A stretch of 64,000 nt of DNA from positions 35,776 to 99,775 of the forward strand of contig JBGATK010000001.1 of the NCBI GenBank assembly GCA_044229265.1, given 5' to 3'. The stretch is from Minisyncoccia bacterium (GTDB taxonomy: Bacteria > Patescibacteriota > Minisyncoccia > Phycocordibacterales > UBA9973). A model generated the notes under the pieces. It did no database searches and had not been told where the DNA came from. It saw only the letters and a list, made by a program, of their open reading frames with translations. Below, piece after piece: positions 1 through 64,000 of this stretch. Each line of letters opens with the position of its first letter. Position 1 is the first letter of the stretch. The position numbers and the translations under genes were made by a program.

Positions 1-434
1 GGAAAATTCTTTGGTCGTGGAGGGTAATTTATCAATCGAAAACTGCTAGTTTTCAACCCACCCATAGCTATGATACTGAGATCTACATTCACAGCTTCAC
101 TCATAATCTCAACCATATCAGACACAATTTTCTTGGCAGGAATAAGTAAATTTTTACCAGTCATGACTAGTTCTATGTCTACAAGTGATGACTTTTTTGG
201 TAATTCATATTCAGATGTAATATGAAAAATTTGCTTATAATCCCTTTTTTCAGGGCCATTGTATTCATAGCCACCTAAATAATCATCAAAGGTGTGAATT
301 AACCTATGTCTCATTGGTTGGGCATAGAACATTTGCCAAGACTTTCTGAATCTAGCAAATTGCTCTGCTAGTTTAGGGGGAATTGGGTATTCAAAATACC
401 CGTTTTCTAAGAAATCTTTTACGAATTGATTCAT
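1..434 (-). CDS. Partial ORF (N-terminal ~144 aa; C-terminus lies beyond the window start); possible 2OG-Fe(II) oxygenase-family protein
   Basis: Own translation of the minus strand from ATG (complement of 432-434) to the window edge: MNQFVKDFLENGYF...SSFRLINYPPRPKNF. The ...RLINYPP... segment resembles the conserved strand preceding the HxD motif in 2OG-Fe(II)/IPNS-type oxygenases. Not in the ORF track because it has no stop codon inside the window. Confidence 0.35.
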   Translation of the reverse strand, partial: MNQFVKDFLENGYFEYPIPPKLAEQFARFRKSWQMFYAQPMRHRLIHTFDDYLGGYEYNGPEKRDYKQIFHITSEYELPKKSSLVDIELVMTGKNLLIPAKKIVSDMVEIMSEAVNVDLSIIAMGGLKTSSFRLINYPPRPKNF

Positions 435-516
435 AAACAATAAATTTTTATGCCAAATTGGCAGTTAGCAATGAATTTCTAATGTTAGATTACCATTAAT
501 ACGGAAAAAGTAAAGA

Positions 517-549
517 AATAAAAAAAGCCGGACACAATGTTGTGCCGGC
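517..549 (-). terminator. Intrinsic terminator downstream of the 1130-aa gene
   Basis: GC hairpin gccggacacaatgttgtgccggc (527-549) preceded on the plus strand by an A-run, so on the minus strand the hairpin is followed by a T-run. Confidence 0.6.
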
Positions 550-610
550 CTTCGCAAACGAAGTCCTGATCGCCTCAGTGGTAACACTGCATGCGCCTCG
601 GGAAAATTTT

Positions 611-3600
611 CTATAATTTTAATACCTTAGCTTGGTATTTCTTAACATCTGTTATAACAGATATTATGTAAACACCGCTAGGGTATTTCTCTAAACTAAC
701 TTCAAGCTTATCACCATTTTGTACTGGCAATACTCTTGTTTCAATGCCTTCTGAACTAATTATGCTGACTTTAGCATTTTGAGTTCCTTTTGGCAAATCG
801 ATAAACAATACTCCCCCTGTTGGGTTTGGATGCACTGATATCTCAAATTTCATGGCATCAATCAAGATTTGGTTTCTTTGATATTCTATTTCAACATCCT
901 CTTTAGAAGAACGTGAAGAAAGTTTCTCATCGTCTCCAGAGGAATTATTAGCACTACCATCCACGTCTCCTATCTTGATGCCAAAAAAGTCAGCATTCAT
1001 GACATCACCTGGAGGTGTGCCGTAAGTAATACTCAAAAATTCAGGGAAATTCCAAGTCATTGAACCTGAAGGAAAAACAAAACTCTGTGGCACAAAGCGC
1101 CATGAATTATTGTTTTGAAACCTTGGGTTAATTCCTAGAATCAATTTCCTAATCTCGGAAATATCAGAGGCAGTGACTGAACCGCTATGGTTCACATCAG
1201 CAGCTATCATTTGATACGGACTAAGAGTATCTTTCCCTAAAACATATCGTTGTATTTTAACGATATCTCTAGTGCTGACACCAAATAACGGATCATCATC
1301 CTTAAAAGGACTTACCTTGTGGGTCTTAGGTGCTAAAGAATCGAACTTGTAAGATCCCGAGCATATCATGCTCGTAGAGTCTAAAGTCATTTTGACATCT
1401 TCAACAATAGAGCCATTTGGCCTTTGTAGCACACCTGCAACCATCAGTGTATCCTTGAAAGCTGTTGGGCAACGTTTAAAATTGTCTTGTATATGTATTT
1501 TTGTTTTGACAAAAGTATAATTGCCATAACAGTCGAAAGCATACACAGTAATATTTCTCCATCCTAAGGAATCACAAGGATAAAGCATTTCAGTAATAAT
1601 TGTATCTTTAAAGAATGAGAACTTAATATCTTCGTTTTTACAACAATTATCGCTGAAACTCTTGATGAATTTTTCCAGAATTACTTTTGCTCCTAATCCC
1701 ATCGGTGGACAATCTTGTATGTCAGTAGCAAGACCATCTAATAATATGAGGCTAGGTGCTTTTTTGTCGCTAACCGTGATATTCATTGAACAAGTCGATG
1801 TGGTACCACAGCTATCATAAACAGTGAAAACAACTTTATGAACACCATTTGGGTATTTACCACTCGCATTAGCTCCTTTGACGAAAGAATATTTAGAATC
1901 ATTACTGATTTTTAGAATACCCCCACAATCGATTGCTGTTACTGATTCTAAGTTTACTACAACTGAATCATTGCAAGCTCCATAGTTGGCAATACTCGTG
2001 TCTTTTGGACAAAAGGTGATTACTGGTTTTGTGGAATCCATTACCTCAATGATCTGAAGATGAGTCCAATATGGACCTGTTTTCGGATTAAAGTTGCACC
2101 AGTCTATAACTTTCCAAGTTCGTAAAATGCCTTTGCATTTTCCGTTCTTACGAAAATTAAAAACTTCGTCAATGTATGACCATGCTATTTGTTTAGAACA
2201 ACCAACATGATCAAACTTTGGATATAATCCTCTGTCCGGACCATAATTAGCATGACAATCCCAAAATACTGTGTCTCGTGGCCATTTGATATTACTTTCG
2301 TCAAACTTTCGGCCATCGATTATAGTGATAGTCTGACTACAAATAGCTGTATTCCCGTTTGATGCAGTTGCCGTAAAAGTACGAACAACAGTCCCGACAT
2401 TACACATAGTTAGAAAATTTATAAAAGTATCTTTTAAAGATACTCCACAACTACTATATGCAACTGCTTTGCCATATTTTGATAAGTTTAAAATATCAAA
2501 AGTATCACAAGCTACGGTTATGTCGCGAGGGCAAGTTATTCTCGGAATACTTTTGTCTTGAAGAGTTATTGTAGAAAAACATTGAGCGATTTGATTTGTG
2601 TCGCACTTACTTCTTGCTTGTAAACAGACTTGAATAGTTTTACCAACATCATTACAACATAATTCCACATACTTACCTTCTTTACCTGTATCGAGTCTTT
2701 TAACGGTAAGAGTATAACCACAGCAAAGACTAACCATATCAATGAAAAAACTTTCAGCATAAACTCTAGAACAACTGTCTGAATTTAAGCTTGTATTTAT
2801 AGCTTTTTCACAAACGATATTAAAGGAGTTGTCTTCCTTTACATTTACCCAATACGAAGAAATCGTTTGATTACCACATCCATCTGTAATGGTGTAAATT
2901 ACCTCAAATTTTTTGATTTGAACTCTAATACCAGCAATATAGCCACCATTACCACGAATATCTCCGTAGTCTGTGTGTATAAACACACTGGCATTTTTGT
3001 CGCAATCATCAAATTGAATCGCTGGAACAAAATATTCCGCTTCGCAATCTGTATTGTTAACATAAATTGTTACATCTTTGGGCTTGTTTGCCACCAAAGG
3101 TGCGTCAAAGTCTGTGAAGATATACTTTGCTACGTATTTTTCTCCACAACTGGAGTTCCATTCATAGTAAACTATTCTCTCACATCCATTAGTTTCCTCC
3201 CAAACTTTTTTGGCAGGTCCCCATTGGCAGAAATTTCCAAGGGCCGAACAAAGAAATTCTATTTTGAAACCATAGAATTCCCAAATCGGTGGATTACATT
3301 GTTGATCAAAAGGATTACACCATCCATGTATAGGATTTGTACCATATACGAGGATATGAAATCCTTTATTTGCGTCGAAATATTTATTAAAAACAAATTC
3401 GACTAAACCAGAAGAATCTTTAGTAAACTTTACATCCACATTTACAGAATCAATTGCCTTTAGATTCCAATTTGCGTCGTAAAGTTCAGCTACGAGCCAT
3501 TTAGGTGCATTGGGTTTATTCTGGTCAGGTCTAGCCATCATGCTTTTGGTTACCCAGACATAATTAACCCAGAATCTGTTTACAACTGTGCCATGCTTGG

Positions 3601-4003
3601 TGTTACCAGTAATATTTACGGTACTATCCTTATCCTTAAACTGCATTACGCAAGTAGGCTTTGGATTAACTAAATTATTACAGCTGTTCCCAAGCTTGTC
3701 TTCAAGGAAACCTTCAGCACACAAACCATTGAATGGCAAGCCTCCTTGTAAATTCAGAGCCACACATGAAAGATTTTTAATCTCAACCATGTCTGTATCA
3801 ATCTCAGGGTAGGGTAAAGGACCCGGAAAAATCTGAAACATTTTTACTTCATCCTTGCAGGATAACGTAATTGCTGTGTCAGCATTTGGCGGACCTCCGG
3901 CCACCACGGCAGAAGCAGGCGGAGCTTCTGGCTTGTAGGTTAAGAAACAAGCACCCACGCCAAGGAGTGCCAAAAAGCCGTTTCGGAAATTTTTTAAATT
4001 CAT
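611..4003 (-). CDS. Giant cysteine-rich secreted lipoprotein with a dockerin-like segment and a T9SS (Por) C-terminal sorting domain
   Basis: 1130-aa ORF. N-terminus MNLKNFRNGFLALLGVGAC is a signal peptide with a lipobox-like GVGAC. Very many Cys residues. The segment DIVKIQRYVLG...ADVNHSGSVTASDISEIRKLILG resembles a dockerin repeat pair. The C-terminus VHPNPTGGVLFIDLP...KVSIISSEGIETRVL...YPSGVYIISVITDVKKYQAKVLKL matches the T9SS C-terminal-domain pattern (YPNP...I.LP...G.Y...K..K). Confidence 0.7.
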   Translation of the reverse strand: MNLKNFRNGFLALLGVGACFLTYKPEAPPASAVVAGGPPNADTAITLSCKDEVKMFQIFPGPLPYPEIDTDMVEIKNLSCVALNLQGGLPFNGLCAEGFLEDKLGNSCNNLVNPKPTCVMQFKDKDSTVNITGNTKHGTVVNRFWVNYVWVTKSMMARPDQNKPNAPKWLVAELYDANWNLKAIDSVNVDVKFTKDSSGLVEFVFNKYFDANKGFHILVYGTNPIHGWCNPFDQQCNPPIWEFYGFKIEFLCSALGNFCQWGPAKKVWEETNGCERIVYYEWNSSCGEKYVAKYIFTDFDAPLVANKPKDVTIYVNNTDCEAEYFVPAIQFDDCDKNASVFIHTDYGDIRGNGGYIAGIRVQIKKFEVIYTITDGCGNQTISSYWVNVKEDNSFNIVCEKAINTSLNSDSCSRVYAESFFIDMVSLCCGYTLTVKRLDTGKEGKYVELCCNDVGKTIQVCLQARSKCDTNQIAQCFSTITLQDKSIPRITCPRDITVACDTFDILNLSKYGKAVAYSSCGVSLKDTFINFLTMCNVGTVVRTFTATASNGNTAICSQTITIIDGRKFDESNIKWPRDTVFWDCHANYGPDRGLYPKFDHVGCSKQIAWSYIDEVFNFRKNGKCKGILRTWKVIDWCNFNPKTGPYWTHLQIIEVMDSTKPVITFCPKDTSIANYGACNDSVVVNLESVTAIDCGGILKISNDSKYSFVKGANASGKYPNGVHKVVFTVYDSCGTTSTCSMNITVSDKKAPSLILLDGLATDIQDCPPMGLGAKVILEKFIKSFSDNCCKNEDIKFSFFKDTIITEMLYPCDSLGWRNITVYAFDCYGNYTFVKTKIHIQDNFKRCPTAFKDTLMVAGVLQRPNGSIVEDVKMTLDSTSMICSGSYKFDSLAPKTHKVSPFKDDDPLFGVSTRDIVKIQRYVLGKDTLSPYQMIAADVNHSGSVTASDISEIRKLILGINPRFQNNNSWRFVPQSFVFPSGSMTWNFPEFLSITYGTPPGDVMNADFFGIKIGDVDGSANNSSGDDEKLSSRSSKEDVEIEYQRNQILIDAMKFEISVHPNPTGGVLFIDLPKGTQNAKVSIISSEGIETRVLPVQNGDKLEVSLEKYPSGVYIISVITDVKKYQAKVLKL

Positions 4004-4116
4004 AAGATTATGATTTTTAAAAGTTAAAAAATATTTTTCAAAAAAACGAATATGTTCAGGGCTGATATTAAAACATATTTGCCAAAAAGTAAAGGGCTCG
4101 TATTCTAATAACTAAT

Positions 4117-4150
4117 ACAAAAAATACACAGGCAAGACCTGTGTATTTTT
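4117..4150 (-). terminator. Intrinsic terminator after rplK (bidirectional-looking)
   Basis: Hairpin atacacaggcaagacctgtgtat (4124-4146) flanked by an A-run upstream and a T-run downstream. The same acacagg/cctgtgt stem recurs at 27045-27064. Confidence 0.6.
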
Positions 4151-4166
4151 GTATGTTTTTATATTA

Positions 4167-4592
4167 TTAGTCTTTTACTTCTATTCCCATACTGCGAGCA
4201 GAGCCAGCTATGATATTTATGAGTCCCTCATCGTCTTTAGCATTTAGATCCACTGCCTTTTTCTTACCAATTTCTAGAGCTTGAGCGCGAGTAATTTTGC
4301 CTACTTTCGAAACTGCATTTTTACCAGAACCTTTTTCTATGCCTGCTGCTTTTAGGATAAGTCCTGAAGCTGGTGAAGTTTTGATATCAAAATCATAAGT
4401 TCTGTCTTCGTATACACGAACTTTTACACCCACCATCTCACCCATCATAGTTTGAGTAGCAGCATTAAACTTAGTAACAAAGTCGCCGATATTAATACCA
4501 GCCTGACCAAGTGCAGGACCAAGTGGTGGAGCTGGAGTTGCCCGGCCACCCATAATTTGAAGTTTTATTTTTTTAGTTATATTCTTTGCCAT
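4167..4592 (-). CDS. rplK: 50S ribosomal protein L11
   Basis: 141 aa; MAKNITKKIKLQIMGGRATPAPPLGPALGQAGINI... is a near-universal L11 sequence. Confidence 0.95.
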   Translation of the reverse strand: MAKNITKKIKLQIMGGRATPAPPLGPALGQAGINIGDFVTKFNAATQTMMGEMVGVKVRVYEDRTYDFDIKTSPASGLILKAAGIEKGSGKNAVSKVGKITRAQALEIGKKKAVDLNAKDDEGLINIIAGSARSMGIEVKD

Positions 4593-4635
4593 GATTTTTA
4601 CTCTACTATAAATTTAATTAAATTGCAAAATTTTC

Positions 4636-4680
4636 TTAACCCCCGACGCATTAAGTCGGGGAGCCGACTTTACGTCGGCT
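4636..4680. repeat. Two consecutive GC-rich hairpins in the nusG-rplK spacer (ccccgac-N7-gtcgggg; agccgac-N5-gtcggct)
   Basis: Read directly. Same style as the ccccgac...gtcgggg hairpins at 40279-40297 and 41554-41585. Possible rplK leader structure or attenuator. Confidence 0.5.
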
Positions 4681-4687
4681 TTGCTAA

Positions 4688-5233
4688 CTAGATTTTCTTC
4701 ACCTGAAGAAAATCTAGCTCGACTGGAGTTTCGCGACCGAACATGGAAACCAAAACCTTTACTTTACCGCGTTCATTATCTACAGCGCCTACTTTACCTT
4801 CGAGGTCTTTAAACGGACCATCAGCAATGCGCACTGTTTCATCTACGGCTAGATCAATATTGTGTTTTGGTGTACCGCCATCCATTTTCTTGAACAAATA
4901 ATCCACTTCTTCCTTCTTGAGTGGTACTGGATTTACCCCTGCACCTACGAAACCTGTAACACGTGGAGTATTGCGCACGATATACCAAGAATCATCATCC
5001 ACTATCATATCTACCAATACATAACCCGGATAAACCTTTTCTTCTACTTCTACTCTTTTCCCAGCTTTGATTTTTATTTTCTTTTCTACAGGAACAATAA
5101 CATTGAAAATCTTTTCTTGCATACCCAAGGATTCGATGCGTTGTTTTAAATTACGCAAGACAACATTTTCATACCCTGCATAAGTATGAATTGCGTACCA
5201 ATTTCTAGATCCATGTGTTTCTTGTTTTGACAT
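4688..5233 (-). CDS. nusG: Transcription termination/antitermination factor NusG
   Basis: 181 aa; NGN and KOW regions (WYAIHTYAGYENVV...; GFVG...PVPL); secE-nusG-rplK synteny. Confidence 0.9.
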   Translation of the reverse strand: MSKQETHGSRNWYAIHTYAGYENVVLRNLKQRIESLGMQEKIFNVIVPVEKKIKIKAGKRVEVEEKVYPGYVLVDMIVDDDSWYIVRNTPRVTGFVGAGVNPVPLKKEEVDYLFKKMDGGTPKHNIDLAVDETVRIADGPFKDLEGKVGAVDNERGKVKVLVSMFGRETPVELDFLQVKKI

Positions 5234-5250
5234 AAAAATTTAAAATAATT

Positions 5251-5436
5251 TTATAAAGTAATTGCTAGGCCAAGTAAGTATGAGAACAAAACATCAAAAG
5301 CACCTAAAAAGTAAGCAACTAAAATAGAAAAAAGAATAACCACTAAAGTATACAAAAAAGTATGCCTACGAGAAGGCCAAACTATATTTTTTGCTTCAGC
5401 TTTTGTTTGTTTTAAATAATCGATAATTTTTGACAT
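5251..5436 (-). CDS. secE: Preprotein translocase subunit SecE
   Basis: 61 aa, single C-terminal transmembrane segment, immediately upstream of nusG. Confidence 0.8.
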   Translation of the reverse strand: MSKIIDYLKQTKAEAKNIVWPSRRHTFLYTLVVILFSILVAYFLGAFDVLFSYLLGLAITL

Positions 5437-5454
5437 TTTTTGAAAATTTATTTT

Positions 5455-5480
5455 ATTAAAAAAGCCCTTTTCGGGGCTCT
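5455..5480 (-). terminator. Intrinsic terminator (hairpin agcccttttcggggct followed on the minus strand by a T-run)
   Basis: Read directly; lies between the SIMPL-domain gene and secE. Confidence 0.5.
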
Positions 5481-5515
5481 TTTAATATTACTCTAGTTTT
5501 TATCGAGAGTCAAGT

Positions 5516-5558
5516 TTTTCAGGTGTTGGACACCTTTGAGGTGTCCAACACCTGAAAA
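5516..5558. repeat. Perfect 20-bp inverted repeat with a 3-nt loop (ttttcaggtgttggacacct ttg aggtgtccaacacctgaaaa)
   Basis: Read directly; starts right after the stop of the 5559-6341 gene. Far longer and more perfect than the other terminators in the window. Confidence 0.8.
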
Positions 5559-6341
5559 TTAACGAATAGAATAAGTAATGCTAACTGATGAACTTATAGT
5601 ATTTTCACCTGGTGGGAGTTCTGCTCTACCAGAAGACTCATTTGCTGAATCTAGACTAGCACTTGTTTTAGCATACTGAATAAAAGGATAACCATCAGAA
5701 TTTTCAGAAAAAGAAGTAATTCTGCCTAGGCGAACACCTAAATCTTTAGCTAAAACTTTTGCTTTTGCCCTAGCATCTTCGATAGCCTTTTTACGAGCCT
5801 CAGCTTTTAAGCCTTCTTCATCATCTATGGCGAAATTTGGACCGTATAAATTACTAACACCAGTTTTTCCTAATTCTTCAATAATAGCACCAGTAGTATC
5901 TAATTTACGAACCTTTACAGAAATAGTTTCGTAAGCTTCGTAGCCAATAATTTTTGGCGACTTTTGAGGACAAGGATAAGTAATACAATATATAGCTGTA
6001 TTATCGTATTTTGGATTAAAAGACGCAGATTCTGTTTTAATATCTTTATCCTCCACTCCAGCAGCACGTAACGCTACGAGGGCTTTGCCCTCTACTTCCG
6101 CCACAGCAGTTTGAGCTTCAGCTACTGTTTTACCTTCTTTGGTAATAGTAAAACTAATATTTGCTATATCTGATTTACCTTGAACTTCGCCTACACCTGT
6201 TACTGTAATTATATTTTTTTCTCCACCATACATACCCGCGAAATCATGCATTTTCCCCATAGGAGAAAATCTTACGAGAACAATGAGAGCCACTAATACT
6301 ACACCGACTTTAAATATAAAAGTTTTATTTTCTTGAAACAT
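5559..6341 (-). CDS. SIMPL/DUF541-domain protein (BP26/OMP28-like), N-terminal membrane anchor
   Basis: 260 aa; ITVTGVGEV...ANISF near the N-terminus and AELPPGENTISSSVSITYSI at the C-terminus, as in SIMPL-domain proteins. Confidence 0.55.
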   Translation of the reverse strand: MFQENKTFIFKVGVVLVALIVLVRFSPMGKMHDFAGMYGGEKNIITVTGVGEVQGKSDIANISFTITKEGKTVAEAQTAVAEVEGKALVALRAAGVEDKDIKTESASFNPKYDNTAIYCITYPCPQKSPKIIGYEAYETISVKVRKLDTTGAIIEELGKTGVSNLYGPNFAIDDEEGLKAEARKKAIEDARAKAKVLAKDLGVRLGRITSFSENSDGYPFIQYAKTSASLDSANESSGRAELPPGENTISSSVSITYSIR

Positions 6342-6351
6342 AAATTAATTC

Positions 6352-6891
6352 TTATTGTTTAGGATTAATAGCAACTAATTCTACTTCAAAAATCAAAGTA
6401 GAATTAGCAGGAATAGAACCAATAGCACGATTACCATAACCTTTCTCAGGAGAAATAGTAAGAGTTTTCTTTTCACCTACTTTCATACCTACGAGACCTT
6501 CATCCCAACCTTGTATTACTTGACCTGCACCCAAGGTAAATACAAATGGCTCTACATGAGAAAACTTTGGATCCACATTGGAATCAAAGACTACTCCATT
6601 TTGCAGACGACCAGTATAATTCATGACTAACACATCCCCGGGTTTTGAAACTACTCCAGTATTTGTACTTGTATTTGCACTAGTATTTGTATTTGCACTA
6701 ACTTCATCCTCGGACTTACCTTCTAACTCATTGTTTGTTGTATTTTGCACGTTTGTTTCTATTGTATTATCTTCTAAAATGTCAGTATTTGAATTTGATC
6801 TGGTACTAAGATAAATTCCAATACCAACTACGACTATAACTATAATTATATATACCCAATTTGCACCGTTTTTTGGTTGATTGTTTTCCAT
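6352..6891 (-). CDS. FKBP-type peptidyl-prolyl cis-trans isomerase, membrane-anchored with a low-complexity N/T/S linker
   Basis: 179 aa; GDVLVMNYTGRLQNGVVFDS...FTLGAGQVIQGWDEGLVGMKVGEKKTL...ANSTLIFEVELV is a canonical FKBP fold sequence. Confidence 0.85.
   Translation of the reverse strand: MENNQPKNGANWVYIIIVIVVVGIGIYLSTRSNSNTDILEDNTIETNVQNTTNNELEGKSEDEVSANTNTSANTSTNTGVVSKPGDVLVMNYTGRLQNGVVFDSNVDPKFSHVEPFVFTLGAGQVIQGWDEGLVGMKVGEKKTLTISPEKGYGNRAIGSIPANSTLIFEVELVAINPKQ
6656..6702. repeat. Short tandem ~18-bp repeat inside the FKBP gene, encoding the NTSANTSTNT linker
   Basis: agtatttgtacttgtatttgcact agtatttgtatttgcact read directly. Confidence 0.4.
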
Positions 6892-6899
6892 AAATTTTC

Positions 6900-6929
6900 C
6901 TTGTCCTCTATAGCTTTAGCGAAAGAGGA
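6900..6929 (+). repeat. Palindromic element copy: cttg tcctct-atagctttagcgaa-agagga
   Basis: 6-bp inverted arms around the GAAGCTTTAGCGAA-like core; member of the family listed in the findings. Confidence 0.6.
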
Positions 6930-6957
6930 AAAAATTAGCCCTTCGGATACCTAAGGG
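6930..6957 (-). terminator. Intrinsic terminator after murB
   Basis: Hairpin cccttcggatacctaaggg, followed on the minus strand by taatttttt. Confidence 0.55.
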
Positions 6958-6996
6958 TGAACTATTAATAATCTTATTCTAAACTAAAAGCCACAT

Positions 6997-8055
6997 TTAC
7001 ACAAAATTGACTTCTGGGGTAATAGTGATGCCGAATTTTTTATGGACAGCAGAGATGATTTTTTCAGCGAGGTTTAAAATATCCTGCCCAGTAGCTTCGC
7101 CATGATTCACTAATACTAAAGCTTGCTTATCATGAACTCCTGCAAAACCAAAAATTTGCCCCTTGAAACCACACTCCTCTATTAGCCACGCTGTGGGGAT
7201 TTTGTATTGTATTTTTTCCCCCTCTCCTTCCAGGAGAGGGGCTAGAGGTGAGGTAATGTCTTCTTTATAATGTGGCATTTGCGGATAAGTTTTCAAAAGT
7301 TCCAAAACTTTTTCTTGTGGCACTATAGTATTTTTAAAAAAGCTCCCGGCATTACCTAGAACCCTCCAATCTGGGAGCTTGCTTCTTCGAACAGCCTCTA
7401 CTGCATTTGCTACATCTTTTGATGTTTTTACTTCTAAATTATTTTGTATTAAATATTCTTTTAAAGCTTTATATTCAATATTTACTCTCGGCACTTTAGA
7501 TAATTTTAAAATTATCGCTGAAATAAAGTACTTGTCTTTAGCTTCTTTTTTAAAAATGCTATCTCTATATCCAAAAGAGCATTCATTGTTTTTAAAAACT
7601 TTTTTCTCTCCTGTAGATAATTCATAAGCTTCAATTTCATACAAAGTATCGCAAAGCTCTATGCCATAAGCACCAATATTTTGTATAGGCGCAGCCCCTA
7701 CAGTGCCGGGCACAAAAGCGAGATTTTCTATACCCCAAAAATTATGCTCCACAGAAAACAAAACTAAATCATGCCAAACTTCACCCCCCATGGCTCTTAA
7801 TAATACGAATTCTGGTTTTTCTTCAATAATTTCTATGCCTTTTAATTCATTTTTAATAACAATACCTTCGTAATCTTTGGTAAATAAAACATTACTACCG
7901 CCACCTAAAAACATATATTTATTTTCTTTAAAAATACTATTATGTAAAAGCTCTATTAAATCCTGTTCCGATTTTAAAAAAGTAAAAAATTTAGCAAATA
8001 CAGATATGCCAAAAGTATTGTGTTCTTTTAAATTAAAATTTTCTTTTAGTTCCAT
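6997..8055 (-). CDS. murB: UDP-N-acetylenolpyruvoylglucosamine reductase
   Basis: 352 aa; FAD-binding N-terminal domain (NTFGIS...LGGGSNVLF) and the MurB C-terminal domain. Confidence 0.85.
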   Translation of the reverse strand: MELKENFNLKEHNTFGISVFAKFFTFLKSEQDLIELLHNSIFKENKYMFLGGGSNVLFTKDYEGIVIKNELKGIEIIEEKPEFVLLRAMGGEVWHDLVLFSVEHNFWGIENLAFVPGTVGAAPIQNIGAYGIELCDTLYEIEAYELSTGEKKVFKNNECSFGYRDSIFKKEAKDKYFISAIILKLSKVPRVNIEYKALKEYLIQNNLEVKTSKDVANAVEAVRRSKLPDWRVLGNAGSFFKNTIVPQEKVLELLKTYPQMPHYKEDITSPLAPLLEGEGEKIQYKIPTAWLIEECGFKGQIFGFAGVHDKQALVLVNHGEATGQDILNLAEKIISAVHKKFGITITPEVNFV

Positions 8056-9320
8056 GCCAAAAATATAATAGCTGTTATACCTATAACTGCCATTAAAATA
8101 AATATTATATAACCTATGATATTTGTAAAAATATTATTTTTGAATTTACCCATAGTATCCATACCAGCAATTCTAACTATAAAATATAATACTATAGGTG
8201 CGATTATGCCATTTAATATTGCAGAATAAAGAAGCATTTTTATAGGGCTAATACCTACAAAATTAATTCCTACACCAAGCAGTATTGCAAAAGCAAGAGT
8301 AATATAAAAAGAAAGTGCATCTTTAAAATTACGATAAAGTCCATGCCTCCATTCTAACGCTTCTGATATAGCATACGATGCCCCACCAGCAAGGACTGGT
8401 ATAGAAAGTAGTCCAGTTCCTAAAATACCTATGGTAAAAAGCAAAAAAGCATATTCACCAGCAAAAGGTCGCAGAGCTTCTGCACCTTGGCTAGCTGTCT
8501 CAATACTAAAAATTCCATTTTTATATAAAGTAGCACCAGCCACTAAAATAATAAAAAACATAACTGTATTTGAAGCAAGCATGCCAAACCAAGTATCTAT
8601 ACGCATATCAGATATGTCATGTTTACTAGTTTTACTTTCAATTTCTTCTGGAGTTGTCTCACCCTCGGAAATTTTTTCTTCGACTTCTTGATCTGTCTGC
8701 CAAAAAAATAAATATGGTGATATTGTAGTTCCAAAAGCAGCACAAATAAGTAATACTGTTTCTTTGTTGAAATAAATTTTTGGATGAAAAATACTATACC
8801 CAACCTCTTTCCAAGAAATATCAATAAAAAAAGCAGTTAAAATATAGGCTATCAAAATGAAAGCTAAATATTTTAAATATTTTGAATATTTTTTATATGG
8901 TATAAAAACTTGCAATACTAAAGAGAAGAAAGCAAAGAAAAAAATTAAAAAAACAAAATTTAATTTTGGAAAAATAAGCTGACTAACTTCAGCCATAGCA
9001 CCTAAATTTGCCCCTATATTAAAAACATTGGCAATAAACAAAAACAAGGTTACAAAAAACAAAACTTTCGCTGAATAATGTTTTTTTATATTTGTTGCGA
9101 GCCCCCTGCCAGTCGCAAGGCCTATGCGTGCACACATTTCTTGAACTACAGACATAAACGGATACAAAAATGGAGCAAGCCAAAGCATATTGAAACCATA
9201 TTTAGCACCCATTTGAGTATAAGTAGCTATACCAGAAGGATCATCGTCAGCTGCACCAGTAGTTAAGCCTGGGCCAATAATACTAGTTATATGCTTAAAT
9301 TTGCGTAAGATTTTTTTCAT
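8046..9320 (-). CDS. mntH: NRAMP-family divalent metal (Mn2+/Fe2+) transporter
   Basis: 424 aa polytopic; GPGLTTGAADDDPSGIATYTQMGAKYGFNMLW is the NRAMP signature region. Overlaps the murB stop by 10 bp. Confidence 0.8.
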   Translation of the reverse strand: MKKILRKFKHITSIIGPGLTTGAADDDPSGIATYTQMGAKYGFNMLWLAPFLYPFMSVVQEMCARIGLATGRGLATNIKKHYSAKVLFFVTLFLFIANVFNIGANLGAMAEVSQLIFPKLNFVFLIFFFAFFSLVLQVFIPYKKYSKYLKYLAFILIAYILTAFFIDISWKEVGYSIFHPKIYFNKETVLLICAAFGTTISPYLFFWQTDQEVEEKISEGETTPEEIESKTSKHDISDMRIDTWFGMLASNTVMFFIILVAGATLYKNGIFSIETASQGAEALRPFAGEYAFLLFTIGILGTGLLSIPVLAGGASYAISEALEWRHGLYRNFKDALSFYITLAFAILLGVGINFVGISPIKMLLYSAILNGIIAPIVLYFIVRIAGMDTMGKFKNNIFTNIIGYIIFILMAVIGITAIIFLAWN

Positions 9321-9883
9321 TATTCTCTAATTATAGACACAGAACCATCTTTATACAAATGAACTATACGTGAAGGGGTGCCACCTATAGGCAAAAATTT
9401 AGAATAAAAAGAAACTTTATCACCAAAATACTCTCTCGCCTCATTCTCATTCTTAGCCACAGGATTACCAACAGTATTAGCTGAAGGTGCTACAATTGGC
9501 CCAACTTCTCTCAAAAAATGGGCGAGATTTTTATTTTTTGGAACCCGAAAAGCAAGTGAATTTTTTCCTCTATGTAAATAGTTTAAATCTTTATTTTCTA
9601 TATCTAACACAAAACTAGTCGGCTTATCTGAAAAAACAATAATTTTATTTTTTTGCAATTCACTTAGAGATATATCAAATTTTAAAAGTTCATCGAAACT
9701 AGAAATTAAAATGATAAAAGGCTTATGCGTATCCCGCTCTCTTATACTATATAGCTTTTCAACTCCGTCTTTATTCAAAGCACTGCATACAATACCTAAA
9801 ATAGTATCAGTGGGTATTATGGCGAAATCACCTTTTAATATAGTTTTTATTAAATTCTGATCTGCCCAATAATCCTCTATCAT
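9320..9883 (-). CDS. tsaC: L-threonylcarbamoyladenylate synthase (YrdC/Sua5/TsaC family)
   Basis: 187 aa; PTDTILGIVCSA...AFRVPKNKNLAHFL...IVAPSANTVG matches YrdC-domain motifs. Confidence 0.75.
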   Translation of the reverse strand: MIEDYWADQNLIKTILKGDFAIIPTDTILGIVCSALNKDGVEKLYSIRERDTHKPFIILISSFDELLKFDISLSELQKNKIIVFSDKPTSFVLDIENKDLNYLHRGKNSLAFRVPKNKNLAHFLREVGPIVAPSANTVGNPVAKNENEAREYFGDKVSFYSKFLPIGGTPSRIVHLYKDGSVSIIRE

Positions 9884-9903
9884 AATAAGAGTATATCAGA
9901 AAA

Positions 9904-10968
9904 TTATTTTAAAGCTTGCATTCCTGGCAATGTGCCTTTCGCTAAAAATTCTAAAGCTGCACCTCCTCCAGTAGATACAAAAGTATATTTTTCTTCTAAT
10001 TTTAATTCATTTACAAGTTCTACAGTATCACCGCCGCCTATGATTGAAGAGATTTTTTTATCTGCAATAGTTTTTAAAATTTTTCGAGTTGCCTTGTCTC
10101 CACCATCTTCATATTTACCAAGTGGACCATTCCAAAGCACAAATTTTGTCTTGGCTAATTTTTCTTCTAACAAAACAATGCTTTCTTTTCCTATATCTAC
10201 GATAGTATCACCCTCATTAATTTCTTCTATTTTTTTATTTTGCAATACGCCACCATTTTCTACCAGCACATCGGTTGGTAATAAAATCTTCTTATTTTTT
10301 AAAATATTTTTTGGTACAGAAAAATTCTTATCTGTGATTGATTTCCCAACAGACAAGCCAGAACTTTCTAAAAATTCATTGAGAAGTGCTCCGCCGATAA
10401 AAATGTGATCAGCTGTGGCCAAAAATTTTTTCACTAATGGTAATTTAGTAGCAAATTTTACACCACCTAATATAAACAAAAATGGATGTTTTGGTTTTTT
10501 AAAAGCTAAGGATAAGTTTTTAATTTCAGCTTCAAATTGAAGTCCCATATATGCTGGCAGAAATTTTGGCAAACCTGATACAGAAGCATGGTTTCTATGA
10601 GAAACTGAAAAAGCATCATTTACATATAAATCAAAACCCTGCGCTAAAGATTTTGCAAAATTTTTATTATTTTCCATTTCACCAGTAAATTTTCTAATAT
10701 TTTCGGAAAAAGTAATTCTATTCTCTGGGAATTTGGTAATTTTAAAAAAATGTTTAATAACTGGACTGATATCTGCACTGCCATCGTCCCCCAGATGCAT
10801 TAATATATGCAGATTTGCCCCCTTACCCAATAAATAAAGTATAGTGGGTACTGATTTTTTAATACGAAAATCATCCTCTACCCTATCATCTTTTATAGGC
10901 ACATTATAATCTACTCGCAAGAGTACTTTTTTATTTTTTAAATTTTTTACTTTTTTAATACTTTGCAT
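9904..10968 (-). CDS. pgk: Phosphoglycerate kinase (short form)
   Basis: 354 aa; KKVLLRVDYNVP near the N-terminus, with hinge and C-domain motifs; adjacent to tpiA. Confidence 0.85.
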   Translation of the reverse strand: MQSIKKVKNLKNKKVLLRVDYNVPIKDDRVEDDFRIKKSVPTILYLLGKGANLHILMHLGDDGSADISPVIKHFFKITKFPENRITFSENIRKFTGEMENNKNFAKSLAQGFDLYVNDAFSVSHRNHASVSGLPKFLPAYMGLQFEAEIKNLSLAFKKPKHPFLFILGGVKFATKLPLVKKFLATADHIFIGGALLNEFLESSGLSVGKSITDKNFSVPKNILKNKKILLPTDVLVENGGVLQNKKIEEINEGDTIVDIGKESIVLLEEKLAKTKFVLWNGPLGKYEDGGDKATRKILKTIADKKISSIIGGGDTVELVNELKLEEKYTFVSTGGGAALEFLAKGTLPGMQALK

Positions 10969-11713
10969 TTTCGGTATTGTTAATAATTTCTAAAAATTTC
11001 TTTGAATTCAAACTATCGCGACCAACTAAAAATCCATCTGCTTTGCCTTCAACCATAAAACCGACAGAATTTTCTGGATGAACTGAACCTCCGTAAATAA
11101 TACGGATACCTTCAATACTCTTTATTCCAAATTTATCACTCAAAATTCTTTTCATAAAAATACTAATTTCTAAAAATTCAGAAGGAGTAGCTTCTCGAAT
11201 AGCTTTTTCGCCTATAGCCCAGATTGGTTCATAAGCTATGATAATTTTATCTAAAGTGGTTTTTGAAACGCCAACAAGAGCAGATTCGATTTGTTCTTTT
11301 ATAAAGAACAAATATTTATGTTCATTATCACGAACACTTTCACCAACACAAAGTATAGGTATAAAACCATTGTAAACTGCATTTTTTATTTTTTTATTTA
11401 CATCAATATTACTCTCTCCCATTGCTCTCCTTTCAGAATGCCCTATTATGCTATAGCGAGCACCGATATCATAAAGCATACCTCCTCCTATTTCACCCGT
11501 AAAAGCTCCAGAATTTTCATAAAAAATATTTTGAATACCGAGAATTATACGCTTAGAAATTTTACGTAAAGCTTCTATGTAAATAGAAGGCGGACAAATT
11601 ACCACATCTACACCCTTCCATTTGCCTTTGCTAATTTGTTTAAAAATTTTTTCTGCCTCTTTTTTTGAGGTAGGATTTTCTTTCCAATTACCAATAACTA
11701 TTCTTTTAGACAT
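10955..11713 (-). CDS. tpiA: Triosephosphate isomerase
   Basis: IVIGNWKEN...IAYEPIWAIG...GGSV motifs. The true start is probably the internal Met (MSKRIVIGNWK), so the start is trimmed from 11731 to 11713. Confidence 0.85.
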   Translation of the reverse strand: MSKRIVIGNWKENPTSKKEAEKIFKQISKGKWKGVDVVICPPSIYIEALRKISKRIILGIQNIFYENSGAFTGEIGGGMLYDIGARYSIIGHSERRAMGESNIDVNKKIKNAVYNGFIPILCVGESVRDNEHKYLFFIKEQIESALVGVSKTTLDKIIIAYEPIWAIGEKAIREATPSEFLEISIFMKRILSDKFGIKSIEGIRIIYGGSVHPENSVGFMVEGKADGFLVGRDSLNSKKFLEIINNTENAKY

Positions 11714-11736
11714 GAGAATATTATAACACAAGAAAA

Positions 11737-13485
11737 TTATTCAGTTTCCTGCCAGCTCTCGACACTCCACCCACCCGAAGGCCCAGAAACGAAATTTGCA
11801 TTTATTAGACCCGAATCGAAAGTAATGACAGCATTATTATTTAAACTTATTTTATACCCATTTACCGATGTCGCTCCAGCATTATTGCTAACACTGACTG
11901 TACCATTCGCAGCATAAAGAACCACTGCTCCAGCATTATTACCAAGAGTTATTGCTGAAGTAGATGTAGATGTAGAAAGCGCCATTATATAACTACCTGC
12001 GGTGCCAGAGCCGTGAAAATCCGCATTATTGCCGACAGTTATAGTACCATCAGCTATAACTGCCCCTTCTCCTGATCCATAACCAGAAGATAGTCTTATA
12101 TCGACATTATTACTAAAAGAAATATTCCCTGTCACCCATAAAGTACCGGTAATAGTAAGGTCGCTATTGTTTTGAACAGTCAAATTCCCAACAATTTTTT
12201 TAGGTCCGAGTGAAGTAGTAGTGCTATCTATAGTCATATTACCTGTATATGTACCTCCGGCTAATGCTTCATCTTTCCAATCTAAAATATTTTGGTCAGA
12301 AATAGGCATCGCAATTGCTGCTGGATCAGCAAGTGATGTGTTGCACGATTTGTTATTTCCACTTCCCGTCTGGCAATAATTCGTGCCTGCGATAGTCGAA
12401 TTATTCACTGTATGAGCGTAAGCATTACCTACTCCACCAGAGCCGACAGTAATACCACTTATAAGCCCAGTGAGTCCTCCTAAATATAATTTGAAAAAGC
12501 CATCCAGCCCTCCCGGTGTAGTATTATTCCAAGTGCTACTATATTGACCTATTTTCCCAGTGCCACTACTATAACCATTTGCATTTGCACCTATATAATA
12601 ATATCTAGAAGAATTTGTTCCGCCATCAATAACTATCCAATACGTAGTACCAGCAGTAAGCTGTGGATTTGTGGACATTGGTACTGACACCCAGCCATAA
12701 GTTGTAGATATGAGCGATGCAGAAAGAGTACCAGAAGCCAGTGTAGTGGTGCTAGGTACGCCACTATTATCAGAAACAATTCGCACGGTTAGATTGCTAG
12801 GTGTGCTTACTTTTTTCAAATAAAGTTCAACCTTATTTACTACATCGGTAATGCTCGGCACAAAACTTTGCGCAAAATCTTGGGTACCATTTGCATTACC
12901 AAATTGCACATCATAAGCTGGTGTGCCGGAACCATTTGTCTGATCTGCGGTAAGAGCAGCAGAATTTGCAGATGTTGCAGATCCAGTAATACTACCAGAA
13001 CCTGTAATATTACCATTGGAATAAACACTACCTATAACACTAGAATTATTAGCCATAGTAAGACCGCCTTGACCCGACTGCACTCCATAATTAAAAGAAA
13101 TACCTGTACCTGCCTCTAAAATTATCTCATTTGCTCTATCTCTATTCCCGACATCACCAGCTGATGTAATTGTTTTTTGATTTCCCGCGTCGATAATATT
13201 TGTAGTAGCACTATAGCCATCTATATCTATAGTTTCTGTTGAGCCAATAGTTTTACCTGAATTAATTCTATAATATGCATCTTCGACGCCAGACTCTGAG
13301 AGATAGAACGATTTTTTAGCTTTTAATCCCGTATCAGCGAGCTTGTATTCAGAAACTGTTGGTGAAACCAAGCCCACAATCAAAGAAGCTGACAAAGCTG
13401 TAAAAAAAACTAGTGATACTATGAGAGCTTGACCCTTTTGATATTCATTATTATATTTATTTTTTGAAAAATTTTTTTTAAACAT
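11737..13485 (-). CDS. PilX-like minor or tip type IV pilus component (large G/S/T/N-rich secreted protein)
   Basis: 582 aa; N-terminus ...YQKGQALIVSLVFFTALSASLIVGLVS fits the PilX_N pattern (Q/R-G-x-ALIV...); last gene of the pilin block. Confidence 0.5.
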   Translation of the reverse strand: MFKKNFSKNKYNNEYQKGQALIVSLVFFTALSASLIVGLVSPTVSEYKLADTGLKAKKSFYLSESGVEDAYYRINSGKTIGSTETIDIDGYSATTNIIDAGNQKTITSAGDVGNRDRANEIILEAGTGISFNYGVQSGQGGLTMANNSSVIGSVYSNGNITGSGSITGSATSANSAALTADQTNGSGTPAYDVQFGNANGTQDFAQSFVPSITDVVNKVELYLKKVSTPSNLTVRIVSDNSGVPSTTTLASGTLSASLISTTYGWVSVPMSTNPQLTAGTTYWIVIDGGTNSSRYYYIGANANGYSSGTGKIGQYSSTWNNTTPGGLDGFFKLYLGGLTGLISGITVGSGGVGNAYAHTVNNSTIAGTNYCQTGSGNNKSCNTSLADPAAIAMPISDQNILDWKDEALAGGTYTGNMTIDSTTTSLGPKKIVGNLTVQNNSDLTITGTLWVTGNISFSNNVDIRLSSGYGSGEGAVIADGTITVGNNADFHGSGTAGSYIMALSTSTSTSAITLGNNAGAVVLYAANGTVSVSNNAGATSVNGYKISLNNNAVITFDSGLINANFVSGPSGGWSVESWQETE

Positions 13486-13497
13486 TTTAAATTTAAA

Positions 13498-13995
13498 TTA
13501 ATAACTACCACGTAAAACTACCGTGTCATAAAATGTAGCTGAATTTACACCGCCATAACGAGTAGAAGTAATAGTGAATTCTATTTTTACGGCTACACTA
13601 TTTGCTGTCGTAATTTGAGTAAAAGTAAGCCCGGAGACAGAAAGAGTGCTGGGATTTAAATTACCCACCAAAACATCATCTTCATAGAAAAGTAAATTAC
13701 TGCCTGAAAGTGTAAATTGTGAGCTATCACCAACTAGGGTGCCGTCTTCAATGCGAACTTTTAAATCAGTGCTGCTAATACTCACGATACTACTTGCCTC
13801 ACGAACTTCGCGAGCTATACGCTCCATAATATTTGCGCCTTCAGCTAATTCTATATTTATTTTTGCATTTCTGAAAGATTTAGTCAGAACTATAGTTGAT
13901 TGTATTATCAGCATTGAAAGCATTAAGAAAATAGCGATATAAAAAATCATTTCAAGTAGCGAGAATCCTTTTTTATTTTTTAAAAAATTTTTCAT
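13498..13995 (-). CDS. Prepilin-type pseudopilin (minor pilin)
   Basis: 165 aa; KKGFSLLEMIFYIAIFLMLS is a class III (prepilin peptidase) cleavage and methylation N-terminus. Confidence 0.7.
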   Translation of the reverse strand: MKNFLKNKKGFSLLEMIFYIAIFLMLSMLIIQSTIVLTKSFRNAKINIELAEGANIMERIAREVREASSIVSISSTDLKVRIEDGTLVGDSSQFTLSGSNLLFYEDDVLVGNLNPSTLSVSGLTFTQITTANSVAVKIEFTITSTRYGGVNSATFYDTVVLRGSY

Positions 13996-14002
13996 TTAAA
14001 TT

Positions 14003-14500
14003 TTAAAATAAATCCGTTATGTAAAATTTTATATTTTTCTCCATAACAGTAGTGCCTTCTGTCCAACCCACTGACACTGTTACTAATTTTGTTCCTGTAT
14101 CGAGTACTCCCCCAGAAGAAACTATATCCTGCGTAGACGCATCACGATACACATCAGAAAAAACAATCCTTCGAGTAAAAATACCTATAGTGGAAGGAGT
14201 TTGACTTACACTCCACGTTCCATTTGAAAATGAAGCATAGTAATAACTAAGTGCAGTTGGGCCAGAAATATTAGTCCAATTATTATCACGCAAAATCCGA
14301 ACTATTTCAGCTCCTTCTTCTAAAATTAAACTAGCTTGCATTTGATGAAGTGATCTACGAGAAACTTCTATTCCTTTTTGTGCTACTGCTGATGCAGAAA
14401 TAATAAGCATTACCAAAACAGCAGCGATTACCAAAAGTTCTACCATCATAAAACCTCCTTTATTTTGTTTTTTATTTTTTAAAAAATAAAACATAAACAT
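14003..14500 (-). CDS. Prepilin-type pseudopilin (minor pilin)
   Basis: 165 aa; KGGFMMVELLVIAAVLVMLII has a G|F processing site followed by a hydrophobic helix. Confidence 0.7.
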   Translation of the reverse strand: MFMFYFLKNKKQNKGGFMMVELLVIAAVLVMLIISASAVAQKGIEVSRRSLHQMQASLILEEGAEIVRILRDNNWTNISGPTALSYYYASFSNGTWSVSQTPSTIGIFTRRIVFSDVYRDASTQDIVSSGGVLDTGTKLVTVSVGWTEGTTVMEKNIKFYITDLF

Positions 14501-14961
14501 TAATTCACACTTATGTGGCCAGTTGGACTAATTGTAATTGTTTTTGTGTATGAATCTGCTGACAAAACAATAGTTCCATTTACATTTGGTGCACCATATA
14601 TTCTACTAAAATACACATCGGTAGCTCCGCCCGTTAAAGAAATAGTTGATATACTAGCAGGAGAAGAAATAGTTGTAATAATATTACTCCCTGCTAGAGC
14701 TGAATAAGTAGTCCCTTCAAAAATTATAACTTGATTATTTGCAAAATGCACACCGTACTCTTTGGAATCAAGAGAAGATATAGTATTTGTGCGAGCTTTA
14801 TTTATAGCTGAAAAAACATCAGCTGTAGAATTTTGCAAACTTTGCAGAGTACGGAAACTGCTAAATTTTGGAATTACCACCACAAGTAAAATGCCAATAA
14901 TAGCTACAACTATTAAAACTTCAATTAAATTTATACCCTTATTAAAATTATTTTTTTTCAT
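14500..14961 (-). CDS. Prepilin-type pseudopilin, GspH/FimT-like
   Basis: 153 aa; KGINLIEVLIVVAIIGILLVVVIPKF matches the GspH/FimT N-terminal consensus. Confidence 0.7.
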   Translation of the reverse strand: MKKNNFNKGINLIEVLIVVAIIGILLVVVIPKFSSFRTLQSLQNSTADVFSAINKARTNTISSLDSKEYGVHFANNQVIIFEGTTYSALAGSNIITTISSPASISTISLTGGATDVYFSRIYGAPNVNGTIVLSADSYTKTITISPTGHISVN

Positions 14962-14968
14962 AATTTAA

Positions 14969-16180
14969 TTAACCTATATTATTTAGAACAGAATAAAGTG
15001 GAGTTATCATAGACAATGCAAAAAAACCAACTCCTGTTCCAATTAAAATCATCAAAATTGGCTCAATAATAGTGGAGAGATTTTTAGTTTTATTTTCAAT
15101 TTCATTTTCATAAAAAATAGCAATTTCTGTGAGCATATCAGCTAATTTACCTGTTTCTTCGCCAACTTGAACCATCTCGGTCATCATAATAGGGTAAAGT
15201 TTTGGATTATCTTCAAAAACTTTTGCAAAAGGTGCTCCTTTTTCTACGGATTTTACTGCATCCTCCATGACTTTTTTATAATAAACATTTTGCACAACAT
15301 CACGAGTAATCTCTATGGCCCGTGTTATAGACACACCAGATAAAATAAGTGAAGAAAGAGTGCGCGCTGTCCGAGCAGTATTGAGCTCGCGTGCCATTGT
15401 ACCAAAAACTGGTAATTTTAAAACTACAAAATCTATATATTTTTGACTAGCTTTTGCAGTAAAAAGAAAATATAATCCTACTCCAAATAAAATTGCTCCT
15501 AGTAAAGTAAGTATTAAATTATTTGATATGAAATCACCAAGCCAAAGCACAAAACGTGTAGTTGGAGGTAATTTTACGCCAAGTTCTTTGAAAGTATTAG
15601 CCAGTGTAGGAACCACGAAAGCAAACATTAATATACCTATTATTACCATAGCGGAAATAATTACCCCTGGGTACATCATCGCGCCTTTAATTTTTTTTGT
15701 AAGAGAATTAGATTTTTCTAAATTCATGCCTATCTCAGTAAGAGCTCCAGCTAAATTACCGGACTCTTCCCCAGCACGAACCATGGAAACAAAAAGTGGC
15801 GAAAAAGCTTTTGGTTTTTTAGCGAGCCCACTCGATAATGTTCCGCCATTATTAATTTCATCGATAAGACTAGCAATTATTTTTTTAAAAAACTCTTTTG
15901 GAGTTTGTTTTTCTAAAACCGAAAGAGCTCTACCTGCTGACAAGCCAGCTTTTAACATGCCTGCTAAATTTTTGGTAAATAAAATTAAATCCTGCATTTT
16001 CACCCCACCAAAAATGCCATCAAAAGAAATATTCCAAGAATTCTTTTTTTGTTCTTCAATTAGAATTGGTATTGAACCTTTTTCTCTAAAATCACGGGCC
16101 ACTGCAAAGCGATCCACAGCTTCTGTAGTGCCTTCTATTATATTTCCCTCTTTATTTTTTATTTTATATTTAAAAAGCAT
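14969..16180 (-). CDS. pilC: Type IV pilus assembly platform protein PilC (GspF family)
   Basis: 403 aa; two repeated GspF domains with three transmembrane segments; N-terminus MLFKYKIKNKEGNIIEG... as in PilC. Confidence 0.9.
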   Translation of the reverse strand: MLFKYKIKNKEGNIIEGTTEAVDRFAVARDFREKGSIPILIEEQKKNSWNISFDGIFGGVKMQDLILFTKNLAGMLKAGLSAGRALSVLEKQTPKEFFKKIIASLIDEINNGGTLSSGLAKKPKAFSPLFVSMVRAGEESGNLAGALTEIGMNLEKSNSLTKKIKGAMMYPGVIISAMVIIGILMFAFVVPTLANTFKELGVKLPPTTRFVLWLGDFISNNLILTLLGAILFGVGLYFLFTAKASQKYIDFVVLKLPVFGTMARELNTARTARTLSSLILSGVSITRAIEITRDVVQNVYYKKVMEDAVKSVEKGAPFAKVFEDNPKLYPIMMTEMVQVGEETGKLADMLTEIAIFYENEIENKTKNLSTIIEPILMILIGTGVGFFALSMITPLYSVLNNIG

Positions 16181-16189
16181 TATATAAAT

Positions 16190-17941
16190 TTACTCAGAAA
16201 CCACTCTAAATACTTCTTCTACGCTAGTATTCCCTAGTGCTGCTTGAAAAATACCATCTTCTATCATGGTCATCATTCCTTCTTTTTTTGCTTGAGCTTC
16301 AATATCGTCTTGTGAAGCACCTTTTAAAACTAATTCCTTGATAGCACCTGAAACCTTTAATACTTCATGAATACCTACACGGCTTTTATAGCCATCTTCC
16401 GATTCAGCACTTTTTACTGGCCGATAAAATGCTACTTTATCCCAACTATCATCTTTGCCAATAATATTTTCAGCTTTTAAAAAACCTAACATTCTATCTA
16501 AATCTACAATTTTAGCTAAATTTGCTAATTCGTCTTTATTCATAAAATATTTTTCTTTTGATGAAGTTAAACGTCGTACAAGACGCTGAGCAATAATAGT
16601 TTTCACAGTAGAAATAATCAGAAATGGCAATGCGCCCATATCTATCATACGAGGAACAGCACCAGCAGCTGAATTAGTGTGAATTGTAGAAAGCACTAAG
16701 TGTCCAGTAAGTGAAGCATTAATAGCAAGAGATACAGTTTCCCCATCACGAATTTCCCCTACCATTACGATATCAGGGTCCTGACGAAGAAGTGCACGTA
16801 GTCCTTGTGCAAAAGTTAAACCTATTTCTGGTTTTACTTGTGTTTGATTTACTCTTGGCATTTGATATTCCACTGGGTCTTCTACCGTAGAAATATTTAC
16901 ATCTGGCTTATTTAACATATCGAGCATAGTGTAAAGCGTAGTAGTTTTACCCGAACCGGTAGGGCCAGTAGCTAGTATCATACCTGTTTTTTGTTTCATG
17001 GATTCATAAATTTTCTCTAATCCTTCACCATGAAAACCTAATCCTTCCAACGAGAAACCATGAGAATTTTCTTTTAAAAGACGAATCACAGTTTTTTCAC
17101 CGAAAAATGTAGGTAGTGTAGAAACACGAAAAGAAACTTTTTCACCATTTTGTTCTATTTTAAAACGACCATCTTGTGGGAGTCTTTTTTCATCAAGCTT
17201 TAAATTCGACAATACTTTTATGCGTGCAGTTATGCCTGGTGCTGCACTTTTATCGAGTGTCATGGCATCATGCAAAATACCATCAATACGGTAGCGCACT
17301 ACTAATTTTTCTTCACCTGGTTCTATGTGAATATCAGAAGCATTTTGCAAAATAGCATGAAAAACTAATGAATCCACGATCTTAACTACAGGCAAATCTT
17401 CAGCCATTTCTTTTAATTCTTGCGCTGATTTTTCTCCTCCACCCTCATCGTTCTTTAATTTTAAAGAATTTGATTCTTCTTGAATAATATTTGAAAATTC
17501 TGCTTGTAAACTTTTGCGATATTGCACAAGAGCACTTTTTATAGATGCACTATCTGTGAGGCGTGGTAAAATTTTGAGCCCGGAACGCTTTTTAATAAAA
17601 TCAATAACAGGCAAATCGTCCACGTCGAGCATAGCTACTTCTAATTCTTTTTCTGTTTTTTTATAACCAATAATATTATAATTTCGAGCAATTGGCTCTG
17701 GGATAAGTGAAAGTATAGCTATATCTATTTTTTCTTTTTCCAAAGAAACAAAAGGTATACCTAGAACATGGGCTTCTATTTTGCGAAGCTCTGTTTCTTT
17801 TAATTTATTTTGAATAAGAAGAGTATCAGAAAGGGTTTGCCCTTTTTCACTCGCAATTTTTGCCATATCATTTAAATCCGATTCTGAAATTAATTTACTA
17901 TCAAGTAAAAATTTCTTGAGTTGTTTTTCATCTATCTCCAT
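16190..17941 (-). CDS. pilB: Type IV pilus assembly ATPase PilB (GspE family)
   Basis: 583 aa; GspE_N-like N-terminus, Walker A GPTGSGKTTTLYTML, Asp and His boxes. Confidence 0.9.
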   Translation of the reverse strand: MEIDEKQLKKFLLDSKLISESDLNDMAKIASEKGQTLSDTLLIQNKLKETELRKIEAHVLGIPFVSLEKEKIDIAILSLIPEPIARNYNIIGYKKTEKELEVAMLDVDDLPVIDFIKKRSGLKILPRLTDSASIKSALVQYRKSLQAEFSNIIQEESNSLKLKNDEGGGEKSAQELKEMAEDLPVVKIVDSLVFHAILQNASDIHIEPGEEKLVVRYRIDGILHDAMTLDKSAAPGITARIKVLSNLKLDEKRLPQDGRFKIEQNGEKVSFRVSTLPTFFGEKTVIRLLKENSHGFSLEGLGFHGEGLEKIYESMKQKTGMILATGPTGSGKTTTLYTMLDMLNKPDVNISTVEDPVEYQMPRVNQTQVKPEIGLTFAQGLRALLRQDPDIVMVGEIRDGETVSLAINASLTGHLVLSTIHTNSAAGAVPRMIDMGALPFLIISTVKTIIAQRLVRRLTSSKEKYFMNKDELANLAKIVDLDRMLGFLKAENIIGKDDSWDKVAFYRPVKSAESEDGYKSRVGIHEVLKVSGAIKELVLKGASQDDIEAQAKKEGMMTMIEDGIFQAALGNTSVEEVFRVVSE

Positions 17942-17954
17942 TACTATAATTATA

Positions 17955-17985
17955 ACAAAAAATTCCCCATACAGGGGAATTTTTT
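17955..17985 (-). terminator. Intrinsic terminator between the surface-protein operon and pilB
   Basis: Hairpin attccccatacaggggaat flanked by an A-run and a T-run. On the minus strand a TATAAT lies just downstream, about 7 nt from the pilB ATG. Confidence 0.55.
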
Positions 17986-18002
17986 GTTAATTATTTTTAT
18001 TT

Positions 18003-20309
18003 TTAATATAAAGTTCGCCAAGCATATGTATTTGCAGCATCTTTGGCGCATACTTCTACATTATCTTTTACACCTGTAGCACCCTGTACCACAAAAAACA
18101 TACCCCGAACACTGGCTGTGCATGATGGTTTAGCAGAATTATTATTATTTACGATAACTCCTCCATTAAAAGTATTTTGTGTTATTGCTGTATTACCAAA
18201 AACCATAGAATTACTTGCACTGACTATAGCTCCATTACCAATTGCTGTAGCATTAGTTAAACCACCAGTAGAAACATCCGCACTATAACCAATAGCTGTA
18301 TTGTTTGTTCCAGTAGTATTTGTTAGTAAGGAAAAATAACCAAAAGCTGTGTTATTTGAACCTGTTGTTGCATTTAAAGAACCATTACCAAATGCAGAAT
18401 TATTATTACCAGCAGTATTTAATTGCAAAGCACCTTTTCCAAAAGCACTATTTCTATCGCCATCTAAATTATTTAAAAGAGCTTGATATCCAAAAGCGGA
18501 ATTTTCGAAACCACCTGTATTTACAGCAAGAGCAGTAGAACCCACAGCTGTATTTCTATACCCTACAGTATTGTCTCTAAGAGCCCATTGTCCAAAACCA
18601 GAGTTAGCATCACCTGTAGTATTTGATTGTAAAACTTGATATCCAACAGCAGTATTATTTGCCAATCCAGAATTATTTCCACCGAGAGCATTAATACCTA
18701 CAGCCAAATTTGTTCCTAATTGGTTAGTGCCTTTACCTACAATTACACTACTGATAGATATATTACCCGAAGTATCTACTCTCATTCTCTCAACCCCACT
18801 CGTAGTTATTGCAAAAATATCAGCTCCTGGAGAAAATGTTCCCGTATTTGTATCACCTAAAAATGTCCGAGTTGGAGCACTTGCTGTGCCTAGTGTGGTA
18901 GCTACTGCTCCAGCCACTTCAAACTTTGAAACAAAAGTAGTTCCTACAGGTTGCCCCACACCAACACTTCCATTAACTGGATTTATTACGACATCTCCTT
19001 TCAAAGAACCATTGCTTGTAGAATCTAAAATTAAATCTCCATTTGCAGTAGAATTTCCATTTATTGTAAAACCAGCCATTTGCAATGCTTGTGTAGCTGT
19101 ATGATTTCCTAAATTATCAGCACCGCCACATGTTTGCCATTCAAAAGTTGCACCTGTAGTTTCGTAAGTTAAACAAAATTCATCAGTAGCAGTACCAGAA
19201 ATACTAACCTTTGATACAGTAACAGCGCCATTTAATATTTTTGTATTTGAAACAGCATTAACTGCTATTTTGGGATCATCTACAGCAAGAGCTGCTATTT
19301 TTCCATTGGTTATAGACAAAGCATCGACAGTCCAAACTGTGCCAGTACCAGAAACAGTAATGTCTCCTTTATCACCATCTGTAATACCACCATTAGCTGT
19401 AAAAGTAATATTACTATTATTTACATCATGAGTAATGGTAATTCCTGAACCGGCTATCAAACCTTTATATTCCAAACTAAGACCAGTATCATCTAAACCT
19501 AGAACCTTATTAGCACCTCCAAAAACTGCAGCTATATCAGTTTTAGATACACCATCAACAGCTATTTTGTCGCTAGTTATAGAATCTGCAGCTAATTCTG
19601 TATTACCAACCACTCCTGCATCTATATTCCAAACACTACCACTAGAGGAAACAGTGATGTCGCCTTTGTCGCCATCTGTTAGAGAATTTAACACTTGCCA
19701 AGATCCGTCGCCTCGCAAATAATTTGTAACGCCAGGAGTGCCTGTAATAGCAGATGAAAATAATGGTATTCTATTTGTATTAATTTCTTGCACAGGACCA
19801 GCTGAATTACCTAAATTCGCTAAAAATCTATTAGCTCCAACATTTTGAATTTTTGAATAGGTAACAGCCAAAGGATCTATAGTCCAAGTAGCTCCACTAC
19901 CAGAAACAGTAATGTCGCCTTTATCACCATCGGAAACACCTCCGGAACTAACATCCCAAGTTAAATTACCTGCACCATCAGTTTTTAAATATCCATTTGC
20001 AGTTTGGTTTGCAGGAAAAGTATATGTTTCTGTATTTAGAGTAAGTGTTTTGCCTGGAAAGATAGTTACATTACCTTTTAAATCTGAAGTTCCGTCTACT
20101 ACTAATACTGTACCAGAGCGTAGTCCACTCCATGCTACTATTCCTCCGTCTTTTGCTTGAGTAGTGGAGCTTGTGTTTATTGGGGGTTCGGTGTTGCCAA
20201 GAGGTGGAATACCGGACGGTGGAACCCAAGTAGCAAAAGCTTGTAAGCTTATACTAAAAAGTGATATCGCTAAAAATGATTTAAGAAAAATTTTCTTTTT
20301 TAAAGACAT
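18003..20309 (-). CDS. Large secreted surface protein with internal repeats (DGDKGDITVSGSG..WTID three times); paralogue of the next gene
   Basis: 768 aa; signal peptide ...SLQAFA|TWVPP; the N-terminal ~130 aa are near-identical to the 20348-22021 product; G/N/T/S-rich beta-solenoid-like composition. Confidence 0.7.
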   Translation of the reverse strand: MSLKKKIFLKSFLAISLFSISLQAFATWVPPSGIPPLGNTEPPINTSSTTQAKDGGIVAWSGLRSGTVLVVDGTSDLKGNVTIFPGKTLTLNTETYTFPANQTANGYLKTDGAGNLTWDVSSGGVSDGDKGDITVSGSGATWTIDPLAVTYSKIQNVGANRFLANLGNSAGPVQEINTNRIPLFSSAITGTPGVTNYLRGDGSWQVLNSLTDGDKGDITVSSSGSVWNIDAGVVGNTELAADSITSDKIAVDGVSKTDIAAVFGGANKVLGLDDTGLSLEYKGLIAGSGITITHDVNNSNITFTANGGITDGDKGDITVSGTGTVWTVDALSITNGKIAALAVDDPKIAVNAVSNTKILNGAVTVSKVSISGTATDEFCLTYETTGATFEWQTCGGADNLGNHTATQALQMAGFTINGNSTANGDLILDSTSNGSLKGDVVINPVNGSVGVGQPVGTTFVSKFEVAGAVATTLGTASAPTRTFLGDTNTGTFSPGADIFAITTSGVERMRVDTSGNISISSVIVGKGTNQLGTNLAVGINALGGNNSGLANNTAVGYQVLQSNTTGDANSGFGQWALRDNTVGYRNTAVGSTALAVNTGGFENSAFGYQALLNNLDGDRNSAFGKGALQLNTAGNNNSAFGNGSLNATTGSNNTAFGYFSLLTNTTGTNNTAIGYSADVSTGGLTNATAIGNGAIVSASNSMVFGNTAITQNTFNGGVIVNNNNSAKPSCTASVRGMFFVVQGATGVKDNVEVCAKDAANTYAWRTLY
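19874..20198. repeat. ~325-bp near-identical tract, copy 1 (within the 5' part of the 768-aa gene)
   Basis: Matches 21583-21907 with about 4 mismatches when read directly. The ORF track shows identical 82-aa shadow ORFs in both places. Confidence 0.85.
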
Positions 20310-20347
20310 ATAAATATTATAACAATAAAAAACTACTAACGAAAGAT

Positions 20348-22021
20348 TTATTTTATCTTTGCTTCGAGGATTTCTAAACGCCTACGCAAATCTTCATTTT
20401 CTTTTTTTAGTTCATTAATTTGAGCTTCATGTTTTTGAGTTTCTTTAAGTAGCAATACTGACAACATTGGATATTTAACAGAATCTGGGATTAGTAAATC
20501 TCTTGTGCTACCGGCAATTACATTCTTCTCTGGAATATAGTCCACCAAAGCAGGCACAACTTTATCTACATCTTCGGCTATAAGACCAAAATACCTAAGT
20601 CCATCACTTTTTGAAGTATAAGAAACTGGTTTCAAATCATAAATTTTTGAAGTATCTATTTCTAAATCCGCGACATCTTTTTTATATCTTATAGAAGAAG
20701 TTGAGCGAAGTAATTTACTAGTACCTGTATCATAATACGCATTTGCAGCATTTGCTGTCGTTCCAATACTTCCAAATGAAGGATTGGTTAGTGTTTTCCC
20801 CGATAGAGTTTGAGTGCCTGTTGTATCTACTGGGGTAAAAGTAGTCCACCCTGTACCTGAATTAACTCTACGTAAAGCATCATTATTACCAGGGCATTTC
20901 TCTACAAGAATACCTGTAGTTTCGGCAGCCAACATACAACCTCCGGTGACGCTTGATACTCCAGTACCTCCTTTACCTACAGGTAAAATACCCGCAACCT
21001 CAGTCGTAGCTAGGTCAACTTGAGCTGTAGTTCCACCACCAGTAGCAAATATGTAATTATTAGCAGTTATAACACCAGCACCAGTTGGACCCAACGTACC
21101 TGAGGTCAGTAGTGCTACTGTATTTGTACCTGTTGTAACACTCGCAAATGATACTGACCCTCCACCTCCAGATGTTCCACAAGAAAAAGTATTTGTAGCA
21201 ATAACATAATTTAAATGATTTCCTCCAGAATCAGGACAATTTAAAAGTGCTTTTGCTTCCCAAGCAGAACCATTTGAAACAAGTAGGGTATCGTCAACAG
21301 CACTTGAAAGGCCTGTGCCACCTTTGGCAAAAGGCACGACATTGTTATAAGTAGTAGAGAGTCCGGTAGAAGTAACGTCCCCAGTTAAGTTTCCCATAGT
21401 AGGTGTTCCCCAAGTATTATCGCCTCGCAAAAAAGTAGTAGAATCTTTTGTGCCAGTAGCTGAGAGCTTTGTAGTCGCTACTATAGTAGCATCAGTAATT
21501 TTTATATTAGTTATTGCATTGTCTGCAATTTTTGAATTTCCTACTGCATTGTCTACAATCTTTCCTGTTGTAATAGTAAGTGGGTCTATAGTCCAAGTAG
21601 CTCCACTGCCAGTAACAGTAATGTCGCCTTTATCACCATCAGAAACACCTCCGGAACTAACATCCCAAGTTAAATTTCCTGCACCATCAGTTTTTAAATA
21701 TCCATTTGCAGTTTGGTTTGCAGGAAAAGTATATGTTTCTGTATTTAGAGTAAGTGTTTTGCCTGGAAAGATAGTTACATTACCTTTTAAATCTGAAGTT
21801 CCGTCTACTACTAATACTGTACCAGAGCGTAGTCCACTCCATGCTACTATTCCTCCGTCTTTTGCTTGAGTAGTGGAGCTTGTGTTTATTGGGGGTTCGG
21901 TGTTGCCTCCTGTTGGAGGAGTGCCTATTGGAGGCACCCACACTGCAAATGCTTGCAAAGCTATTGCAAAGGCTGTGAGGACGAAAACAGATTGAAGAAA
22001 AATTTTTGTTTTATAAGTCAT
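20348..22021 (-). CDS. Tail-fibre-like surface protein with a C-terminal intramolecular chaperone auto-processing (peptidase S74-like) domain
   Basis: 557 aa; signal peptide ...LQAFA|VWVPP; C-terminus RSTSSIRYKKDVADLEIDTSKIYDLKPVSYTSKSDGLRYFGLIAEDVDKVVPALV...YPMLSVLLLKETQKHEAQINELKKENEDLRRRLEILE matches the endosialidase/tail-fibre chaperone domain pattern. Confidence 0.7.
   Translation of the reverse strand: MTYKTKIFLQSVFVLTAFAIALQAFAVWVPPIGTPPTGGNTEPPINTSSTTQAKDGGIVAWSGLRSGTVLVVDGTSDLKGNVTIFPGKTLTLNTETYTFPANQTANGYLKTDGAGNLTWDVSSGGVSDGDKGDITVTGSGATWTIDPLTITTGKIVDNAVGNSKIADNAITNIKITDATIVATTKLSATGTKDSTTFLRGDNTWGTPTMGNLTGDVTSTGLSTTYNNVVPFAKGGTGLSSAVDDTLLVSNGSAWEAKALLNCPDSGGNHLNYVIATNTFSCGTSGGGGSVSFASVTTGTNTVALLTSGTLGPTGAGVITANNYIFATGGGTTAQVDLATTEVAGILPVGKGGTGVSSVTGGCMLAAETTGILVEKCPGNNDALRRVNSGTGWTTFTPVDTTGTQTLSGKTLTNPSFGSIGTTANAANAYYDTGTSKLLRSTSSIRYKKDVADLEIDTSKIYDLKPVSYTSKSDGLRYFGLIAEDVDKVVPALVDYIPEKNVIAGSTRDLLIPDSVKYPMLSVLLLKETQKHEAQINELKKENEDLRRRLEILEAKIK
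21583..21907. repeat. ~325-bp near-identical tract, copy 2 (within the 5' part of the 557-aa gene)
   Basis: See copy 1. Confidence 0.85.
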
Positions 22022-22044
22022 AATTTTTTACTAAATAATAATAA

Positions 22045-23604
22045 TTAATTTTCTTTGTATTTTCTAGTTTGTTTACCAGAACTAGGATTAATATCTAAGG
22101 TTGTGGAATAAATTTGGTTTGAATTACCTGTGCAAGTAATAGTAAATTTATTATTACCTGCTGGAACATCGATATTAACCTCTTCGTGTGAACCATCAGA
22201 ACTGTCTTTAGGATTTGGTGTTTGCCACGAAGGATTGTTTGGCGCGGAAGTAGGGACACAAGAATTTGCCTGCATTCCAAGCACTGTCCATTTGAGCGTG
22301 GTTTTATTTCCCACAACTTTTGTATTAGAAAATGTAAGTTGCTCATTGAAACCCTTATTCACAAAAACAGGCTGGGCATTCACTGGCACTCCCCCATCAA
22401 AACATTGCAAATCAAAACGAACTGGGGCACTGATGTTTGCAATAGAATAATCGTATTTTGTTTGAGTAGTTGTATTTGAAGTAAAAGGACTTACCTTCCA
22501 ATCTGCCTGTGAATTTCCGAAAGAATCAGTAGTGTGTGCTATACAGCCTGTAAGCGGAGCATCAGAATACCAAGTAAGGTCAACATCAAAAGGTGAATAT
22601 GATACAAAGCTATCTGGAGCAAGGAATAATCGTATACCTACGTGAACTACTACACGTTCTACTACAGACCAAATAGTGCCAGTAGTGTCTAGACATTTTA
22701 TTTCATATATATAATCTCCTTTAGTATTCAAAATACCTGTATTAAAAGTGCCACTTGGTGAATTTTTTTCTGGCACTGGATTTATCCATGCTCCTGTATC
22801 CTGTGAACCTGCACCTTGGCTAGCCAAACATCCAGTAGGACTATTTATTAAATTAAGACCATCCCAAAATATTGTAGTTTGACCACCTTGAGGGATATAA
22901 ATATCTTGCGCTGAAATTGTAACCATGGGTTCATTGATAGGATCATAAAAAACATTTGAAAAATCTAACCAACCTACGACTTGTTCATCGTGAATACCTG
23001 AGCCATCATTTCCACCAAAGGCATAACCACCAAAAGTTTTTAAATTAGCATCATAACTGACACCATAGCCAGTGCCACGAAGAGAAAGCCATCCATCCCA
23101 ACCCCCATTTGAAGCATTTTTACCAGCATTGCCAGTACAAAGAGAAGGGACAGCTGAAGGCGAACAAAAACGAGCCCAGCCTCGAACTTCATTTCCGACT
23201 ACTTGGGCATTTTGAGTATAAGTTCCAAAACCAGTAGGCATTTCACTAGTATTTAATCCTCCGAATTTTACCCAACCATAGTGAGCTGAATAAGCATAAC
23301 CTTCTAAATAACCAGTATTTGGATCGAAATTTACACCATAATTTGAATCACTACATCCATTATGAGAGACACAATTAAAAGAAAGCCATTCTGTTCCACC
23401 TCTGACTAAACCATAGCCAAAATCACCTTCATCCATACCCCAAGCTGCACCCTGCAAACTATCTAGAGTGCTACCTTTGACTAAATTATTTGAAAAAGAG
23501 AATAAAAATCCAAAAACAACTACAATTACTAAAAACTTGATTGCTTTTACATGATCAAATTTAATCAAACTAACTTTTTTAAATATTTTTTTAAAAATTT
23601 GCAT
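22045..23604 (-). CDS. Secreted hypothetical protein (N-terminal anchor, Gly/Trp/Cys-rich)
   Basis: 519 aa ORF with an N-terminal hydrophobic segment; no recognisable family. Confidence 0.5.
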   Translation of the reverse strand: MQIFKKIFKKVSLIKFDHVKAIKFLVIVVVFGFLFSFSNNLVKGSTLDSLQGAAWGMDEGDFGYGLVRGGTEWLSFNCVSHNGCSDSNYGVNFDPNTGYLEGYAYSAHYGWVKFGGLNTSEMPTGFGTYTQNAQVVGNEVRGWARFCSPSAVPSLCTGNAGKNASNGGWDGWLSLRGTGYGVSYDANLKTFGGYAFGGNDGSGIHDEQVVGWLDFSNVFYDPINEPMVTISAQDIYIPQGGQTTIFWDGLNLINSPTGCLASQGAGSQDTGAWINPVPEKNSPSGTFNTGILNTKGDYIYEIKCLDTTGTIWSVVERVVVHVGIRLFLAPDSFVSYSPFDVDLTWYSDAPLTGCIAHTTDSFGNSQADWKVSPFTSNTTTQTKYDYSIANISAPVRFDLQCFDGGVPVNAQPVFVNKGFNEQLTFSNTKVVGNKTTLKWTVLGMQANSCVPTSAPNNPSWQTPNPKDSSDGSHEEVNIDVPAGNNKFTITCTGNSNQIYSTTLDINPSSGKQTRKYKEN

Positions 23605-23607
23605 AAT

Positions 23608-23913
23608 TTACTGTGTAATATTTAGTAGATCTTGCTTGGAATCTGTTTCATTTCTAGTGTATATATCTTTAGGAGGTGCGACTCTATTCAAATCTTTCTT
23701 CGCTTCAACATCAGATTTTAAATCTGCTGGAGGCTGAAAAGAATTCAAAGTTTCAAGACTTTTCGCATTTTTTTCTTCTTGAGTAAGCTCGGTATTCGGC
23801 ACAACTTGTTCAATCCTAGGAGCAGAATCTTTCTTGATTAAGAAATAAAAAATACCGGCAATTAACAAAACTACTAAAATGCCTACAAAAATAAAAATTT
23901 TTTGTTTTGCCAT
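23608..23913 (-). CDS. Small membrane-anchored hypothetical protein
   Basis: 101 aa; single N-terminal transmembrane segment (IFIFVGILVVLLIAGIFYFLI); first gene of the minus-strand surface-protein operon. Confidence 0.45.
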   Translation of the reverse strand: MAKQKIFIFVGILVVLLIAGIFYFLIKKDSAPRIEQVVPNTELTQEEKNAKSLETLNSFQPPADLKSDVEAKKDLNRVAPPKDIYTRNETDSKQDLLNITQ

Positions 23914-24017
23914 ACAAATATATTATATAAAATAAACGCTATAAAATTTAACTTATATGTGGATAACTAAAAAGTATTTGCCTTTTAGTTTTAAATTTGA
24001 TATTATATGCATATTAA

Positions 24018-24046
24018 AGTCCTGTCGAAAAAGGGACTTTTTTTAT
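24018..24046 (+). promoter_or_regulatory. Terminator-like hairpin plus T-run in the nusA 5' leader (possible attenuator)
   Basis: aagtcc tgtcgaaaaag ggactt followed by ttttttt, ~65 nt upstream of the nusA ATG. No plus-strand gene ends upstream of it. Confidence 0.35.
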
Positions 24047-24073
24047 TCCTCCTACGCCAAAGGCTACGGAGGA
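24047..24073 (-). repeat. Palindromic element copy (variant, reverse orientation): tcctcc-tacgccaaaggctac-ggagga
   Basis: Arms tcctcc/ggagga; the core is related to ttcgccaaagcttc at 35370. Confidence 0.5.
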
Positions 24074-24110
24074 TAAATAAAAATTTAATAGTTAATATAA
24101 AATTAAATAT

Positions 24111-25295
24111 ATGTTAGATATAAAAACATTCAAATCAGCCTTAGACCAATTAGAACTCGAACGAAAAATCCCAAAAGAAAAAATACTAGACGCCATCGAA
24201 CAAGCCATGGCTGCCGCTTATAAAAAAGATTACGGTAAAAAGGGGCAAATAGTTCGTGCTAAATTTGATCTTGAAACAGGTAAAACTGATTTCTATCAAG
24301 TAAAAATAGTCGTCGATGAAAGTATCGCTCGTATCGCACCTGTCGCAGAAGAAGAAACTGAATACGAAATAGCGGAGGAAAATGGCGATGAACGTGTTCG
24401 TTTCAATGAAGAGCACCACATTATGCTTGAAGACGCTCGCTTAATTAAAAAAGACGCTGAAATAAACGATGAAATAGTTTTCCCTCTTGATGCAAAAGAA
24501 GACTATGGCCGTATTGCTGCTCAAACCGCAAAGCAAGTCATAATTCAACGTATTCGTGAAGCAGAACGCACAAGTATTATGGATGAATATGGCACCAAAG
24601 AAGGTGAAATTATCTCTGGTATCGTTCAAAAAATTGAACGCGGAAATGCTTTTGTGGATTTTAATCGTGCAACAGGAATACTCCCAGCTGAAGAACAAAT
24701 TCCAGGCGAATACCTCGCTCGTGGTCAAAGAATAAAGGCATATTTATACTCTGTTGAAGATTCACCTCGTGGTGTTTCCCTGCGTCTTTCTCGCACACAT
24801 CCAAAATTTGTTGAGAAATTATTCTCTATCGAAGCTCCAGAAATAGAATCTGGAGTAGTAGAAATAAAATCCGTGTCTCGTGAAGCAGGTTCACGAAGTA
24901 AAATCGCAGTATTTTCAAACGATGAACATATAGACCCAGTAGGTTCTTGTGTTGGTCAAAAAGGTACACGCGTAAATACTGTGACTTCCGAATTAGGCGG
25001 AGAAAAAATCGATATTATCCCTTGGTCAACCGATCCAAAAGTATATGTAGCAAATTCTCTCTCTCCAGCAAAAGTACTTTCTATAGAAATAGATGAAAAA
25101 GAACACAAAGCTCTGATTGAAGTAGCTGAAGACCAACTATCTCTTGCTATTGGTAAAGGCGGACAAAATGTTCGTTTAGCGGCAAAATTAACTGGCTGGA
25201 GAATAGATATCAAAGGCAATGGTGCAGTAGAAAATAAAGAAGAAAATTCAGATGAAAATTCTGAATCTAAAGAAGAAGTTGCGGAAGAAAATTAA
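24111..25295 (+). CDS. nusA: Transcription termination/antitermination factor NusA
   Basis: 394 aa; N-terminal domain, S1 and tandem KH regions (…GEIISGIVQKIERGNAFVDF…; …GSCVGQKGTRVNTV…). Confidence 0.95.
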   Translation: MLDIKTFKSALDQLELERKIPKEKILDAIEQAMAAAYKKDYGKKGQIVRAKFDLETGKTDFYQVKIVVDESIARIAPVAEEETEYEIAEENGDERVRFNEEHHIMLEDARLIKKDAEINDEIVFPLDAKEDYGRIAAQTAKQVIIQRIREAERTSIMDEYGTKEGEIISGIVQKIERGNAFVDFNRATGILPAEEQIPGEYLARGQRIKAYLYSVEDSPRGVSLRLSRTHPKFVEKLFSIEAPEIESGVVEIKSVSREAGSRSKIAVFSNDEHIDPVGSCVGQKGTRVNTVTSELGGEKIDIIPWSTDPKVYVANSLSPAKVLSIEIDEKEHKALIEVAEDQLSLAIGKGGQNVRLAAKLTGWRIDIKGNGAVENKEENSDENSESKEEVAEEN

Positions 25296-25337
25296 TAAAT
25301 CTATAATTTAATTATTAATTAAATAAAAAATAAAACT

Positions 25338-25880
25338 ATGAGTTTAAATCTTTGGCACGATATAGAAATAGGAAAAAATGCACCAGAAGAATTCAATTGC
25401 ATAATTGAAATTCCAAAAGGTTCACACAATAAATACGAAATAGACAAAGCAACAGGTATTATCAAGCTCGACCGAGCAAATTACAATGCTTCACCTTATC
25501 CATGTGAATACGGCTTTATTCCTCAAACATTATGGGAAGATGGCGACGCTATCGATGTTTTACTACTTGCTACATACCCTATACATCCAGGTATATTAGT
25601 AGAGGCTAGACCTGTCGGACTCATGGAATTAGTAGATGAAGATGAATCAGACTACAAAATAATCGCAGTGCCAGTAGATGATCTAAGATGGAATGACGTA
25701 AAAGACATTGAGGATGTGAATAAACATACTTTAAAAGAATTTAAACACTATTGGGAAGTTATAAAACACTTAAAACCAAAACCTTCTACGGGAGTAATCA
25801 ATGCTTTTAAGGGCAAAACAGAAGCCATGGAAGCTATAAAACGTTCTCAAGAATTATATAAAGAGAAATTTGGTAAATAA
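25338..25880 (+). CDS. ppa: Inorganic pyrophosphatase
   Basis: 180 aa; EIPKGSHNKYEIDKATG...DGDAIDVLLL are family I PPase motifs. Confidence 0.95.
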   Translation: MSLNLWHDIEIGKNAPEEFNCIIEIPKGSHNKYEIDKATGIIKLDRANYNASPYPCEYGFIPQTLWEDGDAIDVLLLATYPIHPGILVEARPVGLMELVDEDESDYKIIAVPVDDLRWNDVKDIEDVNKHTLKEFKHYWEVIKHLKPKPSTGVINAFKGKTEAMEAIKRSQELYKEKFGK

Positions 25881-25912
25881 TATAAATTTTACCCAATACG
25901 AAATATGCTATA

Positions 25913-25944
25913 ATAGACTACGGAGCTAATCCATAGTCTATTTT
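25913..25944 (+). terminator. Putative intrinsic terminator after ppa
   Basis: tagact-N15-agtcta hairpin followed by tttt. Confidence 0.4.
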
Positions 25945-25976
25945 AGCTTCAAATTAGAAATAACATTAAAATAAAT

Positions 25977-26753
25977 ATGAAAAATACATTAAAATTATTC
26001 TTAATACTGTCCTTGGTTTTTGCTTTAGGGGCAAATACAGCAAAAGCTCGTGAAGAAGAGCCAGGAGACGATCGTGGAAGTGATAGGTCAACGTTAGAAG
26101 ATAGTTCTGAAAGGAATCTTCCCCCACCAGTGCCTGGTCGCGAAGAAGAATTTCAAAAAGCATTACAAGCTTTTATTGAATCACAAAAAGCCAAAGGTTT
26201 TTCCGAAGCTGAAGTGAAAAAATTCATAAATTTAAAAGCTGAAGATAGAAAAGAAAAAATAGAGAAACTTCATGATGAATTGAAAGAAAAACGTGAAGAA
26301 AATAAACAAAAGCTCGAAGATTTCAAAGAAAAGGCAAAAACAGAAAAAATTAAAAGTGTAATCGAAGGTCGCAAGCAAGCCCTAGAGAGATTTGAGAAAA
26401 GCGTAGACCGCCTAGAAGAATTACAAGACAAAGTGCAAACTATAATAGACAGAGTAAGTGCTAAAGGCGTTGATACCACAAATGGAGTAAAAGCAATTAG
26501 TGAAGTTGATGCGAAAATCATTACTATAGAAAGTAAAGTAAATGAAATGCATGCTATTCTTTCAAAATCTACTTCTGACCTTACAAAAGCTGACAAAGAA
26601 GCTTTATTAAAATTACAAAAAGAAGTTCGAACGCTGGTGACAGATTCACAAAAATTATTGCAAACAGCAATCAAAAATCTAAAAGATGCTATTAAAGTAA
26701 AAACCTCAAATTCATCATCTTCAAATACATCTACTAGCACAACTACACAATAA
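25977..26753 (+). CDS. Secreted coiled-coil protein with a Ser/Thr-rich tail
   Basis: 258 aa; signal peptide MKNTLKLFLILSLVFALGANTAKA; K/E-rich heptad-like sequence; ends SSSSNTSTSTTTQ. Confidence 0.55.
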   Translation: MKNTLKLFLILSLVFALGANTAKAREEEPGDDRGSDRSTLEDSSERNLPPPVPGREEEFQKALQAFIESQKAKGFSEAEVKKFINLKAEDRKEKIEKLHDELKEKREENKQKLEDFKEKAKTEKIKSVIEGRKQALERFEKSVDRLEELQDKVQTIIDRVSAKGVDTTNGVKAISEVDAKIITIESKVNEMHAILSKSTSDLTKADKEALLKLQKEVRTLVTDSQKLLQTAIKNLKDAIKVKTSNSSSSNTSTSTTTQ

Positions 26754-26777
26754 TTATTATTTAACTAAAACAAAAAT

Positions 26778-27020
26778 ATGGAAAACGATAAAAAATCAAA
26801 TGGTGCGTTCATAGGAGCAGTTGTAGTTATTATTCTTATAGTTGTCGGTGCTATCTACATGTGGAACAAAAAATCAGAACCAGTAGAATCACCTGTAGAA
26901 AATAATGAAGTTTCTGAGGATGCAACAGTAATAAATGCTTACGAAGAATTAAATACTATAGAGGGCGATGTAAATGCCATGAATACAACTGAACTAAATT
27001 TAGATAGTTCTGTGCAATAA
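26778..27020 (+). CDS. Small single-pass membrane protein
   Basis: 80 aa; one transmembrane segment (AFIGAVVVIILIVVGAIYMW). Confidence 0.45.
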   Translation: MENDKKSNGAFIGAVVVIILIVVGAIYMWNKKSEPVESPVENNEVSEDATVINAYEELNTIEGDVNAMNTTELNLDSSVQ

Positions 27021-27039
27021 AAATATATACTAAATAAAT

Positions 27040-27070
27040 TAAAAACACAGGCAAAAACCTGTGTTTTTAA
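27040..27070 (+). terminator. Intrinsic terminator
   Basis: acacaggcaaaaacctgtgt followed by ttttt. Confidence 0.6.
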
Positions 27071-27075
27071 TTTAT

Positions 27076-27104
27076 TTGAAAATTCTAAAAATTTAATGTA
27101 AGAT
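27076..27104 (+). promoter_or_regulatory. Sigma70-type promoter TTGAAA-N17-TAAGAT, 9 nt upstream of the tig ATG
   Basis: Hexamers and spacer read directly; there is no Shine-Dalgarno between the -10 and the ATG. Confidence 0.45.
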
Positions 27105-27113
27105 ACGAGAACT

Positions 27114-28172
27114 ATGACCATACAAATAAAAATAAACAAATTACCAAAAAGCGCAGTAGAGATTGAGGGCGAACTAGAAGCTAATGCCTTTGAAAGCTAT
27201 TTCGACAAAGCAGTAAAGCACTTGGGCGAACATTTTGAATTAGATGGTTTCCGCAAAGGCAAAGTGCCTACTGATGTAATGCTATCCAATATTCCCGAAA
27301 TTCGTATTTTAGAAGAAATGGCACAGTTAGCTATAAGCGAGCATTACCCAAAAGCCATAGCCGAGCAAAAACTAGACATTATTTCACAACCAGAAATTTC
27401 TATCACTAAACTCGCTCGTAATAATCCACTAAATTTTAAAATTAAAGTTGCTGTTCTACCAGAATTTTCTTTGCCAGATTATAAATCTATCGCTAAGAAA
27501 ACTTTAGCTAGTTTAACTGAAGCTGATAAATCTACTGAAATTACAGAAGCTGAAGTAGAGCAAACTATTATGGATATTCGTAAATCTCGCGCTCCTAAAG
27601 TAAAAACAGAAGATTTAGCAAATAACACACCAAACTCTGAAGTTAAAGAAGAATTACCGGACTTTAATGATGAATTCGTGCAAGCTCTTGGACCGTTTGA
27701 AAACATAGCTGACTTCACAGAAAAGTTAAAAGAAAATTTAAAACTTGAAAAAACAAATCTAGTTCGTGAAAAAACTCGCCTAAAAATCATGGAAGCCATA
27801 ATAGAGGCTACCACTATTGAAGTACCAGAAATAATAGTTGCATTAGAAACTGAAAAAATACTTTATAGAATGGAGTCCGACATTACCCAAATGGGTATGA
27901 AGTTCGAGGACTATTTAAAACATTTAAATAAAACCAAAGAAGATCTTAAAAAAGAATTTGAAAAAGATGCTGAGAAAAAAGCTATCCTTTCCCTCATCTT
28001 AAACCAAATAGCTAAAGTCGAAAACCTAGAACCAAATCAAGAAGATGTAGAAAAAGAAGTTTCCCATATCATGGAGCACTACAAAGACGCGGACAAATCT
28101 CGCGCCGAAGCTTATGCTCATAATATGCTAACAAATGAAAAGATTTTCCAATTCTTGGAAGAGCAGAAATAA
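27114..28172 (+). CDS. tig: Trigger factor (short form lacking the central PPIase domain)
   Basis: 352 aa; N-terminal ribosome-binding domain with GFRKGKVP; the sequence then passes directly into a C-terminal-arm-like region; clpP lies downstream. Confidence 0.8.
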   Translation: MTIQIKINKLPKSAVEIEGELEANAFESYFDKAVKHLGEHFELDGFRKGKVPTDVMLSNIPEIRILEEMAQLAISEHYPKAIAEQKLDIISQPEISITKLARNNPLNFKIKVAVLPEFSLPDYKSIAKKTLASLTEADKSTEITEAEVEQTIMDIRKSRAPKVKTEDLANNTPNSEVKEELPDFNDEFVQALGPFENIADFTEKLKENLKLEKTNLVREKTRLKIMEAIIEATTIEVPEIIVALETEKILYRMESDITQMGMKFEDYLKHLNKTKEDLKKEFEKDAEKKAILSLILNQIAKVENLEPNQEDVEKEVSHIMEHYKDADKSRAEAYAHNMLTNEKIFQFLEEQK

Positions 28173-28174
28173 AA
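28140..28174. repeat. Direct repeat copy 1 (tig 3' end, aagattttccaattcttggaagagcagaaataaaa)
   Basis: Repeated at 29507-29539 with a single-base indel. Confidence 0.8.
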
Positions 28175-28256
28175 TCTCAAACTTCACTCTTGCTTTAAAG
28201 CAGGCAAAACTTTGACAAACTATTCTGAAAGAGTTAGATTTTAAGAAAATTAAAAA

Positions 28257-28898
28257 ATGAATAAAGAAAAAATGATTGAACTGGCCCACGCTAATCGCGT
28301 GCTCCAAATTAATTTTACCGATCAAATTACTACCAGCCAAGGAGATTTAGTCCCTATTTATTTTGATTGGCGAAACAGTGGAGAATCTCCAGAACTTATG
28401 AATTTGATCTCTGACGCAATTTACGAAAAAATGTGGAGACTGGAGGTTGATGTGATTGTTGGTGTAGCAAACGGAGGTTCTTTGCATGCTGACTGGTTGG
28501 CTTCAAGGATTAACCACAAGATCGCGTTCGTAAGACCTAAGGCCGAGCCGAAGGGACACGGATTTAGAAACGTGATCGAAGGAGCTATGGTGAAAGATCG
28601 TAAAGTTTTCGTAATAGAAGACGTACTGACCACAGGCACCTCGCTCGAACAAGCTATTTGGGCTCTTAAAAAAGAAGGGGCTATAATTGTTAAGGCATGT
28701 GCTATATACGCTCGTAATAGAAATATTATTGACGTATTTAATAATAAAGGCATAAAATTGGATTTATTATTAGACTTGAATGATTTTTCTGAATTATTTA
28801 ACAGTATTTTTAGTCCAGAAGATCACAAGGCTTTCAATGCTTGGATATACAAGCAAATGTCAGAAGGCATGAAGCCAAGACCTAGGCTTCATAGTTAA
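28257..28898 (+). CDS. pyrE: Phosphoribosyltransferase, orotate phosphoribosyltransferase-like
   Basis: 213 aa; ...SQGDLVPIYFDWRNSG... (PRPP/orotate loop-like) and VFVIEDVLTTGTS (PRPP-binding motif). Confidence 0.55.
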   Translation: MNKEKMIELAHANRVLQINFTDQITTSQGDLVPIYFDWRNSGESPELMNLISDAIYEKMWRLEVDVIVGVANGGSLHADWLASRINHKIAFVRPKAEPKGHGFRNVIEGAMVKDRKVFVIEDVLTTGTSLEQAIWALKKEGAIIVKACAIYARNRNIIDVFNNKGIKLDLLLDLNDFSELFNSIFSPEDHKAFNAWIYKQMSEGMKPRPRLHS

Positions 28899-28925
28899 AT
28901 CTCTATTATTCTCTTTGAACAATTA

Positions 28926-28954
28926 AGCGGAAATTCGTATTTCCGCTTTTTTTA
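28926..28954 (+). terminator. Intrinsic terminator
   Basis: agcggaaattcgtatttccgct followed by ttttttt. Confidence 0.6.
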
Positions 28955-28955
28955 T

Positions 28956-29516
28956 TTAGGTAAATAATATATAGTTAAAACTTAAATTTATTAGAAAATG
29001 AGAAACTGAAATCAAATAAATATTTCTAAATTTCAAGAAATGCTGACCCCAGAAATAACCTGCTATAAAAGTTAACCCGGCAAAAATAACTCCGGTAGTA
29101 GTCCAAGTATATGGAGCAATTAAATGGAAAAGTACGAAAATGGCTATGCTTATCCATAATGCTTTCTTTTCACCAAATTTTTCAAAATAATTTATTATTA
29201 AACTTCTAAATAATATTTCTTGAAAAAATGTGATTGCAAATAATGGTAAAATAGGGTCTTTATCTAGCACCCATTCCGGTAAATTAATGAATTTAGTATA
29301 AATTGCCAGTTGCACTGAAACAAAAACAAGAATATTAAATAACAAAACTTGCCACCAACCAGCAGTAAATTTATGTGGAGCAAATCCAAACTTTTTCCAA
29401 TTAATATTTTTAACAAAAATAATTAAAAAAATAAAAACCAAACCACTTAAACATATAAAGATATTCTCTGCAAAAGTCATACTGGTCATACTAGCATACA
29501 CAAAAAAGATTTTCAA
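28956..29516 (-). CDS. CPBP-family intramembrane metalloprotease (CAAX protease/Abi)
   Basis: 186 aa polytopic; motifs FFQEILFRS (EExxxR), FVLFHL (FxxxH), VSHFLINL (HxxxN). The track start corresponds to TTG; an ATG lies 9 codons downstream. Confidence 0.7.
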   Translation of the reverse strand: MKIFFVYASMTSMTFAENIFICLSGLVFIFLIIFVKNINWKKFGFAPHKFTAGWWQVLLFNILVFVSVQLAIYTKFINLPEWVLDKDPILPLFAITFFQEILFRSLIINYFEKFGEKKALWISIAIFVLFHLIAPYTWTTTGVIFAGLTFIAGYFWGQHFLKFRNIYLISVSHFLINLSFNYILFT

Positions 29517-29539
29517 TTCTTGGAAGAGCAGAAATAAAA
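29507..29539. repeat. Direct repeat copy 2 of the tig 3' end
   Basis: See 28140-28174. Confidence 0.8.
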
Positions 29540-29566
29540 AAAGCGCTCAATCATTTATAAGCGCTG
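29533..29566 (-). terminator. Terminator overlapping the coaE stop codon
   Basis: agcgct-N12-agcgct stem followed on the minus strand by ttttttt; the TAA stop lies in the loop. Confidence 0.45.
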
Positions 29567-30170
29567 TTTTGGAAACTATTTTTTTTATTTGATTATAAAG
29601 TTCTTGAACTCTTTTTGGCATTTCTTTGAGCTCACATTCTGTGTTTATTACCAGAGTAGTTTCAGACTCTAAATCAGGGCGATCCTTTTGAGAAGACATC
29701 CTGCTCTCAATATCAGTTAAGCTCATATTGCGATAAAGCTCTAACCTTCTCACCCTCTCAACTTTGTCGCAAACTGTAGAAATAACACCAAGCTCAAATT
29801 TACTTTGGCTATTTGTTTCATAAAGCATTGCCATCTCTACAATGCAAATATGGTCTTTAGAATAAAATGCCACAATTTCTTTAATCCTTTGCCAAACCTT
29901 TGGGTGAATAAAAAGCTCAAGTTTGGTTTTTTTACCGATATCATTAAAAATGATTTCAGCGACAAGTTTTGTTTGTAAAATCCCATCCCAAAAAACTTCT
30001 TTGCCTAAAATTTGGGAAATTATTCTTTGGTTTTGTACCTCCGACATTATTTGTTTAGCTATGTCGTCAGTATTAATTGTGTGAATATCACAATAATGGG
30101 CTAATAGTGTGGCCACGGTTGACTTTGCTGAACCTATCGGCCCAGTCAAAGCAAAAGCGTTTAATTCCAT
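29547..30170 (-). CDS. coaE: Dephospho-CoA kinase
   Basis: 207 aa; ALTGPIGSAKSTV P-loop at the N-terminus, typical of CoaE. Confidence 0.8.
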   Translation of the reverse strand: MELNAFALTGPIGSAKSTVATLLAHYCDIHTINTDDIAKQIMSEVQNQRIISQILGKEVFWDGILQTKLVAEIIFNDIGKKTKLELFIHPKVWQRIKEIVAFYSKDHICIVEMAMLYETNSQSKFELGVISTVCDKVERVRRLELYRNMSLTDIESRMSSQKDRPDLESETTLVINTECELKEMPKRVQELYNQIKKIVSKTALIND

Positions 30171-30247
30171 TTATTTCAAATTTTCCCCATACTAATACTT
30201 AATTAGACTTTTTGCAAACACAATTGCACTCTATGTTTTGTATTAAC

Positions 30248-30276
30248 TTGAAAATTTTAAGATTAAAGTATAAGAT
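30248..30276 (+). promoter_or_regulatory. Sigma70-type promoter TTGAAA-N17-TAAGAT, 6 nt upstream of the clpP ATG (leaderless geometry)
   Basis: Same hexamers as the tig promoter; the expected transcription start coincides with the ATG. Confidence 0.45.
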
Positions 30277-30282
30277 AAACTT

Positions 30283-30876
30283 ATGTTAATACCAACAGTT
30301 ATAGAAAAATCACAATTTGGCGAAAGGGCGTATGATATATACTCTCGCCTGCTTCGCGAACGCATAGTATTTATGGCAGGACCCATAGACGACAATACTG
30401 CAAATATCGTCATAGCTCAGCTACTCTTCCTCGAGAGCGAAGACCCAAAGAAAGATATTTTCCTTTATATCAATTCCCCAGGTGGCTCTGTCACTAGCAC
30501 TATGGCTATCGTAGACACTATGAACCATATTCGCCCTGATGTTTCGACTGTATGCGTAGGACTCGCTGCTTCGGGTGGAGCTATCATACTCTCTGCAGGT
30601 AAAAAAGGTAAACGCATGATATTGCCAAATGCAGAAGTCATGATTCATCAACCGCTCGGTGGCGCTGAAGGTCAAGCTACAGATATTGCCATCTCTGCAA
30701 AACACATTCTAAAAACTAAAGACAATTTGAATAAACTACTAGCAAAAAATACAGGAAAATCCCTTTCTCAAATAGAAAAGGATGTAGAGAGAGACTTTTT
30801 TATGGATGCAGTTGAAGCCAAAGCTTACGGTATAGTAGATGACCTACTAACTAAGAGCAAAGCTCCAACAAAATAA
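30283..30876 (+). CDS. clpP: ATP-dependent Clp protease proteolytic subunit
   Basis: 197 aa; catalytic Ser in GLAASGGA, plus His and Asp context (MIHQPLGG). Confidence 0.95.
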
Positions 30877-30878
30877 TT

Positions 30879-31616
30879 TTACTTCTTAACGAAACCTTCT
30901 AAAGCTTTTAAAGCTTCTATTGGAACCATATATACTACAGTGTTTGATTGGTCAGAAGACATATCATTTATGGATTGAAGGGTGCGCAAATGCAGTGCAC
31001 CAGGAGTAGCTGCTAGCATTGCGGCAGCTTTTGAAATATTTTCTGAAGCTGCTAGCTCTCCTTCAGAATTTATAATTACAGCCCTCTTCTCACGTTCTGC
31101 TTCTGCTTGTTTACCTATAGTGCGCTCCATTTCAGCTGGAAGACTTACATCTTTGAGTTCTACATTTTGAACTTTTAGACCCCAAGCATCGGTTTCTTTA
31201 TCTACAATTTCTCTTATTCTATCTGCAATTTTATCTCTACTAGAAAGAAGCTCATCCAAAGTCACTTCACCTACGATATTTCGCATAGTGGTTTGTGCGT
31301 ATTGAGAAATTGCATAGCGAAAATCTTCCACTTCTATAATAGCTTTCTGCGCTTCTGAGACTTTGTAGTAGATAACTGCATTTACTCGCACAGAAACATT
31401 ATCCCGAGTAATGGCATTCTGATCTGGCACGTCTACTGCTTTAGTGCGCACATCTACCTTTTGATAACTTTGAATAACTGGAAATACTAGTCTCCACCCT
31501 GGCTCCATCATTCCGGTAAATTTACCCAAAGTAAAACGCACACCTTTTTCGTATTGATTTATTTGACGAATACTTACGAGAACTATAAGTAGAACAAAAA
31601 TTATTACATATATCAT
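30879..31616 (-). CDS. SPFH/band 7 (stomatin/prohibitin-like) protein
   Basis: 245 aa; N-terminal transmembrane segment then QYEKGVRFTLGKF...PDQNAITRDNVSVRVNAVIYYKV is the SPFH core. Confidence 0.85.
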   Translation of the reverse strand: MIYVIIFVLLIVLVSIRQINQYEKGVRFTLGKFTGMMEPGWRLVFPVIQSYQKVDVRTKAVDVPDQNAITRDNVSVRVNAVIYYKVSEAQKAIIEVEDFRYAISQYAQTTMRNIVGEVTLDELLSSRDKIADRIREIVDKETDAWGLKVQNVELKDVSLPAEMERTIGKQAEAEREKRAVIINSEGELAASENISKAAAMLAATPGALHLRTLQSINDMSSDQSNTVVYMVPIEALKALEGFVKK

Positions 31617-31640
31617 AAAAAAATAAATAAAACTTAAAAA

Positions 31641-32267
31641 TTAATAAATATATTCTAACACATTATCCAAATCTAAAATACCGAAAATATCTAAAATATG
31701 AGATAAAACCAAGATACTACCTACAATAATACTGATTATATTAATAATACCGATCATTTTATTCCTATTTTTTGGTATTAAATAAAATCCCCACATTGCG
31801 AGAAGTAAAGTTTCTTTATTTTTAAAATCTAAACTAGTTTCCGTGGATACTTCTTTCATCACAGGAAATCCTTTAATTGTTTTAAAACTCATGACAATTT
31901 GATCATTTGAATCTTTCCACGCATATGATGTTGAAAAAATATTTTTTGAAGAAAATTTATAAATTTTGCCATTGTATTCAAGCATAGTACCTTTGGCATC
32001 TTTCTTTGGCAAAATAGTTGCTTTTGATAACAATTTTTTTTCTTTATCAAACAAAGATAAATAGGTGTACTGACTAAGCATTTTGGTTATCTTTTCTTCT
32101 GTAATTTCAAAAATCTCCCCCTGCATTTCTATCTTTGCATTACCAAAAGAAATCACAATAGACCTTGAGTTGGATTTTTGGTAATTTATAGAAGACCACA
32201 CATTATGCCCATCTGAAAACACATATTCATCTTCACCTTTTAGCTTTATTGAGAAATTCATATACAT
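31641..32267 (-). CDS. Hypothetical protein with a C-terminal membrane anchor
   Basis: 208 aa ORF; hydrophobic C-terminus; no family recognised. Confidence 0.45.
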   Translation of the reverse strand: MYMNFSIKLKGEDEYVFSDGHNVWSSINYQKSNSRSIVISFGNAKIEMQGEIFEITEEKITKMLSQYTYLSLFDKEKKLLSKATILPKKDAKGTMLEYNGKIYKFSSKNIFSTSYAWKDSNDQIVMSFKTIKGFPVMKEVSTETSLDFKNKETLLLAMWGFYLIPKNRNKMIGIINIISIIVGSILVLSHILDIFGILDLDNVLEYIY

Positions 32268-32454
32268 ATTATATGCCAGCTAGACACAATATGCTATATT
32301 TGGTATATTAAAGATGTTGAATTTTAGAAATTTTATTGAAATCGGCTTATAGGAATACTCCAATGATATTGAAAGTTTTGAACAAAATTTACTTAGTAAA
32401 ACAGGCAAATAAACTACAAATATAGTGGTTGTTTTTATAAGCTGAAAAAAGCTT

Positions 32455-33984
32455 ATGAGTATATTACAAATAATATTGATCGGGGCAGGCGCTCTTTCTT
32501 TGGGCGTTCTTGTTGGTTATTATTTGCGAAGACTTGTAGCTTTGAGTAAACGCCGAAGTATAGAAATAGACATCAAGCAAATGATGGTCGGCGCTAAAGA
32601 AGAAGCTCAAAGACTATTAGATGAAGCAAAAAATAAATCCGAAGAGAGGCTCCAGAAATTAAAAGAAGAGGAAGAAAAGAAAACCGAAGAATGGCGCACT
32701 AAAGAAGAACGTCTTGCAAAAAAAGACGAGTTCTTGGATGCCCGTCAGTTAGATATCGACAAAGAAGTCGAAAATATTAAAAACAAAGTCGAAGAAATAA
32801 AAAAAATACAGGAAAAAGCGCAAAATATTGAGCTGGAAAAATCACGTGAATTAGAACGTGTATCTCAACTCTCACAAGAAGAAGCAAAAGAAGAACTTTT
32901 GCATGATATCGAGAAAAAATACGAACAAGATTTACTTATTCGTATGCAAAAAATGGAAACAGCTAATGATGAAAAATTAGACAGAAGGGCTAAAGACATC
33001 TTGGCTACTTCTATCCAACGCTTAGCCTCTTCTACCGCTTCAGACCTTATGACAACTTCGGTAAATATTCCGAATAATGACATAAAAGGTAAGATTATCG
33101 GTAAAGAAGGCCGAAATATTCGTGCTTTTGAACGCGCCGCGGGGGTAGAATTAATTGTAGACGATACTCCAGGAACTATTATAATCTCATCTTTCGACCC
33201 AGTACGCAGGCAAGTAGCCCGCCTTGCTCTTGAGAATCTAATTTTAGACGGTCGTATTCAACCAGCTAAAATAGAAGAACTGGTAGAGAAAGCTCGTGAA
33301 GATATAAATAAAATCATTAAGGAAAAAGGTGAACAAGCAGTATACGAATGTGGAATTTATAATTTCGATCCACGCATTGTAGCTATTATCGGTCGCTTAT
33401 ACTTCCGCACTAGTTATGGACAAAATGTTTTGCAACACTCTATCGAGATGGCACATATAGCAGGCATGCTTGCAGAAGAGCTGGGTGCTGATGTGGCTAT
33501 AGCCAAAGCTGGAGCTCTGGTGCACGACATAGGTAAAGCTCTCGACCACGAAGTTCAAGGTACTCACGTAGAGATAGGTATGCGTATTTTGCAAAAATTC
33601 GGAGCAGATGAACGCATAGTAACAGCTATGAAATCTCACCATGAGGATTACCCTTATGAAACTGTCGAATCTGTAATAGTCCAAACCGCAGATGCTATTT
33701 CTGGTGGTAGACCAGGTGCTCGCCGAGATAGTGTTGAAAATTACTTGAAACGCTTAAAAGAATTAGAAACTCTAGTAGCAGGCTTCCCTGCTGTCGAAAA
33801 ATCTTACGCACTATCAGCTGGCCGTGAAATCCGCATCTTTGTAACTCCAGAAAAAATTACAGATGCTGAGTGCAAACTCCTAGCCCGTGAAATAGCCGAA
33901 AAGATAGAGCAAGAGCTAAAATATCCGGGTGAAATCCGCGTAACCATGATCCGCGAAACTAGAATTATCGATTACGCAAGGTAA
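32455..33984 (+). CDS. rny: Ribonuclease Y
   Basis: 509 aa; N-terminal transmembrane segment, coiled coil, KH (IIGKEGRNIRAFE) and HD domain (HSIEMAHIAGMLA...LVHDIGKA). Confidence 0.9.
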   Translation: MSILQIILIGAGALSLGVLVGYYLRRLVALSKRRSIEIDIKQMMVGAKEEAQRLLDEAKNKSEERLQKLKEEEEKKTEEWRTKEERLAKKDEFLDARQLDIDKEVENIKNKVEEIKKIQEKAQNIELEKSRELERVSQLSQEEAKEELLHDIEKKYEQDLLIRMQKMETANDEKLDRRAKDILATSIQRLASSTASDLMTTSVNIPNNDIKGKIIGKEGRNIRAFERAAGVELIVDDTPGTIIISSFDPVRRQVARLALENLILDGRIQPAKIEELVEKAREDINKIIKEKGEQAVYECGIYNFDPRIVAIIGRLYFRTSYGQNVLQHSIEMAHIAGMLAEELGADVAIAKAGALVHDIGKALDHEVQGTHVEIGMRILQKFGADERIVTAMKSHHEDYPYETVESVIVQTADAISGGRPGARRDSVENYLKRLKELETLVAGFPAVEKSYALSAGREIRIFVTPEKITDAECKLLAREIAEKIEQELKYPGEIRVTMIRETRIIDYAR

Positions 33985-34007
33985 AATAATTAAATGAAAA
34001 TACAAAA

Positions 34008-34037
34008 AGCCACCGAAATGGGTGGCTTTTTGTTTTA
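34008..34037 (+). terminator. Intrinsic terminator after rny
   Basis: agccaccgaaatgggtggct followed by ttttgtttt. Confidence 0.65.
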
Positions 34038-34163
34038 AATCAAAAAGTTTTTTGTAATTTTGTCAATGTTTAAAACATTTGCATTAAAAAACCCTTATTA
34101 TATAATGGTTATGTAAAGAAAAGGGTCGAAATATTTTTTAAAAGACTTTATTAAAAACAAAAA

Positions 34164-34436
34164 ATGAATAAACAATCATTAGTTGAGTTAGTTCAAGGGA
34201 AATTAGGAGGCACAAAAGTGCAAGCAGAAGAAGTAGTAGACACTATTTTCGATGGCATCACAGGTGCTATGAAGAAAGGTGGCGAAGTTTCAATCGCTGG
34301 CTTCGGAATCTTCTCTGTAAAGGGTCGTGCGGCTCGTATGGCTCGCAATCCGAAAACTGGTGAGCAAGTAAAAGTTGCTGCTAAAAAAGTTCCGAAATTC
34401 CGCCCTGCGAAAGCTCTAAAGGACGCAGTGGAATAA
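34164..34436 (+). CDS. hup: DNA-binding protein HU
   Basis: 90 aa; ...GFGIFSVKGRAARMARNPKTGE... is the HU/IHF arm. Confidence 0.9.
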   Translation: MNKQSLVELVQGKLGGTKVQAEEVVDTIFDGITGAMKKGGEVSIAGFGIFSVKGRAARMARNPKTGEQVKVAAKKVPKFRPAKALKDAVE

Positions 34437-34470
34437 AAAATTGTGCAAACGTTTTCACACTTACAAAAAT

Positions 34471-34499
34471 ACCCGCTTTATGCGGGTGTTTTTGTTTTT
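34471..34499. terminator. Intrinsic terminator between the convergent hup and lexA
   Basis: acccgctttatgcgggt with an A-run before and a T-run after. Confidence 0.6.
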
Positions 34500-35058
34500 A
34501 GTATTTTCTAATTACAGCTTTGACTATGCCTACTATCTTCAGATCATACTCAGGGTAAATAGGTTTGTATTTTTTATTAGCAGGTTGTAGCCACATTTTA
34601 GCGCCTTTGATTCGCAAATATTTCATAGTGAACTCGCCATCGATGTTTGCGATCACTATATCCATATCTTTCCCTGTATTTACTTTTTCTACTAATACCA
34701 TGTCGCCTTTTTCTATGTGAGCTTCTATCATAGAATCACCATCGACTTCGAGCATATAAGTATTTTCTTTTTTTGGAGCAAGCATAGCAGTTATGTCCAC
34801 GCGATCAGTTAACTCCGCATCTACATCAGCTGGCAAACCTGCGGTCACATATCCGAGCATCGGAATTTCATTTTGATTTTGATTCGGCACTAGTCTGCCT
34901 AAATGATCTTTCTCTACTGCACCTTCTTCTACTAAATGATTTACTATTTTATAAATAGCATTTTTAGAACGCAAACCAAAAAGCTTCAGCATTTCCGTAT
35001 AGGTGGGCATTCTACTATTGCTATCGTAAAAAGAGTAAATTTTTTTCTTGTAGTCCAT
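34498..35058 (-). CDS. lexA: LexA repressor (S24 peptidase)
   Basis: 186 aa; N-terminal wHTH; C-terminal domain with EVDGDSMIEAHIEKGD and a downstream Lys. Confidence 0.85.
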   Translation of the reverse strand: MDYKKKIYSFYDSNSRMPTYTEMLKLFGLRSKNAIYKIVNHLVEEGAVEKDHLGRLVPNQNQNEIPMLGYVTAGLPADVDAELTDRVDITAMLAPKKENTYMLEVDGDSMIEAHIEKGDMVLVEKVNTGKDMDIVIANIDGEFTMKYLRIKGAKMWLQPANKKYKPIYPEYDLKIVGIVKAVIRKY

Positions 35059-35087
35059 TTGTTTTTATTTAATATATTTTACCAAAT

Positions 35088-35282
35088 TTAAAACTGAAAC
35101 ACACTTGGTAAAAATTTAGACAAGAAGCTACGATGAGTGTGATAGCGCAATCTGCGAAGCATGAGCCTGTGGTCATGCGCTTCCCTGCGATAATCCTCAC
35201 CACGCATTATCTTGAAATCGATCTTTTTATTTATCTTTTGTATCTCTTTTTCTAAAATTTTTAGATATTGTTTTTGTGACAT
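35088..35282 (-). CDS. Small basic protein upstream of lexA and co-oriented with it, behind a LexA box
   Basis: 64 aa ORF; a Cheo-type box lies 42 bp upstream of its start. Confidence 0.45.
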   Translation of the reverse strand: MSQKQYLKILEKEIQKINKKIDFKIMRGEDYRREAHDHRLMLRRLRYHTHRSFLSKFLPSVFQF

Positions 35283-35323
35283 ATGTTTATATAAATGTTA
35301 ATTACTAATATCTATATTATAGA

Positions 35324-35338
35324 TGAACGAGCGTTCAC
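35324..35338. promoter_or_regulatory. LexA operator (Cheo-box type, GAAC-N4-GTTC): tGAACgagcGTTCac
   Basis: Perfect GAAC-N4-GTTC palindrome read directly, immediately followed on the minus strand by TATAAT. Confidence 0.65.
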
Positions 35339-35363
35339 CTGTCAAACATACCTCTGTGGAAAA

Positions 35364-35389
35364 CCCTGCTTCGCCAAAGCTTCGCAGGG
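35364..35389 (-). repeat. Palindromic element copy (reverse orientation): ccctgc-ttcgccaaagcttc-gcaggg
   Basis: The core is the reverse complement of GAAGCTTTGGCGAA. Lies just 3' of the comM stop; may also act as its terminator (followed on the minus strand by tttt). Confidence 0.6.
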
Positions 35390-35395
35390 CAGGCT

Positions 35396-36940
35396 CTAAG
35401 TATTCAATTTCGGTCTATACTGCAATGCTTCGAGTATGTGATTCTCAGATATATTAGGTACTCCTTCTAAATCCGCAATTGTGCGAGCGAGTTTTATGAC
35501 ACGATGGTAAGCCCTGGCCGAGAGTGCAAACCTCTCTGCAGACTTATCTAAAACATCTCTTACATTTTGAGAAAGGATTGCGAAAGTATCTAAATCTTTG
35601 GCAGACATTTCACTATTGGATTTTATTTTTTTAGAAAAATTTTTAAAACGTTCTTGTTGTATTTTGCGAGCACTCTCTACCCTCTTTTTTATTTCACTAC
35701 TCTTCTCGCCTTCTTCTCCTCCCGAAAGTTTTTTATAATCAACTTGCGATACAGGTACCCACATATCTATACGATCCATTATTGGTCCCGAAAGTTTTCT
35801 TTTATATCTATCGAGATCACTTGGTTTACAAATACAAGCTCGAATTTTTGAATCTAAGTTTCCACAAGGACAAGGGTTCATGGCCGCGACTAAAATAAAA
35901 TTACTTGGAAAAATTGCATTACCTTTTGCACGAGAAATAGAAACTATGTTGTCTTCGAGTGGTTGGCGCAAACTCTCGATAACTCTTTTTTCAAATTCTG
36001 GAAATTCGTCTAGAAAAAGCACTCCGCGGTGTGCCAGTGTAACCTCACCGGGTTTTGGAAAAGTTCCACCACCAATTAGTGAAACGTAAGAAGAGGTATG
36101 GTGTGGGGAGCGAAAGGGTGGATAACAAACTAGCTCACCTTGGTTGGCGCCAACTATAGAATGTATCCCTGTGACTTCTAAAATTTCATCCAGAGATAAA
36201 TTCGGAAGTAATCCTGCGAATGCTCGCGCTAGCATTGTCTTGCCTGTGCCTGGAGGTCCATACATAGCTATGTTATGCCCACCAGCTGCTGCAATTTCAA
36301 GACCTCGTTTTGCACTCTCTTGTCCACGCACTTCAGCAAAGTCTAAATAAATTTTATTTTTATCAAATACAACTTCTATTTTTGGTGCAGGTAATAATTT
36401 TTTGCTATCCATTTTTTCTCTACTCTTTTCTAAATGATCTATAACTTCACGTAAATTTTTAGCGCCAAAAATTTTTATACCACCCACAAGTGATGCTTCG
36501 TAAACATTATCAATAGGTAAAAATATTTCTATGAAACCCACTTCACGTGCTTCAAGCACTATAGGTAAAATTCCTCGCACTGGCCGAAGAGTGCCATCGA
36601 GTCCTAGTTCGCCTATAAATAATTTTCCTTCACTATCAAAATCTATCTCATTGGCTGAGAGTAGAAAACCTAGTGCAATAGCCAAATCAAAAAAAGGTCC
36701 TTCTTTTTTTATATCAGCTGGTGAAAGTGAAACCACGATTTTTTGGTTTAATGATTTTGGAGATTTAAAATCTGAATTCTTGATTGCCGATGAAACACGA
36801 TCCCTTGCTTCGTCTACTGCTTTATCTGGTAAACCCACAACGGAAAACGCATGCAGTCCACGTGACATGTCTACCTCAACAACAACAATATTACCTTTTA
36901 GTAGTGAAACCTGTGCGGAATATACTTTAGCGAATGACAT
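35396..36940 (-). CDS. comM: YifB/ComM-family Mg-chelatase-like AAA+ ATPase
   Basis: 514 aa; Lon-like N-terminal domain, Walker A GPPGTGKT, Mg-chelatase-like C-terminus. Confidence 0.9.
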   Translation of the reverse strand: MSFAKVYSAQVSLLKGNIVVVEVDMSRGLHAFSVVGLPDKAVDEARDRVSSAIKNSDFKSPKSLNQKIVVSLSPADIKKEGPFFDLAIALGFLLSANEIDFDSEGKLFIGELGLDGTLRPVRGILPIVLEAREVGFIEIFLPIDNVYEASLVGGIKIFGAKNLREVIDHLEKSREKMDSKKLLPAPKIEVVFDKNKIYLDFAEVRGQESAKRGLEIAAAGGHNIAMYGPPGTGKTMLARAFAGLLPNLSLDEILEVTGIHSIVGANQGELVCYPPFRSPHHTSSYVSLIGGGTFPKPGEVTLAHRGVLFLDEFPEFEKRVIESLRQPLEDNIVSISRAKGNAIFPSNFILVAAMNPCPCGNLDSKIRACICKPSDLDRYKRKLSGPIMDRIDMWVPVSQVDYKKLSGGEEGEKSSEIKKRVESARKIQQERFKNFSKKIKSNSEMSAKDLDTFAILSQNVRDVLDKSAERFALSARAYHRVIKLARTIADLEGVPNISENHILEALQYRPKLNT

Positions 36941-36955
36941 ATTTTTAATAAAATA

Positions 36956-36979
36956 AAAACGCCAGTCTGGCGTTTTTAT
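36956..36979. terminator. Bidirectional-looking intrinsic terminator
   Basis: aaaac gccagtctggc gtttt. Confidence 0.55.
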
Positions 36980-36983
36980 TTAT

Positions 36984-37223
36984 TTACATATTTTTTAATT
37001 TTTCTTCTACGTCTTTTAAACGCTCTTCTAATACTGCAAGGACTGAAGATCTAGATTCAAAATCTTCTGCTCTGTCTGCCATATCACTTTCATCAGCTTC
37101 GCCATATTCTTGTGAGAATGGCACAGCATTCCAGCGACCCGTTGCTGGATCCATAACACCGAGACTTTTCATTTCTTCTAAAAGCAAATCGTATTCTTGT
37201 TGTAATTCTTCTTTTTGATTCAT
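36984..37223 (-). CDS. Small acidic hypothetical protein
   Basis: 79 aa ORF with predicted helical ends; no family recognised. Confidence 0.4.
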   Translation of the reverse strand: MNQKEELQQEYDLLLEEMKSLGVMDPATGRWNAVPFSQEYGEADESDMADRAEDFESRSSVLAVLEERLKDVEEKLKNM

Positions 37224-37260
37224 GCCTAAATAATAACAATTATTAATTTTAATGCAATAT

Positions 37261-38148
37261 CTATTTGCGAATATTAGAGGAAGATTTTCTTTCTATAATC
37301 TCATCTGCTATACCAGCATAATTACTGATGAGCACAGTTGTGTCGTCGAGATAAACATACATGATAACTATAGAGCCAAGATCATCGTAAAGGACGCGTG
37401 CATTTTTATTTTGAATAATTTCATCTTCAAAATCTCTGGTTAACAATTGCTGAGTATTTGGAGAAATTTCATAATTAAAAATCTGTCCTAAATCATAGAG
37501 CATTTTATTTTCCCAATTACGCATCGTAGTAAAAGCATCATTCATACTTTTTACTTTAAAAACAAAAAATGGGTGATTACCTTTATTACTAAAAACTCCA
37601 TACATAAAATCAGAGCTAAAAATATTCCCTTCTGGTAGAGATATATTTGCCTCAGTAATTTGCAAAAATCTAGCAAGAGAAAGTTGTTTCTTATTTTCGA
37701 CAAGATTAAAAGCTTGAATTTGCCCTTCTGGTAAGACAACTTTTTCTGACTCATCAGCTATGATTTTTAAAGATTTTGTTTTGTTTAAACCTGCAATTTC
37801 GATACTATCCAATTTATCAACTAAAAACATATTTTTTGCATCTTGAACAAATTGATTTTCCCCGCTATTATTTTTTACTGCTATAAAAAAAATAAAATAA
37901 TAAAGAAGTCCTACAGAAAGTATAAGTGCAACAAAACCAAAAATCATATACAGTTGATTTACACTGTAGCCAATTTTCATATGTTCTTTTTCATTCTCTC
38001 TACCTTCTTCAGCATCGATAATAGCGCGAATAGTTCCTGGTGTTCCAGCCTCAGCCTCATGAGCTATGTCATTACTCAAAGTATGCACGCCTTTGCGTGG
38101 CACTTCGAGTGTATCGTTATTTTTATTTTGATTAGAATTAATTTCCAT
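37261..38148 (-). CDS. Membrane-anchored hypothetical protein
   Basis: One transmembrane segment (IFGFVALILSVGLLYYFIFFIAV). The start is trimmed from 38199 to the internal Met at 38148 to limit overlap with pnp; the start is uncertain. Confidence 0.4.
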   Translation of the reverse strand: MEINSNQNKNNDTLEVPRKGVHTLSNDIAHEAEAGTPGTIRAIIDAEEGRENEKEHMKIGYSVNQLYMIFGFVALILSVGLLYYFIFFIAVKNNSGENQFVQDAKNMFLVDKLDSIEIAGLNKTKSLKIIADESEKVVLPEGQIQAFNLVENKKQLSLARFLQITEANISLPEGNIFSSDFMYGVFSNKGNHPFFVFKVKSMNDAFTTMRNWENKMLYDLGQIFNYEISPNTQQLLTRDFEDEIIQNKNARVLYDDLGSIVIMYVYLDDTTVLISNYAGIADEIIERKSSSNIRK

Positions 38149-40267
38149 TTTTATCAGGTGCAAAAAAGTTTTTGTCTGCTTCTTTGATTGAAAGTCCAAC
38201 TTTACCTCTTTCTTTGTCTACAGAAATAACTTTCACTGGGACTATCATACCTGCTTTTATTATACTATCTACTCGTTCAACACGGAAAGGTGCTATCTCA
38301 GATACATGCACCATACCATCAGTAAAATCATTGAGTTTTACAAAAGCTCCAAATTCTGCGATGCGAACAACTTCTCCTTTTAACATTTCACCTACTTCAA
38401 ATTCGTGAGTCATTTCTTCGACTATGGCTTTAGCTTTTCCGGCAGATCCACCCTTGCCAGTAAAATACACTGTGCCGTCTTCATCGATATCTATGTCCGC
38501 ACCGGAGCGTTCTTTTATTTCTTTAATAGTTTTACCACCAGAACCTATGACCATACCTATCTTGTCTGGATTTATTTTTGTAATTAAAATTTCTGGTGCA
38601 TTTGGCGAAATATTTGGCCTGTGAGTAGGTATTTCTTTTGTAATAGTTTCGAGGATTGTGTGTCTTGCTTTCTTACCAGCCTCAAGAGCTTCTGCAAGAA
38701 TTTTTATCGGCACACCATCTACCTTTACGTCGAGTTGTATTGCTGTAACTCCTTCCTTTGTTCCTGCAACTTTGAAATCCATATCACCATGATGGTCTTC
38801 AGGGCCTTGGATGTCAGTGAGGACTTTGTACGCGTTATCATTTTCATACATCAGCCCCATCGCAATTCCAGCCACAGGATTTTTTATTGGCACACCGCCG
38901 TCCATGAGGGCAAGAGTTGATGCACAAATACTTGCCTGTGAAGTCGAACCATTGGAAGCCATACTTTCAGAAACAATACGGACAGTATATGGGAATTCTT
39001 CTTTACTTGGTAGAACCATAAGTAATGCTTTTTCTGCGAGTGCTCCGTGCCCCACTTCACGACGATTTGTGAATCCTGATCTTCCCGGTTCGCCAGCAGA
39101 AAATGGAGGAAAGTTATAGTGATGCATAAACCTACGAGAAGACGTAACGTCCATACCATTTACTTCTTGTTTATCACCAGGACCTCCGAGAGTGAGTGCC
39201 GAGAGCACATGTGTTCCACCTCTGTAAAAAATACCAGATCCGTGAAGTATAGAGGAAAGTCCTCCGGCTTGCGCATACAGCTCGCGAACTTCGTCCATAG
39301 CTCTACCGTCTGCTCTTTTATTTTCTTTGATAGCTTTCTCGTGCAAAATATTGTTTTCTGTTTCATCAAATAGATTTTCTTCAGGAGCAAAGCTATCACG
39401 GTCGCTATTTGCATATTTTTCTTTAAATAATTTTTTCCATTCATCATGCAATGCTTCTATTTTTACTTTTCCAGCACCTGCAAAAATCGCTTCTTCCATT
39501 TTTGGCAAAATATTTTCATTAAAAAGCGCTGCAGACTCAGCTGAAATCTCTTCATGCTCTATTACCCTTTTTATTTTGCCTATTTCAGCAACGATTTTCT
39601 TTTGAAATTCTTCGAGTTTTGTAATTTCAGCACTTGCGAGCTCAAGCGCCTGCACTAATTCAGCTTCAGGTACTTGCCGAGCTGCCGCTTCGATCATATT
39701 TATGGTTCCAGCGCGTCCGCACACAGTCAGGTCGTACTGATACGGGTATTCTTCGGCGCGCAGTGTCATACCAGCATTGATTTGCATATTTTGACCATCG
39801 TATTTCCCAACTCTCACACAACCAATAGGTCCAGCCCAAGGAATATCAGATACTGCAAGGGCGAGGGACGCTGCATTTACTGCAAGCATTGCTGTATCAT
39901 TATCATCACAAGCGAGCACAGTAGTTATTACTTGCACGGCATGACGAATTCTTTGATCAAAAAGTGGGCGAATTGTTCGGTCTATAACTCGACTAGCTAG
40001 TATAGCTTCAGTAGAAGGTTTACCTTCACGGCGCACATATTGTGAACCCAAGATTTTACCTGAAGCATAAAACTTCTCCGCATAATCTACAGTTAAATTA
40101 AAAAAACCGAGTCCTGCTTGAGGCTCTTTGCTCATACAAGCAGTAGCGAGCACGATACTCTCGCCATATTTAAGCATTACCGAACCATGAGCTTGGTCTG
40201 TCAAATCACTAAAAATAGCAGTAAGCATCTTGCCCCCTATCTCTACACTAAATTCTTTTTTATTCAT
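38138..40267 (-). CDS. pnp: Polyribonucleotide nucleotidyltransferase (PNPase)
   Basis: 709 aa; two RNase PH domains, KH (...GSGGKTIKEIKERSG...) and S1 (GEMLKGEVVRIAEFGAFVKL). Confidence 0.95.
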   Translation of the reverse strand: MNKKEFSVEIGGKMLTAIFSDLTDQAHGSVMLKYGESIVLATACMSKEPQAGLGFFNLTVDYAEKFYASGKILGSQYVRREGKPSTEAILASRVIDRTIRPLFDQRIRHAVQVITTVLACDDNDTAMLAVNAASLALAVSDIPWAGPIGCVRVGKYDGQNMQINAGMTLRAEEYPYQYDLTVCGRAGTINMIEAAARQVPEAELVQALELASAEITKLEEFQKKIVAEIGKIKRVIEHEEISAESAALFNENILPKMEEAIFAGAGKVKIEALHDEWKKLFKEKYANSDRDSFAPEENLFDETENNILHEKAIKENKRADGRAMDEVRELYAQAGGLSSILHGSGIFYRGGTHVLSALTLGGPGDKQEVNGMDVTSSRRFMHHYNFPPFSAGEPGRSGFTNRREVGHGALAEKALLMVLPSKEEFPYTVRIVSESMASNGSTSQASICASTLALMDGGVPIKNPVAGIAMGLMYENDNAYKVLTDIQGPEDHHGDMDFKVAGTKEGVTAIQLDVKVDGVPIKILAEALEAGKKARHTILETITKEIPTHRPNISPNAPEILITKINPDKIGMVIGSGGKTIKEIKERSGADIDIDEDGTVYFTGKGGSAGKAKAIVEEMTHEFEVGEMLKGEVVRIAEFGAFVKLNDFTDGMVHVSEIAPFRVERVDSIIKAGMIVPVKVISVDKERGKVGLSIKEADKNFFAPDKNGN

Positions 40268-40274
40268 ATTTTTT

Positions 40275-40320
40275 CTTGCCCCGACCTTGCGTCGGGGTTG
40301 TGTCCATACCCGGTATGGAC
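40275..40320. repeat. pnp 5' leader hairpins: cttg ccccgac-cttgc-gtcgggg, then gtccatacc-cgg-tatggac
   Basis: Read directly; first hairpin 40279-40297 (with the cttg prefix, 40275-40297), second 40302-40320; GC-rich structures immediately upstream of the pnp ATG. Confidence 0.5.
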
Positions 40321-40469
40321 ATTAGTTCGTGGACAGACTGGAGTATTGTTTCATACATATATATATGTACAAACACTACTATGTGTCTACCCGCGAACCG
40401 ATTAACTTGTAAAATATCTCAATACTCTTGAAATATGTTTTTATACTAGCATTTTGAAGATTTAAAATC

Positions 40470-40497
40470 AAAAAAAACCTCATACAAATACGAGGTC
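40470..40497 (-). terminator. Intrinsic terminator after the 124-aa gene
   Basis: acctcatacaaatacgaggt preceded on the plus strand by aaaaaaaa. Confidence 0.5.
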
Positions 40498-40521
40498 TTT
40501 CTATAATGACTAATAATGAAT

Positions 40522-40896
40522 TTAGTGAACCATTGATACTGTTCTTCCTTCAATTTTTGATACATAAAGAAAAAATTCAACCCAATCCTCTTTTAGGTAA
40601 CCTAAAAACATGCCTTCATTAAATTCACACCATCTTACACAATCTTTTTCCCACTGTTCTTTAGTGAGTTTACATTTACTTGATCTACCAATTTGGAAAC
40701 GAATAATTCCTAATGACAAACACTCTTTAATCTCTTTTTCCTTAGTATGATCAAAATCTTTGGATTCTAAAAACATTTTGATAATACCTTCTTTAAACCC
40801 TGTGTGATCAGCAAGTGTAGCTAACATTGAAAAGTTTTCAGTACTTATGTTTTGATTTTTAAGTAAAGAAATAGCCATTTCTCTAAAATTTTTCAT
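40522..40896 (-). CDS. Hypothetical protein (Cys-containing)
   Basis: 124 aa ORF; no family recognised; sits between rpsO and pnp. Confidence 0.45.
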   Translation of the reverse strand: MKNFREMAISLLKNQNISTENFSMLATLADHTGFKEGIIKMFLESKDFDHTKEKEIKECLSLGIIRFQIGRSSKCKLTKEQWEKDCVRWCEFNEGMFLGYLKEDWVEFFLYVSKIEGRTVSMVH

Positions 40897-40972
40897 ATCT
40901 GTGTTTTTAATTATAAATTAAACAATATAAATTCCCCCTATTTTTAACACTAAATAAAAAATAATGCAAACT

Positions 40973-41004
40973 AAAAAACCTGAATATGATGTTCAGGTTT
41001 TTTA
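40973..41004. terminator. Bidirectional-looking terminator after the NYN gene
   Basis: aacctgaatatgatgttcaggtt flanked by aaaaa and tttt. Confidence 0.55.
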
Positions 41005-41019
41005 GTTTATTTTTACAAT

Positions 41020-41529
41020 TTATCTAGCGCCGATGATGTATTTGCGAGGATTGTCGGATAGGTCGACGAAGTCGTCGACTGTTTCGATCAGTGCTGAGGA
41101 AGTTGATTTTCCAAAGGAAACCACTTCGACTTGCACACCCATAGTCTGCAAATATTCTACGAGGGGTATATAGTCGCCATCACCACTAATGATGACTACA
41201 GAGTCTAGTCGTGGAGCCATCTTGATGGCATCCACAGTCAAGCCTACATCCCAATCACCCTTTTTTGTACCAGAGTGAAATACTTGCAGGTCTTTTGTCT
41301 TGGTTTCAATGCCGAGCTTTGTAAGGGCTTCGAAAAAATTCTTCTCGTCACCTGCTTCGGTAGTGATGACATAAGCCACAGCTCGCACGAGCTTGCGCCC
41401 TGCTACTGCATCTTTCAAAACCACACCAAAATTTACCCGTCCTTTATATAAATTGCGAGCAGAGTGATACAAATTTTGTGTATCTATGAACACGCCCACA
41501 CGTTGTTCTTTATGTTTAATTACAGTCAT
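41020..41529 (-). CDS. NYN-domain (LabA-like) predicted RNase
   Basis: 169 aa; RVGVFIDTQNLYHSARNLY...VITTEAGDEKNFFEAL...VIISGDGDYIPLVEYLQ shows the NYN acidic motifs; visibly GC-richer than its flanks. Confidence 0.75.
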   Translation of the reverse strand: MTVIKHKEQRVGVFIDTQNLYHSARNLYKGRVNFGVVLKDAVAGRKLVRAVAYVITTEAGDEKNFFEALTKLGIETKTKDLQVFHSGTKKGDWDVGLTVDAIKMAPRLDSVVIISGDGDYIPLVEYLQTMGVQVEVVSFGKSTSSALIETVDDFVDLSDNPRKYIIGAR

Positions 41530-41549
41530 ATATTTAAATTTGTTCTTTA

Positions 41550-41585
41550 CTTGCCCCGTATGAAGCCTATGGCTTTCGTTCGGGG
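41550..41585 (+). repeat. GC hairpin element: cttg ccccg-(tatgaagcctatggctttcgtt)-cgggg
   Basis: Read directly; ccccg/cgggg arms as at 4641 and 40279. Confidence 0.45.
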
Positions 41586-41619
41586 TGTTTTATTACTGTC
41601 ATATATTTTATTAAAAATT

Positions 41620-41681
41620 CTTGTCCTGCGTAGCTTCTTGTCCTCCCGAAACTTTACGTGAAGGAGGATAGCGAAGCAGGG
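41620..41681 (+). repeat. Nested pair of palindromic elements: tcctgcgtagctt [cttg tcctcc-cgaaactttacgtgaa-ggagga] tagcgaagcaggg
   Basis: The outer copy is interrupted between gtagctt and tagcgaa (compare the intact copy at 47450) by a complete inner copy carrying its own cttg prefix. Confidence 0.6.
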
Positions 41682-41710
41682 ATTAAATTCGACCTTTGTT
41701 ATATTTTAGC

Positions 41711-41743
41711 ATACAAATAAATAAACTCCTTTTGAAGGAGTTT
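41711..41743 (-). terminator. Intrinsic terminator after rpsO
   Basis: aaactccttttgaaggagttt adjoining the stop codon, followed on the minus strand by atttatttg. Confidence 0.55.
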
Positions 41744-42005
41744 ATTTAAGTTCTAATTTTTTAGTTAAAGCGTCGTAGCGAGCTTTGTCTTTTCTTTCTA
41801 AGTATTTCAGATGTCCACGGCGATCCGCAACCATCTTGATAAGACCTCGGCGTGAGCCATTGTCTTTCTTGTGCTTCTTCAAATGTTTTGAAAGTTCATC
41901 AATTTGAGCAGACAAAACAGAAACTTGCACTTCGGCAGAGCCAGTATCCTTCTCGTGAACTTGGCTTTTCTTTATTATTGCTTGTTTTTTCTTTGTAGCT
42001 AACAT
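41742..42005 (-). CDS. rpsO: 30S ribosomal protein S15
   Basis: The track ORF extends to 42128; the S15 sequence proper starts at the internal Met (MLATKKKQAIIKK...LKKHKKDNGSRRGLIKMV...RYDALTKKLELK, 88 aa). The upstream extension has no S15 homology. Confidence 0.85.
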   Translation of the reverse strand: MLATKKKQAIIKKSQVHEKDTGSAEVQVSVLSAQIDELSKHLKKHKKDNGSRRGLIKMVADRRGHLKYLERKDKARYDALTKKLELK

Positions 42006-42150
42006 GCTTATAATATAGCATATTTCATAAAAAAATGCAAGGTCTCTGCATTTAATGTGCAGACCGCAGTCCTGAACCGAGCTTTGCTCTGGTTTAGGGC
42101 AATACCTACCCCAAATATTGGGCGACACAATAATATGCTAAAATAATACT

Positions 42151-43098
42151 ATGAAAAACGAGTTATCTAACCTAAAAAGACAATTTCTAGAATACCTGGA
42201 AATAGAAAAAGGTTCTGCGTTGCGCACTATAGAGAATTATGACCATTATTTAACGAAGATTTTTGAAAATGGGGGTTTTGAAAAAGTAGATGATATCACT
42301 CCTGAAGCAATTCGTGAATATCGCCTCAAATTAAATCGCCAAATTAGTGGCAATAACAAAAAATCTGGCAAAACCACTAGCAAAAAAACTCAAAATTACT
42401 ACATGATAGCTCTGCGCATGTTTTTAAAATACTTAGCCAAGCGAGATATCACTGCTATGCCAGCCGATAAAATAGAACTTGCAAAGATTCCCGAACGTTC
42501 ACTCGACTTAATAACTCCCGCTGAACTCTCGCGCCTACTAAACGCACCTCTGCTTCGTCAAGACTTCGCAGGGCAAGCCAAAAATATAGACATAAAAACA
42601 CTTAGAGATAAAGCAATATTGGAATTACTTTTTTCTACAGGACTTCGTGTTTCCGAACTATGCTCACTGACAAATGACATAGATATAAATACCGAAGAGT
42701 TTGCAATTCGTGGAAAAGGCGGAAAGGTTCGCGTGGTGTTCGTATCCGATGAAGCACGCAGTGCTGTAAAAGCTTACCAAAATGCTCGCAAAGACATGAA
42801 TGATGCGATGTTTGTGCAAGTAGGCAAAGAAATAAAAAGCAAAGAACCTACCCCGCTGACCCGCCGATCAATCGAAAGAATTGTAAAAAGTTATGCTACT
42901 AAAGCTGGTATTTATAAAAAAGTTACCCCGCACGTACTGCGACACTCATTTGCCACTGATCTACTTAGTAATGGTGCGGATATTCGCAGTGTGCAAATAA
43001 TGCTCGGCCACGCTAGTATTTCAACTACTCAAGTTTACACTCACCTTACCGACAAACAACTTCGTGATACACATAAAAAATTCCACGGAAAAAGATAA
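42151..43098 (+). CDS. Tyrosine site-specific recombinase XerC/XerD-like
   Basis: 315 aa; N-terminal SAM-like domain; catalytic region ...RDKAILELLFSTGLRVSEL...HVLRHSFATDLLSNGADIRSVQIMLGHASISTTQVYTH. Confidence 0.85.
   Translation: MKNELSNLKRQFLEYLEIEKGSALRTIENYDHYLTKIFENGGFEKVDDITPEAIREYRLKLNRQISGNNKKSGKTTSKKTQNYYMIALRMFLKYLAKRDITAMPADKIELAKIPERSLDLITPAELSRLLNAPLLRQDFAGQAKNIDIKTLRDKAILELLFSTGLRVSELCSLTNDIDINTEEFAIRGKGGKVRVVFVSDEARSAVKAYQNARKDMNDAMFVQVGKEIKSKEPTPLTRRSIERIVKSYATKAGIYKKVTPHVLRHSFATDLLSNGADIRSVQIMLGHASISTTQVYTHLTDKQLRDTHKKFHGKR
42547..42573 (-). repeat. Degenerate palindromic element copy inside the xerC-like CDS (cctctgc-ttcgtcaagacttc-gcaggg)
   Basis: Core ttcgtcaagacttc against ttcgccaaagcttc at 35370; translates in-frame as PLLRQDFAGQA in a variable loop between the two Xer motifs. 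Confidence 0.4.
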
Positions 43099-43234
43099 TA
43101 AATAAATCCAACTTTTGGTAATAATTTTTTAGAGACATTGCGCAGGCGGACGCGCCGAGCATAGCAAATTTTCAGCAGAAAATTATGTGTGTCGATAAAA
43201 AATTGATTAGCAAAAGTTATGCTATTATTAAAAC

Positions 43235-44020
43235 ATGAAAATCATCAGCTGGAACACAAATGGCCTACGCGCTACTATAAAGCAAGGACACTTTGAACCC
43301 TTATTCAAAAAATACAAACCAGACATAGTGTGTTTCCAAGAAACTAAATCTGAAGAAATTCAAATTCCTGAAAAATACAGAAATTTTCTAGGTTATCATT
43401 CTTATTTCTCACATTCCAAAGAAAGAAAGGGCTACAGCGGCACCGCTATTTATTCTAAAGAAAAACCAATAGAAGTTTTTGAAGGCATGGAGAAAATTCT
43501 CGGAAAAAGTGCAAAAATTTTCGATACCGAAGGGCGTCTCCTGACTGCTCGCTATAAAGATTTTACTCTTATCACTGGATACTATCCAAATGGGGGCCAA
43601 GGTCCACACCGCCTCGAATACAAATTAAAATTTTATGATATGTTTTTGAAATTTATTTTAAAACTCCGCGCTGCTGGCGAAAATGTTATTTTCTGCGGAG
43701 ATGTAAACACTGCGCACGAAGCCATCGACCTCGCCCGCCCAAAAGCCAACGAAGAAAATACTGGCTTCCTCCCCATCGAGCGCGCATGGATTACAAAAGT
43801 CATCAAAAATAATTTCCTCGATGTCTGGCGAGAAATGAACCCAAATAAAAAAGATGTCTATACATACTGGGATCAAAAGACTGCTTCGAGGGAACGCAAT
43901 GTCGGCTGGCGTATAGATTACTTTTTTGCAGACAAGCCCCTGATGAAAAAAATAAAATCTGCTGGAATGCTTAGCGACTACATGGGCTCAGACCACTGCC
44001 CTATCTTGCTTGAACTATAA
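43235..44020 (+). CDS. xth: Exodeoxyribonuclease III / AP endonuclease
   Basis: 261 aa; MKIISWNTNGLRA...DIVCFQETK...SDHCPI are ExoIII/EEP motifs. Confidence 0.9.
   Translation: MKIISWNTNGLRATIKQGHFEPLFKKYKPDIVCFQETKSEEIQIPEKYRNFLGYHSYFSHSKERKGYSGTAIYSKEKPIEVFEGMEKILGKSAKIFDTEGRLLTARYKDFTLITGYYPNGGQGPHRLEYKLKFYDMFLKFILKLRAAGENVIFCGDVNTAHEAIDLARPKANEENTGFLPIERAWITKVIKNNFLDVWREMNPNKKDVYTYWDQKTASRERNVGWRIDYFFADKPLMKKIKSAGMLSDYMGSDHCPILLEL
43940..44004. repeat. xth 3' end segment that is duplicated at 45337-45401
   Basis: 65-bp identical match read directly. Confidence 0.8.
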
Positions 44021-44040
44021 AAATAGCTATACTAAAGAAT

Positions 44041-44931
44041 ATGTACAATAACATAGAGAATCCAAATTCCAACAAACAAGTAAGTAGCCAAGTAATGGAA
44101 TCGACAGAAATAGATTTAGATGAAATAAAAATATCTAAATTAAAATCACAAAAGGAAGACATTTTAAATTCAAATAATTTTTCATCTAAGAAAGAAATCT
44201 TGGGTGGCAATATTGGTGACGCAACTTTTGTATCCATAGAAGGTGACGGTAATGGAGTATTTAAACCACACACTAAATATAATTATGACCCAGAAAGAAA
44301 AATGAATTTTATCAATAGCGAGCGAGCAGCATATTTATTTAGTCAGTTTTTAGGTTTTGACATTGTTCCACTCACAATAGTAAAAAATGTAGAATATCGA
44401 AATACTGAGGATAATGATAATGATGTCATCACCCAAATAGGAAGCTTGCAAGAATTTATAGAAAATGCCGAGGAAGGTCGTGAATGCAACATAGCCGAAA
44501 TTCCTAAATTAGAAATTTTAAAACTTCATATTTTTGATATTATTATTGCCAACGACGATAGGCATGGAGCAAATTTTTTAATTAAAAACAATAAAATTTA
44601 TGCTATTGATAACGGATTAGCCCTAAAAAAAACAGACCTTCTTGATATAAATATTGAAAGTAATAGACCGTTAGTAAATAATGACTACTTAATAAAAATT
44701 TCACAAAATGATGAATTACCTGCTGAAATTACTAATAAAATAAAAGAATTACTAAAATGGGAAAATGGTGTAAAAATTTTAAAGCAACAAATAGAAGAGT
44801 TATTAGGGAAAGAAGTAGCAGAAATATCTATAGAAAGATTAAAAATCTTATCAGATTGCATCAATGAAGAAAATAAATTTGACATAAATAATTTTAAACA
44901 ATCAATTCGTGAATTAAAAAGGAAGTCTTAA
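44041..44931 (+). CDS. PI3/PI4-kinase-like atypical kinase domain protein
   Basis: 296 aa; IFDIIIANDDRHGANFLIKNNKIYAIDNGLAL reproduces the catalytic-loop DRHxxN and the activation-loop IDNG(L) spacing typical of type II PI4-kinase-like catalytic domains. Confidence 0.5.
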   Translation: MYNNIENPNSNKQVSSQVMESTEIDLDEIKISKLKSQKEDILNSNNFSSKKEILGGNIGDATFVSIEGDGNGVFKPHTKYNYDPERKMNFINSERAAYLFSQFLGFDIVPLTIVKNVEYRNTEDNDNDVITQIGSLQEFIENAEEGRECNIAEIPKLEILKLHIFDIIIANDDRHGANFLIKNNKIYAIDNGLALKKTDLLDINIESNRPLVNNDYLIKISQNDELPAEITNKIKELLKWENGVKILKQQIEELLGKEVAEISIERLKILSDCINEENKFDINNFKQSIRELKRKS

Positions 44932-44956
44932 ATAGACACACTAACTAATAAAAAAT

Positions 44957-45217
44957 ATGAAATACGTAGAAATATATAAATTGCAAAATAATGGGGATCA
45001 AAAGGTAGTGTTAAAATGCTTTTTACGTGGAGAAAATGTAGAGTTTGAAGGTGAAGGAGAACAATTAGCAAAAAACTTAATCACTGATGGAATCAAGAAC
45101 TATCTTGAAGAATCCATTGAAGCCTTGTATCCCAAAGATGGCTTAAAATTTCTACAAAACATGATGTATAATTTCACTTCTGGATATTTAAATGCATCTG
45201 ATGTGCTAGAACAATAG
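44957..45217 (+). CDS. Small hypothetical protein
   Basis: 86 aa ORF; no family recognised. Confidence 0.35.
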   Translation: MKYVEIYKLQNNGDQKVVLKCFLRGENVEFEGEGEQLAKNLITDGIKNYLEESIEALYPKDGLKFLQNMMYNFTSGYLNASDVLEQ

Positions 45218-45233
45218 AAACCCAGAAACTCAA

Positions 45234-45326
45234 ATCCTAGCGACAAAAAATAAACTTTTGCTATAATATAAATATGCTTAAATCAACAAGGCTCGATGAA
45301 CTCGCCGACGGTATCTTTGCTATTTT
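45234..45326. repeat. Duplicate of the MscS-3'/DUF1211-5' junction (copy of 46332-46424)
   Basis: 93 bp with one mismatch; includes the TATAAT and ATG of the DUF1211 gene. Confidence 0.8.
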
Positions 45327-45420
45327 AATGACAACTCTGATGAAAAAAATAAAATCTGCTGGAATGCTTAGCGACTACATGGGCTCAGACCACTGCCCTA
45401 TAAGTCTTGAATTAAAATAA
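45274..45420 (+). pseudogene. Chimeric remnant ORF: the first ~22 codons of the DUF1211 gene fused to the last ~26 codons of xth
   Basis: Own translation MLKSTRLDELADGIFAILMTTLMKKIKSAGMLSDYMGSDHCPISLELK; the junction lies in a shared ctgatgaaaaaaataaaatc microhomology. Confidence 0.55.
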
Positions 45421-45429
45421 AATTTAACA

Positions 45430-45478
45430 TTTAGAATTTTTGTGTTATACCCGTACACTTAAATTTGTAAAAAATTAA
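45430..45478 (+). promoter_or_regulatory. Imperfect 17-bp inverted repeat with a 12-nt spacer upstream of the MscS-like gene (candidate operator)
   Basis: tatacccgtacacttaa - atttgtaaaaaa - ttaagtgttggggtata. Confidence 0.25.
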
Positions 45479-45491
45479 GTGTTGGGGTATA

Positions 45492-46352
45492 TTGAAAAAT
45501 ATGGATATTTTTGAATTTTTTGGACAATTTAATACCCACCAAACTACAATACTTTGGGTTTTGTTTGGACTTCTTATCATAGAAGTTTATTTACGCATAG
45601 CCAAAAAGAAACTCAAAGTAAAATATAAATACAATAAAGATAAAGTCGAAGATTTTGAAGACATGGAAAAGATCTGGATTGAGTATTACAAAAAGAATCA
45701 AAATTTATTCGTCATTCGTGTTATCAGTATTTTTATCGCCATAGCGGTAATATTGGTGAGTTTTGATGTAAATGCTTTTAATTTGCTCGCAGTAGTAGCC
45801 GGTGCGACGATAATTATTTTCCGTGATTATATATTTTCTTTTATTACATTTTTCTATATAATTTCTATCTATAAAATCGGTGATGACGTAAAAACAGATA
45901 CAATCTTAGGAGAAATACTACGCATCAATCCCCTGTATGTAGCCATAGCCGGTAAAGATGAAGATGGTGAATACAATGGCAAATTACATCGTGTTCCAAA
46001 TAGTATTTTCATTACTCAAAAAATAGAAGCCCAAGAACTAAAAGCAGATGATTATCGTAGAGTAATGATAACTGCAGTATTTTCAACTGAAAAATTCATG
46101 GATGGTTTTAGTATATGGTTAGACAAAGTAAGAAATTTCTTAGAAGAAACATTGCCAGCTCGCACACTAGAACGTGTAGGACATTTTAAAGGATATCTAG
46201 GTGTAAAATATAAAATTAATTTTGATTATAATGATAAAGGTGATACAGTGGTGCGCATTTCATTCATTGCTCGCCCACCAAAAAATATAGAACTAAAAGA
46301 AAAAATCATAGAATATATTGAAACTCTACGTAATCCTAGCGACAAAAAATAA
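45492..46352 (+). CDS. Mechanosensitive ion channel, MscS family
   Basis: 286 aa; transmembrane helices, then IYKIGDDVKTDTILGEILRINPLYVAIAGKDEDGEYNGKLHRVPNSIF matches the MscS beta-domain pattern (V.IG...G.V..I.LR.T..R..DG....IPNS). Confidence 0.7.
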   Translation: MKNMDIFEFFGQFNTHQTTILWVLFGLLIIEVYLRIAKKKLKVKYKYNKDKVEDFEDMEKIWIEYYKKNQNLFVIRVISIFIAIAVILVSFDVNAFNLLAVVAGATIIIFRDYIFSFITFFYIISIYKIGDDVKTDTILGEILRINPLYVAIAGKDEDGEYNGKLHRVPNSIFITQKIEAQELKADDYRRVMITAVFSTEKFMDGFSIWLDKVRNFLEETLPARTLERVGHFKGYLGVKYKINFDYNDKGDTVVRISFIARPPKNIELKEKIIEYIETLRNPSDKK

Positions 46353-46424
46353 ACTTTTGCTATAATATAAATATGCTCAAATCAACAAGGCTCGATGAAC
46401 TCGCCGACGGTATCTTTGCTATTG
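46332..46424. repeat. Original MscS-3'/DUF1211-5' junction (duplicated at 45234-45326)
   Basis: See 45234-45326. Confidence 0.8.
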
Positions 46425-46999
46425 TGATGACGATACTGGTTTTTGAAATAAAAATTCCAGATGCTCTCGGAGAAATTTCAAATTTTGAACTTTGGAAACA
46501 CTTGGTAAACCTTATTCCTTCTATGCTTTCTTATATACTTTCTTTTGCTTTACTATTTACTTACTGGCGAGCACACCACTTCTTTATATCTGTATATGCA
46601 AAAAATATCGACACTGCCCTTATGAATATAAATGGTTTCTTTTTCATGATCATTGCTCTCATCCCCTTTTCAGCCAGCGTTCTTGGTCAGCACAGTAATA
46701 ATGAACTTTCTATAATTCTTTTTGGTAGCAATATCGTAATCATTGGTCTTACTCTTTATTTTATGCGTAGATATGTACTATACTCACCTCATATTAAAAA
46801 TCCTGAAATAACTCATCGTGAACTTTTTGGATCCACTGTTCGAACCATGGTGCCAGTGATATTCGCGCTCATAGCTATATCACTTTCTTTTTGGAATACG
46901 ACTTTATCACTCGCTCTTTTTACACTAGCGGTAATATTTAATTTACTACCACAAAGCACAACACTAGCCGAAAAATTCTTCCATCATGAAGAAGAATAA
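46373..46999 (+). CDS. DUF1211/TMEM175-like potassium channel family membrane protein
   Basis: 208 aa; RLDELADGIFAIVMTILVFEI is the DUF1211 signature (RxxxFSDGVFAIAxTLLVLE); 6 predicted transmembrane segments; TATAAT sits 8 nt before the ATG. Confidence 0.75.
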   Translation: MLKSTRLDELADGIFAIVMTILVFEIKIPDALGEISNFELWKHLVNLIPSMLSYILSFALLFTYWRAHHFFISVYAKNIDTALMNINGFFFMIIALIPFSASVLGQHSNNELSIILFGSNIVIIGLTLYFMRRYVLYSPHIKNPEITHRELFGSTVRTMVPVIFALIAISLSFWNTTLSLALFTLAVIFNLLPQSTTLAEKFFHHEEE

Positions 47000-47025
47000 C
47001 AAATAACTAAGGCTTTTTTTATTAA

Positions 47026-48633
47026 TTATTTTCTAACTCCGTGCTTGCTATGCAATTTTTCTACCTCAGCTTCTTCAAGCTCTTCTTTTTTTTCTTTAGC
47101 TTTTTCGCCTAGGGCTCGCAGGTCTGCATCAGAAAGTTGCTCTAGTTCCCCTACTCTATTTTTTAAATATTCTATTTCATTCTTTTCTGGATTTTCCAAT
47201 ACTTCTTCTAGTAATGCATTTAATATCCATCCCATTCTCGGCCCCGGCTTCATTTGCATATCTTTCATAAGAAAATTTCCATCAATTTTTAATTGAGATA
47301 CCGATATAGGGTCCCGCAGGCATTCCTCTATCATCGCATGATATTTGCGCAAGCGGTAAGGTGCCTCTTTTTTGGCCATACCTACCCTGTCGCATTCTCG
47401 CACTTTCATTAAAGTCCAAATCGGATGTTCGTAAGAATCATCCGATTTGTCCTGCGTAGCTTTATGCGAAGCAGGACCCTTGTCCTCCGAAGCTTTAGCG
47501 AAGGAGGATACTTTCACAATTATTCGGCGCACTGCAGAAAGAGTGATCTGCTCTGTATCAGAGAAAAACATATGATTCCTCACCAAACTCTCCACCATAT
47601 TTATTTCATCACGAGAAAATTTCATCCGCTCCATTATCTTCTTTGCCATCCGCGCACCCACTACTTCATGACCATAAAATGTATAAGCTTTCTTTTCCCC
47701 CCTCCTGCGAGTTCTCGGCTTGCCTATATCGTGCATAAGGGCAGACATACGAATAACAAACGACCAATTTTTATCTGCCGCGTGGCCGAGTGCCTGAACT
47801 AAGTGTTCAAACACATCATACCTATGTGCACCTCCCTGCTCACAATTTATTCCTTCTTCGAGTTCTGGGATAATATATTTTAATAAACCAAATTTTTGCA
47901 ACATTCCAATTCCAGACATTGGATTATTCGACATAATTATTTTTACAAATTCATCTCTAATTCTTTCTTGCGAAATATTTTTTATCAAATCTGCATTTTT
48001 TACGATACTTGTCATCGTCTCGCCTGATATAGCAAAATCAAGTTCGCAAGCAAAACGAACTGCGCGAAGCATTCGAAGTGCATCCTCATTGAATCTCTCA
48101 TCCGCATTACCTACTGTTCTTATTACTTTGTCCTTTATGTCCTTTATACCCCCAAACATGTCTGTTATGCTTATTTTTTCTTTTGCACTATTAGACATAG
48201 CGAGTGAATTCACTGTAAAATCACGTCTTTTAAGATCATCTTCTATGTTTTGACTAAACCTTACCTCGTCTGGGTGCCTATTATCACTATATTTACCTTC
48301 TAGTCGATACGGAGTAACCTCTATAGTTTCATAAGAAACATCTTCTTCTTGTCCAGATCCGACTTGGACAGATGTTTCAAGTGAAACTTTAGGTATAAAT
48401 ACTGCCACAGTACCAAATTTATTTTCATAAACAGTTTTTTCAAATAAAGATATAATCTGATCTGGTGTAGCATTAGTTGTCAGATCCCAATCCTTTGGTT
48501 TTCTATCTAAAATCAAATCTCTAACACAACCACCAACTAAAAAGGCTGAAAAACCTCCCTGAGAGAGCTTTTCTATCACGATCAATACTTCTTTCGGAAT
48601 GTTTCTTGTGAAATTGTTTGAGTTATTTTCCAT
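47026..48633 (-). CDS. cca: CCA-adding enzyme / poly(A) polymerase-family tRNA nucleotidyltransferase with an HD domain
   Basis: 535 aa; head domain GGCVRDLILDRKPKDWDLTT; HD region HDIGKP; contains a low-complexity insert at residues ~371-393 encoded by the palindromic elements. Confidence 0.85.
   Translation of the reverse strand: MENNSNNFTRNIPKEVLIVIEKLSQGGFSAFLVGGCVRDLILDRKPKDWDLTTNATPDQIISLFEKTVYENKFGTVAVFIPKVSLETSVQVGSGQEEDVSYETIEVTPYRLEGKYSDNRHPDEVRFSQNIEDDLKRRDFTVNSLAMSNSAKEKISITDMFGGIKDIKDKVIRTVGNADERFNEDALRMLRAVRFACELDFAISGETMTSIVKNADLIKNISQERIRDEFVKIIMSNNPMSGIGMLQKFGLLKYIIPELEEGINCEQGGAHRYDVFEHLVQALGHAADKNWSFVIRMSALMHDIGKPRTRRRGEKKAYTFYGHEVVGARMAKKIMERMKFSRDEINMVESLVRNHMFFSDTEQITLSAVRRIIVKVSSFAKASEDKGPASHKATQDKSDDSYEHPIWTLMKVRECDRVGMAKKEAPYRLRKYHAMIEECLRDPISVSQLKIDGNFLMKDMQMKPGPRMGWILNALLEEVLENPEKNEIEYLKNRVGELEQLSDADLRALGEKAKEKKEELEEAEVEKLHSKHGVRK
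47450..47508 (+). repeat. Tandem pair of palindromic elements inside the cca CDS: tcctgc-gtagctttatgcgaa-gcagga, spacer cccttg, tcctcc-gaagctttagcgaa-ggagga
   Basis: Read directly; on the coding (minus) strand it translates in-frame as VKVSSFAKASEDKGPASHKATQD. Confidence 0.7.
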
Positions 48634-48644
48634 TGGGAAAAATG

Positions 48645-48715
48645 TGCGGCGTAGGAGAATCGAACTCCTGTCTCATCCTTGGCAAGGACGTGTTCTACCA
48701 CTAAACCAACACCGC
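48645..48715 (-). tRNA. tRNA-Gly (anticodon GCC)
   Basis: Cloverleaf folded by hand: acceptor GCGGTGT/ACGCCGC, anticodon loop TTGCCAA, T-loop TTCGATT; no encoded CCA. Confidence 0.8.
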
Positions 48716-48863
48716 ATTTTGTTAATATTTATAAAATAACCTATATATTATATACCTTTTTAGTATAAATGCAAAACTTTAAAAAAAGCTTATAAAATAA
48801 AGCTATTTGTATATATTAAAAATATATTATATAATTTGTTAGTTATTATTTTATTATATTTTC

Positions 48864-48935
48864 GCACCCGTAGTGAAATGGATATCACTACAGTCTTCGG
48901 AACTGTCGTTCCAGGTTCGAATCCTGGCGGGTGCA
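48864..48935 (+). tRNA. tRNA-Arg (anticodon TCG)
   Basis: Acceptor GCACCCG/CGGGTGC, anticodon loop CTTCGGA, T-arm CCAGG-TTCGAAT-CCTGG; no encoded CCA. Confidence 0.75.
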
Positions 48936-49229
48936 CATTAAAGTCCTTGAAACAAATTAAATTTCTGTCCCATAGTTATACCCATATAAAATAAGGATTT
49001 TGTTCAAAACTGTGGATAACTATGTGGGTATTGTTTATAAATGTCCTTTATCAAAATGTCTTTTAAATAGACAATTTCCTAAAATATCCTTTAAAATCAA
49101 GACAAAATGATAAAAGACTATAAATTTTCACACTTTTCATTAATTCTTTCACGTGAAACATATTAAATAGTTTCATCTGAAACATTATAAAGATATGCTG
49201 TTTAATTAAAGAATAAGGCTTACTATTTT

Positions 49230-49655
49230 ATGCCAAAAGTATTTACTTCTAAAACTCAACAAACAGGTGAACTAGGAGAAAACATTGCTTGTAAGTTTCT
49301 CATGAAACAAGGTTTCGCTATTGTTGAAAGAAATTATACTAAAAAGTGGGGAGAAATAGATATTATTGCTAAAAAAGAAGAAAAACTCTATTTTATTGAG
49401 GTAAAAAGTGTTTCCAGAGAGGTCTTACCTGTAAAGGACACTAAAAATAGTGTATCGGACATAAATGGAGAATACAAAGCAGAAGATAATATGCATCCTT
49501 GGAAATTAAAACGTCTATCAAGGACAATACAAACATATTTACTGTCTAAAAATGTTTCAGATGAAACAGATTGGCAATTAGATCTTTTAATTGTTTATTT
49601 GGATTTAAATAACAAAAAAGCACGTATAAAAATAATCAACGATATAATTTTATAG
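49230..49655 (+). CDS. YraN-family (UPF0102) predicted endonuclease
   Basis: 141 aa; GELGENIACKFLMKQGFAIVERNYTKKWGEIDIIAKKEEKLYFIEVKS fits the UPF0102 PD-(D/E)xK core. Confidence 0.75.
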   Translation: MPKVFTSKTQQTGELGENIACKFLMKQGFAIVERNYTKKWGEIDIIAKKEEKLYFIEVKSVSREVLPVKDTKNSVSDINGEYKAEDNMHPWKLKRLSRTIQTYLLSKNVSDETDWQLDLLIVYLDLNNKKARIKIINDIIL

Positions 49656-49666
49656 ATAATTATCTG

Positions 49667-49737
49667 TGCGGGATAGGGGAATCGAACTCCTAACCTCAGT
49701 TTGGAAAACTGATGTTTTACCATTAAACTAATCCCGC
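49667..49737 (-). tRNA. tRNA-Gly (anticodon TCC)
   Basis: Acceptor GCGGGAT/ATCCCGC, anticodon stem TCAGT/ACTGA with loop TTTCCAA; the T-stem has one mismatch in my hand fold. Confidence 0.65.
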
Positions 49738-49770
49738 CTTCGCTAAAGCTTCGTCGGGCAGGCCCGCAAA
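49738..49770 (-). repeat. Degenerate palindromic-element copy between two tRNA genes (core ttcgctaaagcttcg, then cgggcaggcccg)
   Basis: The core is the exact reverse complement of GAAGCTTTAGCGAA. Confidence 0.45.
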
Positions 49771-49781
49771 AAACTCTAGTG

Positions 49782-49852
49782 TCGGGCCGCCGCGAATCGA
49801 ACGCGGTCTAAACGGTCCCAAACCGCTTGTACTACCGGTATACTACGGCCCG
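49782..49852 (-). tRNA. tRNA-Pro (anticodon TGG)
   Basis: Acceptor CGGGCCG/CGGCCCG, anticodon loop TTTGGGA, T-arm CCGCG-TTCGATT-CGCGG. Confidence 0.75.
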
Positions 49853-49944
49853 ATGTATATTTTCAATACTGAACAAAGAATATTCTAGCATAGAAATATT
49901 AATTTTGCCAAATAAAAAAGCCCTAAAGGGAAAAGGGCTTTAAA

Positions 49945-50730
49945 TCAAACTAATTGAGTATTAATTTTAATTTCAAATTTAATAATTCCTAACCAGCGTA
50001 GGAATCTAAGAATTTGAAAGAATGGATCAATTTCACCTTTCTTTACAGCAAAATTTGCACGTTCTGGATGTTTATGATGATTATTTTGAAACCACTCACC
50101 GCCAAGTGCAAAATCAGCATGGAGAACATTTTGTGAATCATCCTCTAATTCAAAATTTCTATAACTAAGCAAGCTTTTTTTGTGTCCATACCAATTTACT
50201 AGAGAGCCTTGTATAGCACCAGAAAAAATATTTAGTAAAATCAGGGGCCAAAGCCACACAGTAGGGCAGAACATGTAGTATAAATAAATGTACAAAAATA
50301 TAAAACCATACATGGAAATACTACTATTTGCAATATTTTCAAAATCTGGCCAACTAGGAAATTTTTTGTCTTTCCAAAGCTTTATTAAGCTGCTTTTACC
50401 TTTATTTATTTCTTCTAAAATTTTTAAAGCTCTGTGCATCATACGCACAACGTCAAAGAAAAAACTTTTCCAAAATCTAGGCGAATGTGGATCGCCTTTT
50501 TCATCAGAATGTAAATGATGTGTTAAATGCATTATTGCATAAGATTTCGGGCACATATAAGCTGAGCCCATGGTAAGATAAGTCTTAATCCAAAATAACT
50601 TTTCCCAAAATAAATTTGTAAAAGATATGGATTTGTGAGTAGCGTATCGATGAATAAAAACACTATGATAAAAAAGCGTTATTCCATACCAAAATACACC
50701 AAAAATCAAGAAAAATAAAAAAGGAGTCAT
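49945..50730 (-). CDS. Membrane fatty-acid desaturase, acyl-CoA delta-9 (stearoyl-CoA desaturase)-like
   Basis: 261 aa; histidine boxes HRYATHKS, HLTHHLHSDEKGDPHSP, NWYGHKK and QNNHHKHPERA match the HxxxxH/HxxHH/QxxHH arrangement of delta-9 desaturases. Confidence 0.75.
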   Translation of the reverse strand: MTPFLFFLIFGVFWYGITLFYHSVFIHRYATHKSISFTNLFWEKLFWIKTYLTMGSAYMCPKSYAIMHLTHHLHSDEKGDPHSPRFWKSFFFDVVRMMHRALKILEEINKGKSSLIKLWKDKKFPSWPDFENIANSSISMYGFIFLYIYLYYMFCPTVWLWPLILLNIFSGAIQGSLVNWYGHKKSLLSYRNFELEDDSQNVLHADFALGGEWFQNNHHKHPERANFAVKKGEIDPFFQILRFLRWLGIIKFEIKINTQLV

Positions 50731-50840
50731 AATATTTTAATTTAAATTTTCAAGAACTAAAACCATCTCTGAAATTATAACACAATGCTAAATCTAAAAA
50801 ATTATTTGCAATAAATATAAAAATATGGAAAACTATCGAT

Positions 50841-51044
50841 ATGGAACACGAAACTTTTTGGGACCTCTTTAATAGTGCTGCGCATTGGCAGTTTGAGATC
50901 TTTTTAATCATTATTTTTGATGGTATTATTGGTTTACTAATTTGGCCAAAAATTAAAAAATGGTTTACTCATCATGAAGAAGACGATGCAAAAATAGCTT
51001 CACTAGAAAAAAGGCTAGATATGTTAGAAAGAAAAGACAAATAA
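50841..51044 (+). CDS. Small membrane protein
   Basis: 67 aa; one transmembrane segment, then a charged coiled tail. Confidence 0.35.
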   Translation: MEHETFWDLFNSAAHWQFEIFLIIIFDGIIGLLIWPKIKKWFTHHEEDDAKIASLEKRLDMLERKDK

Positions 51045-51048
51045 TCTG

Positions 51049-51097
51049 GGCAAAATAAAAATCCTCTTACATTGTAGAGGATTTTTATTTTGCCCAG
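51049..51097. terminator. 21-bp perfect inverted repeat with a 5-nt loop between convergent genes (gggcaaaataaaaatcctcta cattg tagaggatttttattttgccc)
   Basis: Read directly; overlaps the last codons of the M23 peptidase gene. Confidence 0.6.
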
Positions 51098-52236
51098 CTA
51101 TTATCAAAACCCGGATTCTTTGCACCTCGAACTTCAAAGTGTAAATGCGGACCAGTCGAGCGACCAGTATTACCTACATAACCAATTACTTGACCTTGAA
51201 TAACTTCATCTCCAACACCTACAGCCAATTTGGATTGATGAGCGTAGAAAGTTTGAGTGCCATTTGGATGAGCAATAATTATAAGATTTCCATAAGCACC
51301 ATTCCATCCATATTTTGCAAAGATTACCTTACCCGAAGCTGCTGCATAAATAGGTGTGCCGATTTTACCGCAAGCTAAGTCCACAGCGTATGTATCATGC
51401 TTACCTTGAGTTTGGATACCACATTTAAGCGGTCTAATATAATAACCACCGGAAAACTTATTATTATCACTGGATTGATTTGTATTTGAAGGTTTCTTCG
51501 GAGCTATAGTTTCTACATGAATTTCAGCACCGGGGACGATTATTTCATCACCAATAGCGAGTTTAGCGTCTTCGTCCAAGTTATTAAATGCAAATATATC
51601 ATCTGGATCAACTTTGTAAAGTTTAGCAATACTTTTAATGGTTTGCCCTTTAACGACAATGTGTTTTACTCCAGAAATTGGCAAAATAATCAGGGCATCA
51701 CCTTCTTTTAATTTTTCACCAGCCTTAAGGCCATTTGCCCAAAGTATCGTATTATTTGTTACTCCGAATAGTTTAGCTATAGTGGGCACAGTATCACCCT
51801 TACGAACTACATATATACTTATATCTTCAGAAGTATAATCACCATCTTTGCCAGTAAGGGCTCCGAGAGGGCTAACTGTCGGTAAAAGGGCATTTTCTGA
51901 TAAAATGTTAATTTCTTTAGATTCATCAATCTTAGAGTCTTTGGAGTTTTTATCTTCTACAATAGAAGAGCTAGACACATTGGCTTGCAAAAGGTTCAGG
52001 TTTTGAGAATTTTGGTCTGAAACAGGCTCGGTTTCTTCAATTTCTTTTTCATCACTGCCAATGCCAAACAAATCAGCGAAGAATCCGGCTTGGGCTCGCG
52101 GTGGAAAAGCAAAAATCCCTATTGCGAGGAATAGAGTAAATATCTGAATAAATAAGGATATTTTAGAGATTTTTTTTATAAAACAATTTTGTATCGCAAG
52201 AAATCTATCTGGCTTCAGGCATAAATATGCGAACAA
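51085..52236 (-). CDS. LysM-domain M23-family peptidoglycan endopeptidase
   Basis: 383 aa; N-terminal transmembrane segment; two LysM-like segments (DTVPTIAKLFGV...; QTIKSIAKLYKV...); M23 core ...HDTYAVDLA...GNLIIIAHPNGTQTFYAHQSKL...GNTGRSTGPHLHFEV. Confidence 0.85.
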   Translation of the reverse strand: MFAYLCLKPDRFLAIQNCFIKKISKISLFIQIFTLFLAIGIFAFPPRAQAGFFADLFGIGSDEKEIEETEPVSDQNSQNLNLLQANVSSSSIVEDKNSKDSKIDESKEINILSENALLPTVSPLGALTGKDGDYTSEDISIYVVRKGDTVPTIAKLFGVTNNTILWANGLKAGEKLKEGDALIILPISGVKHIVVKGQTIKSIAKLYKVDPDDIFAFNNLDEDAKLAIGDEIIVPGAEIHVETIAPKKPSNTNQSSDNNKFSGGYYIRPLKCGIQTQGKHDTYAVDLACGKIGTPIYAAASGKVIFAKYGWNGAYGNLIIIAHPNGTQTFYAHQSKLAVGVGDEVIQGQVIGYVGNTGRSTGPHLHFEVRGAKNPGFDNSWAK

Positions 52237-52423
52237 GCTTATACAGAACGACCATATGAATATGTGCTGTAAAAAATAAAGTTCTTACGAAATTACTGTC
52301 CTTCTAGCGTATCAGCCATGTAAACCCTGCTATCTATCTGTGTAAATTCATACTATCATAAAAACCATCCTAGCTCAATACTATGCAATAATTGCTGTGG
52401 ATAAGCAAAATGGGGTATAATTA

Positions 52424-54115
52424 ATGTATCTTATGAATCTAGATAAACACAACCCATCAAGAACCACTAAAATAAAAAAAATTGAGGAGGCTGAGGGCTT
52501 TGGACATATTGATAGTTTCGCAGATCTTAAAAACTCTTTAAATTTAGAAAAAAATGAACAAGGAGAAAAACCTACCGAAAACACAACAAAAGAAATTCTA
52601 GAGCGAGAAAAGGATGAGGCTCAAATTATCGAATGGCTAAAAAATGAAAAGATCGCGCAGATAGTAATTCATGGAGGCAAAAGAGAAAAAGGGGAAAATG
52701 GGGAAGATATTTGGGATTTAACTCCTGATTTAGATGCGCAAAGTGCTTCTATCTTTTTAAGTGAATACAATAAAAAGAAAGGTAAAGATCTTTACACAGA
52801 AAATGCTGTTTCTTCTATAGTACCAAAAGGCGGAAATGAGAAAGATTTAGATATAAATAAAGAAAAAGATGGTCTGCAAATTTGGCTAGATACTGGAAAT
52901 CGCTGGATGGAAGTAGAAAAGGACGGTGAAAAAAAGAAAATTTATTTTGATCATCATGGTGAAGGCAAAAAAAAATGGACTTCATCCACAGAAATGGTTT
53001 ACAACATGATGAAAAACGCAAATATACTAAAGGAAGAAAAGTGGATGAAAAATTATGTTCACAATTTAACCAGTTTTGATAACCTGGCTTATGCTTTCAG
53101 CAAAAAAGAACCTTGGACTACGGAAAAATTTCAACACGAATGGCCAAAAACACTAAACCATTTGGCTCGCGAAATGGAACCACTCGATGTTATAGAAATT
53201 TTCAAAAGAGGTATTGTTAGAAACTTTAACACTGAATTTACAGAAAAAGATTTAAATGGAGATATAAGCAAAATAGTATTAAAAAATGGAAGAACTCTAA
53301 AAGAACAAATTGAAAAAGAATCCAGTTTGGATCCAACAGTAAGTGAAGTTGCAAAAACTGAAGAAGCTATCCAAAATTCTGCTGTATATGCCATAAATGA
53401 AAAATTAGATATTACAGACACAAGAGTAGGTAATTTAATCTACAACAATATCCCAACAATAAATGGAAAAAGGAATATAATTCCTCATCATTTAGCATTC
53501 CTAGGAGCTAGAGCAAATAATTTTGATACTTATCTAATACTAAATCATCCTAAAGGTAAAGATAGAAATAGAACATTTTTTATAAATTCTAATTATCCAG
53601 GATTTGAAAAAGTATTAAAAAGATTAAAGAGACATAAAAGAATTAAACTTACCGACGTGCGTGGGGTAATGATTCACGGTGAGACAAACTTAACAGAAAG
53701 AGATTTTTTAGGAGAAATTGATCCAAAAATAATTGAAAATGCAAATTTTGCTAAAAATGGTGAACTCCGAAAAAATATCGAAAATGAAATATTAAAAAAA
53801 GAAAAAGCTAGAAATGAAAAAATTAATGAATCGGCGGAGAAAACAGAACCTGTGGTAGAAAAAGTAAAAGAAACAAAACCTGAAGCATTAGAAACTGCAC
53901 CTGTAGTAGAAGTAGAAAACAAAACAATAACTGAAGCAAAAGAAGAAAGTAAAATAGAAACAAAAACAGATATAGAAAAAGTACGCGAAGAAAAATTAAA
54001 AAAAATAGAGGAAATAAAAATTCGCGAAACAGAATTACAAACAAAAATTAAAGAGGTAGAAGCTAATCTGCAAAAAATTCTAGAAAAAATTGAGAAAATG
54101 GAGAAAAAAAATTAA
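52424..54115 (+). CDS. Hypothetical protein with a DHH-phosphoesterase-like N-terminal region and a K/E-rich coiled-coil tail
   Basis: 563 aa; candidate DHH motifs DLTPDLDAQSAS, IWLDTGNR and YFDHHGE spaced as DHH motifs I-III; C-terminus strongly K/E-rich. Weak call. Confidence 0.35.
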   Translation: MYLMNLDKHNPSRTTKIKKIEEAEGFGHIDSFADLKNSLNLEKNEQGEKPTENTTKEILEREKDEAQIIEWLKNEKIAQIVIHGGKREKGENGEDIWDLTPDLDAQSASIFLSEYNKKKGKDLYTENAVSSIVPKGGNEKDLDINKEKDGLQIWLDTGNRWMEVEKDGEKKKIYFDHHGEGKKKWTSSTEMVYNMMKNANILKEEKWMKNYVHNLTSFDNLAYAFSKKEPWTTEKFQHEWPKTLNHLAREMEPLDVIEIFKRGIVRNFNTEFTEKDLNGDISKIVLKNGRTLKEQIEKESSLDPTVSEVAKTEEAIQNSAVYAINEKLDITDTRVGNLIYNNIPTINGKRNIIPHHLAFLGARANNFDTYLILNHPKGKDRNRTFFINSNYPGFEKVLKRLKRHKRIKLTDVRGVMIHGETNLTERDFLGEIDPKIIENANFAKNGELRKNIENEILKKEKARNEKINESAEKTEPVVEKVKETKPEALETAPVVEVENKTITEAKEESKIETKTDIEKVREEKLKKIEEIKIRETELQTKIKEVEANLQKILEKIEKMEKKN

Positions 54116-56196
54116 TGTCAGAGAAAATAAAAAAAGAAAATATAGAGGCAAATAAAGAATGGACCACAGAAGACGAGGAGACTCTGAATAATTTGCTCAT
54201 GCTTATAGAAAAAACAAAAGCTCGTATCGAAGAAATCGATAAGAAGTTAGAAACTTTAGAGACACAAGAAGAACAATCTATACCAGAAATTATAGAACAA
54301 GAAATAACTCAAGTTGAGGAAAAAATAGAAATAGTAAATGAAAAGATAATTGAAGAAAAAATAAATGAAAGCTTAGATGAAGAAAAAGATCCTGTAATAA
54401 AAACGAAAACAAAAAATAAAATCTTCAAAATCCCAAAATTTCTGAGAAGTAAACTTATGAAGTATATCGTCATTCCACTTGGTCTCGCTACTAGCGTAGC
54501 TAGTGTTTACCATACCCCTCAAGAATATTATGAGATGTTTAAAAATTACAAAGAAAGACATATAGATAAAAATGAAACTGATGACCCAAATATAGTGGGT
54601 ATTGATGAATTTTATGCTGATAAAGTAGACACAGAAAAAAGCACTATGGACTTTTTGGGTGAACAAAAAATTGATTACAAATTTGGATACTATCGATCTT
54701 CGGTATTTGATTTATCTGACAGAACTCCTCCTAAATTTAAAATAATAAATGGTAGAGAAAATTATTCAAAAATTGATTCTGCTGCAGGAATTACCACAAA
54801 TTTCTTTAAACCTTTTCAAAAATTTGGTGAATTTACTCCTGTATTGAAAGGTCACCAAGAAAAGAATACTGATGAAGCAAAAGGTGACATACCTGTAATT
54901 GGATATAATAAAAATAGCCAAACAATAAAGGCTGGACATTATAAAGAATTTAACGACGACTGGCTTGTATCAGAAACTTACGAAATACCTTTAAATTTTA
55001 AATTAAATGCTGACAGTACTATCAACTTAGCTTATCACGATCAAGCCATGAGGATGGTTCCCTTAACTACAAATGAACAAGGAAAACAAATACCTTTTCC
55101 GATAGGAATAACTTATGACAAGAAAATTAAAAATATCAAACCTGAAGATTGTACACGTTTTGGCACGCTAGAAGGAGGTAAGGTATTGATGTCATGCGGT
55201 GAAAAACAAGTGCAGGTTAATGGTAATTTTTCTGACATGTATCGTGTATATCAAAGATTACAAAAAGAAAATCCTGCAACCCCAATTCAAGCATATTTAC
55301 TAGACAATGGGTCCTATAATTTACCAATATGGGACAATGATAATATCATCACTAAAGAAGAAATAAATAGCCATTTACTTAGAAATAGAGATGGCGGTAC
55401 CGCCTTAGTCCTTATTAACGATGGCAAAATCTCTCCTTTCGAATATAAAAATAAATATAAAGAACAAGAACATTACACTATAAACTTCACGAAGGATTCT
55501 GTCACGGGTAAACCGGTAATAAATGAAAAGTCTGTTATTGTGTTACATCACACAGGGTATTACCCGAACTCAAGTACAATTATTAAACAATTTGAAAGTG
55601 ATACCACTATGGGAAATGCTCATGTTCTTATCTTGAAAGATGGCACTAGACATATATTCAATAATGATGATTATGTATTAGCTCATGCTGGTAAAAGCAA
55701 ATTTAATGGGAGAGATAAGGTAAATTTCTTTTCTATTGGAATTGAAATGGAAGGCGATTCTAGAGATAAAAATGCTTTTACAATAGCTCAAATAGAAAGC
55801 ATGCTTGAATATATTCGCCCGAGAGTAGAAAAATACAACATAAAATTTGATAATATTACTGACCACAAGCGAATTCGTGACAATTGGCTAAAAGCAAATC
55901 CGTCGGGTGTGGACGAAAAGGGTAATAAGGTTTTTGAAAAAGAGGATATGGATGATAAAGTTTGGCTACAATTACAAAAACTCATAAAGGAAAAGGTCTA
56001 TACAAAAACAGAAAATAAAGACTTAGGTATGAATGAACAGAAATTACTTGGAATGCTGGCTTTCCAAGATGAATACAGAAGAACTGCAGACTCCAAGCTA
56101 TCGCTATTAAAATCTAGTAAAATATTGAAAGATTGTGGCGTATCACAAAAATATATAAAGCAAGTTTTAAAAAATATAGAAAGTAAATTAGTTTAA
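54115..56196 (+). CDS. Membrane-anchored protein with an N-acetylmuramoyl-L-alanine amidase (amidase_2/PGRP-like) domain
   Basis: 693 aa; N-terminal coiled coil, transmembrane segment (YIVIPLGLATSVASVY); IVLHHTGYYPNS...GNAHVLILKDGTRH...LAHAGKSKFNGRDKVNFFSIGIEMEGD matches amidase_2; its start overlaps the previous stop (TAATG). Confidence 0.65.
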   Translation: MSEKIKKENIEANKEWTTEDEETLNNLLMLIEKTKARIEEIDKKLETLETQEEQSIPEIIEQEITQVEEKIEIVNEKIIEEKINESLDEEKDPVIKTKTKNKIFKIPKFLRSKLMKYIVIPLGLATSVASVYHTPQEYYEMFKNYKERHIDKNETDDPNIVGIDEFYADKVDTEKSTMDFLGEQKIDYKFGYYRSSVFDLSDRTPPKFKIINGRENYSKIDSAAGITTNFFKPFQKFGEFTPVLKGHQEKNTDEAKGDIPVIGYNKNSQTIKAGHYKEFNDDWLVSETYEIPLNFKLNADSTINLAYHDQAMRMVPLTTNEQGKQIPFPIGITYDKKIKNIKPEDCTRFGTLEGGKVLMSCGEKQVQVNGNFSDMYRVYQRLQKENPATPIQAYLLDNGSYNLPIWDNDNIITKEEINSHLLRNRDGGTALVLINDGKISPFEYKNKYKEQEHYTINFTKDSVTGKPVINEKSVIVLHHTGYYPNSSTIIKQFESDTTMGNAHVLILKDGTRHIFNNDDYVLAHAGKSKFNGRDKVNFFSIGIEMEGDSRDKNAFTIAQIESMLEYIRPRVEKYNIKFDNITDHKRIRDNWLKANPSGVDEKGNKVFEKEDMDDKVWLQLQKLIKEKVYTKTENKDLGMNEQKLLGMLAFQDEYRRTADSKLSLLKSSKILKDCGVSQKYIKQVLKNIESKLV

Positions 56197-56236
56197 TTGA
56201 TTTAGAAGCTACAAAAAGCTATTATTAATAAACAAT

Positions 56237-59191
56237 ATGTCAAAAGATTCTATGCCTACAAAAGAAGAGCTCAAAAAAGAAAAAGCTGAAGCTTTAGAGA
56301 TTTTAAAGAATGCAACCGATGCCGCTAATGCTTTAACTGCAAAAAAAGAAAGTGCGAATAAATCTAAAGCAGAGACAAGCAACTCAGAGCTAGAAGATTT
56401 AAAGAAAATGGTATTAGAACAACAAGCTAGTCTTTCAGGCATGAAAGGTGAGCTCAGCGCACTAGGGGAAGAAAGGCAAAAACTCGAACAAGAAGTAATA
56501 CCGGTAGCAGAAATAGAAGAAACAAAACCTGAAATAACAGAAATAAAAGAAGAAATTACAACTCCAGAAGAAACTCCAGAAAATACAGAGGTAAAACAAG
56601 AGGAAATAAAAGCAATACCTGAACCAGAAAAAATTCCAGAAAATAAGTCAAAAACTAAAGCTGAAAAAAGAGCTGAAAACAGAAAAAAGAATGGCATAGA
56701 AGAAAAACCTAAAAAAGATAAGCAGAAAATAGATGAAACTCGCGAAAAAGTTTTAGCGAGCATGGAGCAAAAAGAAGAAGAAAAAGAAGAAATAAAAAAT
56801 TTAGATTTGGAAGACAAAAAAGATGCTGATAAGGATACTTTAGAACAAAAGGTAGAATATTTTAATCTAACTGGTAAAGATATAAATAGAATAGCTCAAA
56901 AAATAAAAGATAAAGAATATTTAGAAGCAGACGACCGTGCTTTGTATGAACAGAATCCACAACTATTCGAATCAGCAGTAAAAACAAAATGGCGCAGTGC
57001 TACAAGCTGGCTTGCTGGTGGATACCTTTGGTTGCAACAGAAATTTCTAACGACTCCAAAAACAGAAAAAATAGTAATTACTGATGAAGAAATTGCGGAA
57101 AATCATCCGGAAACTGTAGTAGATGAGGATAAAGAAACTAAAAAAGCAGAGTATGCTAAAAGGCTTCATGAAACTCTTAGTATTACAGACATGGGGGCGG
57201 CTTATGGTATTGAAAGAGCAAAAATGGCAACTGATGCTCCAGAAATACAAGAAGAAAATAAAAAACCAAAGAAAGAATCTAGCAAAGAAAGAGAGGCTCG
57301 CTTAACTCAAGAATTTATAGAGAAAGTTCAAAACCAAATCGATGCAAAAATGACAGGCGAGTGGAAAGGCGCGAGCGAAAATGAGCGAGCAGAAAAAGCT
57401 CGTGCTCTGTATGTTTCAGAAAAACAAATTTTTGATAAAGAAAAAATTGAACGCGCAGGTATATTTACAAAAAGCTTGCACGCCACAGAAAATTGGTGGA
57501 AGAATTTAGAAAATAAAAAAGGTGGTGCGTTTTGGAAAACTGCTATTAGCTCTTCGATGGTGGGCACAGGAATTGTTCTTGGTGGAATAGCTACTGGTAG
57601 CCTAGAAGCAAGCTTTGGAAAAATAGCTTGGCGTTTAGGCTCACGCATAGGCCTCGCTACTGGACTAAACTCGATGTTAGCTTCAAATAGAATGAAGACT
57701 ATAATTTCTGGTTTAAAGCCAAAAGACCAAGCAGATATCAAGAAAATGAAATATGTATTAGCCGGGACAGGAATTGCAGTTTCTGGAATTATGGGTGGTT
57801 GGGTAGTAGCAGGTATTGCTGCTGGTGGTTATGGAGTAAGGCAAATACTAAATAAAATAGACCAATACGGTGTAAAAAAAATAGCTGAACAAAAAATGGA
57901 AACAGAGAAAATTCTTAAATCAGCAGATTTTAAAGATGGTTATGATAGAAATAAAATGATAAAAAACATTTCTGTATTTAATGATGCTTACAATAAATTA
58001 GAAAAAACGATCAGACTTGAAAATAGATACAGTGCTGCAACAAAATATATTCTTTCTACTGGTATTGGTTTAGCCACACTTACAGCGATGACTCCATCAG
58101 TAGCTCATGCACAACATGACACTACTAGCGAAGTGCATAAAGACATGATTCAAGACAAAAATGGAAGCTGGATCGAGAAGCCAAAATTATCTGATGCACA
58201 CGGAACACAACCTACAGACCAAAACACAACAGCTCCGATAACTAATCCAGAAACAAAAACTCCAGAAATAGAATTTACAGAAGTAAAAGCTGGTGATGGA
58301 GTAACTCAAACCTTAAAACGACTTGTCGATGAAGACAAAGCTCCAAAATGGGTGCTCGATGAACTTGGTAAAAATCCAAAAGCTGATGATTATGCAAAAT
58401 TCGCAGAAAAATTCGGCATGCTTCACGCCAAAGATTTTGAAGATAGTATTCGTGTATCGAAGGGCGATAGTTTTGGTTTCGATGAAAAAGAAAATTTCAT
58501 CTGGAAACATGGTGACCAAAATTACACAGTAATAGAGATAGATAAAAATGGTGATGCCGAGGAAGGTGATTGGATGGATAAAATGCAAGATGAGAAGTTT
58601 ATTCACTCTCAAAGTAATCATATAAATAGTGTTGAAAATTCTAATCAAGATCTAAATGCAGAGAATCCAGAAACTGGAGATAAGTCTGTAGATACAGGTG
58701 GGGAAGGTAATCCAAGTGAAGAAAAAATTGATCCAAATAAAATAGTTGAACCAGAGCCTCTCGACAATAAAAATGCTCCAATTGAAAATACTCCAGAGAA
58801 TACTACAGGGCCAACTGTACCACCTGAAACAAATATAGAGCCTACAAATATGAATCCTTATAGCCTACCGCAAGAACAATTAGATTATGTAAATGATATT
58901 TATAAAAATTATTTAGAAAGAATGTTTCCAAATAATGAATCATTAAAATATTGGTCAGGTATTCAAAACAATAGCGCTCTTGATTTAATTCAAGTCAAAG
59001 CAGATGTTGTTGCTACAGAGAGTAGGGGATTATACCGTTTAGCTCAGACTATTTTCCACCAAACAGGATTAGAACCAAAGCATCCTACCCTAGCAAATCC
59101 ACTTGAAGAAAAAGAAACTATCAAAAATTACATTATTCGTGGTATGCAATATGCAGCTTCAAAAAATAACTTAAACCAAATAACATTATAA
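56237..59191 (+). CDS. Giant K/E-rich protein with central Gly-rich transmembrane segments
   Basis: 984 aa ORF; long charged low-complexity N-terminal half; transmembrane helices (GIVLGGIATGSL; GIAVSGIMGGWVVAGIAAGG); no family recognised. Confidence 0.55.
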   Translation: MSKDSMPTKEELKKEKAEALEILKNATDAANALTAKKESANKSKAETSNSELEDLKKMVLEQQASLSGMKGELSALGEERQKLEQEVIPVAEIEETKPEITEIKEEITTPEETPENTEVKQEEIKAIPEPEKIPENKSKTKAEKRAENRKKNGIEEKPKKDKQKIDETREKVLASMEQKEEEKEEIKNLDLEDKKDADKDTLEQKVEYFNLTGKDINRIAQKIKDKEYLEADDRALYEQNPQLFESAVKTKWRSATSWLAGGYLWLQQKFLTTPKTEKIVITDEEIAENHPETVVDEDKETKKAEYAKRLHETLSITDMGAAYGIERAKMATDAPEIQEENKKPKKESSKEREARLTQEFIEKVQNQIDAKMTGEWKGASENERAEKARALYVSEKQIFDKEKIERAGIFTKSLHATENWWKNLENKKGGAFWKTAISSSMVGTGIVLGGIATGSLEASFGKIAWRLGSRIGLATGLNSMLASNRMKTIISGLKPKDQADIKKMKYVLAGTGIAVSGIMGGWVVAGIAAGGYGVRQILNKIDQYGVKKIAEQKMETEKILKSADFKDGYDRNKMIKNISVFNDAYNKLEKTIRLENRYSAATKYILSTGIGLATLTAMTPSVAHAQHDTTSEVHKDMIQDKNGSWIEKPKLSDAHGTQPTDQNTTAPITNPETKTPEIEFTEVKAGDGVTQTLKRLVDEDKAPKWVLDELGKNPKADDYAKFAEKFGMLHAKDFEDSIRVSKGDSFGFDEKENFIWKHGDQNYTVIEIDKNGDAEEGDWMDKMQDEKFIHSQSNHINSVENSNQDLNAENPETGDKSVDTGGEGNPSEEKIDPNKIVEPEPLDNKNAPIENTPENTTGPTVPPETNIEPTNMNPYSLPQEQLDYVNDIYKNYLERMFPNNESLKYWSGIQNNSALDLIQVKADVVATESRGLYRLAQTIFHQTGLEPKHPTLANPLEEKETIKNYIIRGMQYAASKNNLNQITL

Positions 59192-59227
59192 TTTAACAAA
59201 ACTCTAAAAAGAGAGTAAAATAAATAT

Positions 59228-59539
59228 ATGCTCACAAATAAAAATGAAGTTCGTCAAAATATCATCGACCTGTTTGAGATAGACAAAATGCCAGAAGATA
59301 AACAAGAAGAGATGATAGCTAAAATAGGTGGAATTATTTTCCAATCAGTAATTATGCGAATATTGCCACTAATGCCCGAGGAAGATTTAGCAGAATACAA
59401 TAAAATGATGGAAGAAAATGCTAACCCTGAAAAAGTTTTTGATTTTCTTTTTGAAAAAGTTCCAAATTTCTTTGGTATTATAGCCGAAGAATCCGAGAAT
59501 TTCCGCAAAGAAGCTGGTGAAGTTTTAAGTAAAATATAA
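59228..59539 (+). CDS. Small hypothetical protein, translationally coupled to uvrD (TAAATG)
   Basis: 103 aa ORF. Confidence 0.45.
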   Translation: MLTNKNEVRQNIIDLFEIDKMPEDKQEEMIAKIGGIIFQSVIMRILPLMPEEDLAEYNKMMEENANPEKVFDFLFEKVPNFFGIIAEESENFRKEAGEVLSKI

Positions 59540-61579
59540 ATGCTACACTTAGAAGGATTAAATGAAAAACAAAAACAAGCAGCGCTCCACACAACTGGAG
59601 CGCTCTTAGTTATCGCTGGCGCAGGTGCTGGTAAAACCAAAACCATTACCCACAGAATTGTAAATTTAATTCATACTGGTGTGGCGCCCGAAAATATTTT
59701 AGCTGTCACATTTACTAACAAATCTGCTAAAGAAATGCGCGAGCGTATAATAAATGAAATAGCAAAAAATGCTAAAGGTCAAAATACTCATCCTTTTGTA
59801 TCTACATTTCACTCGCTCGGGGTTTATATCATAAAAGAATGGGCGAGCATGCTTTCTCTAACAAAACACTTCTCAATACTCGATGAAGATGATGCTATAA
59901 AAATAATAAAAAATATAATCAAAGAGCTCGGCCTCGATCCCAAAGAAAACGAACCGCGTAAAATAAAAGGTGCTATATCTCGTGAAAAAGGTAAGTTTGT
60001 AAATTTTGAAAATTATCGCGAGCGCGCTCAAAGCTATTTTGAAAAAACTGTAGGTGAAATTTGGGCATTATACGAAACACAAAAACACAAAGAAAATTCG
60101 CTCGATTTTGATGACCTATTATTAAAAAGCGTCGAACTTTTGCGTAAAAATCCTCATATATTAGAGCATTATCAAAACAAATGGAGTCATATTCATATCG
60201 ATGAATATCAAGATACAAATGAAGTGCAGTATTTGATGTCAAAAATGCTTTCCGCTAAACACAAAAATATTTGTGTAGTTGGCGACGCTGACCAAAATAT
60301 ATATTCTTGGCGCGGGGCAAATTTAAAAAATATTTTGAATTTTGAAAAAGATTATCCAGGTGCTACTGTAATATTTCTCGAACAAAATTATCGTTCAACA
60401 CAAAATATTTTACTCGCTGCTAATGAAGTAATAAAGAAAAATAAATTCCGTCCTGAGAAAAATTTATTTACGAAAAATATTGAAGGCGAGAAACTCGGCC
60501 TATACGAAGCACTCGACGAAGGCGATGAGGCGGATTTTGTGGCAACTAAAATCCTAGAGATTATAGACAGCGAAGGGAAAAGTGTTTTTGAGGGAACCCT
60601 TGGTAGGAGCGACGGCGACGGACAGAGAAAATCTTCAGCAGAAGATTTTCGTGGTGAGTCCAAAAATAATTTTCCCGTAGCTAGAGAAATTGCCGTACTA
60701 TATCGTGCCAATTTTCAATCTCGCGCGCTCGAAGAAGCGATGCTACGATACAATATCCCATATCAAGTTCTAGGAACAAAATTTTTCGAAAGAAAAGAAA
60801 TCAAAGACACGCTCGCATACCTGCGCTCTGCACTCAATCCGGCAAACCTCGCCGACATAAAACGCATTATAAATTTCCCAGCTCGTGGCATAGGTAAAAC
60901 TACTTTGGTAAAACTTTTTGCTGGGGAACAAGAAGGTTTGCCAATTAAAATGCAAATAAAAATAAAAAGTTTTTATGAATTACTAGAGGATATAAAAAAT
61001 AAAATTACAGAAATGAAGCCGAGTGAAGTCATACAATATGTAGTCAAAAAATCCGGCATAGAAAGAGAACTCAAAGAAGGTGGGGAAGAAGAACTAGAAA
61101 GACTCGAGAATATAAAAGAACTCGCAACACTAGCTATCAAATACGACAATTTAGAAAATGGTCTCGGTGTCGAAAAATTACTCGAGGACGCATCACTGGC
61201 TTCTGATCAAGACAGCTTAATAGACAGTGATAAAAACCAAAAAGAAAAAAATAAAAATGCCATAAAACTCATGACTGTGCACGCTTCAAAAGGCCTTGAA
61301 TTTGATTCTGTGTTTTTAGTAGGCCTCGAAGAAGGGCTTTTCCCTCATGAGCGTATGGGTGAGCGCATGAATGAAGAAGATGCTGAAGAAGAACGCAGGC
61401 TTTTTTATGTAGCACTCACTCGCGCTCGCCACAAACTTTACCTATCATTTGCAAACTTCCGCACAATATTCGGTTCTCGCCAAATTAATTCTCCATCATC
61501 ATTTCTATCTGACATACCAAATGATATAATCGAAGGTGAAAATAAAAGCGAAGGCAGAATAAAGACTATTTATATATAA
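59540..61579 (+). CDS. uvrD: ATP-dependent DNA helicase UvrD/PcrA
   Basis: 679 aa; motif I AGAGAGKTKTITHRI; motif II DEYQDTN; motif VI VALTRAR. Confidence 0.9.
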   Translation: MLHLEGLNEKQKQAALHTTGALLVIAGAGAGKTKTITHRIVNLIHTGVAPENILAVTFTNKSAKEMRERIINEIAKNAKGQNTHPFVSTFHSLGVYIIKEWASMLSLTKHFSILDEDDAIKIIKNIIKELGLDPKENEPRKIKGAISREKGKFVNFENYRERAQSYFEKTVGEIWALYETQKHKENSLDFDDLLLKSVELLRKNPHILEHYQNKWSHIHIDEYQDTNEVQYLMSKMLSAKHKNICVVGDADQNIYSWRGANLKNILNFEKDYPGATVIFLEQNYRSTQNILLAANEVIKKNKFRPEKNLFTKNIEGEKLGLYEALDEGDEADFVATKILEIIDSEGKSVFEGTLGRSDGDGQRKSSAEDFRGESKNNFPVAREIAVLYRANFQSRALEEAMLRYNIPYQVLGTKFFERKEIKDTLAYLRSALNPANLADIKRIINFPARGIGKTTLVKLFAGEQEGLPIKMQIKIKSFYELLEDIKNKITEMKPSEVIQYVVKKSGIERELKEGGEEELERLENIKELATLAIKYDNLENGLGVEKLLEDASLASDQDSLIDSDKNQKEKNKNAIKLMTVHASKGLEFDSVFLVGLEEGLFPHERMGERMNEEDAEEERRLFYVALTRARHKLYLSFANFRTIFGSRQINSPSSFLSDIPNDIIEGENKSEGRIKTIYI

Positions 61580-62355
61580 TGACTTACAAACATAAAGCAA
61601 AAAAGAGCTTAGGGCAGAATTTCCTTAAATCTGGGGCTATTTTGAATAAGATTATTGCCGGTGCAGAACTAAAAGAAAATGACATTATCTTAGAAATAGG
61701 TCCCGGAAAAGGTGCTTTAACTGAAAAACTACTAGAAAAAGTGGGAAAAGTGATAGCAGTCGAGAAAGACGATGCACTTTTTGCATTTTTGCAAGAAAAA
61801 TTTGCTGAAAACATAAAAAAAGGTAAATTAATCTTATTAAATCAAGACATTTTGGAATTTGAGATAAAAAGTTTATTTATTTTAAACTATAAAATAGTAG
61901 CAAATATACCTTATAACATTACAGGAGCAATTTTAAAGAAGTTTTTAACTAATAAATGCCAACCAGAGAGTATGACCTTGCTTGTGCAGAAAGAAGTTGC
62001 TCAGAGAATAGTGGCAAATGATAAAAAAGAGAGTCTTTTATCTATATCTGTAAAAGCTTATGGAGAGCCTAAAGTTCTTTTTAAGGTTCAAGCACGTTTT
62101 TTTAGCCCAGCACCAAAAGTTGATTCAGCAGTAATACACATAAAAGACATTTCTCGTGAACTTTTTGAAAAAAACAACATAAAAGAAGAAGATTTTTGGG
62201 AAGTTTTACGAGCCGGTTTTGCTCAAAAACGTAAAAAACTCAGTAATAATCTAAAAAAAGTAGTAAAAAAGGAAATTTTAGAAGAATACAAAGACAAAAG
62301 AGCAGAAGACCTCACCGTTCATGACTGGATTAATATTACAAAAGGGAATAATTAA
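61579..62355 (+). CDS. rsmA: 16S rRNA (adenine1518/1519-N6)-dimethyltransferase
   Basis: 258 aa; LGQNFL...ILEIGPGKGALT; ...NIPYNIT. Confidence 0.9.
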   Translation: MTYKHKAKKSLGQNFLKSGAILNKIIAGAELKENDIILEIGPGKGALTEKLLEKVGKVIAVEKDDALFAFLQEKFAENIKKGKLILLNQDILEFEIKSLFILNYKIVANIPYNITGAILKKFLTNKCQPESMTLLVQKEVAQRIVANDKKESLLSISVKAYGEPKVLFKVQARFFSPAPKVDSAVIHIKDISRELFEKNNIKEEDFWEVLRAGFAQKRKKLSNNLKKVVKKEILEEYKDKRAEDLTVHDWINITKGNN

Positions 62356-62399
62356 CTTTTTCACAGCTTGTTTTATAGAAAAAATGATATAATTATATT

Positions 62400-62786
62400 A
62401 TGCGAAAAATTTTTGCATATGTATTTATAATATCTTTAGGATTTTTGGCAATTTTTAATTTTACTTCTGCATCTAGCCAGTCTTTTGGTGGAACCGTAGC
62501 CGAAACAAAAGCTGATGCAATAAAAAGGGCAGAAGAAGCAGGATATAAATGCGAAGTTCGAGGAAAAACAACAAAAATCAAGCTAACTAGTGGAGCTTCT
62601 TTGGATTTTTACATTCCTAGTTCTGTAAAATCAGCGACAGGTAATGAATTATCAAAAGATCAACAATTTTTAGGAAATAGAAGTGGTGCTTATTCTACAA
62701 TAACATGTACTAAGAAAGATTCTGATGGTAAAAAAGTGTATAAACAAGTAAAATTAAGGAAGGTTAACTATTACGGTAATCAATAA
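62400..62786 (+). CDS. Small secreted hypothetical protein
   Basis: 128 aa; signal peptide MRKIFAYVFIISLGFLAIFNFTSA. Confidence 0.45.
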   Translation: MRKIFAYVFIISLGFLAIFNFTSASSQSFGGTVAETKADAIKRAEEAGYKCEVRGKTTKIKLTSGASLDFYIPSSVKSATGNELSKDQQFLGNRSGAYSTITCTKKDSDGKKVYKQVKLRKVNYYGNQ

Positions 62787-62796
62787 TTTCATAAAT

Positions 62797-63735
62797 ATGC
62801 ATAAGTATAAAAAATACCTACCTAGCAAAAAATTTTCAATAATGATGGGCTCTATAGTTTTTGTCTTACTCTTAACTTTTGGTTTATTTTATTATTTTTC
62901 AAAAAAACAAACTTTTAAAACAGAAAATTCTGATTTAAAAGTAACCAATGCTTTAACCGAGAGTAAAGACATCGTGGACCTTATAGGAAGTGATACAGAT
63001 AATGACGGTGTTTTAGATTGGGAAGAAGCATTGTGGGGTACTGACAAGAACAAAAGAGCTACATTTGAAGGTAAAAGCGACGCATCATATATTGCCGAAA
63101 AGAAAAAAGCACTAAATATTGAGACAGATTTAAATAATGAAAAAAATATCAGTGAGACAGATTTATTTGCTAGAGAATTTTTTACAGCATACACTGCTCT
63201 CAAAGCTTCTGGTCAAGTCGACAGTAATACTATAAATGAATTTTCCAGTGTTCTTGGAGAGAGAGTATCAAATCCAAATCTTGTAGATATATATACCACA
63301 GAAAATATAAAATACACCCTAGTCGATAGCGATACGCCACGAAATACTTATTATAATACTCTGAAAAAATACTTCGATCAGCAAAGTGCAAATGGCTTGG
63401 GTGATGAAATAAACATTATTTCAGGAGGTCTTTTAGAATACGCGGAAAATGGTTCAGAGGGTAAATATGAACAATTAAATATAATAGCTGATTCTTATAA
63501 AGAATTTGCAAAGAAAGTTATATCTACTCCTGTACCTGAAGGCTTAGCTACTATACATCTAAAGATAGCGAACTCTGCTTACAATACTGGCATAAGCGTT
63601 GGCAATATGACAAAAATTACTTCCGATCCGATTATAGGAATATCTGGCTTATCTCAGTATGAACAGTACAGCGAAGCATTGATTCAAGCGGTTGCGGATT
63701 TAGATACAGCGATAGATACCGGTGCTTCGGAATAA
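62797..63735 (+). CDS. Membrane-anchored hypothetical protein
   Basis: 312 aa; N-terminal transmembrane segment; no family recognised. Confidence 0.45.
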   Translation: MHKYKKYLPSKKFSIMMGSIVFVLLLTFGLFYYFSKKQTFKTENSDLKVTNALTESKDIVDLIGSDTDNDGVLDWEEALWGTDKNKRATFEGKSDASYIAEKKKALNIETDLNNEKNISETDLFAREFFTAYTALKASGQVDSNTINEFSSVLGERVSNPNLVDIYTTENIKYTLVDSDTPRNTYYNTLKKYFDQQSANGLGDEINIISGGLLEYAENGSEGKYEQLNIIADSYKEFAKKVISTPVPEGLATIHLKIANSAYNTGISVGNMTKITSDPIIGISGLSQYEQYSEALIQAVADLDTAIDTGASE

Positions 63736-63813
63736 TAATTAACAATTTATATTATTCATAATTCGAAACAGTGTTATAATATAATGGCAAGTTTTAAAAA
63801 CGAGATATATTAA

Positions 63814-64000
63814 ATGGAAAAAATTTTTAAAAAAATTATATCTTTGACTCTAATTTTGAGTTTTGTTTTTTCGCCATACCTACTGGCAATACAAAAAGTA
63901 AATGCGCAATCTTACAATGCAAATGGTTCTTATCAATACGGTAATTCATTTAGTAGTTCTAGCCTTGGAGTATCAGCGTATTTGACGGGCCTTGCTCCTG
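63814..64000 (+). CDS. Partial ORF (N-terminus only), probably a secreted protein
   Basis: Own translation MEKIFKKIISLTLILSFVFSPYLLAIQKVNAQ...; runs off the window end. Confidence 0.3.
   Translation, partial: MEKIFKKIISLTLILSFVFSPYLLAIQKVNAQSYNANGSYQYGNSFSSSSLGVSAYLTGLAP

Follow-up and report, generated by a model that had tools for sequence, protein, structure and literature searches.

The window analysed here, a 64-kb stretch (34.6% GC) of the genome of an uncultured Patescibacterium, carries between tig and clpP a phosphoribosyltransferase (PRT) gene and a CPBP-protease gene on opposite strands, followed by coaE (Table 1). The gene order read by the first-pass annotation, tig, PRT (+), CPBP (-), coaE and clpP, holds by matches to Pfam and TIGR profiles. 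The C-terminus of trigger factor (NEKIFQFLExQ) is kept in 120 relatives. PRT scores 88 bits against TIGR00336, under the cut-off of 106.8, and coaE passes TIGR00152 (86.3 bits, cut-off 65.55). The CPBP gene has a GC content of 26.6%, against 34.6% for the window, and its true start is likely the ATG at 29480 (MTFAENIF..), where the N-terminus aligns with MTPAENIF of a homologue. PADLOC returned a 51-residue PRPP-loop match between PRT and ShosT (24 bits) and P-loop matches between coaE and SspC; these were judged generic, and a link to defence systems was rejected.

Table 1. Features of the tig to clpP region, in window coordinates.
Feature	Position	Strand	Basis or description	Sequence
tig (trigger factor, 352 aa)	27114-28172	+	Pfam Trigger_N 1.5e-29, Trigger_C 1.8e-24	
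Repeat copy 1	28138-28174	+	Functional tig 3' end: last 11 codons, TAA, AA	AAAAGATTTTCCAATTCTTGGAAGAGCAGAAATAAAA
tig-PRT spacer with predicted PRT promoter	28175-28256	+	Promoter scan	
PRT, divergent pyrE-like/orotate-PRT-like type I phosphoribosyltransferase, 213 aa	28257-28898	+	Pfam Pribosyltran 1.8e-14	
PRT intrinsic terminator, 10-bp stem and T-run	28925-28948 (entry to 28956)	+	Terminator scan	
CPBP/Rce1-like intramembrane protease gene	28956-29489	-	Pfam Rce1-like 7.4e-11	
Predicted CPBP promoter	29488-29516	-	Promoter scan	
Repeat copy 2	29503-29539	+	Displaced, non-coding tig 3' end	AAAAAGATTTTC-AATTCTTGGAAGAGCAGAAATAAAA
Hairpin AGCGCT-N12-AGCGCT, coaE terminator	29542-29565	.	Minus-strand terminator scan and sequence	
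coaE (dephospho-CoA kinase)	29547-30170	-	Pfam CoaE 1.7e-25	
clpP promoter (TTGAAA-17-TAAGAT) and clpP	30248-30876	+	Promoter scan; clpP gene 30283-30876	

The 3' end of tig (~36 nt) recurs 1.3 kb downstream, before coaE, with both copies where the first-pass annotation had placed them. They bracket PRT and CPBP, the second abutting the coaE terminator, so that direct repeats flank a module and one of them overlaps the 3' end of the target gene, as in integrative elements. Copy 1 codes for ..EKIFQFLEEQK, has its stop TAA at 28170-28172 followed by AA, and contains the palindrome TTCCAA-TTC-TTGGAA. The copies differ by a single 1-nt indel (CC versus C) with no substitutions over ~36 nt, and share an exact core of 26 nt (CAATTC...TAAAA); the direct repeat with its one-base indel is as first described, its length of 33 bp having been slightly under-counted. 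A 25-mer search allowing up to three mismatches found these two sites only on both strands of the window. The 80-nt flanks of the two copies are 20-26% identical on left and right, which is the random level, and local alignment detected no decayed older homology beside the repeat edges (p 0.75 and 0.24). Both copies also bear the window-specific codons GAG CAG AAA, absent from the four relatives L002, L004, L005 and L062 (window copies GAGCAGAAA, L002 GGACAAAAA, L062 AATCAAAAA, L004 ACTCAAAAT). Its sharp edges, its lack of substitutions and the window-specific codons in both copies mark the repeat as young.

Both ends of the displaced copy overlap predicted expression signals. The predicted CPBP promoter consists of a -35 box TTGAAA (29516-29511), 17 nt, a TG-extended -10 box TAGTAT (29493-29488) and 7 nt to the ATG at 29480, a geometry equal to that of the tig (27076) and clpP (30248) promoters, and its -35 box falls within copy 2. 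Read from the sequence, the reverse complement of copy 1 is TTGGAAAAT, and the 1-nt difference in copy 2 creates the consensus -35 box. The T-run of the coaE terminator (29541-29530, minus strand) corresponds, in reverse complement, to the copy 2 tail, and the hairpin beside it would also terminate tig in an allele lacking the module. Each module gene had been credited with a terminator of its own; PRT has one, and the scan gave no separate minus-strand terminator for CPBP. PRT also has a predicted promoter (TTGACA 28212-28217, 17 nt, TAGATT 28235-28240), and Rfam searches of the conserved spacer and terminator yielded sub-threshold matches only (E >= 0.1).

To place the module in context we compared the interval across 40-odd loci of Paceibacteria. 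In 32 species-level genomes tig is followed by clpP, with a gap ranging from 16 nt to 6.8 kb. Nine relatives (L004, L063, L008, L010, L012, L015, L016, L030 and L034) have gaps of 16-67 nt, which agrees with the earlier statement that the two genes are commonly adjacent. The slot is empty in L004 (tig 87% identical in amino acids) and L063 (73%), holds an aaRS-like gene in L005 (86%), PRT and an aaRS-like gene in L002 (93%), and a RAYT-like gene with an ORF of unknown function in L062 (84%). Counting relatives whose tig is 73% identical or more, at least six different slot contents occur, the mark of a hotspot. Other slot ORFs encode RsmE, YafQ/RelB, MmeI, DUF3800 and similar proteins, and none of the 43 slot ORFs, drawn from 19 relatives, matches a recombinase family. 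On its right the variable slot is bordered by clpP, with homology to relatives restarting at ~30245. Along the sequence, similarity to L002, L004 and L005 forms a mosaic (58-100% in 150-nt windows), and recombination among these lineages and that of the window is pervasive; by these comparisons the tig-clpP gap is a gene-exchange hotspot in Paceibacteria. Nor is coaE a usual neighbour of tig: it was found in the slot of none of the relatives examined, and its best JGI metagenome relative is 38% identical, that scan giving nothing informative. It is itself slot cargo, unique to the window lineage.

Both L002 and L040 have PRT next to tig at the junction seen in the window, and the junction TAAAATCTCAAA is identical in L002, which has no second copy of the tig end. 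Between the window and L002, synonymous divergence (dS) is 0.58 for PRT, against 0.63 for tig, 0.72 for clpP and 0.65 for RNase Y, with a dN/dS of 0.11 for PRT. Over the 84-nt tig-PRT spacer (28173-28256) identity to L002 reaches 95%, while synonymous sites differ by ~40%, and positions 28899-28956 are 100% identical, homology with L002 stopping at 28956. Because its dS equals that of the backbone genes and its left junction is common to L002, PRT is an old neighbour of tig. The CPBP gene, whose best non-self homologue (68% identical) lies in unrelated contexts, is lineage-specific slot cargo, and copy 2 is the sole novel junction of the window lineage. With PRT old and the repeat young, the two genes were therefore not brought in together as a recent cassette, and the proposal that they were inserted as a unit is not supported. 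A search of 5.8 billion proteins recovered three PRT sequences only, and neither PRT nor CPBP homologue searches revealed the pair anywhere else; looking for the module elsewhere with the same repeat, as had been suggested, thus returned three PRT sequence clusters and CPBP in unrelated contexts.

Remnants of the tig 3' end also occur in two other lineages. That of L033 spans ~63 nt (76% identity, 24 nt exact) and that of L040 at least 84 nt, in which we recognize a probable 57-nt exact patch within a longer imperfect remnant. Nucleotide and peptide searches found no other tig remnants in the remaining 20 occupied slots. Measured back from the stop, the window's remnant begins at about -33 nt, that of L033 at about -63 nt and that of L040 at -130 nt or beyond, so that the edges differ by lineage and the independent insertions do not share a crossover position.

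The independent k=31 Logan assembly of SRR28480387 bears on both the integrity of the locus and its variation. Three of its contigs align to the window without a mismatch, are identical to it over 14.3 kb and together cover the locus, overlapping by 30 nt. In an AT-rich metagenome-assembled genome one might suspect chance similarity, or contigs wrongly joined at the repeat, but none of 100 dinucleotide shuffles gave any match to the repeat, the indel between the copies implies two distinct loci, and the independent assembly agrees throughout; this suspicion, to which we assign next to no probability, is effectively refuted. One of the contigs ends at 28174, one spans 28145-29543 and one starts at 29514. 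A k=31 graph simulation of the window together with an allele joining tig to coaE reproduces these breaks exactly, and the same simulation with the window alone does not. Two other causes were rejected by simulation: a copy 2 carrying CC, and a circle junction (GATTTTCAATTC..AAATAAAA|TCTCAAAC; ..AAGATTTTCAATTCTTGGAAGAGCAGAAATAAAATCTCAAAC..), for which the simulated ends are 28178, 28149-29539 and 29510, an exclusion that covers circles above the assembler's k-mer threshold. From contig ends, not reads, we infer that a tig-coaE allele with a single repeat copy coexists in the same sample, as the first-pass annotation had suggested looking for, and some cells in the sample seem to lack PRT and CPBP. 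The junction of this allele, ..GATTTTCCAATTCTTGGAAGAGCAGAAATAAAAAAAGCGCTC.., is an exact hybrid of the two repeat copies. A library chimera between the repeats may also underlie the signal. Empty sites are represented both by this putative allele and by the tig-clpP adjacency of many relatives.

On balance, we consider it somewhat probable that the repeat is the scar of a homology-anchored, partly illegitimate recombination in an exchange hotspot, and that it is still polymorphic. The species would have held two versions of the gap, tig-PRT-CPBP, with PRT an old resident, and tig-terminator-coaE, and the window would be a hybrid of these. In a recent recombination, one side would have been joined through ordinary homology (in tig, or in clpP and beyond) and the other by a single illegitimate join of the CPBP promoter region to a point ~36 nt before the tig stop, probably at the microhomology AAAAGATTTTC(C)AA, which in reverse complement reads as a TTGAAAAT-type -35 box. 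Such a process would amount to homology-facilitated illegitimate recombination; it can equally be described as a short fragment entering by a Campbell-type single crossover. Its product would be intact tig, PRT and CPBP, then a displaced tig end still joined to its own terminator and coaE, the displaced copy having been put to use as the CPBP -35 box and the T-tract of the coaE terminator. The tig-coaE allele would still be segregating, either as a parental form or as the product of deletion between the identical 26-nt cores. Of the two junctions, the left is ancestral and the right alone is new, and therefore a single illegitimate join would suffice. The candidate microhomology overlaps the consensus -35 box; at 11 nt it is long for a join of this type, and all 36 nt may instead come from tig, 1 nt having been lost later. 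Neither a tig-PRT-CPBP haplotype free of the remnant nor the other parental form was recovered, and the event may have been either an insertion into tig-coaE or a deletion from the filled form. The first-pass proposal that the repeat marks a recombination junction is supported, and the gap is a variable slot; where homologous or site-specific recombination at the tig 3' end had been offered, a role for homology is plausible and the site-specific option is not supported.

Two other histories compete with this reading. A single lineage with the order tig-PRT-CPBP-coaE could have gained the second copy in situ by a replication template switch, the nascent strand leaving the CPBP promoter (GATTTTC) for the tig end at a distance of 1.36 kb, copying ~26-36 nt and returning at an A-run, with the tig-coaE allele arising later by deletion between the new repeats. 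We hold this to be unlikely: although it needs no foreign donor, finds microhomology at both edges (AAAAGATTTTC on the left, the A-run on the right) and fits a sharp-edged, perfectly identical patch, it requires two precise template switches over 1.36 kb, and leaves unexplained both the remnants in L033 and L040 and why coaE, which no relative carries in its slot, sits immediately past the scar. The empty allele is the expected product of repeat deletion, which is documented between the short direct repeats of small variable segments (PMC2884548), but the deletion must then have become common enough to show up in a metagenome assembly. It is very unlikely, in our view, that the duplication is instead ancient. 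Under that reading, PRT's first arrival would have copied 130 nt or more of the tig 3' end; the remnant would then have been trimmed by subsequent insertions (CPBP here, RAYT in L040) and kept nearly identical by gene conversion from the functional tig. A remnant lies to the right of PRT and one extra gene in two of the three PRT-bearing lineages, against one of 20 other occupied slots (one-sided Fisher p ~0.03, the lineages being non-independent), which points to a possible tie between the remnant and the first arrival of PRT and counts against the recombination scar; the probable exact patch inside the imperfect L040 remnant is a conversion-like pattern. Yet 36 nt with non-homologous flanks is a very poor substrate for conversion, decayed homology past the repeat edges is absent, L002 has no remnant, and ~10 neutral-site substitutions are estimated since the window and L002 split (pS ~0.4), where none is seen.

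We also rate as unlikely the possibility that the tig 3' end truly serves as an attachment site, at which a recombinase encoded elsewhere would integrate and excise small cassettes lacking one of their own. The candidate enzymes would be the Xer-type recombinase of the window (42151-43098, 12.6 kb away) or a RAYT-type Y1 enzyme of the sort found in relatives' slots. The layout resembles attL and attR with the target gene kept intact, the empty allele is an exact hybrid, duplications of the tig 3' end recur in three lineages, and RAYT-like genes with REP-like hairpins occur immediately behind tig in L062 and beside the remnant in L040; such a cassette would have its parallels in CIMEs, IMEX elements or the H47 island, the last being a precedent for a repeat-flanked island that relies on host functions (PMC3191183). 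Against this stand the remnant edges that vary between lineages, the PRT of L002 at the same junction without a second copy, the age of PRT beside a young repeat, and circle-junction k-mers that do not fit the contig ends. The repeat core shows by eye no dif-like pattern of XerC and XerD arms, which in Xer-dependent elements (IMEX or pdif-module type) enclose a 6-bp spacer within flanking 28-bp sites, and tblastn with both RAYT-like proteins found no RAYT in the window. Positions 28175-29502 hold the PRT and CPBP genes only, with no recombinase or transposase gene and no inverted repeat joining the module ends, and the duplication of ~36 nt compares with 2-15 bp for insertion sequences and transposons. 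Across 2.9 million viral and mobile contigs, the tig end (as a degenerate pattern coding for NEKIFQFLE), PRT and CPBP were all absent. There is no sign of a self-mobile element, and site-specific attachment is not supported: with no recombinase in the module or the 43 slot ORFs, variable remnant edges and no circle junction, the first-pass suggestion that the tig end acts as an attachment site was not borne out. It is less likely still that the conserved tig 3' end, with its palindrome, is a recurrent docking site in Patescibacteria for small gene sets lacking a recombinase. If it were, a host Xer- or RAYT-type enzyme would insert and excise the sets, with excision ongoing in the population sampled, and the end of a housekeeping gene would carry a cassette system.

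Read as a recombination scar, the locus would offer a base-resolved example of accessory-gene turnover in the very small genomes of uncultured Patescibacteria, in an interval whose content changes between close relatives without mobile-element genes. The junction scar and the coexisting empty allele would catch this turnover in a natural population, and a displaced gene end would have been reused as promoter box and terminator tract. The contig ends further suggest that break points in public k-mer assemblies can expose presence/absence polymorphism.

The feature is of a known kind and reveals no new mechanism. Integrase islands, ICEs and prophages at the 3' ends of tRNA or protein genes, together with integrase-less CIMEs, duplicate the target end on both sides and leave the gene intact. 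The tig end is likewise duplicated as flanking direct repeats with tig intact, but unlike integrase islands the module and related slots hold no integrase, the edges vary, no circle is indicated and PRT is as old as its flanks. In natural transformation, homology-facilitated illegitimate recombination is reported to link non-homologous genes through one homologous anchor in a conserved gene and one join at a microhomology of 3-12 nt, as proposed here; the usual outcome described is deletion of recipient DNA rather than duplication, whereas here 36 nt were duplicated. Intervals between core genes are reportedly hotspots of horizontal transfer, and the tig-clpP interval, though documented for Paceibacteria only and from 40-odd loci, similarly concentrates turnover in one place, often of defence or toxin-antitoxin genes and often without mobile-element genes. 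The H47 island of E. coli (13 kb) has extensive imperfect direct repeats and no recombination genes of its own, and its RecA-independent excision and integration were shown experimentally, excision leaving hybrid sites within identity segments (Azpiroz et al., 2011; PMC3191183). Our module is also small, without its own recombination genes, and has imperfect direct repeats and a probable hybrid empty site, but the comparative data speak against a fixed site. Touzain et al. (2010; PMC2884548) described small strain-variable segments in backbone DNA flanked by short direct repeats. In contrast to those segments, the repeat here comes from housekeeping-gene coding sequence (the tig 3' end) that has been reused in a promoter and a terminator, and the empty allele is inferred for an uncultured Patescibacterium from an assembly graph rather than from finished genomes; like them, the module is a 1.3-kb segment, present or absent between backbone genes, with direct repeats of less than 40 bp, of which the empty allele keeps one as a hybrid.

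The first-pass annotation had reported that the 3' end of tig recurs downstream, immediately before coaE, and this is borne out: a 1-nt indel (CC vs. C) is the only difference between the two copies, which have 26 nt of exact core in common and show no substitutions. Searching the 64 kb with a 25-mer core (up to 3 mismatches) returned these two copies only, and none of 100 dinucleotide shuffles gave a match. The repeat edges are sharp, the 80-nt flanks on either side of the copies being 20-26% identical, as in random sequence. In an independent Logan assembly (SRR28480387), three contigs tile the locus with 0 mismatches to the window over 14.3 kb, which rules out an assembly artefact; that an artefact or chance similarity gave rise to the repeat is scarcely credible. 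The gene identities proposed earlier for tig, the phosphoribosyltransferase (PRT), the CPBP protease, coaE and clpP also stand, while of the terminators proposed for PRT and CPBP only that of PRT is clear.

Features of the tig-clpP locus, of the window around it and of relatives' loci
Feature	Position	Strand	Remarks
T2SS-F/PilC-type gene	14969-16180	-	in long minus-strand operon
Large consecutive ORFs	18003-20309, 20348-22021	-	carry the 300-nt repeat
300-nt direct repeat	19861-20160, 21570-21869		97% identity; repeat region 19297-21869
tig promoter layout	27076-27116		predicted
tig	27114-28172	+	trigger factor gene
Copy 1	28138-28174		AAAAGATTTTCCAATTCTTGGAAGAGCAGAAATAAAA; last 11 tig codons, stop and two bases
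tig-PRT spacer	28173-28256		95% identical to L002
PRT	28257-28898	+	divergent pyrE-like type I phosphoribosyltransferase gene; TIGR00336 score below cut-off
PRT interior	28380-28620		only 70-80% identical to L002
Last 300 nt of PRT and terminator	28650-28956		97-100% identical to L002
CPBP	28956-29489	-	CPBP/Rce1-like gene
CPBP promoter layout	29516-29478	-	predicted
-10 box TAGTAT	29493-29488	-	predicted; TG-extended
Copy 2	29503-29539		
-35 box TTGAAA	29516-29511	-	predicted; within copy 2
coaE terminator	29542-29565		predicted; T-tract supplied by end of copy 2
coaE	29547-30170	-	
clpP promoter layout	30248-30285		predicted
clpP	30283-30876	+	
Xer-type recombinase gene	42151-43098		12.6 kb from repeat
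Exo_endo_phos gene	43235-44020	+	
Direct repeats, 101-122 nt	43940-46453		85-90% identity
PI3/PI4-kinase-like gene	44041-44931	+	
Unknown gene	45501-46352	+	
Same promoter layout	62839	-	predicted
aaRS-core paralogue, L002	7220-8062		
aaRS-core paralogue, L005	6986-7822	-	
aaRS-core paralogue, L009	9464-10270		
REP-like palindromes, L062	6073-6115, 6811-6840		GTGCAACATC(C/G)GATGTTGCAC
REP-like palindromes, L040	893-931, 1629-1695		GTTCGACAT/ATGTCGAAC, with 4x tandem array
Remnant hairpin, L033	9950-10034		TTCCAGTTTCTGCCCCCCAGAAACTGGAA; 12-bp stem

Direct repeats also occur elsewhere in the window. The 300-nt repeat, accompanied by weaker 95-nt copies, sits in ORFs for paralogous repeat-bearing proteins, and Logan contig L001 begins at 21878, just past its second copy. 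The 101-122-nt repeats connect adjacent plus-strand genes and suggest local gene duplication.

Comparison with a close relative (locus L002) separates the age of PRT from that of the repeat. Homology to the window is unbroken from tig through the spacer and PRT to the PRT terminator, ends exactly at 28956 and restarts at ~30245. Synonymous divergence (dS) between the two is 0.58 for PRT, 0.63 for tig, 0.65 for RNase Y, 0.69 for NusA and 0.72 for clpP; with a dN/dS of 0.11, PRT is a gene under purifying selection that has followed tig ever since the split between the two lineages. Both repeat copies carry the codons GAG CAG AAA TAA AA, where L002 has GGA CAA AAA, L062 AAT CAA AAA, L004 ACT CAA AAT and L005 ACT CAA TAA. 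Because the copies share these window-specific codons and show 0 changes, against ~10 expected in an unconstrained 36-mer of window/L002 age (pS ~0.4), the tig-end duplication is younger than that split. The sole junction new to the window lineage is that between the CPBP 5' region and copy 2.

The mosaic pattern of identity across the region shows that these lineages recombine frequently. The near-identity to L002 in the spacer and at the PRT 3' end, in genes whose synonymous sites are ~40% different, reflects either strong promoter/terminator constraint or a recent recombination tract ending exactly at the 28956 breakpoint. PRT is nearly an orphan, with 3 sequence clusters (100, 88 and 73% identity) in a search of 5.8 billion proteins, all directly after tig. 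The CPBP gene has a GC content of 26.6% (window, 34.6%) and the search for its orthologues turned up nothing above 68% identity, though the same database holds tig relatives at 84-93%; both features are compatible with its having been acquired from a more distant lineage of Nomurabacteria.

The tig protein's relatives are labelled Patescibacteria, Paceibacterota or Nomurabacteria in their source records. Across 32 species-representative genomes the order tig, clpP, RNase Y is kept (with inorganic pyrophosphatase upstream in most), while the gap separating tig from clpP can be as small as 16 nt or as large as 6.8 kb. Among the closest relatives the gap content differs in every state: it is empty in L004 and L063 (tig 87% and 73% identical to the window in amino acids), and holds a class II aaRS-like gene in L005 (86%), PRT plus such a gene in L002 (93%), and in L062 (84%) an unknown ORF together with a RAYT-like Y1 transposase gene that has REP-like hairpins; none of these five has CPBP or coaE there. 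The 43 ORFs in 19 occupied slots include RsmE (resident in a distant subclade), YafQ/RelB pairs, an MmeI-type enzyme, DUF3800, SocA and HTH proteins, with no integrase, resolvase or DDE transposase among them. Given this variation in size and content and this diversity of ORFs, the gap is a gene-exchange hotspot with the stop codon of tig and the promoter of clpP as its borders; coaE is cargo in it no less than PRT and CPBP. The class II aaRS-core paralogues that fill the slot in L002, L005 and L009 (278-280 aa, convergent with tig) show weak AsnRS/AsnA-like matches far below cut-offs. The window's minus-strand operon with the PilC-type gene possibly encodes the machinery of a type IV pilus or of DNA uptake, and would then bear on any exchange at the slot that is driven by transformation.

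The Logan contigs point to a second allele. L001 stops at 28174, L007 (1399 nt, corresponding to the module) spans 28145-29543 and L006 begins at 29514, neighbours overlapping by 30 nt, and a 26-nt exact repeat by itself cannot branch a k=31 graph. Compacted k=31 graphs were simulated under five scenarios. The window alone gave one unbroken unitig, and adding a tig-coaE allele in which 29540 directly follows 28174 reproduced the three observed pieces exactly. Adding a circle junction to the window broke it at 28178 and 29539, and adding both gave five pieces with those extra breaks; neither fits. A copy 2 variant with CC was rejected as the cause, its simulated breaks (28167 and 29514) differing from those observed. 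Because only the tig-coaE scenario yields the three pieces, we infer from the contig ends that SRR28480387 holds k-mers of an uninterrupted tig-coaE junction, which a library chimera may also have supplied; by the same comparison it holds no circle-junction k-mers above the assembler's threshold. The graph logic demands that both alleles be identical for ~60 nt on each side, so the filled and empty alleles are variants of one species.

Displaced tig ends also occur elsewhere. L040, a 1748-nt contig with the third PRT cluster (73% amino acid identity), runs from a tig 3' end through PRT, a terminator, REP-like hairpins, a RAYT-like gene and a 4x ATGTCGAACAAAA array to another piece of tig (KEIEKEVNNIMEHYKDADR). 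Placed on tig, the contig's two terminal 30-mers overlap by 3 nt, exactly what a collapsed 57-nt exact repeat within a longer imperfect duplication would give. When each locus's tig end was searched against its own slot, one further remnant emerged, in a Yonathbacteria genome (L033), where an unknown 178-aa minus-strand ORF is followed by a ~63-nt tig copy (76% identical overall, 24 nt exact; 50 bits vs. at most 22 bits in nucleotide controls; peptide search E = 1.7e-6). The end of this decayed remnant forms one arm of a hairpin, terminator-like on the minus strand, apparently a second instance of a displaced gene end put to new use. The RAYT-like Y1 (IS200-like) genes of L062 and L040 (220-223 aa) occupy the tig-clpP slot in both relatives, are 79% identical to each other and are flanked each by its own REP-like palindromes, the first hairpin in L062 beginning 5 nt past the tig stop.

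The first such instance would be copy 2 itself. On the minus strand (..TTCCAAGAATTGAAAATCTTTTTTGTGTATGCTAGTATGACCAGTATG) it supplies a predicted -35 box, 17 nt from a -10 box that lies 7 nt from the ATG at 29480, a start that agrees with the N-termini of CPBP homologues (MTPAENIF). The promoters of tig and clpP have the same geometry (TTGAAAAT, 17 nt, TAAGAT, 6-9 nt, ATG), TTGAAAAT occurring 23 times in the window, and the mere 6-9 nt between -10 box and ATG suggest that the tig, clpP and CPBP mRNAs may be leaderless or nearly so. Copy 1 gives TTGGAAAAT as its reverse complement, and it is thus the 1-nt difference in copy 2 that creates a consensus -35 box; this difference was either selected after the event or marks the join itself, in which case GATTTTCCAA of tig would have paired with the -35 box native to CPBP (reverse complement GATTTTCAA). 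The coaE terminator draws its T-tract from the A-run that closes copy 2. Both roles, as CPBP -35 box and coaE T-tract, are predictions from sequence.

We lean towards a hybrid origin of the locus. Two slot versions of one species, one reading tig-PRT-CPBP and the other tig-terminator-coaE, would have become joined, by ordinary homologous recombination on one side and, on the other, by one illegitimate join that microhomology guided to a point 36 nt ahead of the tig stop; such an event would count as homology-facilitated illegitimate recombination, which is equivalent here to a short fragment undergoing a Campbell-type crossover. A hybrid origin would explain why only one junction is new, why the repeat is sharp-edged and perfectly identical, why the scar falls precisely between two sets of cargo, why the tig-coaE allele persists and why the remnants elsewhere vary. 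A template switch in situ, with later deletion between the repeats, is an unlikely alternative. An ancient duplication homogenised by gene conversion is quite improbable, its one point of support being that remnants occur in 2/3 PRT lineages vs. 1/20 (p ~0.03, from non-independent data).

The remnants' left boundaries lie at ~-33 (window), ~-63 (L033) and at least -130 nt (L040) from the stop; because these and the cargo differ, and L002 has no remnant, homology-anchored, otherwise illegitimate events fit better than a fixed-crossover recombinase. It is distinctly unlikely that a site-specific system acts in trans here, the candidate enzymes for which would be the Xer-type gene product or a RAYT. 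The Xer-type tyrosine recombinase scores ~225-238 bits with XerD, XerC and XerA models, passes the archaeal XerA cut-off only, and is followed by genes with internal paralogous repeats. The earlier proposal is partly supported: recombination at the tig end and a module that varies both stand, but neither recent delivery of PRT+CPBP as a cassette (PRT dS is at backbone level and the repeat is young) nor a dedicated attachment site finds support, tests for a recombinase inside the module, a core of fixed position and a circular form all having come out negative; a docking site at the tig end driven by host enzymes is likewise improbable.

The layout resembles the attL/attR of integrative elements, but most features that define integrase-type elements (the internal recombinase, fixed core position and circular form) fail here. 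Repeat-flanked islands can rely on host functions, as the H47 island does (PMC3191183), and the window locus is a known kind of feature: a small variable segment, flanked by direct repeats, in a core-gene-bounded hotspot of a Patescibacterium.

Follow-up and report, generated by a model that had tools for sequence, protein, structure and literature searches.

The window analysed here, a 64-kb stretch of the genome of a Minisyncoccia (CPR) bacterium with a GC content of ~34%, contains nine copies of one hairpin element. The region 41548-41683, located between rpsO (S15) and a NYN-domain gene, both on the minus strand, holds two of these copies, one nested inside the other, and a tagged hairpin that belongs to another sequence family. 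The preliminary description of this DNA had placed copies at 6904, 24047, 35364, 41624, 41641, 47450, 47483, 49738 and 42547, and all nine are present at these places. It did not mention that those at 42548, 47446 and 47479 lie inside genes.

The 26-nt pattern YCCTSYRWAGCTTTRGCGAARSAGGR has three exact matches in the window and none in 100 dinucleotide-preserving shuffles. The 14-nt core GAAGCTTTAGCGAA, with up to three mismatches allowed, is matched 25 times, compared to 9.0 +/- 3.1 expected from shuffles. A covariance model (R1), built from an alignment (A1) of copies from other genomes and run on the window without filters, recovered eight copies, with E-values from 4e-11 to 0.024. The ninth is the split outer copy of the nested pair. 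The copies, and the other hairpins and features discussed below, are the following.

4641..4680, plus strand: double hairpin, CCCCGAC..GTCGGGG followed by AGCCGAC..GTCGGCT, between nusG and rplK.
6900..6929, plus strand: canonical copy, CTTG TCCTCT ATA GCTTTAGC GAA AGAGGA, an exact pattern match (42.5 bits, E 4.9e-9), in the spacer between murB-like and FKBP genes, 8 nt upstream of the FKBP start codon (6891).
24047..24077, minus strand: copy with inner stem GCC-TTT-GGC, GTA/GTA internal loop and tag TTTA (31.7 bits, E 4e-6; structural scan), in a divergent spacer, 34 nt upstream of nusA (identified by Pfam).
35364..35393, minus strand: copy, CCTG CCCTGC GAA GCTTTGGC GAA GCAGGG (45.3 bits), after the comM stop codon and before the promoter region (DnaA-box-like / SOS-box) of the gene that follows.
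40279..40297, plus strand: hairpin, CCCCGAC CTTGC GTCGGGG, directly upstream of the pnp start codon.
41540..41602, minus strand: orphaned duplicate of the NYN 5' end, consisting of ATGACAGTAATAAAACA, an insert and TAAAGAACAA.
41550..41585, plus strand: tagged hairpin of 36 nt, CTTG CCCCG TATGAAGCC TAT GGCTTTCGT TCGGGG, of another sequence family.
41620..41682, plus strand: nested pair, with the outer tag at 41620-41623, the left part of the outer copy at 41624-41636 and its right part at 41669-41681.
41637..41668, plus strand: inner copy of the pair, CTTG TCCTCC CGAAACTTTACGTGAA GGAGGA, 32 nt, with a diverged loop (17.8 bits, E 0.024).
42548..42577, minus strand: copy with inner stem GTC-TT-GAC, in the XerC-like gene (39.3 bits).
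47446..47476, plus strand: copy, TTTG TCCTGC GTA GCTTTATGC GAA GCAGGA, in the gene for the CCA-adding enzyme (34.7 bits).
47479..47508, plus strand: consensus copy, CTTG TCCTCC GAA GCTTTAGC GAA GGAGGA (50.1 bits, E 4e-11).
49733..49762, minus strand: copy, CCTG CCCGAC GAA GCTTTAGC GAA GGCGGG (42.7 bits), between tRNA-Pro and tRNA-Gly (the flanking tRNAs occupy 49666-49737 and 49781-49852), its 3' arm overlapping the first 5 nt of tRNA-Gly.

The separate terminator that had been described beside the copy at 6904 was recognized as well: the terminator-like hairpin at ~6930-6965 is a distinct structure that adjoins copy 6900.

The unit is ~30 nt long, a 4-nt tag plus a 26-nt hairpin, and is laid out as tag, 6-bp arm, G[A/T]A, GC-closed inner stem, GAA and second 6-nt arm. 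The inner stem (variants GC..GC, GCC..GGC, GTC..GAC and GCGC..GCGC) comprises 2-4 bp with a loop of 2-4 nt and is preceded by a purine-rich 3x3 internal loop on one strand, G[A/T]A opposite GAA. Mirror symmetry between the halves is lacking, given that the core reads GAA...GAA, not GAA...TTC, so that the duplex is an imperfect palindrome. In predicted folds, the tag strand reaches -4.9 kcal/mol for a single copy, against -3.8 kcal/mol for the complement, and -11.3 against -7.6 kcal/mol for the nested pair. Among 143 copies collected with a pattern that allowed pairing without forcing it, arm positions 5 and 22 are Watson-Crick paired (C-G or G-C) in ~142. In an alignment of 88 sequences, eight of the nine pairs change on both sides, and the observed covariation values were reached in none of 500 shuffles; this set was pre-filtered for pairing, which makes the percentage of paired positions circular but not the covariation.

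Of the tags, 84% have G at position -1, 71% have T at -2 and 54% have C at -4. Besides CTTG, the forms CCTG, TTTG, GATG and TTTA occur elsewhere; neither GTAG nor CGTC ranks among the 15 most frequent tags, all of which occur two or more times. The 3' flanks of the 143 copies lack the T-run that is expected of an intrinsic terminator. The TCCTCC/GGAGGA arms were also considered as a sequestered ribosome-binding site (Shine-Dalgarno), a reading that was rejected because ~20% of the copies carry CCTGC/GCAGG arms. Rfam searches of the whole window at the gathering score returned four tRNAs only, a permissive scan (E up to 10) of 47400-47560 yielded nothing meaningful and no Rickettsia palindromic element (RPE) family, and there was no match in five loci with orthologous copies.

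The nested pair reads, on the plus strand, CTTG TCCTGC GTAGCTT / CTTG TCCTCC CGAAACTTTACGTGAA GGAGGA / TAGCGAA GCAGGG A. The insert at 41637-41668 consists of its own CTTG and a 28-nt hairpin (32 nt in total) and occupies the apical loop of the outer copy. Removal of these 32 nt restores a perfect consensus copy, the outer halves 41624-41636 and 41669-41681 rejoining to TCCTGCGTAGCTTTAGCGAAGCAGGG, an exact fit to the 26-nt pattern, which confirms the earlier claim that a copy is split in its loop by a complete second copy carrying its own CTTG. The junction shows no target duplication. The pair sits in an AT-rich stretch upstream of the NYN start that is uninterrupted in relatives, and the rpsO-NYN spacer measures 212 nt in the window compared to 27-203 nt (mostly 27-160 nt) in relatives.

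In the relatives, the NYN gene starts with uninterrupted ATGACAGTAATAAAACATAAAGAACAA; in the window, the sequence reads ATGACAGTAATAAAACA / CCCCGAACGAAAGCCATAGGCTTCATACGGGGCAAG / TAAAGAACAA, and 41586-41602 is the reverse complement of ATGACAGTAATAAAACA. From the uninterrupted site of the relatives, it follows that the 36-nt tagged hairpin (CTTG plus a 32-nt hairpin, CCCCG...CGGGG; -8.9 kcal/mol, z -3.9) inserted into the coding start without target duplication, the junction being AAAACA / 36 nt / TAAAGAACAA. A second, intact NYN start, with its ATG at 41529, follows the split one, and a tandem duplication of ~35 nt supplies this working start.

Three of the nine window copies lie in frame in intact genes, two in the gene for the CCA-adding enzyme and one in that for XerC. 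The former (47026..48633, minus strand) encodes 535 residues, with Pfam domains on both sides of the inserts. Copy 47446..47476 encodes GPASHKATQDK and copy 47479..47508 encodes SSFAKASEDK, and the protein reads ...VKVS SFAKASEDK GPASHKATQDK SDDSYEHP IW... around them; the tandem arrangement reported earlier is real, in the form of a direct tandem at 47446-47508. Approximately 110 of 120 homologues have VKVG-KEN-IW at the insertion point, that is, an empty site. The best homologues, with identities of 61-75%, carry the names Nomurabacteria, Pacebacteria or Minisyncoccia, which places the window in the Paceibacteria/Nomurabacteria part of the CPR. A few homologues hold other palindrome-like inserts at this point, for example, PADAKALAGK. 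On two further Paceibacteria contigs, canonical copies sit at other codons of the CCA-enzyme gene, in both orientations (L220, 373-402 and 506-535; L221, 368-397 and 455-484).

The gene for the XerC-like recombinase (42151..43098) likewise has Pfam domains on both sides of its insert. Here, copy 42548-42577 encodes LLRQDFAGQA, and 10 of 12 syntenic relatives show an exact gap of 10 residues. Insertions into genes can survive because the consensus can be read through in four of its six frames. Such copies survive where the 30-nt length and the reading frame keep the gene open, and are presumably translated as a 10-residue loop.

For comparison of empty and filled sites, 80 syntenic loci of related CPR genomes were collected via PNPase. 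The gene order CCA ... xth - xerC - rpsO - NYN - pnp - comM is conserved in these relatives. Downstream of comM, the stop codon leads directly into GTTATCCACAG...TTGACAGGTGAACGCTCGTTCAC in the relatives, and the window has copy 35364-35393 in between; L141, L150 and L152 have the same comM 3' flanks, with the element absent. Altogether, seven units have an orthologous empty site in syntenic relatives, namely, six of the nine family copies (both copies in the CCA gene, the XerC copy, the copy downstream of comM and both nested copies) and the 36-nt hairpin at 41550-41585. This is the outcome of a check that the preliminary description had proposed. Its suggestion that intergenic copies coincide with expected terminators or leader structures did not hold up, considering that two of the four intergenic sites, the rpsO-NYN spacer and the 3' flank of comM, were compared and both lack the element in relatives, and that most copies are without a T-run.

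In the relatives, model R1 detected five copies in 1.08 Mb of syntenic DNA, in agreement with a filter-free structural scan. The density is ~140 copies per Mb in the window versus ~5 per Mb in the relatives, a roughly thirtyfold difference. The window genome has undergone a burst of copies not shared by its relatives, and copy number is patchy among relatives. Strain-level polymorphism was sought by exact-protein look-ups; the genome occurs in one sample only, with an identical arrangement.

The second subfamily that had been proposed, with CCCCGAC arms at 4641, 40279 and 41554, was upheld for one site and not for the other two, and model R1 scores none of 4641-4680, 40279-40297 and 41550-41585 as family members. 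The unit at 41550-41585 is a genuine tagged insertion, because the site is uninterrupted in the relatives, and its hairpin is unrelated in sequence to the main family. The hairpin at 40279-40297 is probably part of the pnp leader and may be inherited, not a demonstrated mobile unit: in the relatives, a hairpin of varying sequence follows a conserved leader at the same position relative to pnp (TCCCGACCTAGGTCGGGA in L143). A hairpin very similar to 40279-40297 occurs elsewhere in L184. The double hairpin at 4641-4680, to which model R1 assigns 11.6 bits only (E 1.1), belongs to another repeat family of these CPR lineages, composed of CCCCGAC/AGCCGAC double hairpins; the junction GTCGGGG+AGCCGAC / CTCCGACC recurs in L194, L164 (five copies) and L213.

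The main family is not peculiar to the window genome and was found across many phyla. When the 26-nt pattern was run against a GTDB collection with one genome per species, it returned at least 120 loci, with less than one match expected by chance as estimated from the ~43 bits of the pattern. By record title, the matches listed include about 26 Patescibacteria, 31 Bacteroidota, 21 Proteobacteria and 24 members of the Planctomycetota/Verrucomicrobiota/Lentisphaerota/Kiritimatiellota/Omnitrophota (PVC). Nitrospirota, Acidobacteriota, Bdellovibrionota, Desulfobacterota, Elusimicrobiota, Fibrobacterota and Dependentiae are also among them. One archaeal MAG among the matches listed may be a binning error. 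Only two of the at least 120 matches listed come from cultured isolates, and none comes from Bacillota, Actinomycetota, Cyanobacteriota or Chloroflexota. The absence of these four phyla among the matches listed is unlikely to be sampling noise because they form a large share of the one-genome-per-species collection; we treat it as a lead only.

Across about a dozen phyla, with host GC content ranging from 33 to 69%, the sequence is the same nearly letter for letter, and the flanks are unrelated. The 30-mer of copy 47479-47508 is found identically in loci of Phycisphaerae (L047), Gammaproteobacteria (L090) and Lentisphaeria (L113, L121). Arm and loop subtypes are common to all groups, and the preferred tag varies by group: CTTG in CPR, CCTG in PVC, GATG/CTTG in Proteobacteria and TTTA/TTTG in Bacteroidota. 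Independent nesting in the apical loop was detected in a Doudnabacteria MAG and a Patescibacteria MAG (L058, L078), at slightly different positions of the loop and without duplication. Neighbouring copies in inverted orientation were seen only occasionally (L070, L117, L138).

About a quarter of the copies lie inside long open frames, with orientations split roughly evenly in the in-ORF copies outside the window, and the others fall between genes. Of 146 copies, 13 (~9%) are located no more than 60 nt from a tRNA gene, and some of these abut either end of the gene; tRNA targeting as a rule was rejected, as these numbers indicate enrichment only. Orthologous copies are conserved while their flanks diverge in three Nitrospirales-like MAGs and in three Bacteroidales MAGs. 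The consensus has no match in 5,426 E. coli genomes or in 50,697 GenBank phage records, and is effectively absent from the 72,556 plasmids of PLSDB, with two weak 22/24 matches in Sinorhizobium only. In IMG/VR, the element was found on 18 stretches of 14 contigs.

The inserted unit consists of tag plus hairpin, and insertion is exact, without target-site duplication, as seen at four exactly defined junctions (the nested copy of the window, L058, L078 and the NYN site). The landing sites are AT-rich spacers, tRNA borders, the apical loop of another copy and protein-coding DNA; the first three are places prone to become single-stranded. The earlier proposal of a dispersed family that inserts into new sites, its own copies included, is thus supported by the empty orthologous sites, the nested junction and the nested cases in other phyla.

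On balance, we favor the interpretation that the element is a non-autonomous, REP-like single-strand hairpin transposon of ~30 nt that is moved by a HUH-type enzyme, and consider it reasonably probable. Under this model, one strand would fold as a hairpin of single-stranded DNA; a trans-acting single-strand nuclease/transferase would recognize the asymmetric hairpin together with the tetranucleotide at its foot and cut 5' of the tag and 3' of the hairpin; and the excised piece would be pasted into exposed single-stranded DNA. The likely type of enzyme, as a candidate class only, would be HUH, as in IS200/IS605 TnpA, the REP-associated RAYT and the IS91 family. Elements of the IS91 family cause no target duplication and need 5'-CTTG beside the palindromic end (PMC13181058), and a guide tetranucleotide is found at the hairpin foot of IS200/IS605 ends and REPs (PMC6006769). 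The covarying structure of the family, the strand asymmetry, the empty sites, the lack of duplication, the burst and the repeated colonization of CCA genes are further points in favor of the interpretation as a whole.

We identified no transposase or HUH gene in the 64-kb window (58 ORFs inspected by eye, Pfam run on ten) and no recurrent non-housekeeping protein family near copies (3,264 ORFs clustered all-against-all, from ~140 loci of up to ~15 kb). Pfam searches of the ORFs between copies on a viral contig and in Taklimakanibacter returned one unrelated HNH gene, which is not recurrent elsewhere. Elements of the IS200/IS605 type usually show strand bias. Here, orientation relative to the likely direction of replication in the window is 5-6 versus 4, without bias in this small count, and there is no convincing bias relative to transcription. 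REPs and their enzymes are lineage-specific. The occurrence of the same sequence in about a dozen phyla, which a simple co-evolving pair of enzyme and repeat does not predict, counts against the HUH-type model, as do the orthologous copies kept in the Nitrospirales-like and Bacteroidales MAGs, which could mean selection for a host function.

The literature was searched by nucleotide and peptide strings and by topic, and within this incomplete coverage no description of the element was found. It is unusual in size, in having copies in frame within coding sequences and in being nearly identical in sequence over many phyla. In the way it works, it comes closest to a tagged REP, and its effect on proteins resembles that of the RPEs. 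In common with the REP/REPIN-RAYT systems (PMC3733652, PMC6006769), it is an imperfect GC-rich palindrome in the range of 20-40 nt with a conserved unpaired tetranucleotide at the 5' foot, occurs in many copies, mostly intergenic and sometimes in genes, and forms single-strand hairpins with mismatches. However, its tag is CTTG/CCTG-like, whereas that of REPs is GT[AG]G or CGTC, and the REP papers examined mention no CTTG/CAAG tag. REPs form inverted doublets (REPIN/BIME), whereas the window copies stand alone, follow each other as a direct tandem (47446/47479) or are nested (41620-41682). The sequence of REPs is specific to lineages, in contrast to the identical 26-30-mers shared by CPR, Bacteroidota, Proteobacteria, PVC and others; a third of the window copies are in frame in genes, unlike REPs; and no RAYT gene, which REPs typically flank, was found in the 64-kb window or in ~140 loci of up to ~15 kb.

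The ends of the IS91 family (HUH Y2, rolling-circle) and the palindrome-associated elements derived from IS200/IS605 also lack target duplication, use single-strand chemistry, as proposed for the present element, and have a subterminal palindrome adjoining an essential tetranucleotide (5'-CTTG for IS91 itself; PMC13181058). They differ in being kilobase elements or derivatives of 100-300 nt with two distinct ends and a transposase gene, whereas here the hairpin and tag are the whole element. MITEs are ~50-500 bp long and have terminal inverted repeats with target-site duplications on their outer sides, in contrast to the 30-36 nt and the absence of duplication at the four junctions described above.

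RPEs are ~100-150 bp long and confined to Rickettsia and relatives. They and the QMITE-type elements of Coxiella resemble the present family as selfish palindromic DNA in frame in conserved genes, where a short stretch of peptide is added and the protein is not destroyed, and in that the same gene is colonized at different sites in different genomes. Nevertheless, the element described here is 30 nt long and spread over many phyla, the window host belongs to the CPR, and there is no sequence relationship with RPEs. The GC clusters of yeast mitochondria leave short AT duplications. Like the repetitive hairpin-forming elements of sponges (PMC2800124), they are short, GC-rich mobile hairpins of AT-rich genomes that settle in spacers, in one another and at times in genes; both are organellar and have other sequences, whereas the family analysed here is bacterial and common to many phyla.

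Movement of the element by a route other than HUH single-strand transposition appears unlikely to us. Such a route might be, for instance, integration of a reverse-transcribed hairpin RNA, insertion of ~30-nt pieces at cruciforms by a recombinase or in the manner of a spacer integrase, or the action of a conserved housekeeping enzyme, such as a type IA topoisomerase, on the C-N-N-G tag. It would agree with the lack of an HUH gene near any copy examined and with the preferential insertion into hairpin loops. The identity across phyla would be easier to understand if a universal host enzyme set the sequence requirements, and the lack of Bacillota and Actinomycetota among the at least 120 matches listed hints at a host factor with that distribution. 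Nevertheless, nothing positive was found for any of the enzymes named: there is no reverse transcriptase in the window (ORFs inspected by eye), and insertions by integrases and most recombinases leave duplications or need a defined target, neither of which was seen.

The hairpin might instead be a selected cis-acting module kept by its hosts, with the identity across phyla reflecting constraint by a conserved partner, an explanation to which we give little credence. Such a module could be an RNA or DNA structure that stabilizes transcripts, punctuates operons or binds a conserved host protein. The orthologous copies that remain intact between diverged flanks in the Nitrospirales-like and Bacteroidales MAGs are its main support, to which can be added the almost invariant core in phyla of 33-69% GC, the 5' or 3' untranslated positions of several window copies and the ~9% of canonical copies within 60 nt of a tRNA gene. 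A host-maintained module is difficult to reconcile with the empty orthologous positions in close relatives, with the occurrence of copies in both orientations and in frame in conserved enzymes, at different codons in different genomes, with an insertion that destroyed a gene start (NYN), and with the nesting of copies in each other; furthermore, most copies lack a T-run and hence are not intrinsic terminators, and there is no Rfam family. The idea that chance produced these GC-rich palindromes, or that they stem from assembly or adapter artefacts, as might be suspected given that nearly all genomes bearing the element are metagenome-assembled, is effectively refuted by the shuffles (0 of 100 with an exact match versus three observed) and model E-values down to 4e-11, as well as by the in-frame copies in conserved genes with intact domains on both sides, the unique flanks at every locus, the presence of the element in two cultured isolates and in long-read complete chromosomes, and the same arrangement in an independent assembly of the same sample.

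Transposition of a single-stranded hairpin by an HUH-type enzyme is the interpretation we retain as the most probable. The unit is only 30 nt long with exact junctions, and once a candidate is found, the mobilizing enzyme would be easily testable with oligonucleotides and, if found, would be a compact tool for single-strand DNA insertion. Annotation pipelines could recognize insertions of the element and thereby avoid spurious ORFs and fragmented assemblies.

More speculatively, and only as a tentative proposal, the family may be among the smallest and, by host range, most widely spread bacterial mobile elements, moved by an enzyme not yet connected with it, with a sequence held constant over Gracilicutes-type phyla and CPR and with 10-residue loops written into essential proteins. 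The fact that the sequence does not drift between phyla would be explained if the mover were a conserved host enzyme and not a dedicated transposase. If the interpretation retained above is correct, the insertions would account for many odd low-complexity peptides (SFAKASEGK, SEALAKEG, LRSFSEGG, PSLKLRRT) in proteins predicted from metagenomes and would be a source of variation in protein length in the reduced genomes of CPR. One tiny sequence would then link the repeat content of very distant, mostly uncultured bacteria and would serve to trace either DNA exchange between phyla or a host function that they have in common.

The start of the NYN gene bears the mark of an insertion. A segment of about 35 nt (AAATATATGAC[A/T]GTAAT[A/T]AAACATAAAGAACAA) is doubled in tandem at 41527-41602; the upstream copy is split by the 36-nt tagged hairpin at 41550-41585, which belongs to a different sequence family from the element, and the intact gene begins from the downstream copy. 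This arrangement looks like either a rescue that followed insertion into the start of an essential gene, or an earlier duplication that made the insertion tolerable. The spacer between NYN and pnp spans 753 nt in the window, compared with about 125-250 nt in relatives, and holds two features:

40522-40896, minus strand: ORF of 124 residues between NYN and pnp
about 40298-40400, minus strand: 5' leader of pnp, conserved among relatives

The ORF had no match in a Pfam search and no homologue in the NYN-pnp spacer of relatives, and is probably a lineage-specific gene insertion. The leader, found upstream of pnp in the related CPR loci L140-L160, follows the conserved pattern ...gttcg..ttcagaca..agtagtgtt..[hairpin]..gaacaatact.tagtctga..acgaacta and is separated from the start codon by a variable GC hairpin. 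It had no match in Rfam, and is a candidate for a PNPase autoregulatory leader of Paceibacteria.

A double-hairpin repeat, in which CCCCGAC-loop-GTCGGGG is directly followed by (A/C)(G/T)CCGAC..., is distinct from the element. It occurs at 4641-4680, between nusG and rplK, and in three related CPR genomes (L164, L194 and L213), the first of which carries five copies within 18 kb.

Conserved signals were also found upstream of the LexA-like gene, and their order (DnaA-box-like, TTGACA, SOS-box-like, TATAAT) is kept in the relatives L141, L150 and L152:

34498..35058, minus strand: LexA-like gene (upstream region, 35316-35363)
35355-35363, minus strand: DnaA-box-like TTTTCCACA
35340-35345, minus strand: TTGACA, after the DnaA-box-like sequence
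35325-35336, minus strand: SOS-box-like palindrome GAAC-GCTC-GTTC
35316-35321, minus strand: TATAAT

At about 50000-52400, the cumulative GC skew reaches its minimum and gene orientation changes from mostly minus to plus, a combination that may point to an origin of replication. No dnaA gene was noticed anywhere in the window. By eye, a run of genes with pilin-like N-termini was also recognized, along with larger neighbors similar to the assembly ATPase and platform proteins of type IV pili:

11737-17941, minus strand: genes with pilin-like N-termini, e.g. KKGFSLLEMIFYIAIF

Many database homologues of the CCA-adding enzyme (P0009, P0020, P0040, P0044 and others) are extended at the N-terminus, for example by MVEHVLAKDETGVRFSLAAH or MDITPVFGTVVGGSNPSGCT. 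Judged by eye, these extensions look like a translated upstream tRNA gene; if so, the start codons of these proteins are mis-called.

Beyond the window, the cultured alphaproteobacterium Taklimakanibacter lacteus (L063) has an HNH endonuclease gene (4438-4953) within a cluster that comprises six copies of the element together with three tRNA genes; no similar gene was found near element copies elsewhere. Three Nitrospirales-like MAGs (L013, L067 and L103) share a conserved non-coding block of about 150 nt around the element, with the layout ACTCTCCTTCGCCAGAATGCCC...ATGAATGGCGAGGAGAG-[element]-CT..GGCTACGGAGAGTTCCG and the element at an identical position in all three. This block, which had no Rfam match, may represent a previously undescribed structured RNA that carries the element hairpin.

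Follow-up and report, generated by a model that had tools for sequence, protein, structure and literature searches.

Does the unusually long linker of a Xer-type tyrosine recombinase come from a mobile hairpin repeat that entered the gene in frame, and, if so, how old is the copy and by which route did it arrive? The gene lies in a stretch of 64,000 nt (the window, by which we mean the whole stretch of DNA analysed) with a G+C content of about 35%; to judge by how its homologues are named, the genome is of the Patescibacteria/Parcubacteria group. The initial annotation read positions 42547-42573 (cctctgc-ttcgtcaagacttc-gcaggg) as a degenerate copy of an element at 35364, inserted in frame and both older and more decayed. 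The sequence is as it gave it, and it encodes P-LLRQDFAGQA between the LLNAP and LRD motifs, the translation around the insert being ...ELSRLLNAP-LLRQDFAGQA-KNIDIKTLRDKAILELLF... The evidence below makes it probable that 42548-42578 is a nearly consensus copy of a hairpin repeat of about 31 bp, carried in frame as a loop passenger and brought in on a recombination patch.

42151-43098, plus strand: intact host gene for a Xer-type tyrosine recombinase, 315 aa (open reading frame; Pfam PF02899 and PF00589)

The product of this gene has the two-domain Xer fold with the catalytic residues R-K-H-R-H-Y; R166, H261, R264, H287 and Y296, together with the lysine of GKGGK, are invariant columns in the homologue alignment. 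Its best Foldseek matches are XerA, XerD, XerH and IntI, and the PDB sequences matched by phmmer are XerA (4a8e, 5hxy) and XerD (1a0p), with E values of about 1e-37 to 1e-39. The insert and its parts are located as follows.

42548-42578, plus strand: hairpin-repeat copy in the Xer gene, with 5 mismatches in 31 to the 35364 copy and 1 to its subfamily consensus
42548-42553: 5' arm, CTCTGC
42554-42567: loop, TTCGTCAAGACTTC
42568-42573: 3' arm, GCAGGG
42574-42578: tail, CAAGC
42550-42579, plus strand: ten inserted codons, L134-A143 (LLRQDFAGQA), placed by protein, DNA and codon-level alignments

The arms CTCTGC and GCAGGG form five Watson-Crick pairs and one G-T pair around a loop of 14 nt, and the first two bases of the 5' arm are part of the resident Pro133 codon. 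In the homologue set, which comprises the 120 best homologues of the recombinase, the five closest proteins (P0002, with 98% ungapped identity, and P0003-P0006) are 305 aa long versus 315 aa here, and LLRQDFAGQA is exactly what the protein alignment shows them to be without. The linker from AP to LRD has 17 residues in the window and 7 in 87 of the 93 close homologues that could be scored, so that a long linker is atypical among these relatives. E. coli XerD (1a0p) also has a 7-residue linker and the HMMER alignment opens a 10-residue gap there, which bears out the earlier estimate of about ten additional residues relative to that protein; in the HMMER comparison with Pyrococcus XerA the gap at the insert is 15 residues.

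The same presence and absence is seen in DNA. The sister strain L001 (GCA_964617005.1), which is about 96% identical to the window over about 17 kb and carries P0002, reads GCA CCT / TCC GGC at this site, and the window reads GCA CCT CTG CTT CGT CAA GAC TTC GCA GGG CAA GCC / AAA AAT. The window sequence, insert included, recurs without a difference over 2,748 nt in an independent assembly made from a different sequencing run (Logan SRR28480387, L192), and the insert is thus not an assembly artefact. The ten-codon unit is a genuine, lineage-specific, in-frame insertion of a hairpin-repeat copy; as the initial annotation held, it is a coding insertion, its codons at 42550-42579 being absent from P0002/L001 and from P0003-P0006.

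To what is this insert related? Its similarity to the 35364 copy (ccctgc-ttcgccaaagcttc-gcaggg) amounts to 26 of 31 bases between 42548-42578 and 35364-35394, with 5 differences. When the window was shuffled 200 times under a first-order Markov model, the closest match to the 35364 31-mer had 8 mismatches in a single shuffle and 10-14 in all others, typically 12-13. Because the shuffles never approach 5 mismatches, the likeness is far beyond chance, and the kinship claimed earlier holds up in the kind of statistical scan that had been proposed for it. At the same mismatch threshold the copies at 49733-49763 and 47478-47508 were found, and the other copies in the window came from looser scans and a covariance model.

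Two covariance models place these copies more finely. Model R1 was trained on 112 copies with the loop TTCGCTAAAGCTTC, all from other genomes, a subfamily to which 47478, 49733 and, with one loop difference, 35364 belong by type. R1 found seven other copies in the window, and the Xer-gene copy was absent from its matches at E<=10, which indicates that this copy is not a member of the narrow TTCGCTAAAGCTTC-loop subfamily; for the same reason we keep the subfamilies separate and do not treat all copies as a single homogeneous family. Model R2 is based on 22 metagenomic copies that the XerC-type pattern had retrieved, all of them outside Xer genes. It scores the Xer-gene copy at 51 bits (E about 3e-9). 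The 35364 copy, although not among the sequences used for the model, is recognised as well, at 30.3 bits (E about 8e-5), so that the 35364 and XerC types are joined in one broader family. The Xer-gene copy has the features of that family, with 6-bp GC-rich arms, a 14-15-nt loop of the form TTCG...CTTC and an RCARG(C) tail (TTCGTCAAGACTTC followed by GCAAGC).

The sister subfamily was retrieved by scanning metagenomes with the pattern CTTCGNCAAGACTNNNNAGGGCAAGC, which was built from two filled Xer alleles and returned 44 loci; none of these 44 is a Xer gene. The commonest metagenomic form is CCCTGC-TTCGTCAAGACTTC-GCAGGG-CAAGC, to which the Xer-gene copy is 30/31 identical, with CTCTGC for CCCTGC, and the CTCT arm variant recurs in 2 of the 34 distinct metagenomic copies. 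Since the TTCGTCAAGACTTC-loop pattern came from the Xer copy itself, the independent evidence lies only in the 5' arm and the free stem pair: at the bases that CTTCGNCAAGACTNNNNAGGGCAAGC leaves free, CCCT precedes the loop in 27/34 copies, and the free pair is Watson-Crick in 26/34, with three pair types. Compared with the subfamily consensus CCCTnC-TTCGYCAAGACTWC-GnAGGG-CAAGC, the Xer-gene copy is a member. The sequence comparison thus indicates that its five differences from the 35364 copy are differences between subfamilies and not decay; of the phrase "degenerate copy of the same element" the kinship stands, on the 5/31 differences, the shuffles and R2, and the degeneracy falls with the 30/31 match to the sister-subfamily consensus.

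Members of the TTCGTCAAGACTTC subfamily often lie in the same frame, LLRQD[FYS]xGQA, inside unrelated metagenome genes, which by eye resemble Pgk, DinB, RadA and Fmt. The frame read in XerC would be closed by a stop if this subfamily did not have CAA in place of the TAA of the commonest loop. The hairpin itself is weak, at -1.7 kcal/mol as DNA, worse than the shuffle mean. A thermodynamically special hairpin was also considered as a property of the element and rejected, most copies folding no better than shuffles.

The window holds further copies that share an architecture of a 6-bp GC-rich stem, a 14-15-nt loop T(T/A)CG...CT(T/A)C and a CAAG- or CAGG-type tail after the 3' arm.

35364-35395, plus strand: reference copy with loop TTCGCCAAAGCTTC, intergenic, a clean 32-bp insertion (R1 43.8 bits)
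47478-47508, minus strand: in-frame copy in a CCA-adding enzyme/HD gene, encoding SSFAKASEDKG (R1 52.4 bits), absent from L004 and L002
47445-47477, minus strand: second, tandem copy in the CCA-enzyme gene, encoding PASHKATQDKS, loop TTCGCATAAAGCTAC (R1 23.8 bits)
49733-49763, plus strand: copy in the tRNA-Pro/tRNA-Gly spacer (R1 42.2 bits), identical in L001
41617-41680, minus strand: nested pair, intergenic between the NYN and S15 genes (inner copy R1 20.1 bits)
24047-24078, plus strand: intergenic copy with loop TACGCCAAAGGCTAC (R1 16.5 bits, E 0.04)
6899-6929, minus strand: intergenic copy TCCTCTTTCGCTAAAGCTATAGAGGACAAGG (R1 28 bits, E 3e-5)

The reference copy directly follows the stop codon of a minus-strand ComM/Mg-chelatase-like gene. 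L001 has this copy as well; L004 does not, and the empty site there reads GGAAAA/CTAAG and shows no target duplication longer than 1 nt. That this empty site is without both arms led us to reject a mobile loop whose stem would be copied from the target. In the nested pair, the inner copy (41636-41668) interrupts the loop of the outer one (at ^ in CCCTGC-TTCGCTA^AAGCTAC-GCAGGA-CAAG), and the whole block of about 140 bp is absent from both L001 and L004. The 5' arm of the 49733 copy overlaps the first bases of tRNA-Gly. After the 47445-47477 copy there is a further small hairpin at 47422-47444, and it is precisely at the tandem CCA-enzyme copies that the sister assembly is interrupted by a gap. 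The window and L001 differ by four indels of 6 bp or more, three of which are GC-rich insertions that contain hairpins; small hairpin repeats are thus a main source of indels in this comparison of two close strains.

When did the Xer-gene copy arrive? L001 carries the 35364 copy and, in identical form, the 49733 copy of the tRNA spacer, and it does not carry the XerC copy. As L001 has only the 35364 member of the two, the XerC copy entered this lineage later, and the order of ages in the initial annotation is reversed. The gene around the insert also bears on the route. Outside the insert, 26 of 918 gene positions differ between the window and L001, and 17 of these 26 fall within the 57 nt just after the insert (binomial P = 5e-15).

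42580-42627, plus strand: divergent flank on the 3' side of the insert, a probable imported recombination patch (mismatches between the window and L001)

The left edge of the patch possibly reaches back to 42519, the single mismatch in the 100 nt upstream of the insert. In the window the flank of the patch reads AAAAATATAGAC...AGAGATAAAGCAATATTG. The three linker codons after the insert change from SGT in L001 to KNI in the window, and beyond them 6 of the 7 changed codons are synonymous, several by two-base changes (CGC to AGA, CTC to TTG and CTT to TTA, from L001 to the window); the sole other replacement, M to I in the window, goes toward the residue of most homologues. In this stretch L001 compares with the outgroup L004 at 0.82, against 0.84 gene-wide, and the window at 0.75. 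KAMLELL is common to P0002, P0003 and P0004, and the L001 allele matches the outgroups. Because L001 keeps its normal distance to L004 and the window does not, and because P0002-P0004 share KAMLELL, it is the stretch in the window that is the foreign one. It resembles sequence shaped by selection in some other functional Xer gene. As mostly synonymous differences cluster within 50-80 nt beside the insert, homologous recombination with a divergent Xer allele probably brought the filled allele in, on a patch of about 80-110 nt. A divergent allele that already carried the element would have recombined in, with no fresh insertion taking place in this genome. The metagenome scan returned no donor Xer allele with the exact patch of the window, and a protein search for other Xer alleles with the insert, using a 68-residue fragment that spans it, returned only 17 short unrelated fragments.

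The import of a filled allele has to be weighed against three other histories. The element could have inserted afresh in this genome, with the flanking substitutions left by error-prone repair synthesis; it would fit such an event that the divergent stretch has its start right at the insert and extends to one side of it only, and that other coding insertions in the window likewise have altered flanks, as in the CCA enzyme, where SPEN is replaced. Random repair errors, however, would escape synonymous filtering, and here 6 of the 7 codons changed beyond the linker are synonymous, several through two-base changes, while M to I restores the commonest residue; we regard repair errors as unlikely. 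That the insert is instead an old copy of the 35364 element, long resident and eroding, as the initial annotation supposed, might be argued from its 5/31 differences from the 35364 copy, its G-T pair and weak fold, and its absence from the R1 matches. Yet "more decayed" is hard to apply to a sequence that matches, at 30/31, the consensus of a subfamily of its own with 44 loci in metagenomes, and its absence both from L001, which has the 35364 copy, and from P0003-P0006 marks it as recent, so that we give long residence and erosion hardly any credence. A chance resemblance within a naturally variable linker can draw on the fact that the linker residues do vary among homologues, but the shuffle statistics, the model scores, the fixed 7-residue linker in 87/93 and the exact presence or absence of 30 bp leave its probability negligible. 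Import of a divergent, already filled Xer allele is the reading that we carry forward.

Is the insert a passenger, or does it serve the recombinase? In the AlphaFold2 model (mean pLDDT 76), residues 123-131 and 148-163 are predicted as helices and 132-147 as coil, with pLDDT below 50 at 138-143. In the model, the insert (134-143) accordingly belongs to a coil of low confidence that links the first and second helices of the catalytic domain. The same boundary has been entered in other Xer lineages. P0008/L002 (70% protein identity) is a second filled lineage: a copy of the same subfamily, entering at the same codon boundary, gives LLRQDSLGQA, and the nearest relative of P0008/L002, P0117/L193 (87%), is cleanly without the insert; at the divergence between L002 and L193 there is no clear divergence peak beside the insert. 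Three further proteins, each with close relatives that are without an insert, have palindromes of other sequence at this boundary.

P0021: GC-rich palindrome GCCTGCGCAGGCAGGCCG at the same boundary, encoding ACAGRP
P0017: GC-rich palindrome GACTGCGCAGGCAGGCCG at the same boundary, encoding xCAGRP
P0011: 18-bp perfect palindrome CTGCCTGCCGGCAGGCAG at the same boundary, encoding DLPAGRQ

In our own interpretation, the P0021 sequence may be read as arm plus arm plus CAGGC tail, with the loop missing. In all, this makes at least four or five distinct Xer lineages with the site filled. Since the loop is permissive and repeatedly hit, the frame is free of stops and the catalytic residues are unchanged, the ten residues look like a tolerated passenger on the predicted structure. 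They could otherwise be an adaptive insertion, in which the residues, or the mRNA or DNA hairpin, modulate the recombinase or act as its recognition site; the inserts at the same site in at least four or five Xer lineages and the filled allele reproduced identically in an independent assembly would be in keeping with such a role. The same peptide, however, occurs in unrelated proteins and the same DNA in intergenic DNA, the coil is modelled at low confidence, the hairpin is weak, most relatives are without the insert, and the sequence does not show a dif-like 11-6-11 architecture. We consider an adaptive role very unlikely, if a shade less so than long residence and erosion of a decayed copy. 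For the gene itself the consequence of a passenger would be small, namely a working-looking Xer protein with ten extra loop residues, from which annotators should not infer a lineage-specific function.

To see how far such hairpins extend beyond this lineage, the pattern CCNNCTTCGCYAAAGCTTCGNNGG was scanned in one genome per species, and at least 120 loci were found. Among the matches listed, the hosts include the candidate phyla Patescibacteria, Saccharibacteria and WWE3; Bradyrhizobium, Mesorhizobium and Hyphomonadaceae of the Alphaproteobacteria; Chitinophagaceae and Bacteroidales of the Bacteroidota; and also Verrucomicrobiota, Planctomycetota, Omnitrophota, Bdellovibrionota, Gammaproteobacteria and Geomonas. 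Several of the hosts listed (Bradyrhizobium, Mesorhizobium, Niastella, Geomonas) are cultured isolates, and 19 viral contigs also carry the motif. At the stem pair outside the search pattern (n=112), the bases are UA in 46 copies, CG in 43, UG in 7, GC in 4, AU in 3 and unpaired in 9. Over the whole stem 92% of cells are paired versus 77% in shuffles, and none of 500 shuffles reaches the covariation score.

The family is enriched next to tRNA genes: of 145 copies, 22 have a tRNA gene no more than 150 nt away, and 14 of these 22 follow it closely downstream in the opposite orientation; at ordinary tRNA density we would roughly expect well under 1%. At one Bacteroidetes locus there are tandem tRNA 3' fragments, each with a copy in its T-loop. 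Where the genome has no more than 50% G+C, about 20 of the 72 copies fall within open frames of more than 300 codons, and the common coding frames of the family are xFAKASxxK, PPSLKLRRT and, antisense, SAEALAKAD.

Searches for a described RNA, a partner gene or an earlier report gave little. At the gathering threshold, Rfam found only tRNAs in the window and ten element-rich loci, with no RNA family covering the hairpin. When ORFs of at least 120 aa from 164 element-bearing loci were clustered for a recurrent neighbour, only housekeeping families recurred; UPF0102/YraN was considered as a partner and set aside, as it occurs at five loci, two with an identical ORF, but 1-3 kb from the element. 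A full-text literature search returned nothing relevant on the DNA strings or the encoded peptides, and by topic only papers on REP, RPE and MITE elements.

We tentatively propose, at somewhat less than even confidence, that the XerC insert is an instance of an apparently undescribed cross-phylum family of CAAG-tailed hairpin elements of about 31 bp. Its stem would covary freely around a nearly invariant loop from Patescibacteria to Bacteroidota, Alpha- and Gammaproteobacteria, Verrucomicrobiota, Planctomycetota and phage contigs, and it would colonise tRNA flanks and gene ends and insert in frame (xFAKASxxK, LLRQDFxGQA, SAEALAKAD) into loops of housekeeping proteins. If this is true, conservation of the loop across phyla would imply shared trans-acting machinery or very frequent horizontal spread. 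An undescribed family of this breadth would also be a tractable case for what moves REP-like elements without RAYT, since cultured hosts exist. Closer to the window, hairpin repeats write the same short peptides into unrelated essential proteins, and they affect protein alignments, phylogenies, domain boundaries and assembly. The patch-borne filled allele, which seems to have moved between lineages, is direct evidence that an uncultured Patescibacteria-like lineage undergoes homologous recombination over short tracts.

How the family spreads in the first place can be approached by comparison with known systems. By analogy, its primary spread might resemble that of REP elements, a possibility that we regard with low confidence and as slightly more doubtful than the family itself. 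The unit would then move as a single-stranded hairpin handled by a trans-acting enzyme, and this putative enzyme would read the structure together with the loop and tail, insert without target duplication and have a liking for single-stranded loops and tRNA flanks. A phmmer search with E. coli RayT found no homologue in the 64-kb window, where no transposase was found either, and among about 180 loci it returned one fragment, in L017, 2.5 kb from the element and unflanked by copies. The consensus has neither a GTAG nor a CGTC tag beside the stem on either strand.

The likeness to REPs lies in GC-rich imperfect palindromes of 20-40 bp in many copies, mostly downstream of genes, sometimes intragenic and variable among strains. 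REPs bear the tetranucleotide GTAG or CGTC on one of their ends, and those of the GTAG type are accompanied by RAYT transposase genes (PMC3733652). Intragenic REPs exist, and two Xanthomonas species have different REPs at approximately the same site in recB (Di Nocera et al. 2013, PMC3733652). The constant end of the hairpin family, in contrast, is a CAAG or CAGG tail after the 3' arm, which is neither REP tag, and whereas REP families are usually specific to a species or genus, here one loop sequence is found across many phyla.

Rickettsia palindromic elements (RPEs) are about 100-150 bp long and confined to Rickettsia. They share with the present element the in-frame insertion into ORFs, which in their case are probably still functional, and they end in CGTC (PMC3733652). 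By these descriptions of RPEs the hairpin family is set apart, with a unit of about 31 bp that adds 10 residues, no CGTC end and other hosts, which belong to more than one genus.

MITEs make target-site duplications. They are 70-300 bp long with terminal inverted repeats of 15-30 bp (PMC3733652). The hairpin unit, by contrast, is a single stem-loop of about 31 bp and shows no duplication at one clean empty site. The hairpin elements of sponge mitochondria are likewise short GC-rich hairpin repeats that repeatedly invade AT-rich genomes, but they are organellar and unrelated in sequence, so that the likeness is one of kind only (PMC2800124). The MITEs of Coxiella burnetii are also non-autonomous repeats that can land in ORFs and alter proteins (PMC5896051). 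Among these systems, we file the element of the Xer gene as a REP-like hairpin repeat with in-frame genic copies.

The loop TTCGCTAAAGCTTC, together with its covarying stems, is distributed more widely than the lineage of the window and is not private to it. A scan of genome contigs for this loop returned at least 120 loci (L009-L128), and the hosts among the matches listed include Patescibacteria, Bacteroidota, Alpha- and Gammaproteobacteria, Verrucomicrobiota, Planctomycetota, Omnitrophota and Bdellovibrionota, as well as cultured isolates. The same loop is present in 19 viral contigs of IMG/VR (L173-L191).

It is also evident that copies of the element are strongly enriched near tRNA genes. 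A tRNA gene lies within 150 nt of 22 of the 145 copies among the matches listed (L009-L191), and 14 of these 22, among the same matches, are located directly downstream of the tRNA in opposite orientation. The window bears a copy between two tRNA genes, which is given below with the other hairpins and indels.

Element copies, other hairpins and indels in the window (L001, the sister strain)
7219-7241, perfect GC-rich hairpin CCCCTCTCCTTCCAGGAGAGGGG, different from the element, inside ORF 6997..8055 (-)
40274-40320, 47-bp insertion without counterpart in L001, just upstream of the PNPase start
41550-41590, additional CAAG-tailed hairpin near the nested pair
41617-41680 (-), nested insertion, the inner copy at the exact middle of the outer copy's loop (TTCGCTA^AAGCTAC)
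42037-42098, 62-bp insertion without counterpart in L001, just upstream of the Xer gene
47422-47508 (-), two in-frame tandem copies and a third small hairpin in the CCA-adding enzyme/HD gene (ORF 47026..48633)
49733-49763, copy in the tRNA-Pro/tRNA-Gly spacer, overlapping the first bases of tRNA-Gly
52589, site in ORF 52424..54115 of an AT-rich (Lys/Glu-rich) 57-bp in-frame segment of L001 missing from the window

The block of about 140 bp between the NYN and S15 genes that holds the nested pair is entirely missing in both L001 and the more distant outgroup L004. The 47-bp insertion upstream of PNPase comprises two GC-rich hairpins, one of which, read on the minus strand, is CCCCGAC-GCAAG-GTCGGGG with CAAG after it. 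The 57-bp segment of L001 differs in kind from the hairpin-repeat indels. In the CCA-adding enzyme/HD gene, the tandem copies encode SSFAKASEDKG and PASHKATQDKS, and the 28 residues contributed by the two copies and the hairpin stand where relatives have SPEN. Because a run of N in the L001 assembly sits exactly at this site, it is suggested that the assembly was broken by the repeats.

Tandem arrangements were also seen in a Bacteroidetes MAG (L069, 7350-7960), where an intact tRNA is adjoined by three 61-bp units, each made up of a 3' fragment of the tRNA whose T-loop holds an inserted element copy (AATC^GAA), and on the other side are tandem units of about 120 bp with a tRNA 5' fragment and an element copy.

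Copies of the XerC-type subfamily, read in the same frame as LLRQD[FYS]xGQA, are found inside other genes (L131/L136, L143, L146, L160 and L161/L164), which by eye resemble those for methionyl-tRNA formyltransferase, DNA polymerase IV, RadA, phosphoglycerate kinase and others. Several of these inserts follow an Ala-Pro, as in Xer. The CCCCTCTCCTTCCAGGAGAGGGG hairpin may be another in-frame palindromic insertion.

Among Xer homologues, the genes of P0021, P0011 and P0017 (L006, L007 and L008) carry other short GC-rich palindromes of 18-21 bp, which sit at the codon boundary that the window's insert also occupies, following the conserved Ala-Pro. Moreover, for P0007, P0013, P0065 and P0112 the alignment of Xer homologues (A1) shows similar-looking GC-rich-encoded peptides (PASHAGAKRLPG, HPHPTSPLAKGEEK and TRFARASSNG) in other loops and, in one case, in an N-terminal extension. 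Because such peptides recur in other loops of the homologues, repeat insertions may be common in the Xer family. One of the three palindromes reads like the two arms and tail of the element without its loop.

As for the Y1 transposases tied to REP elements, no second RayT-like match was found among the approximately 180 loci listed besides that in a Bacteroidales MAG (L017, ~2600-3014), which is without flanking element copies and is a frameshifted RayT-like gene fragment 2.5 kb from a copy of the element.
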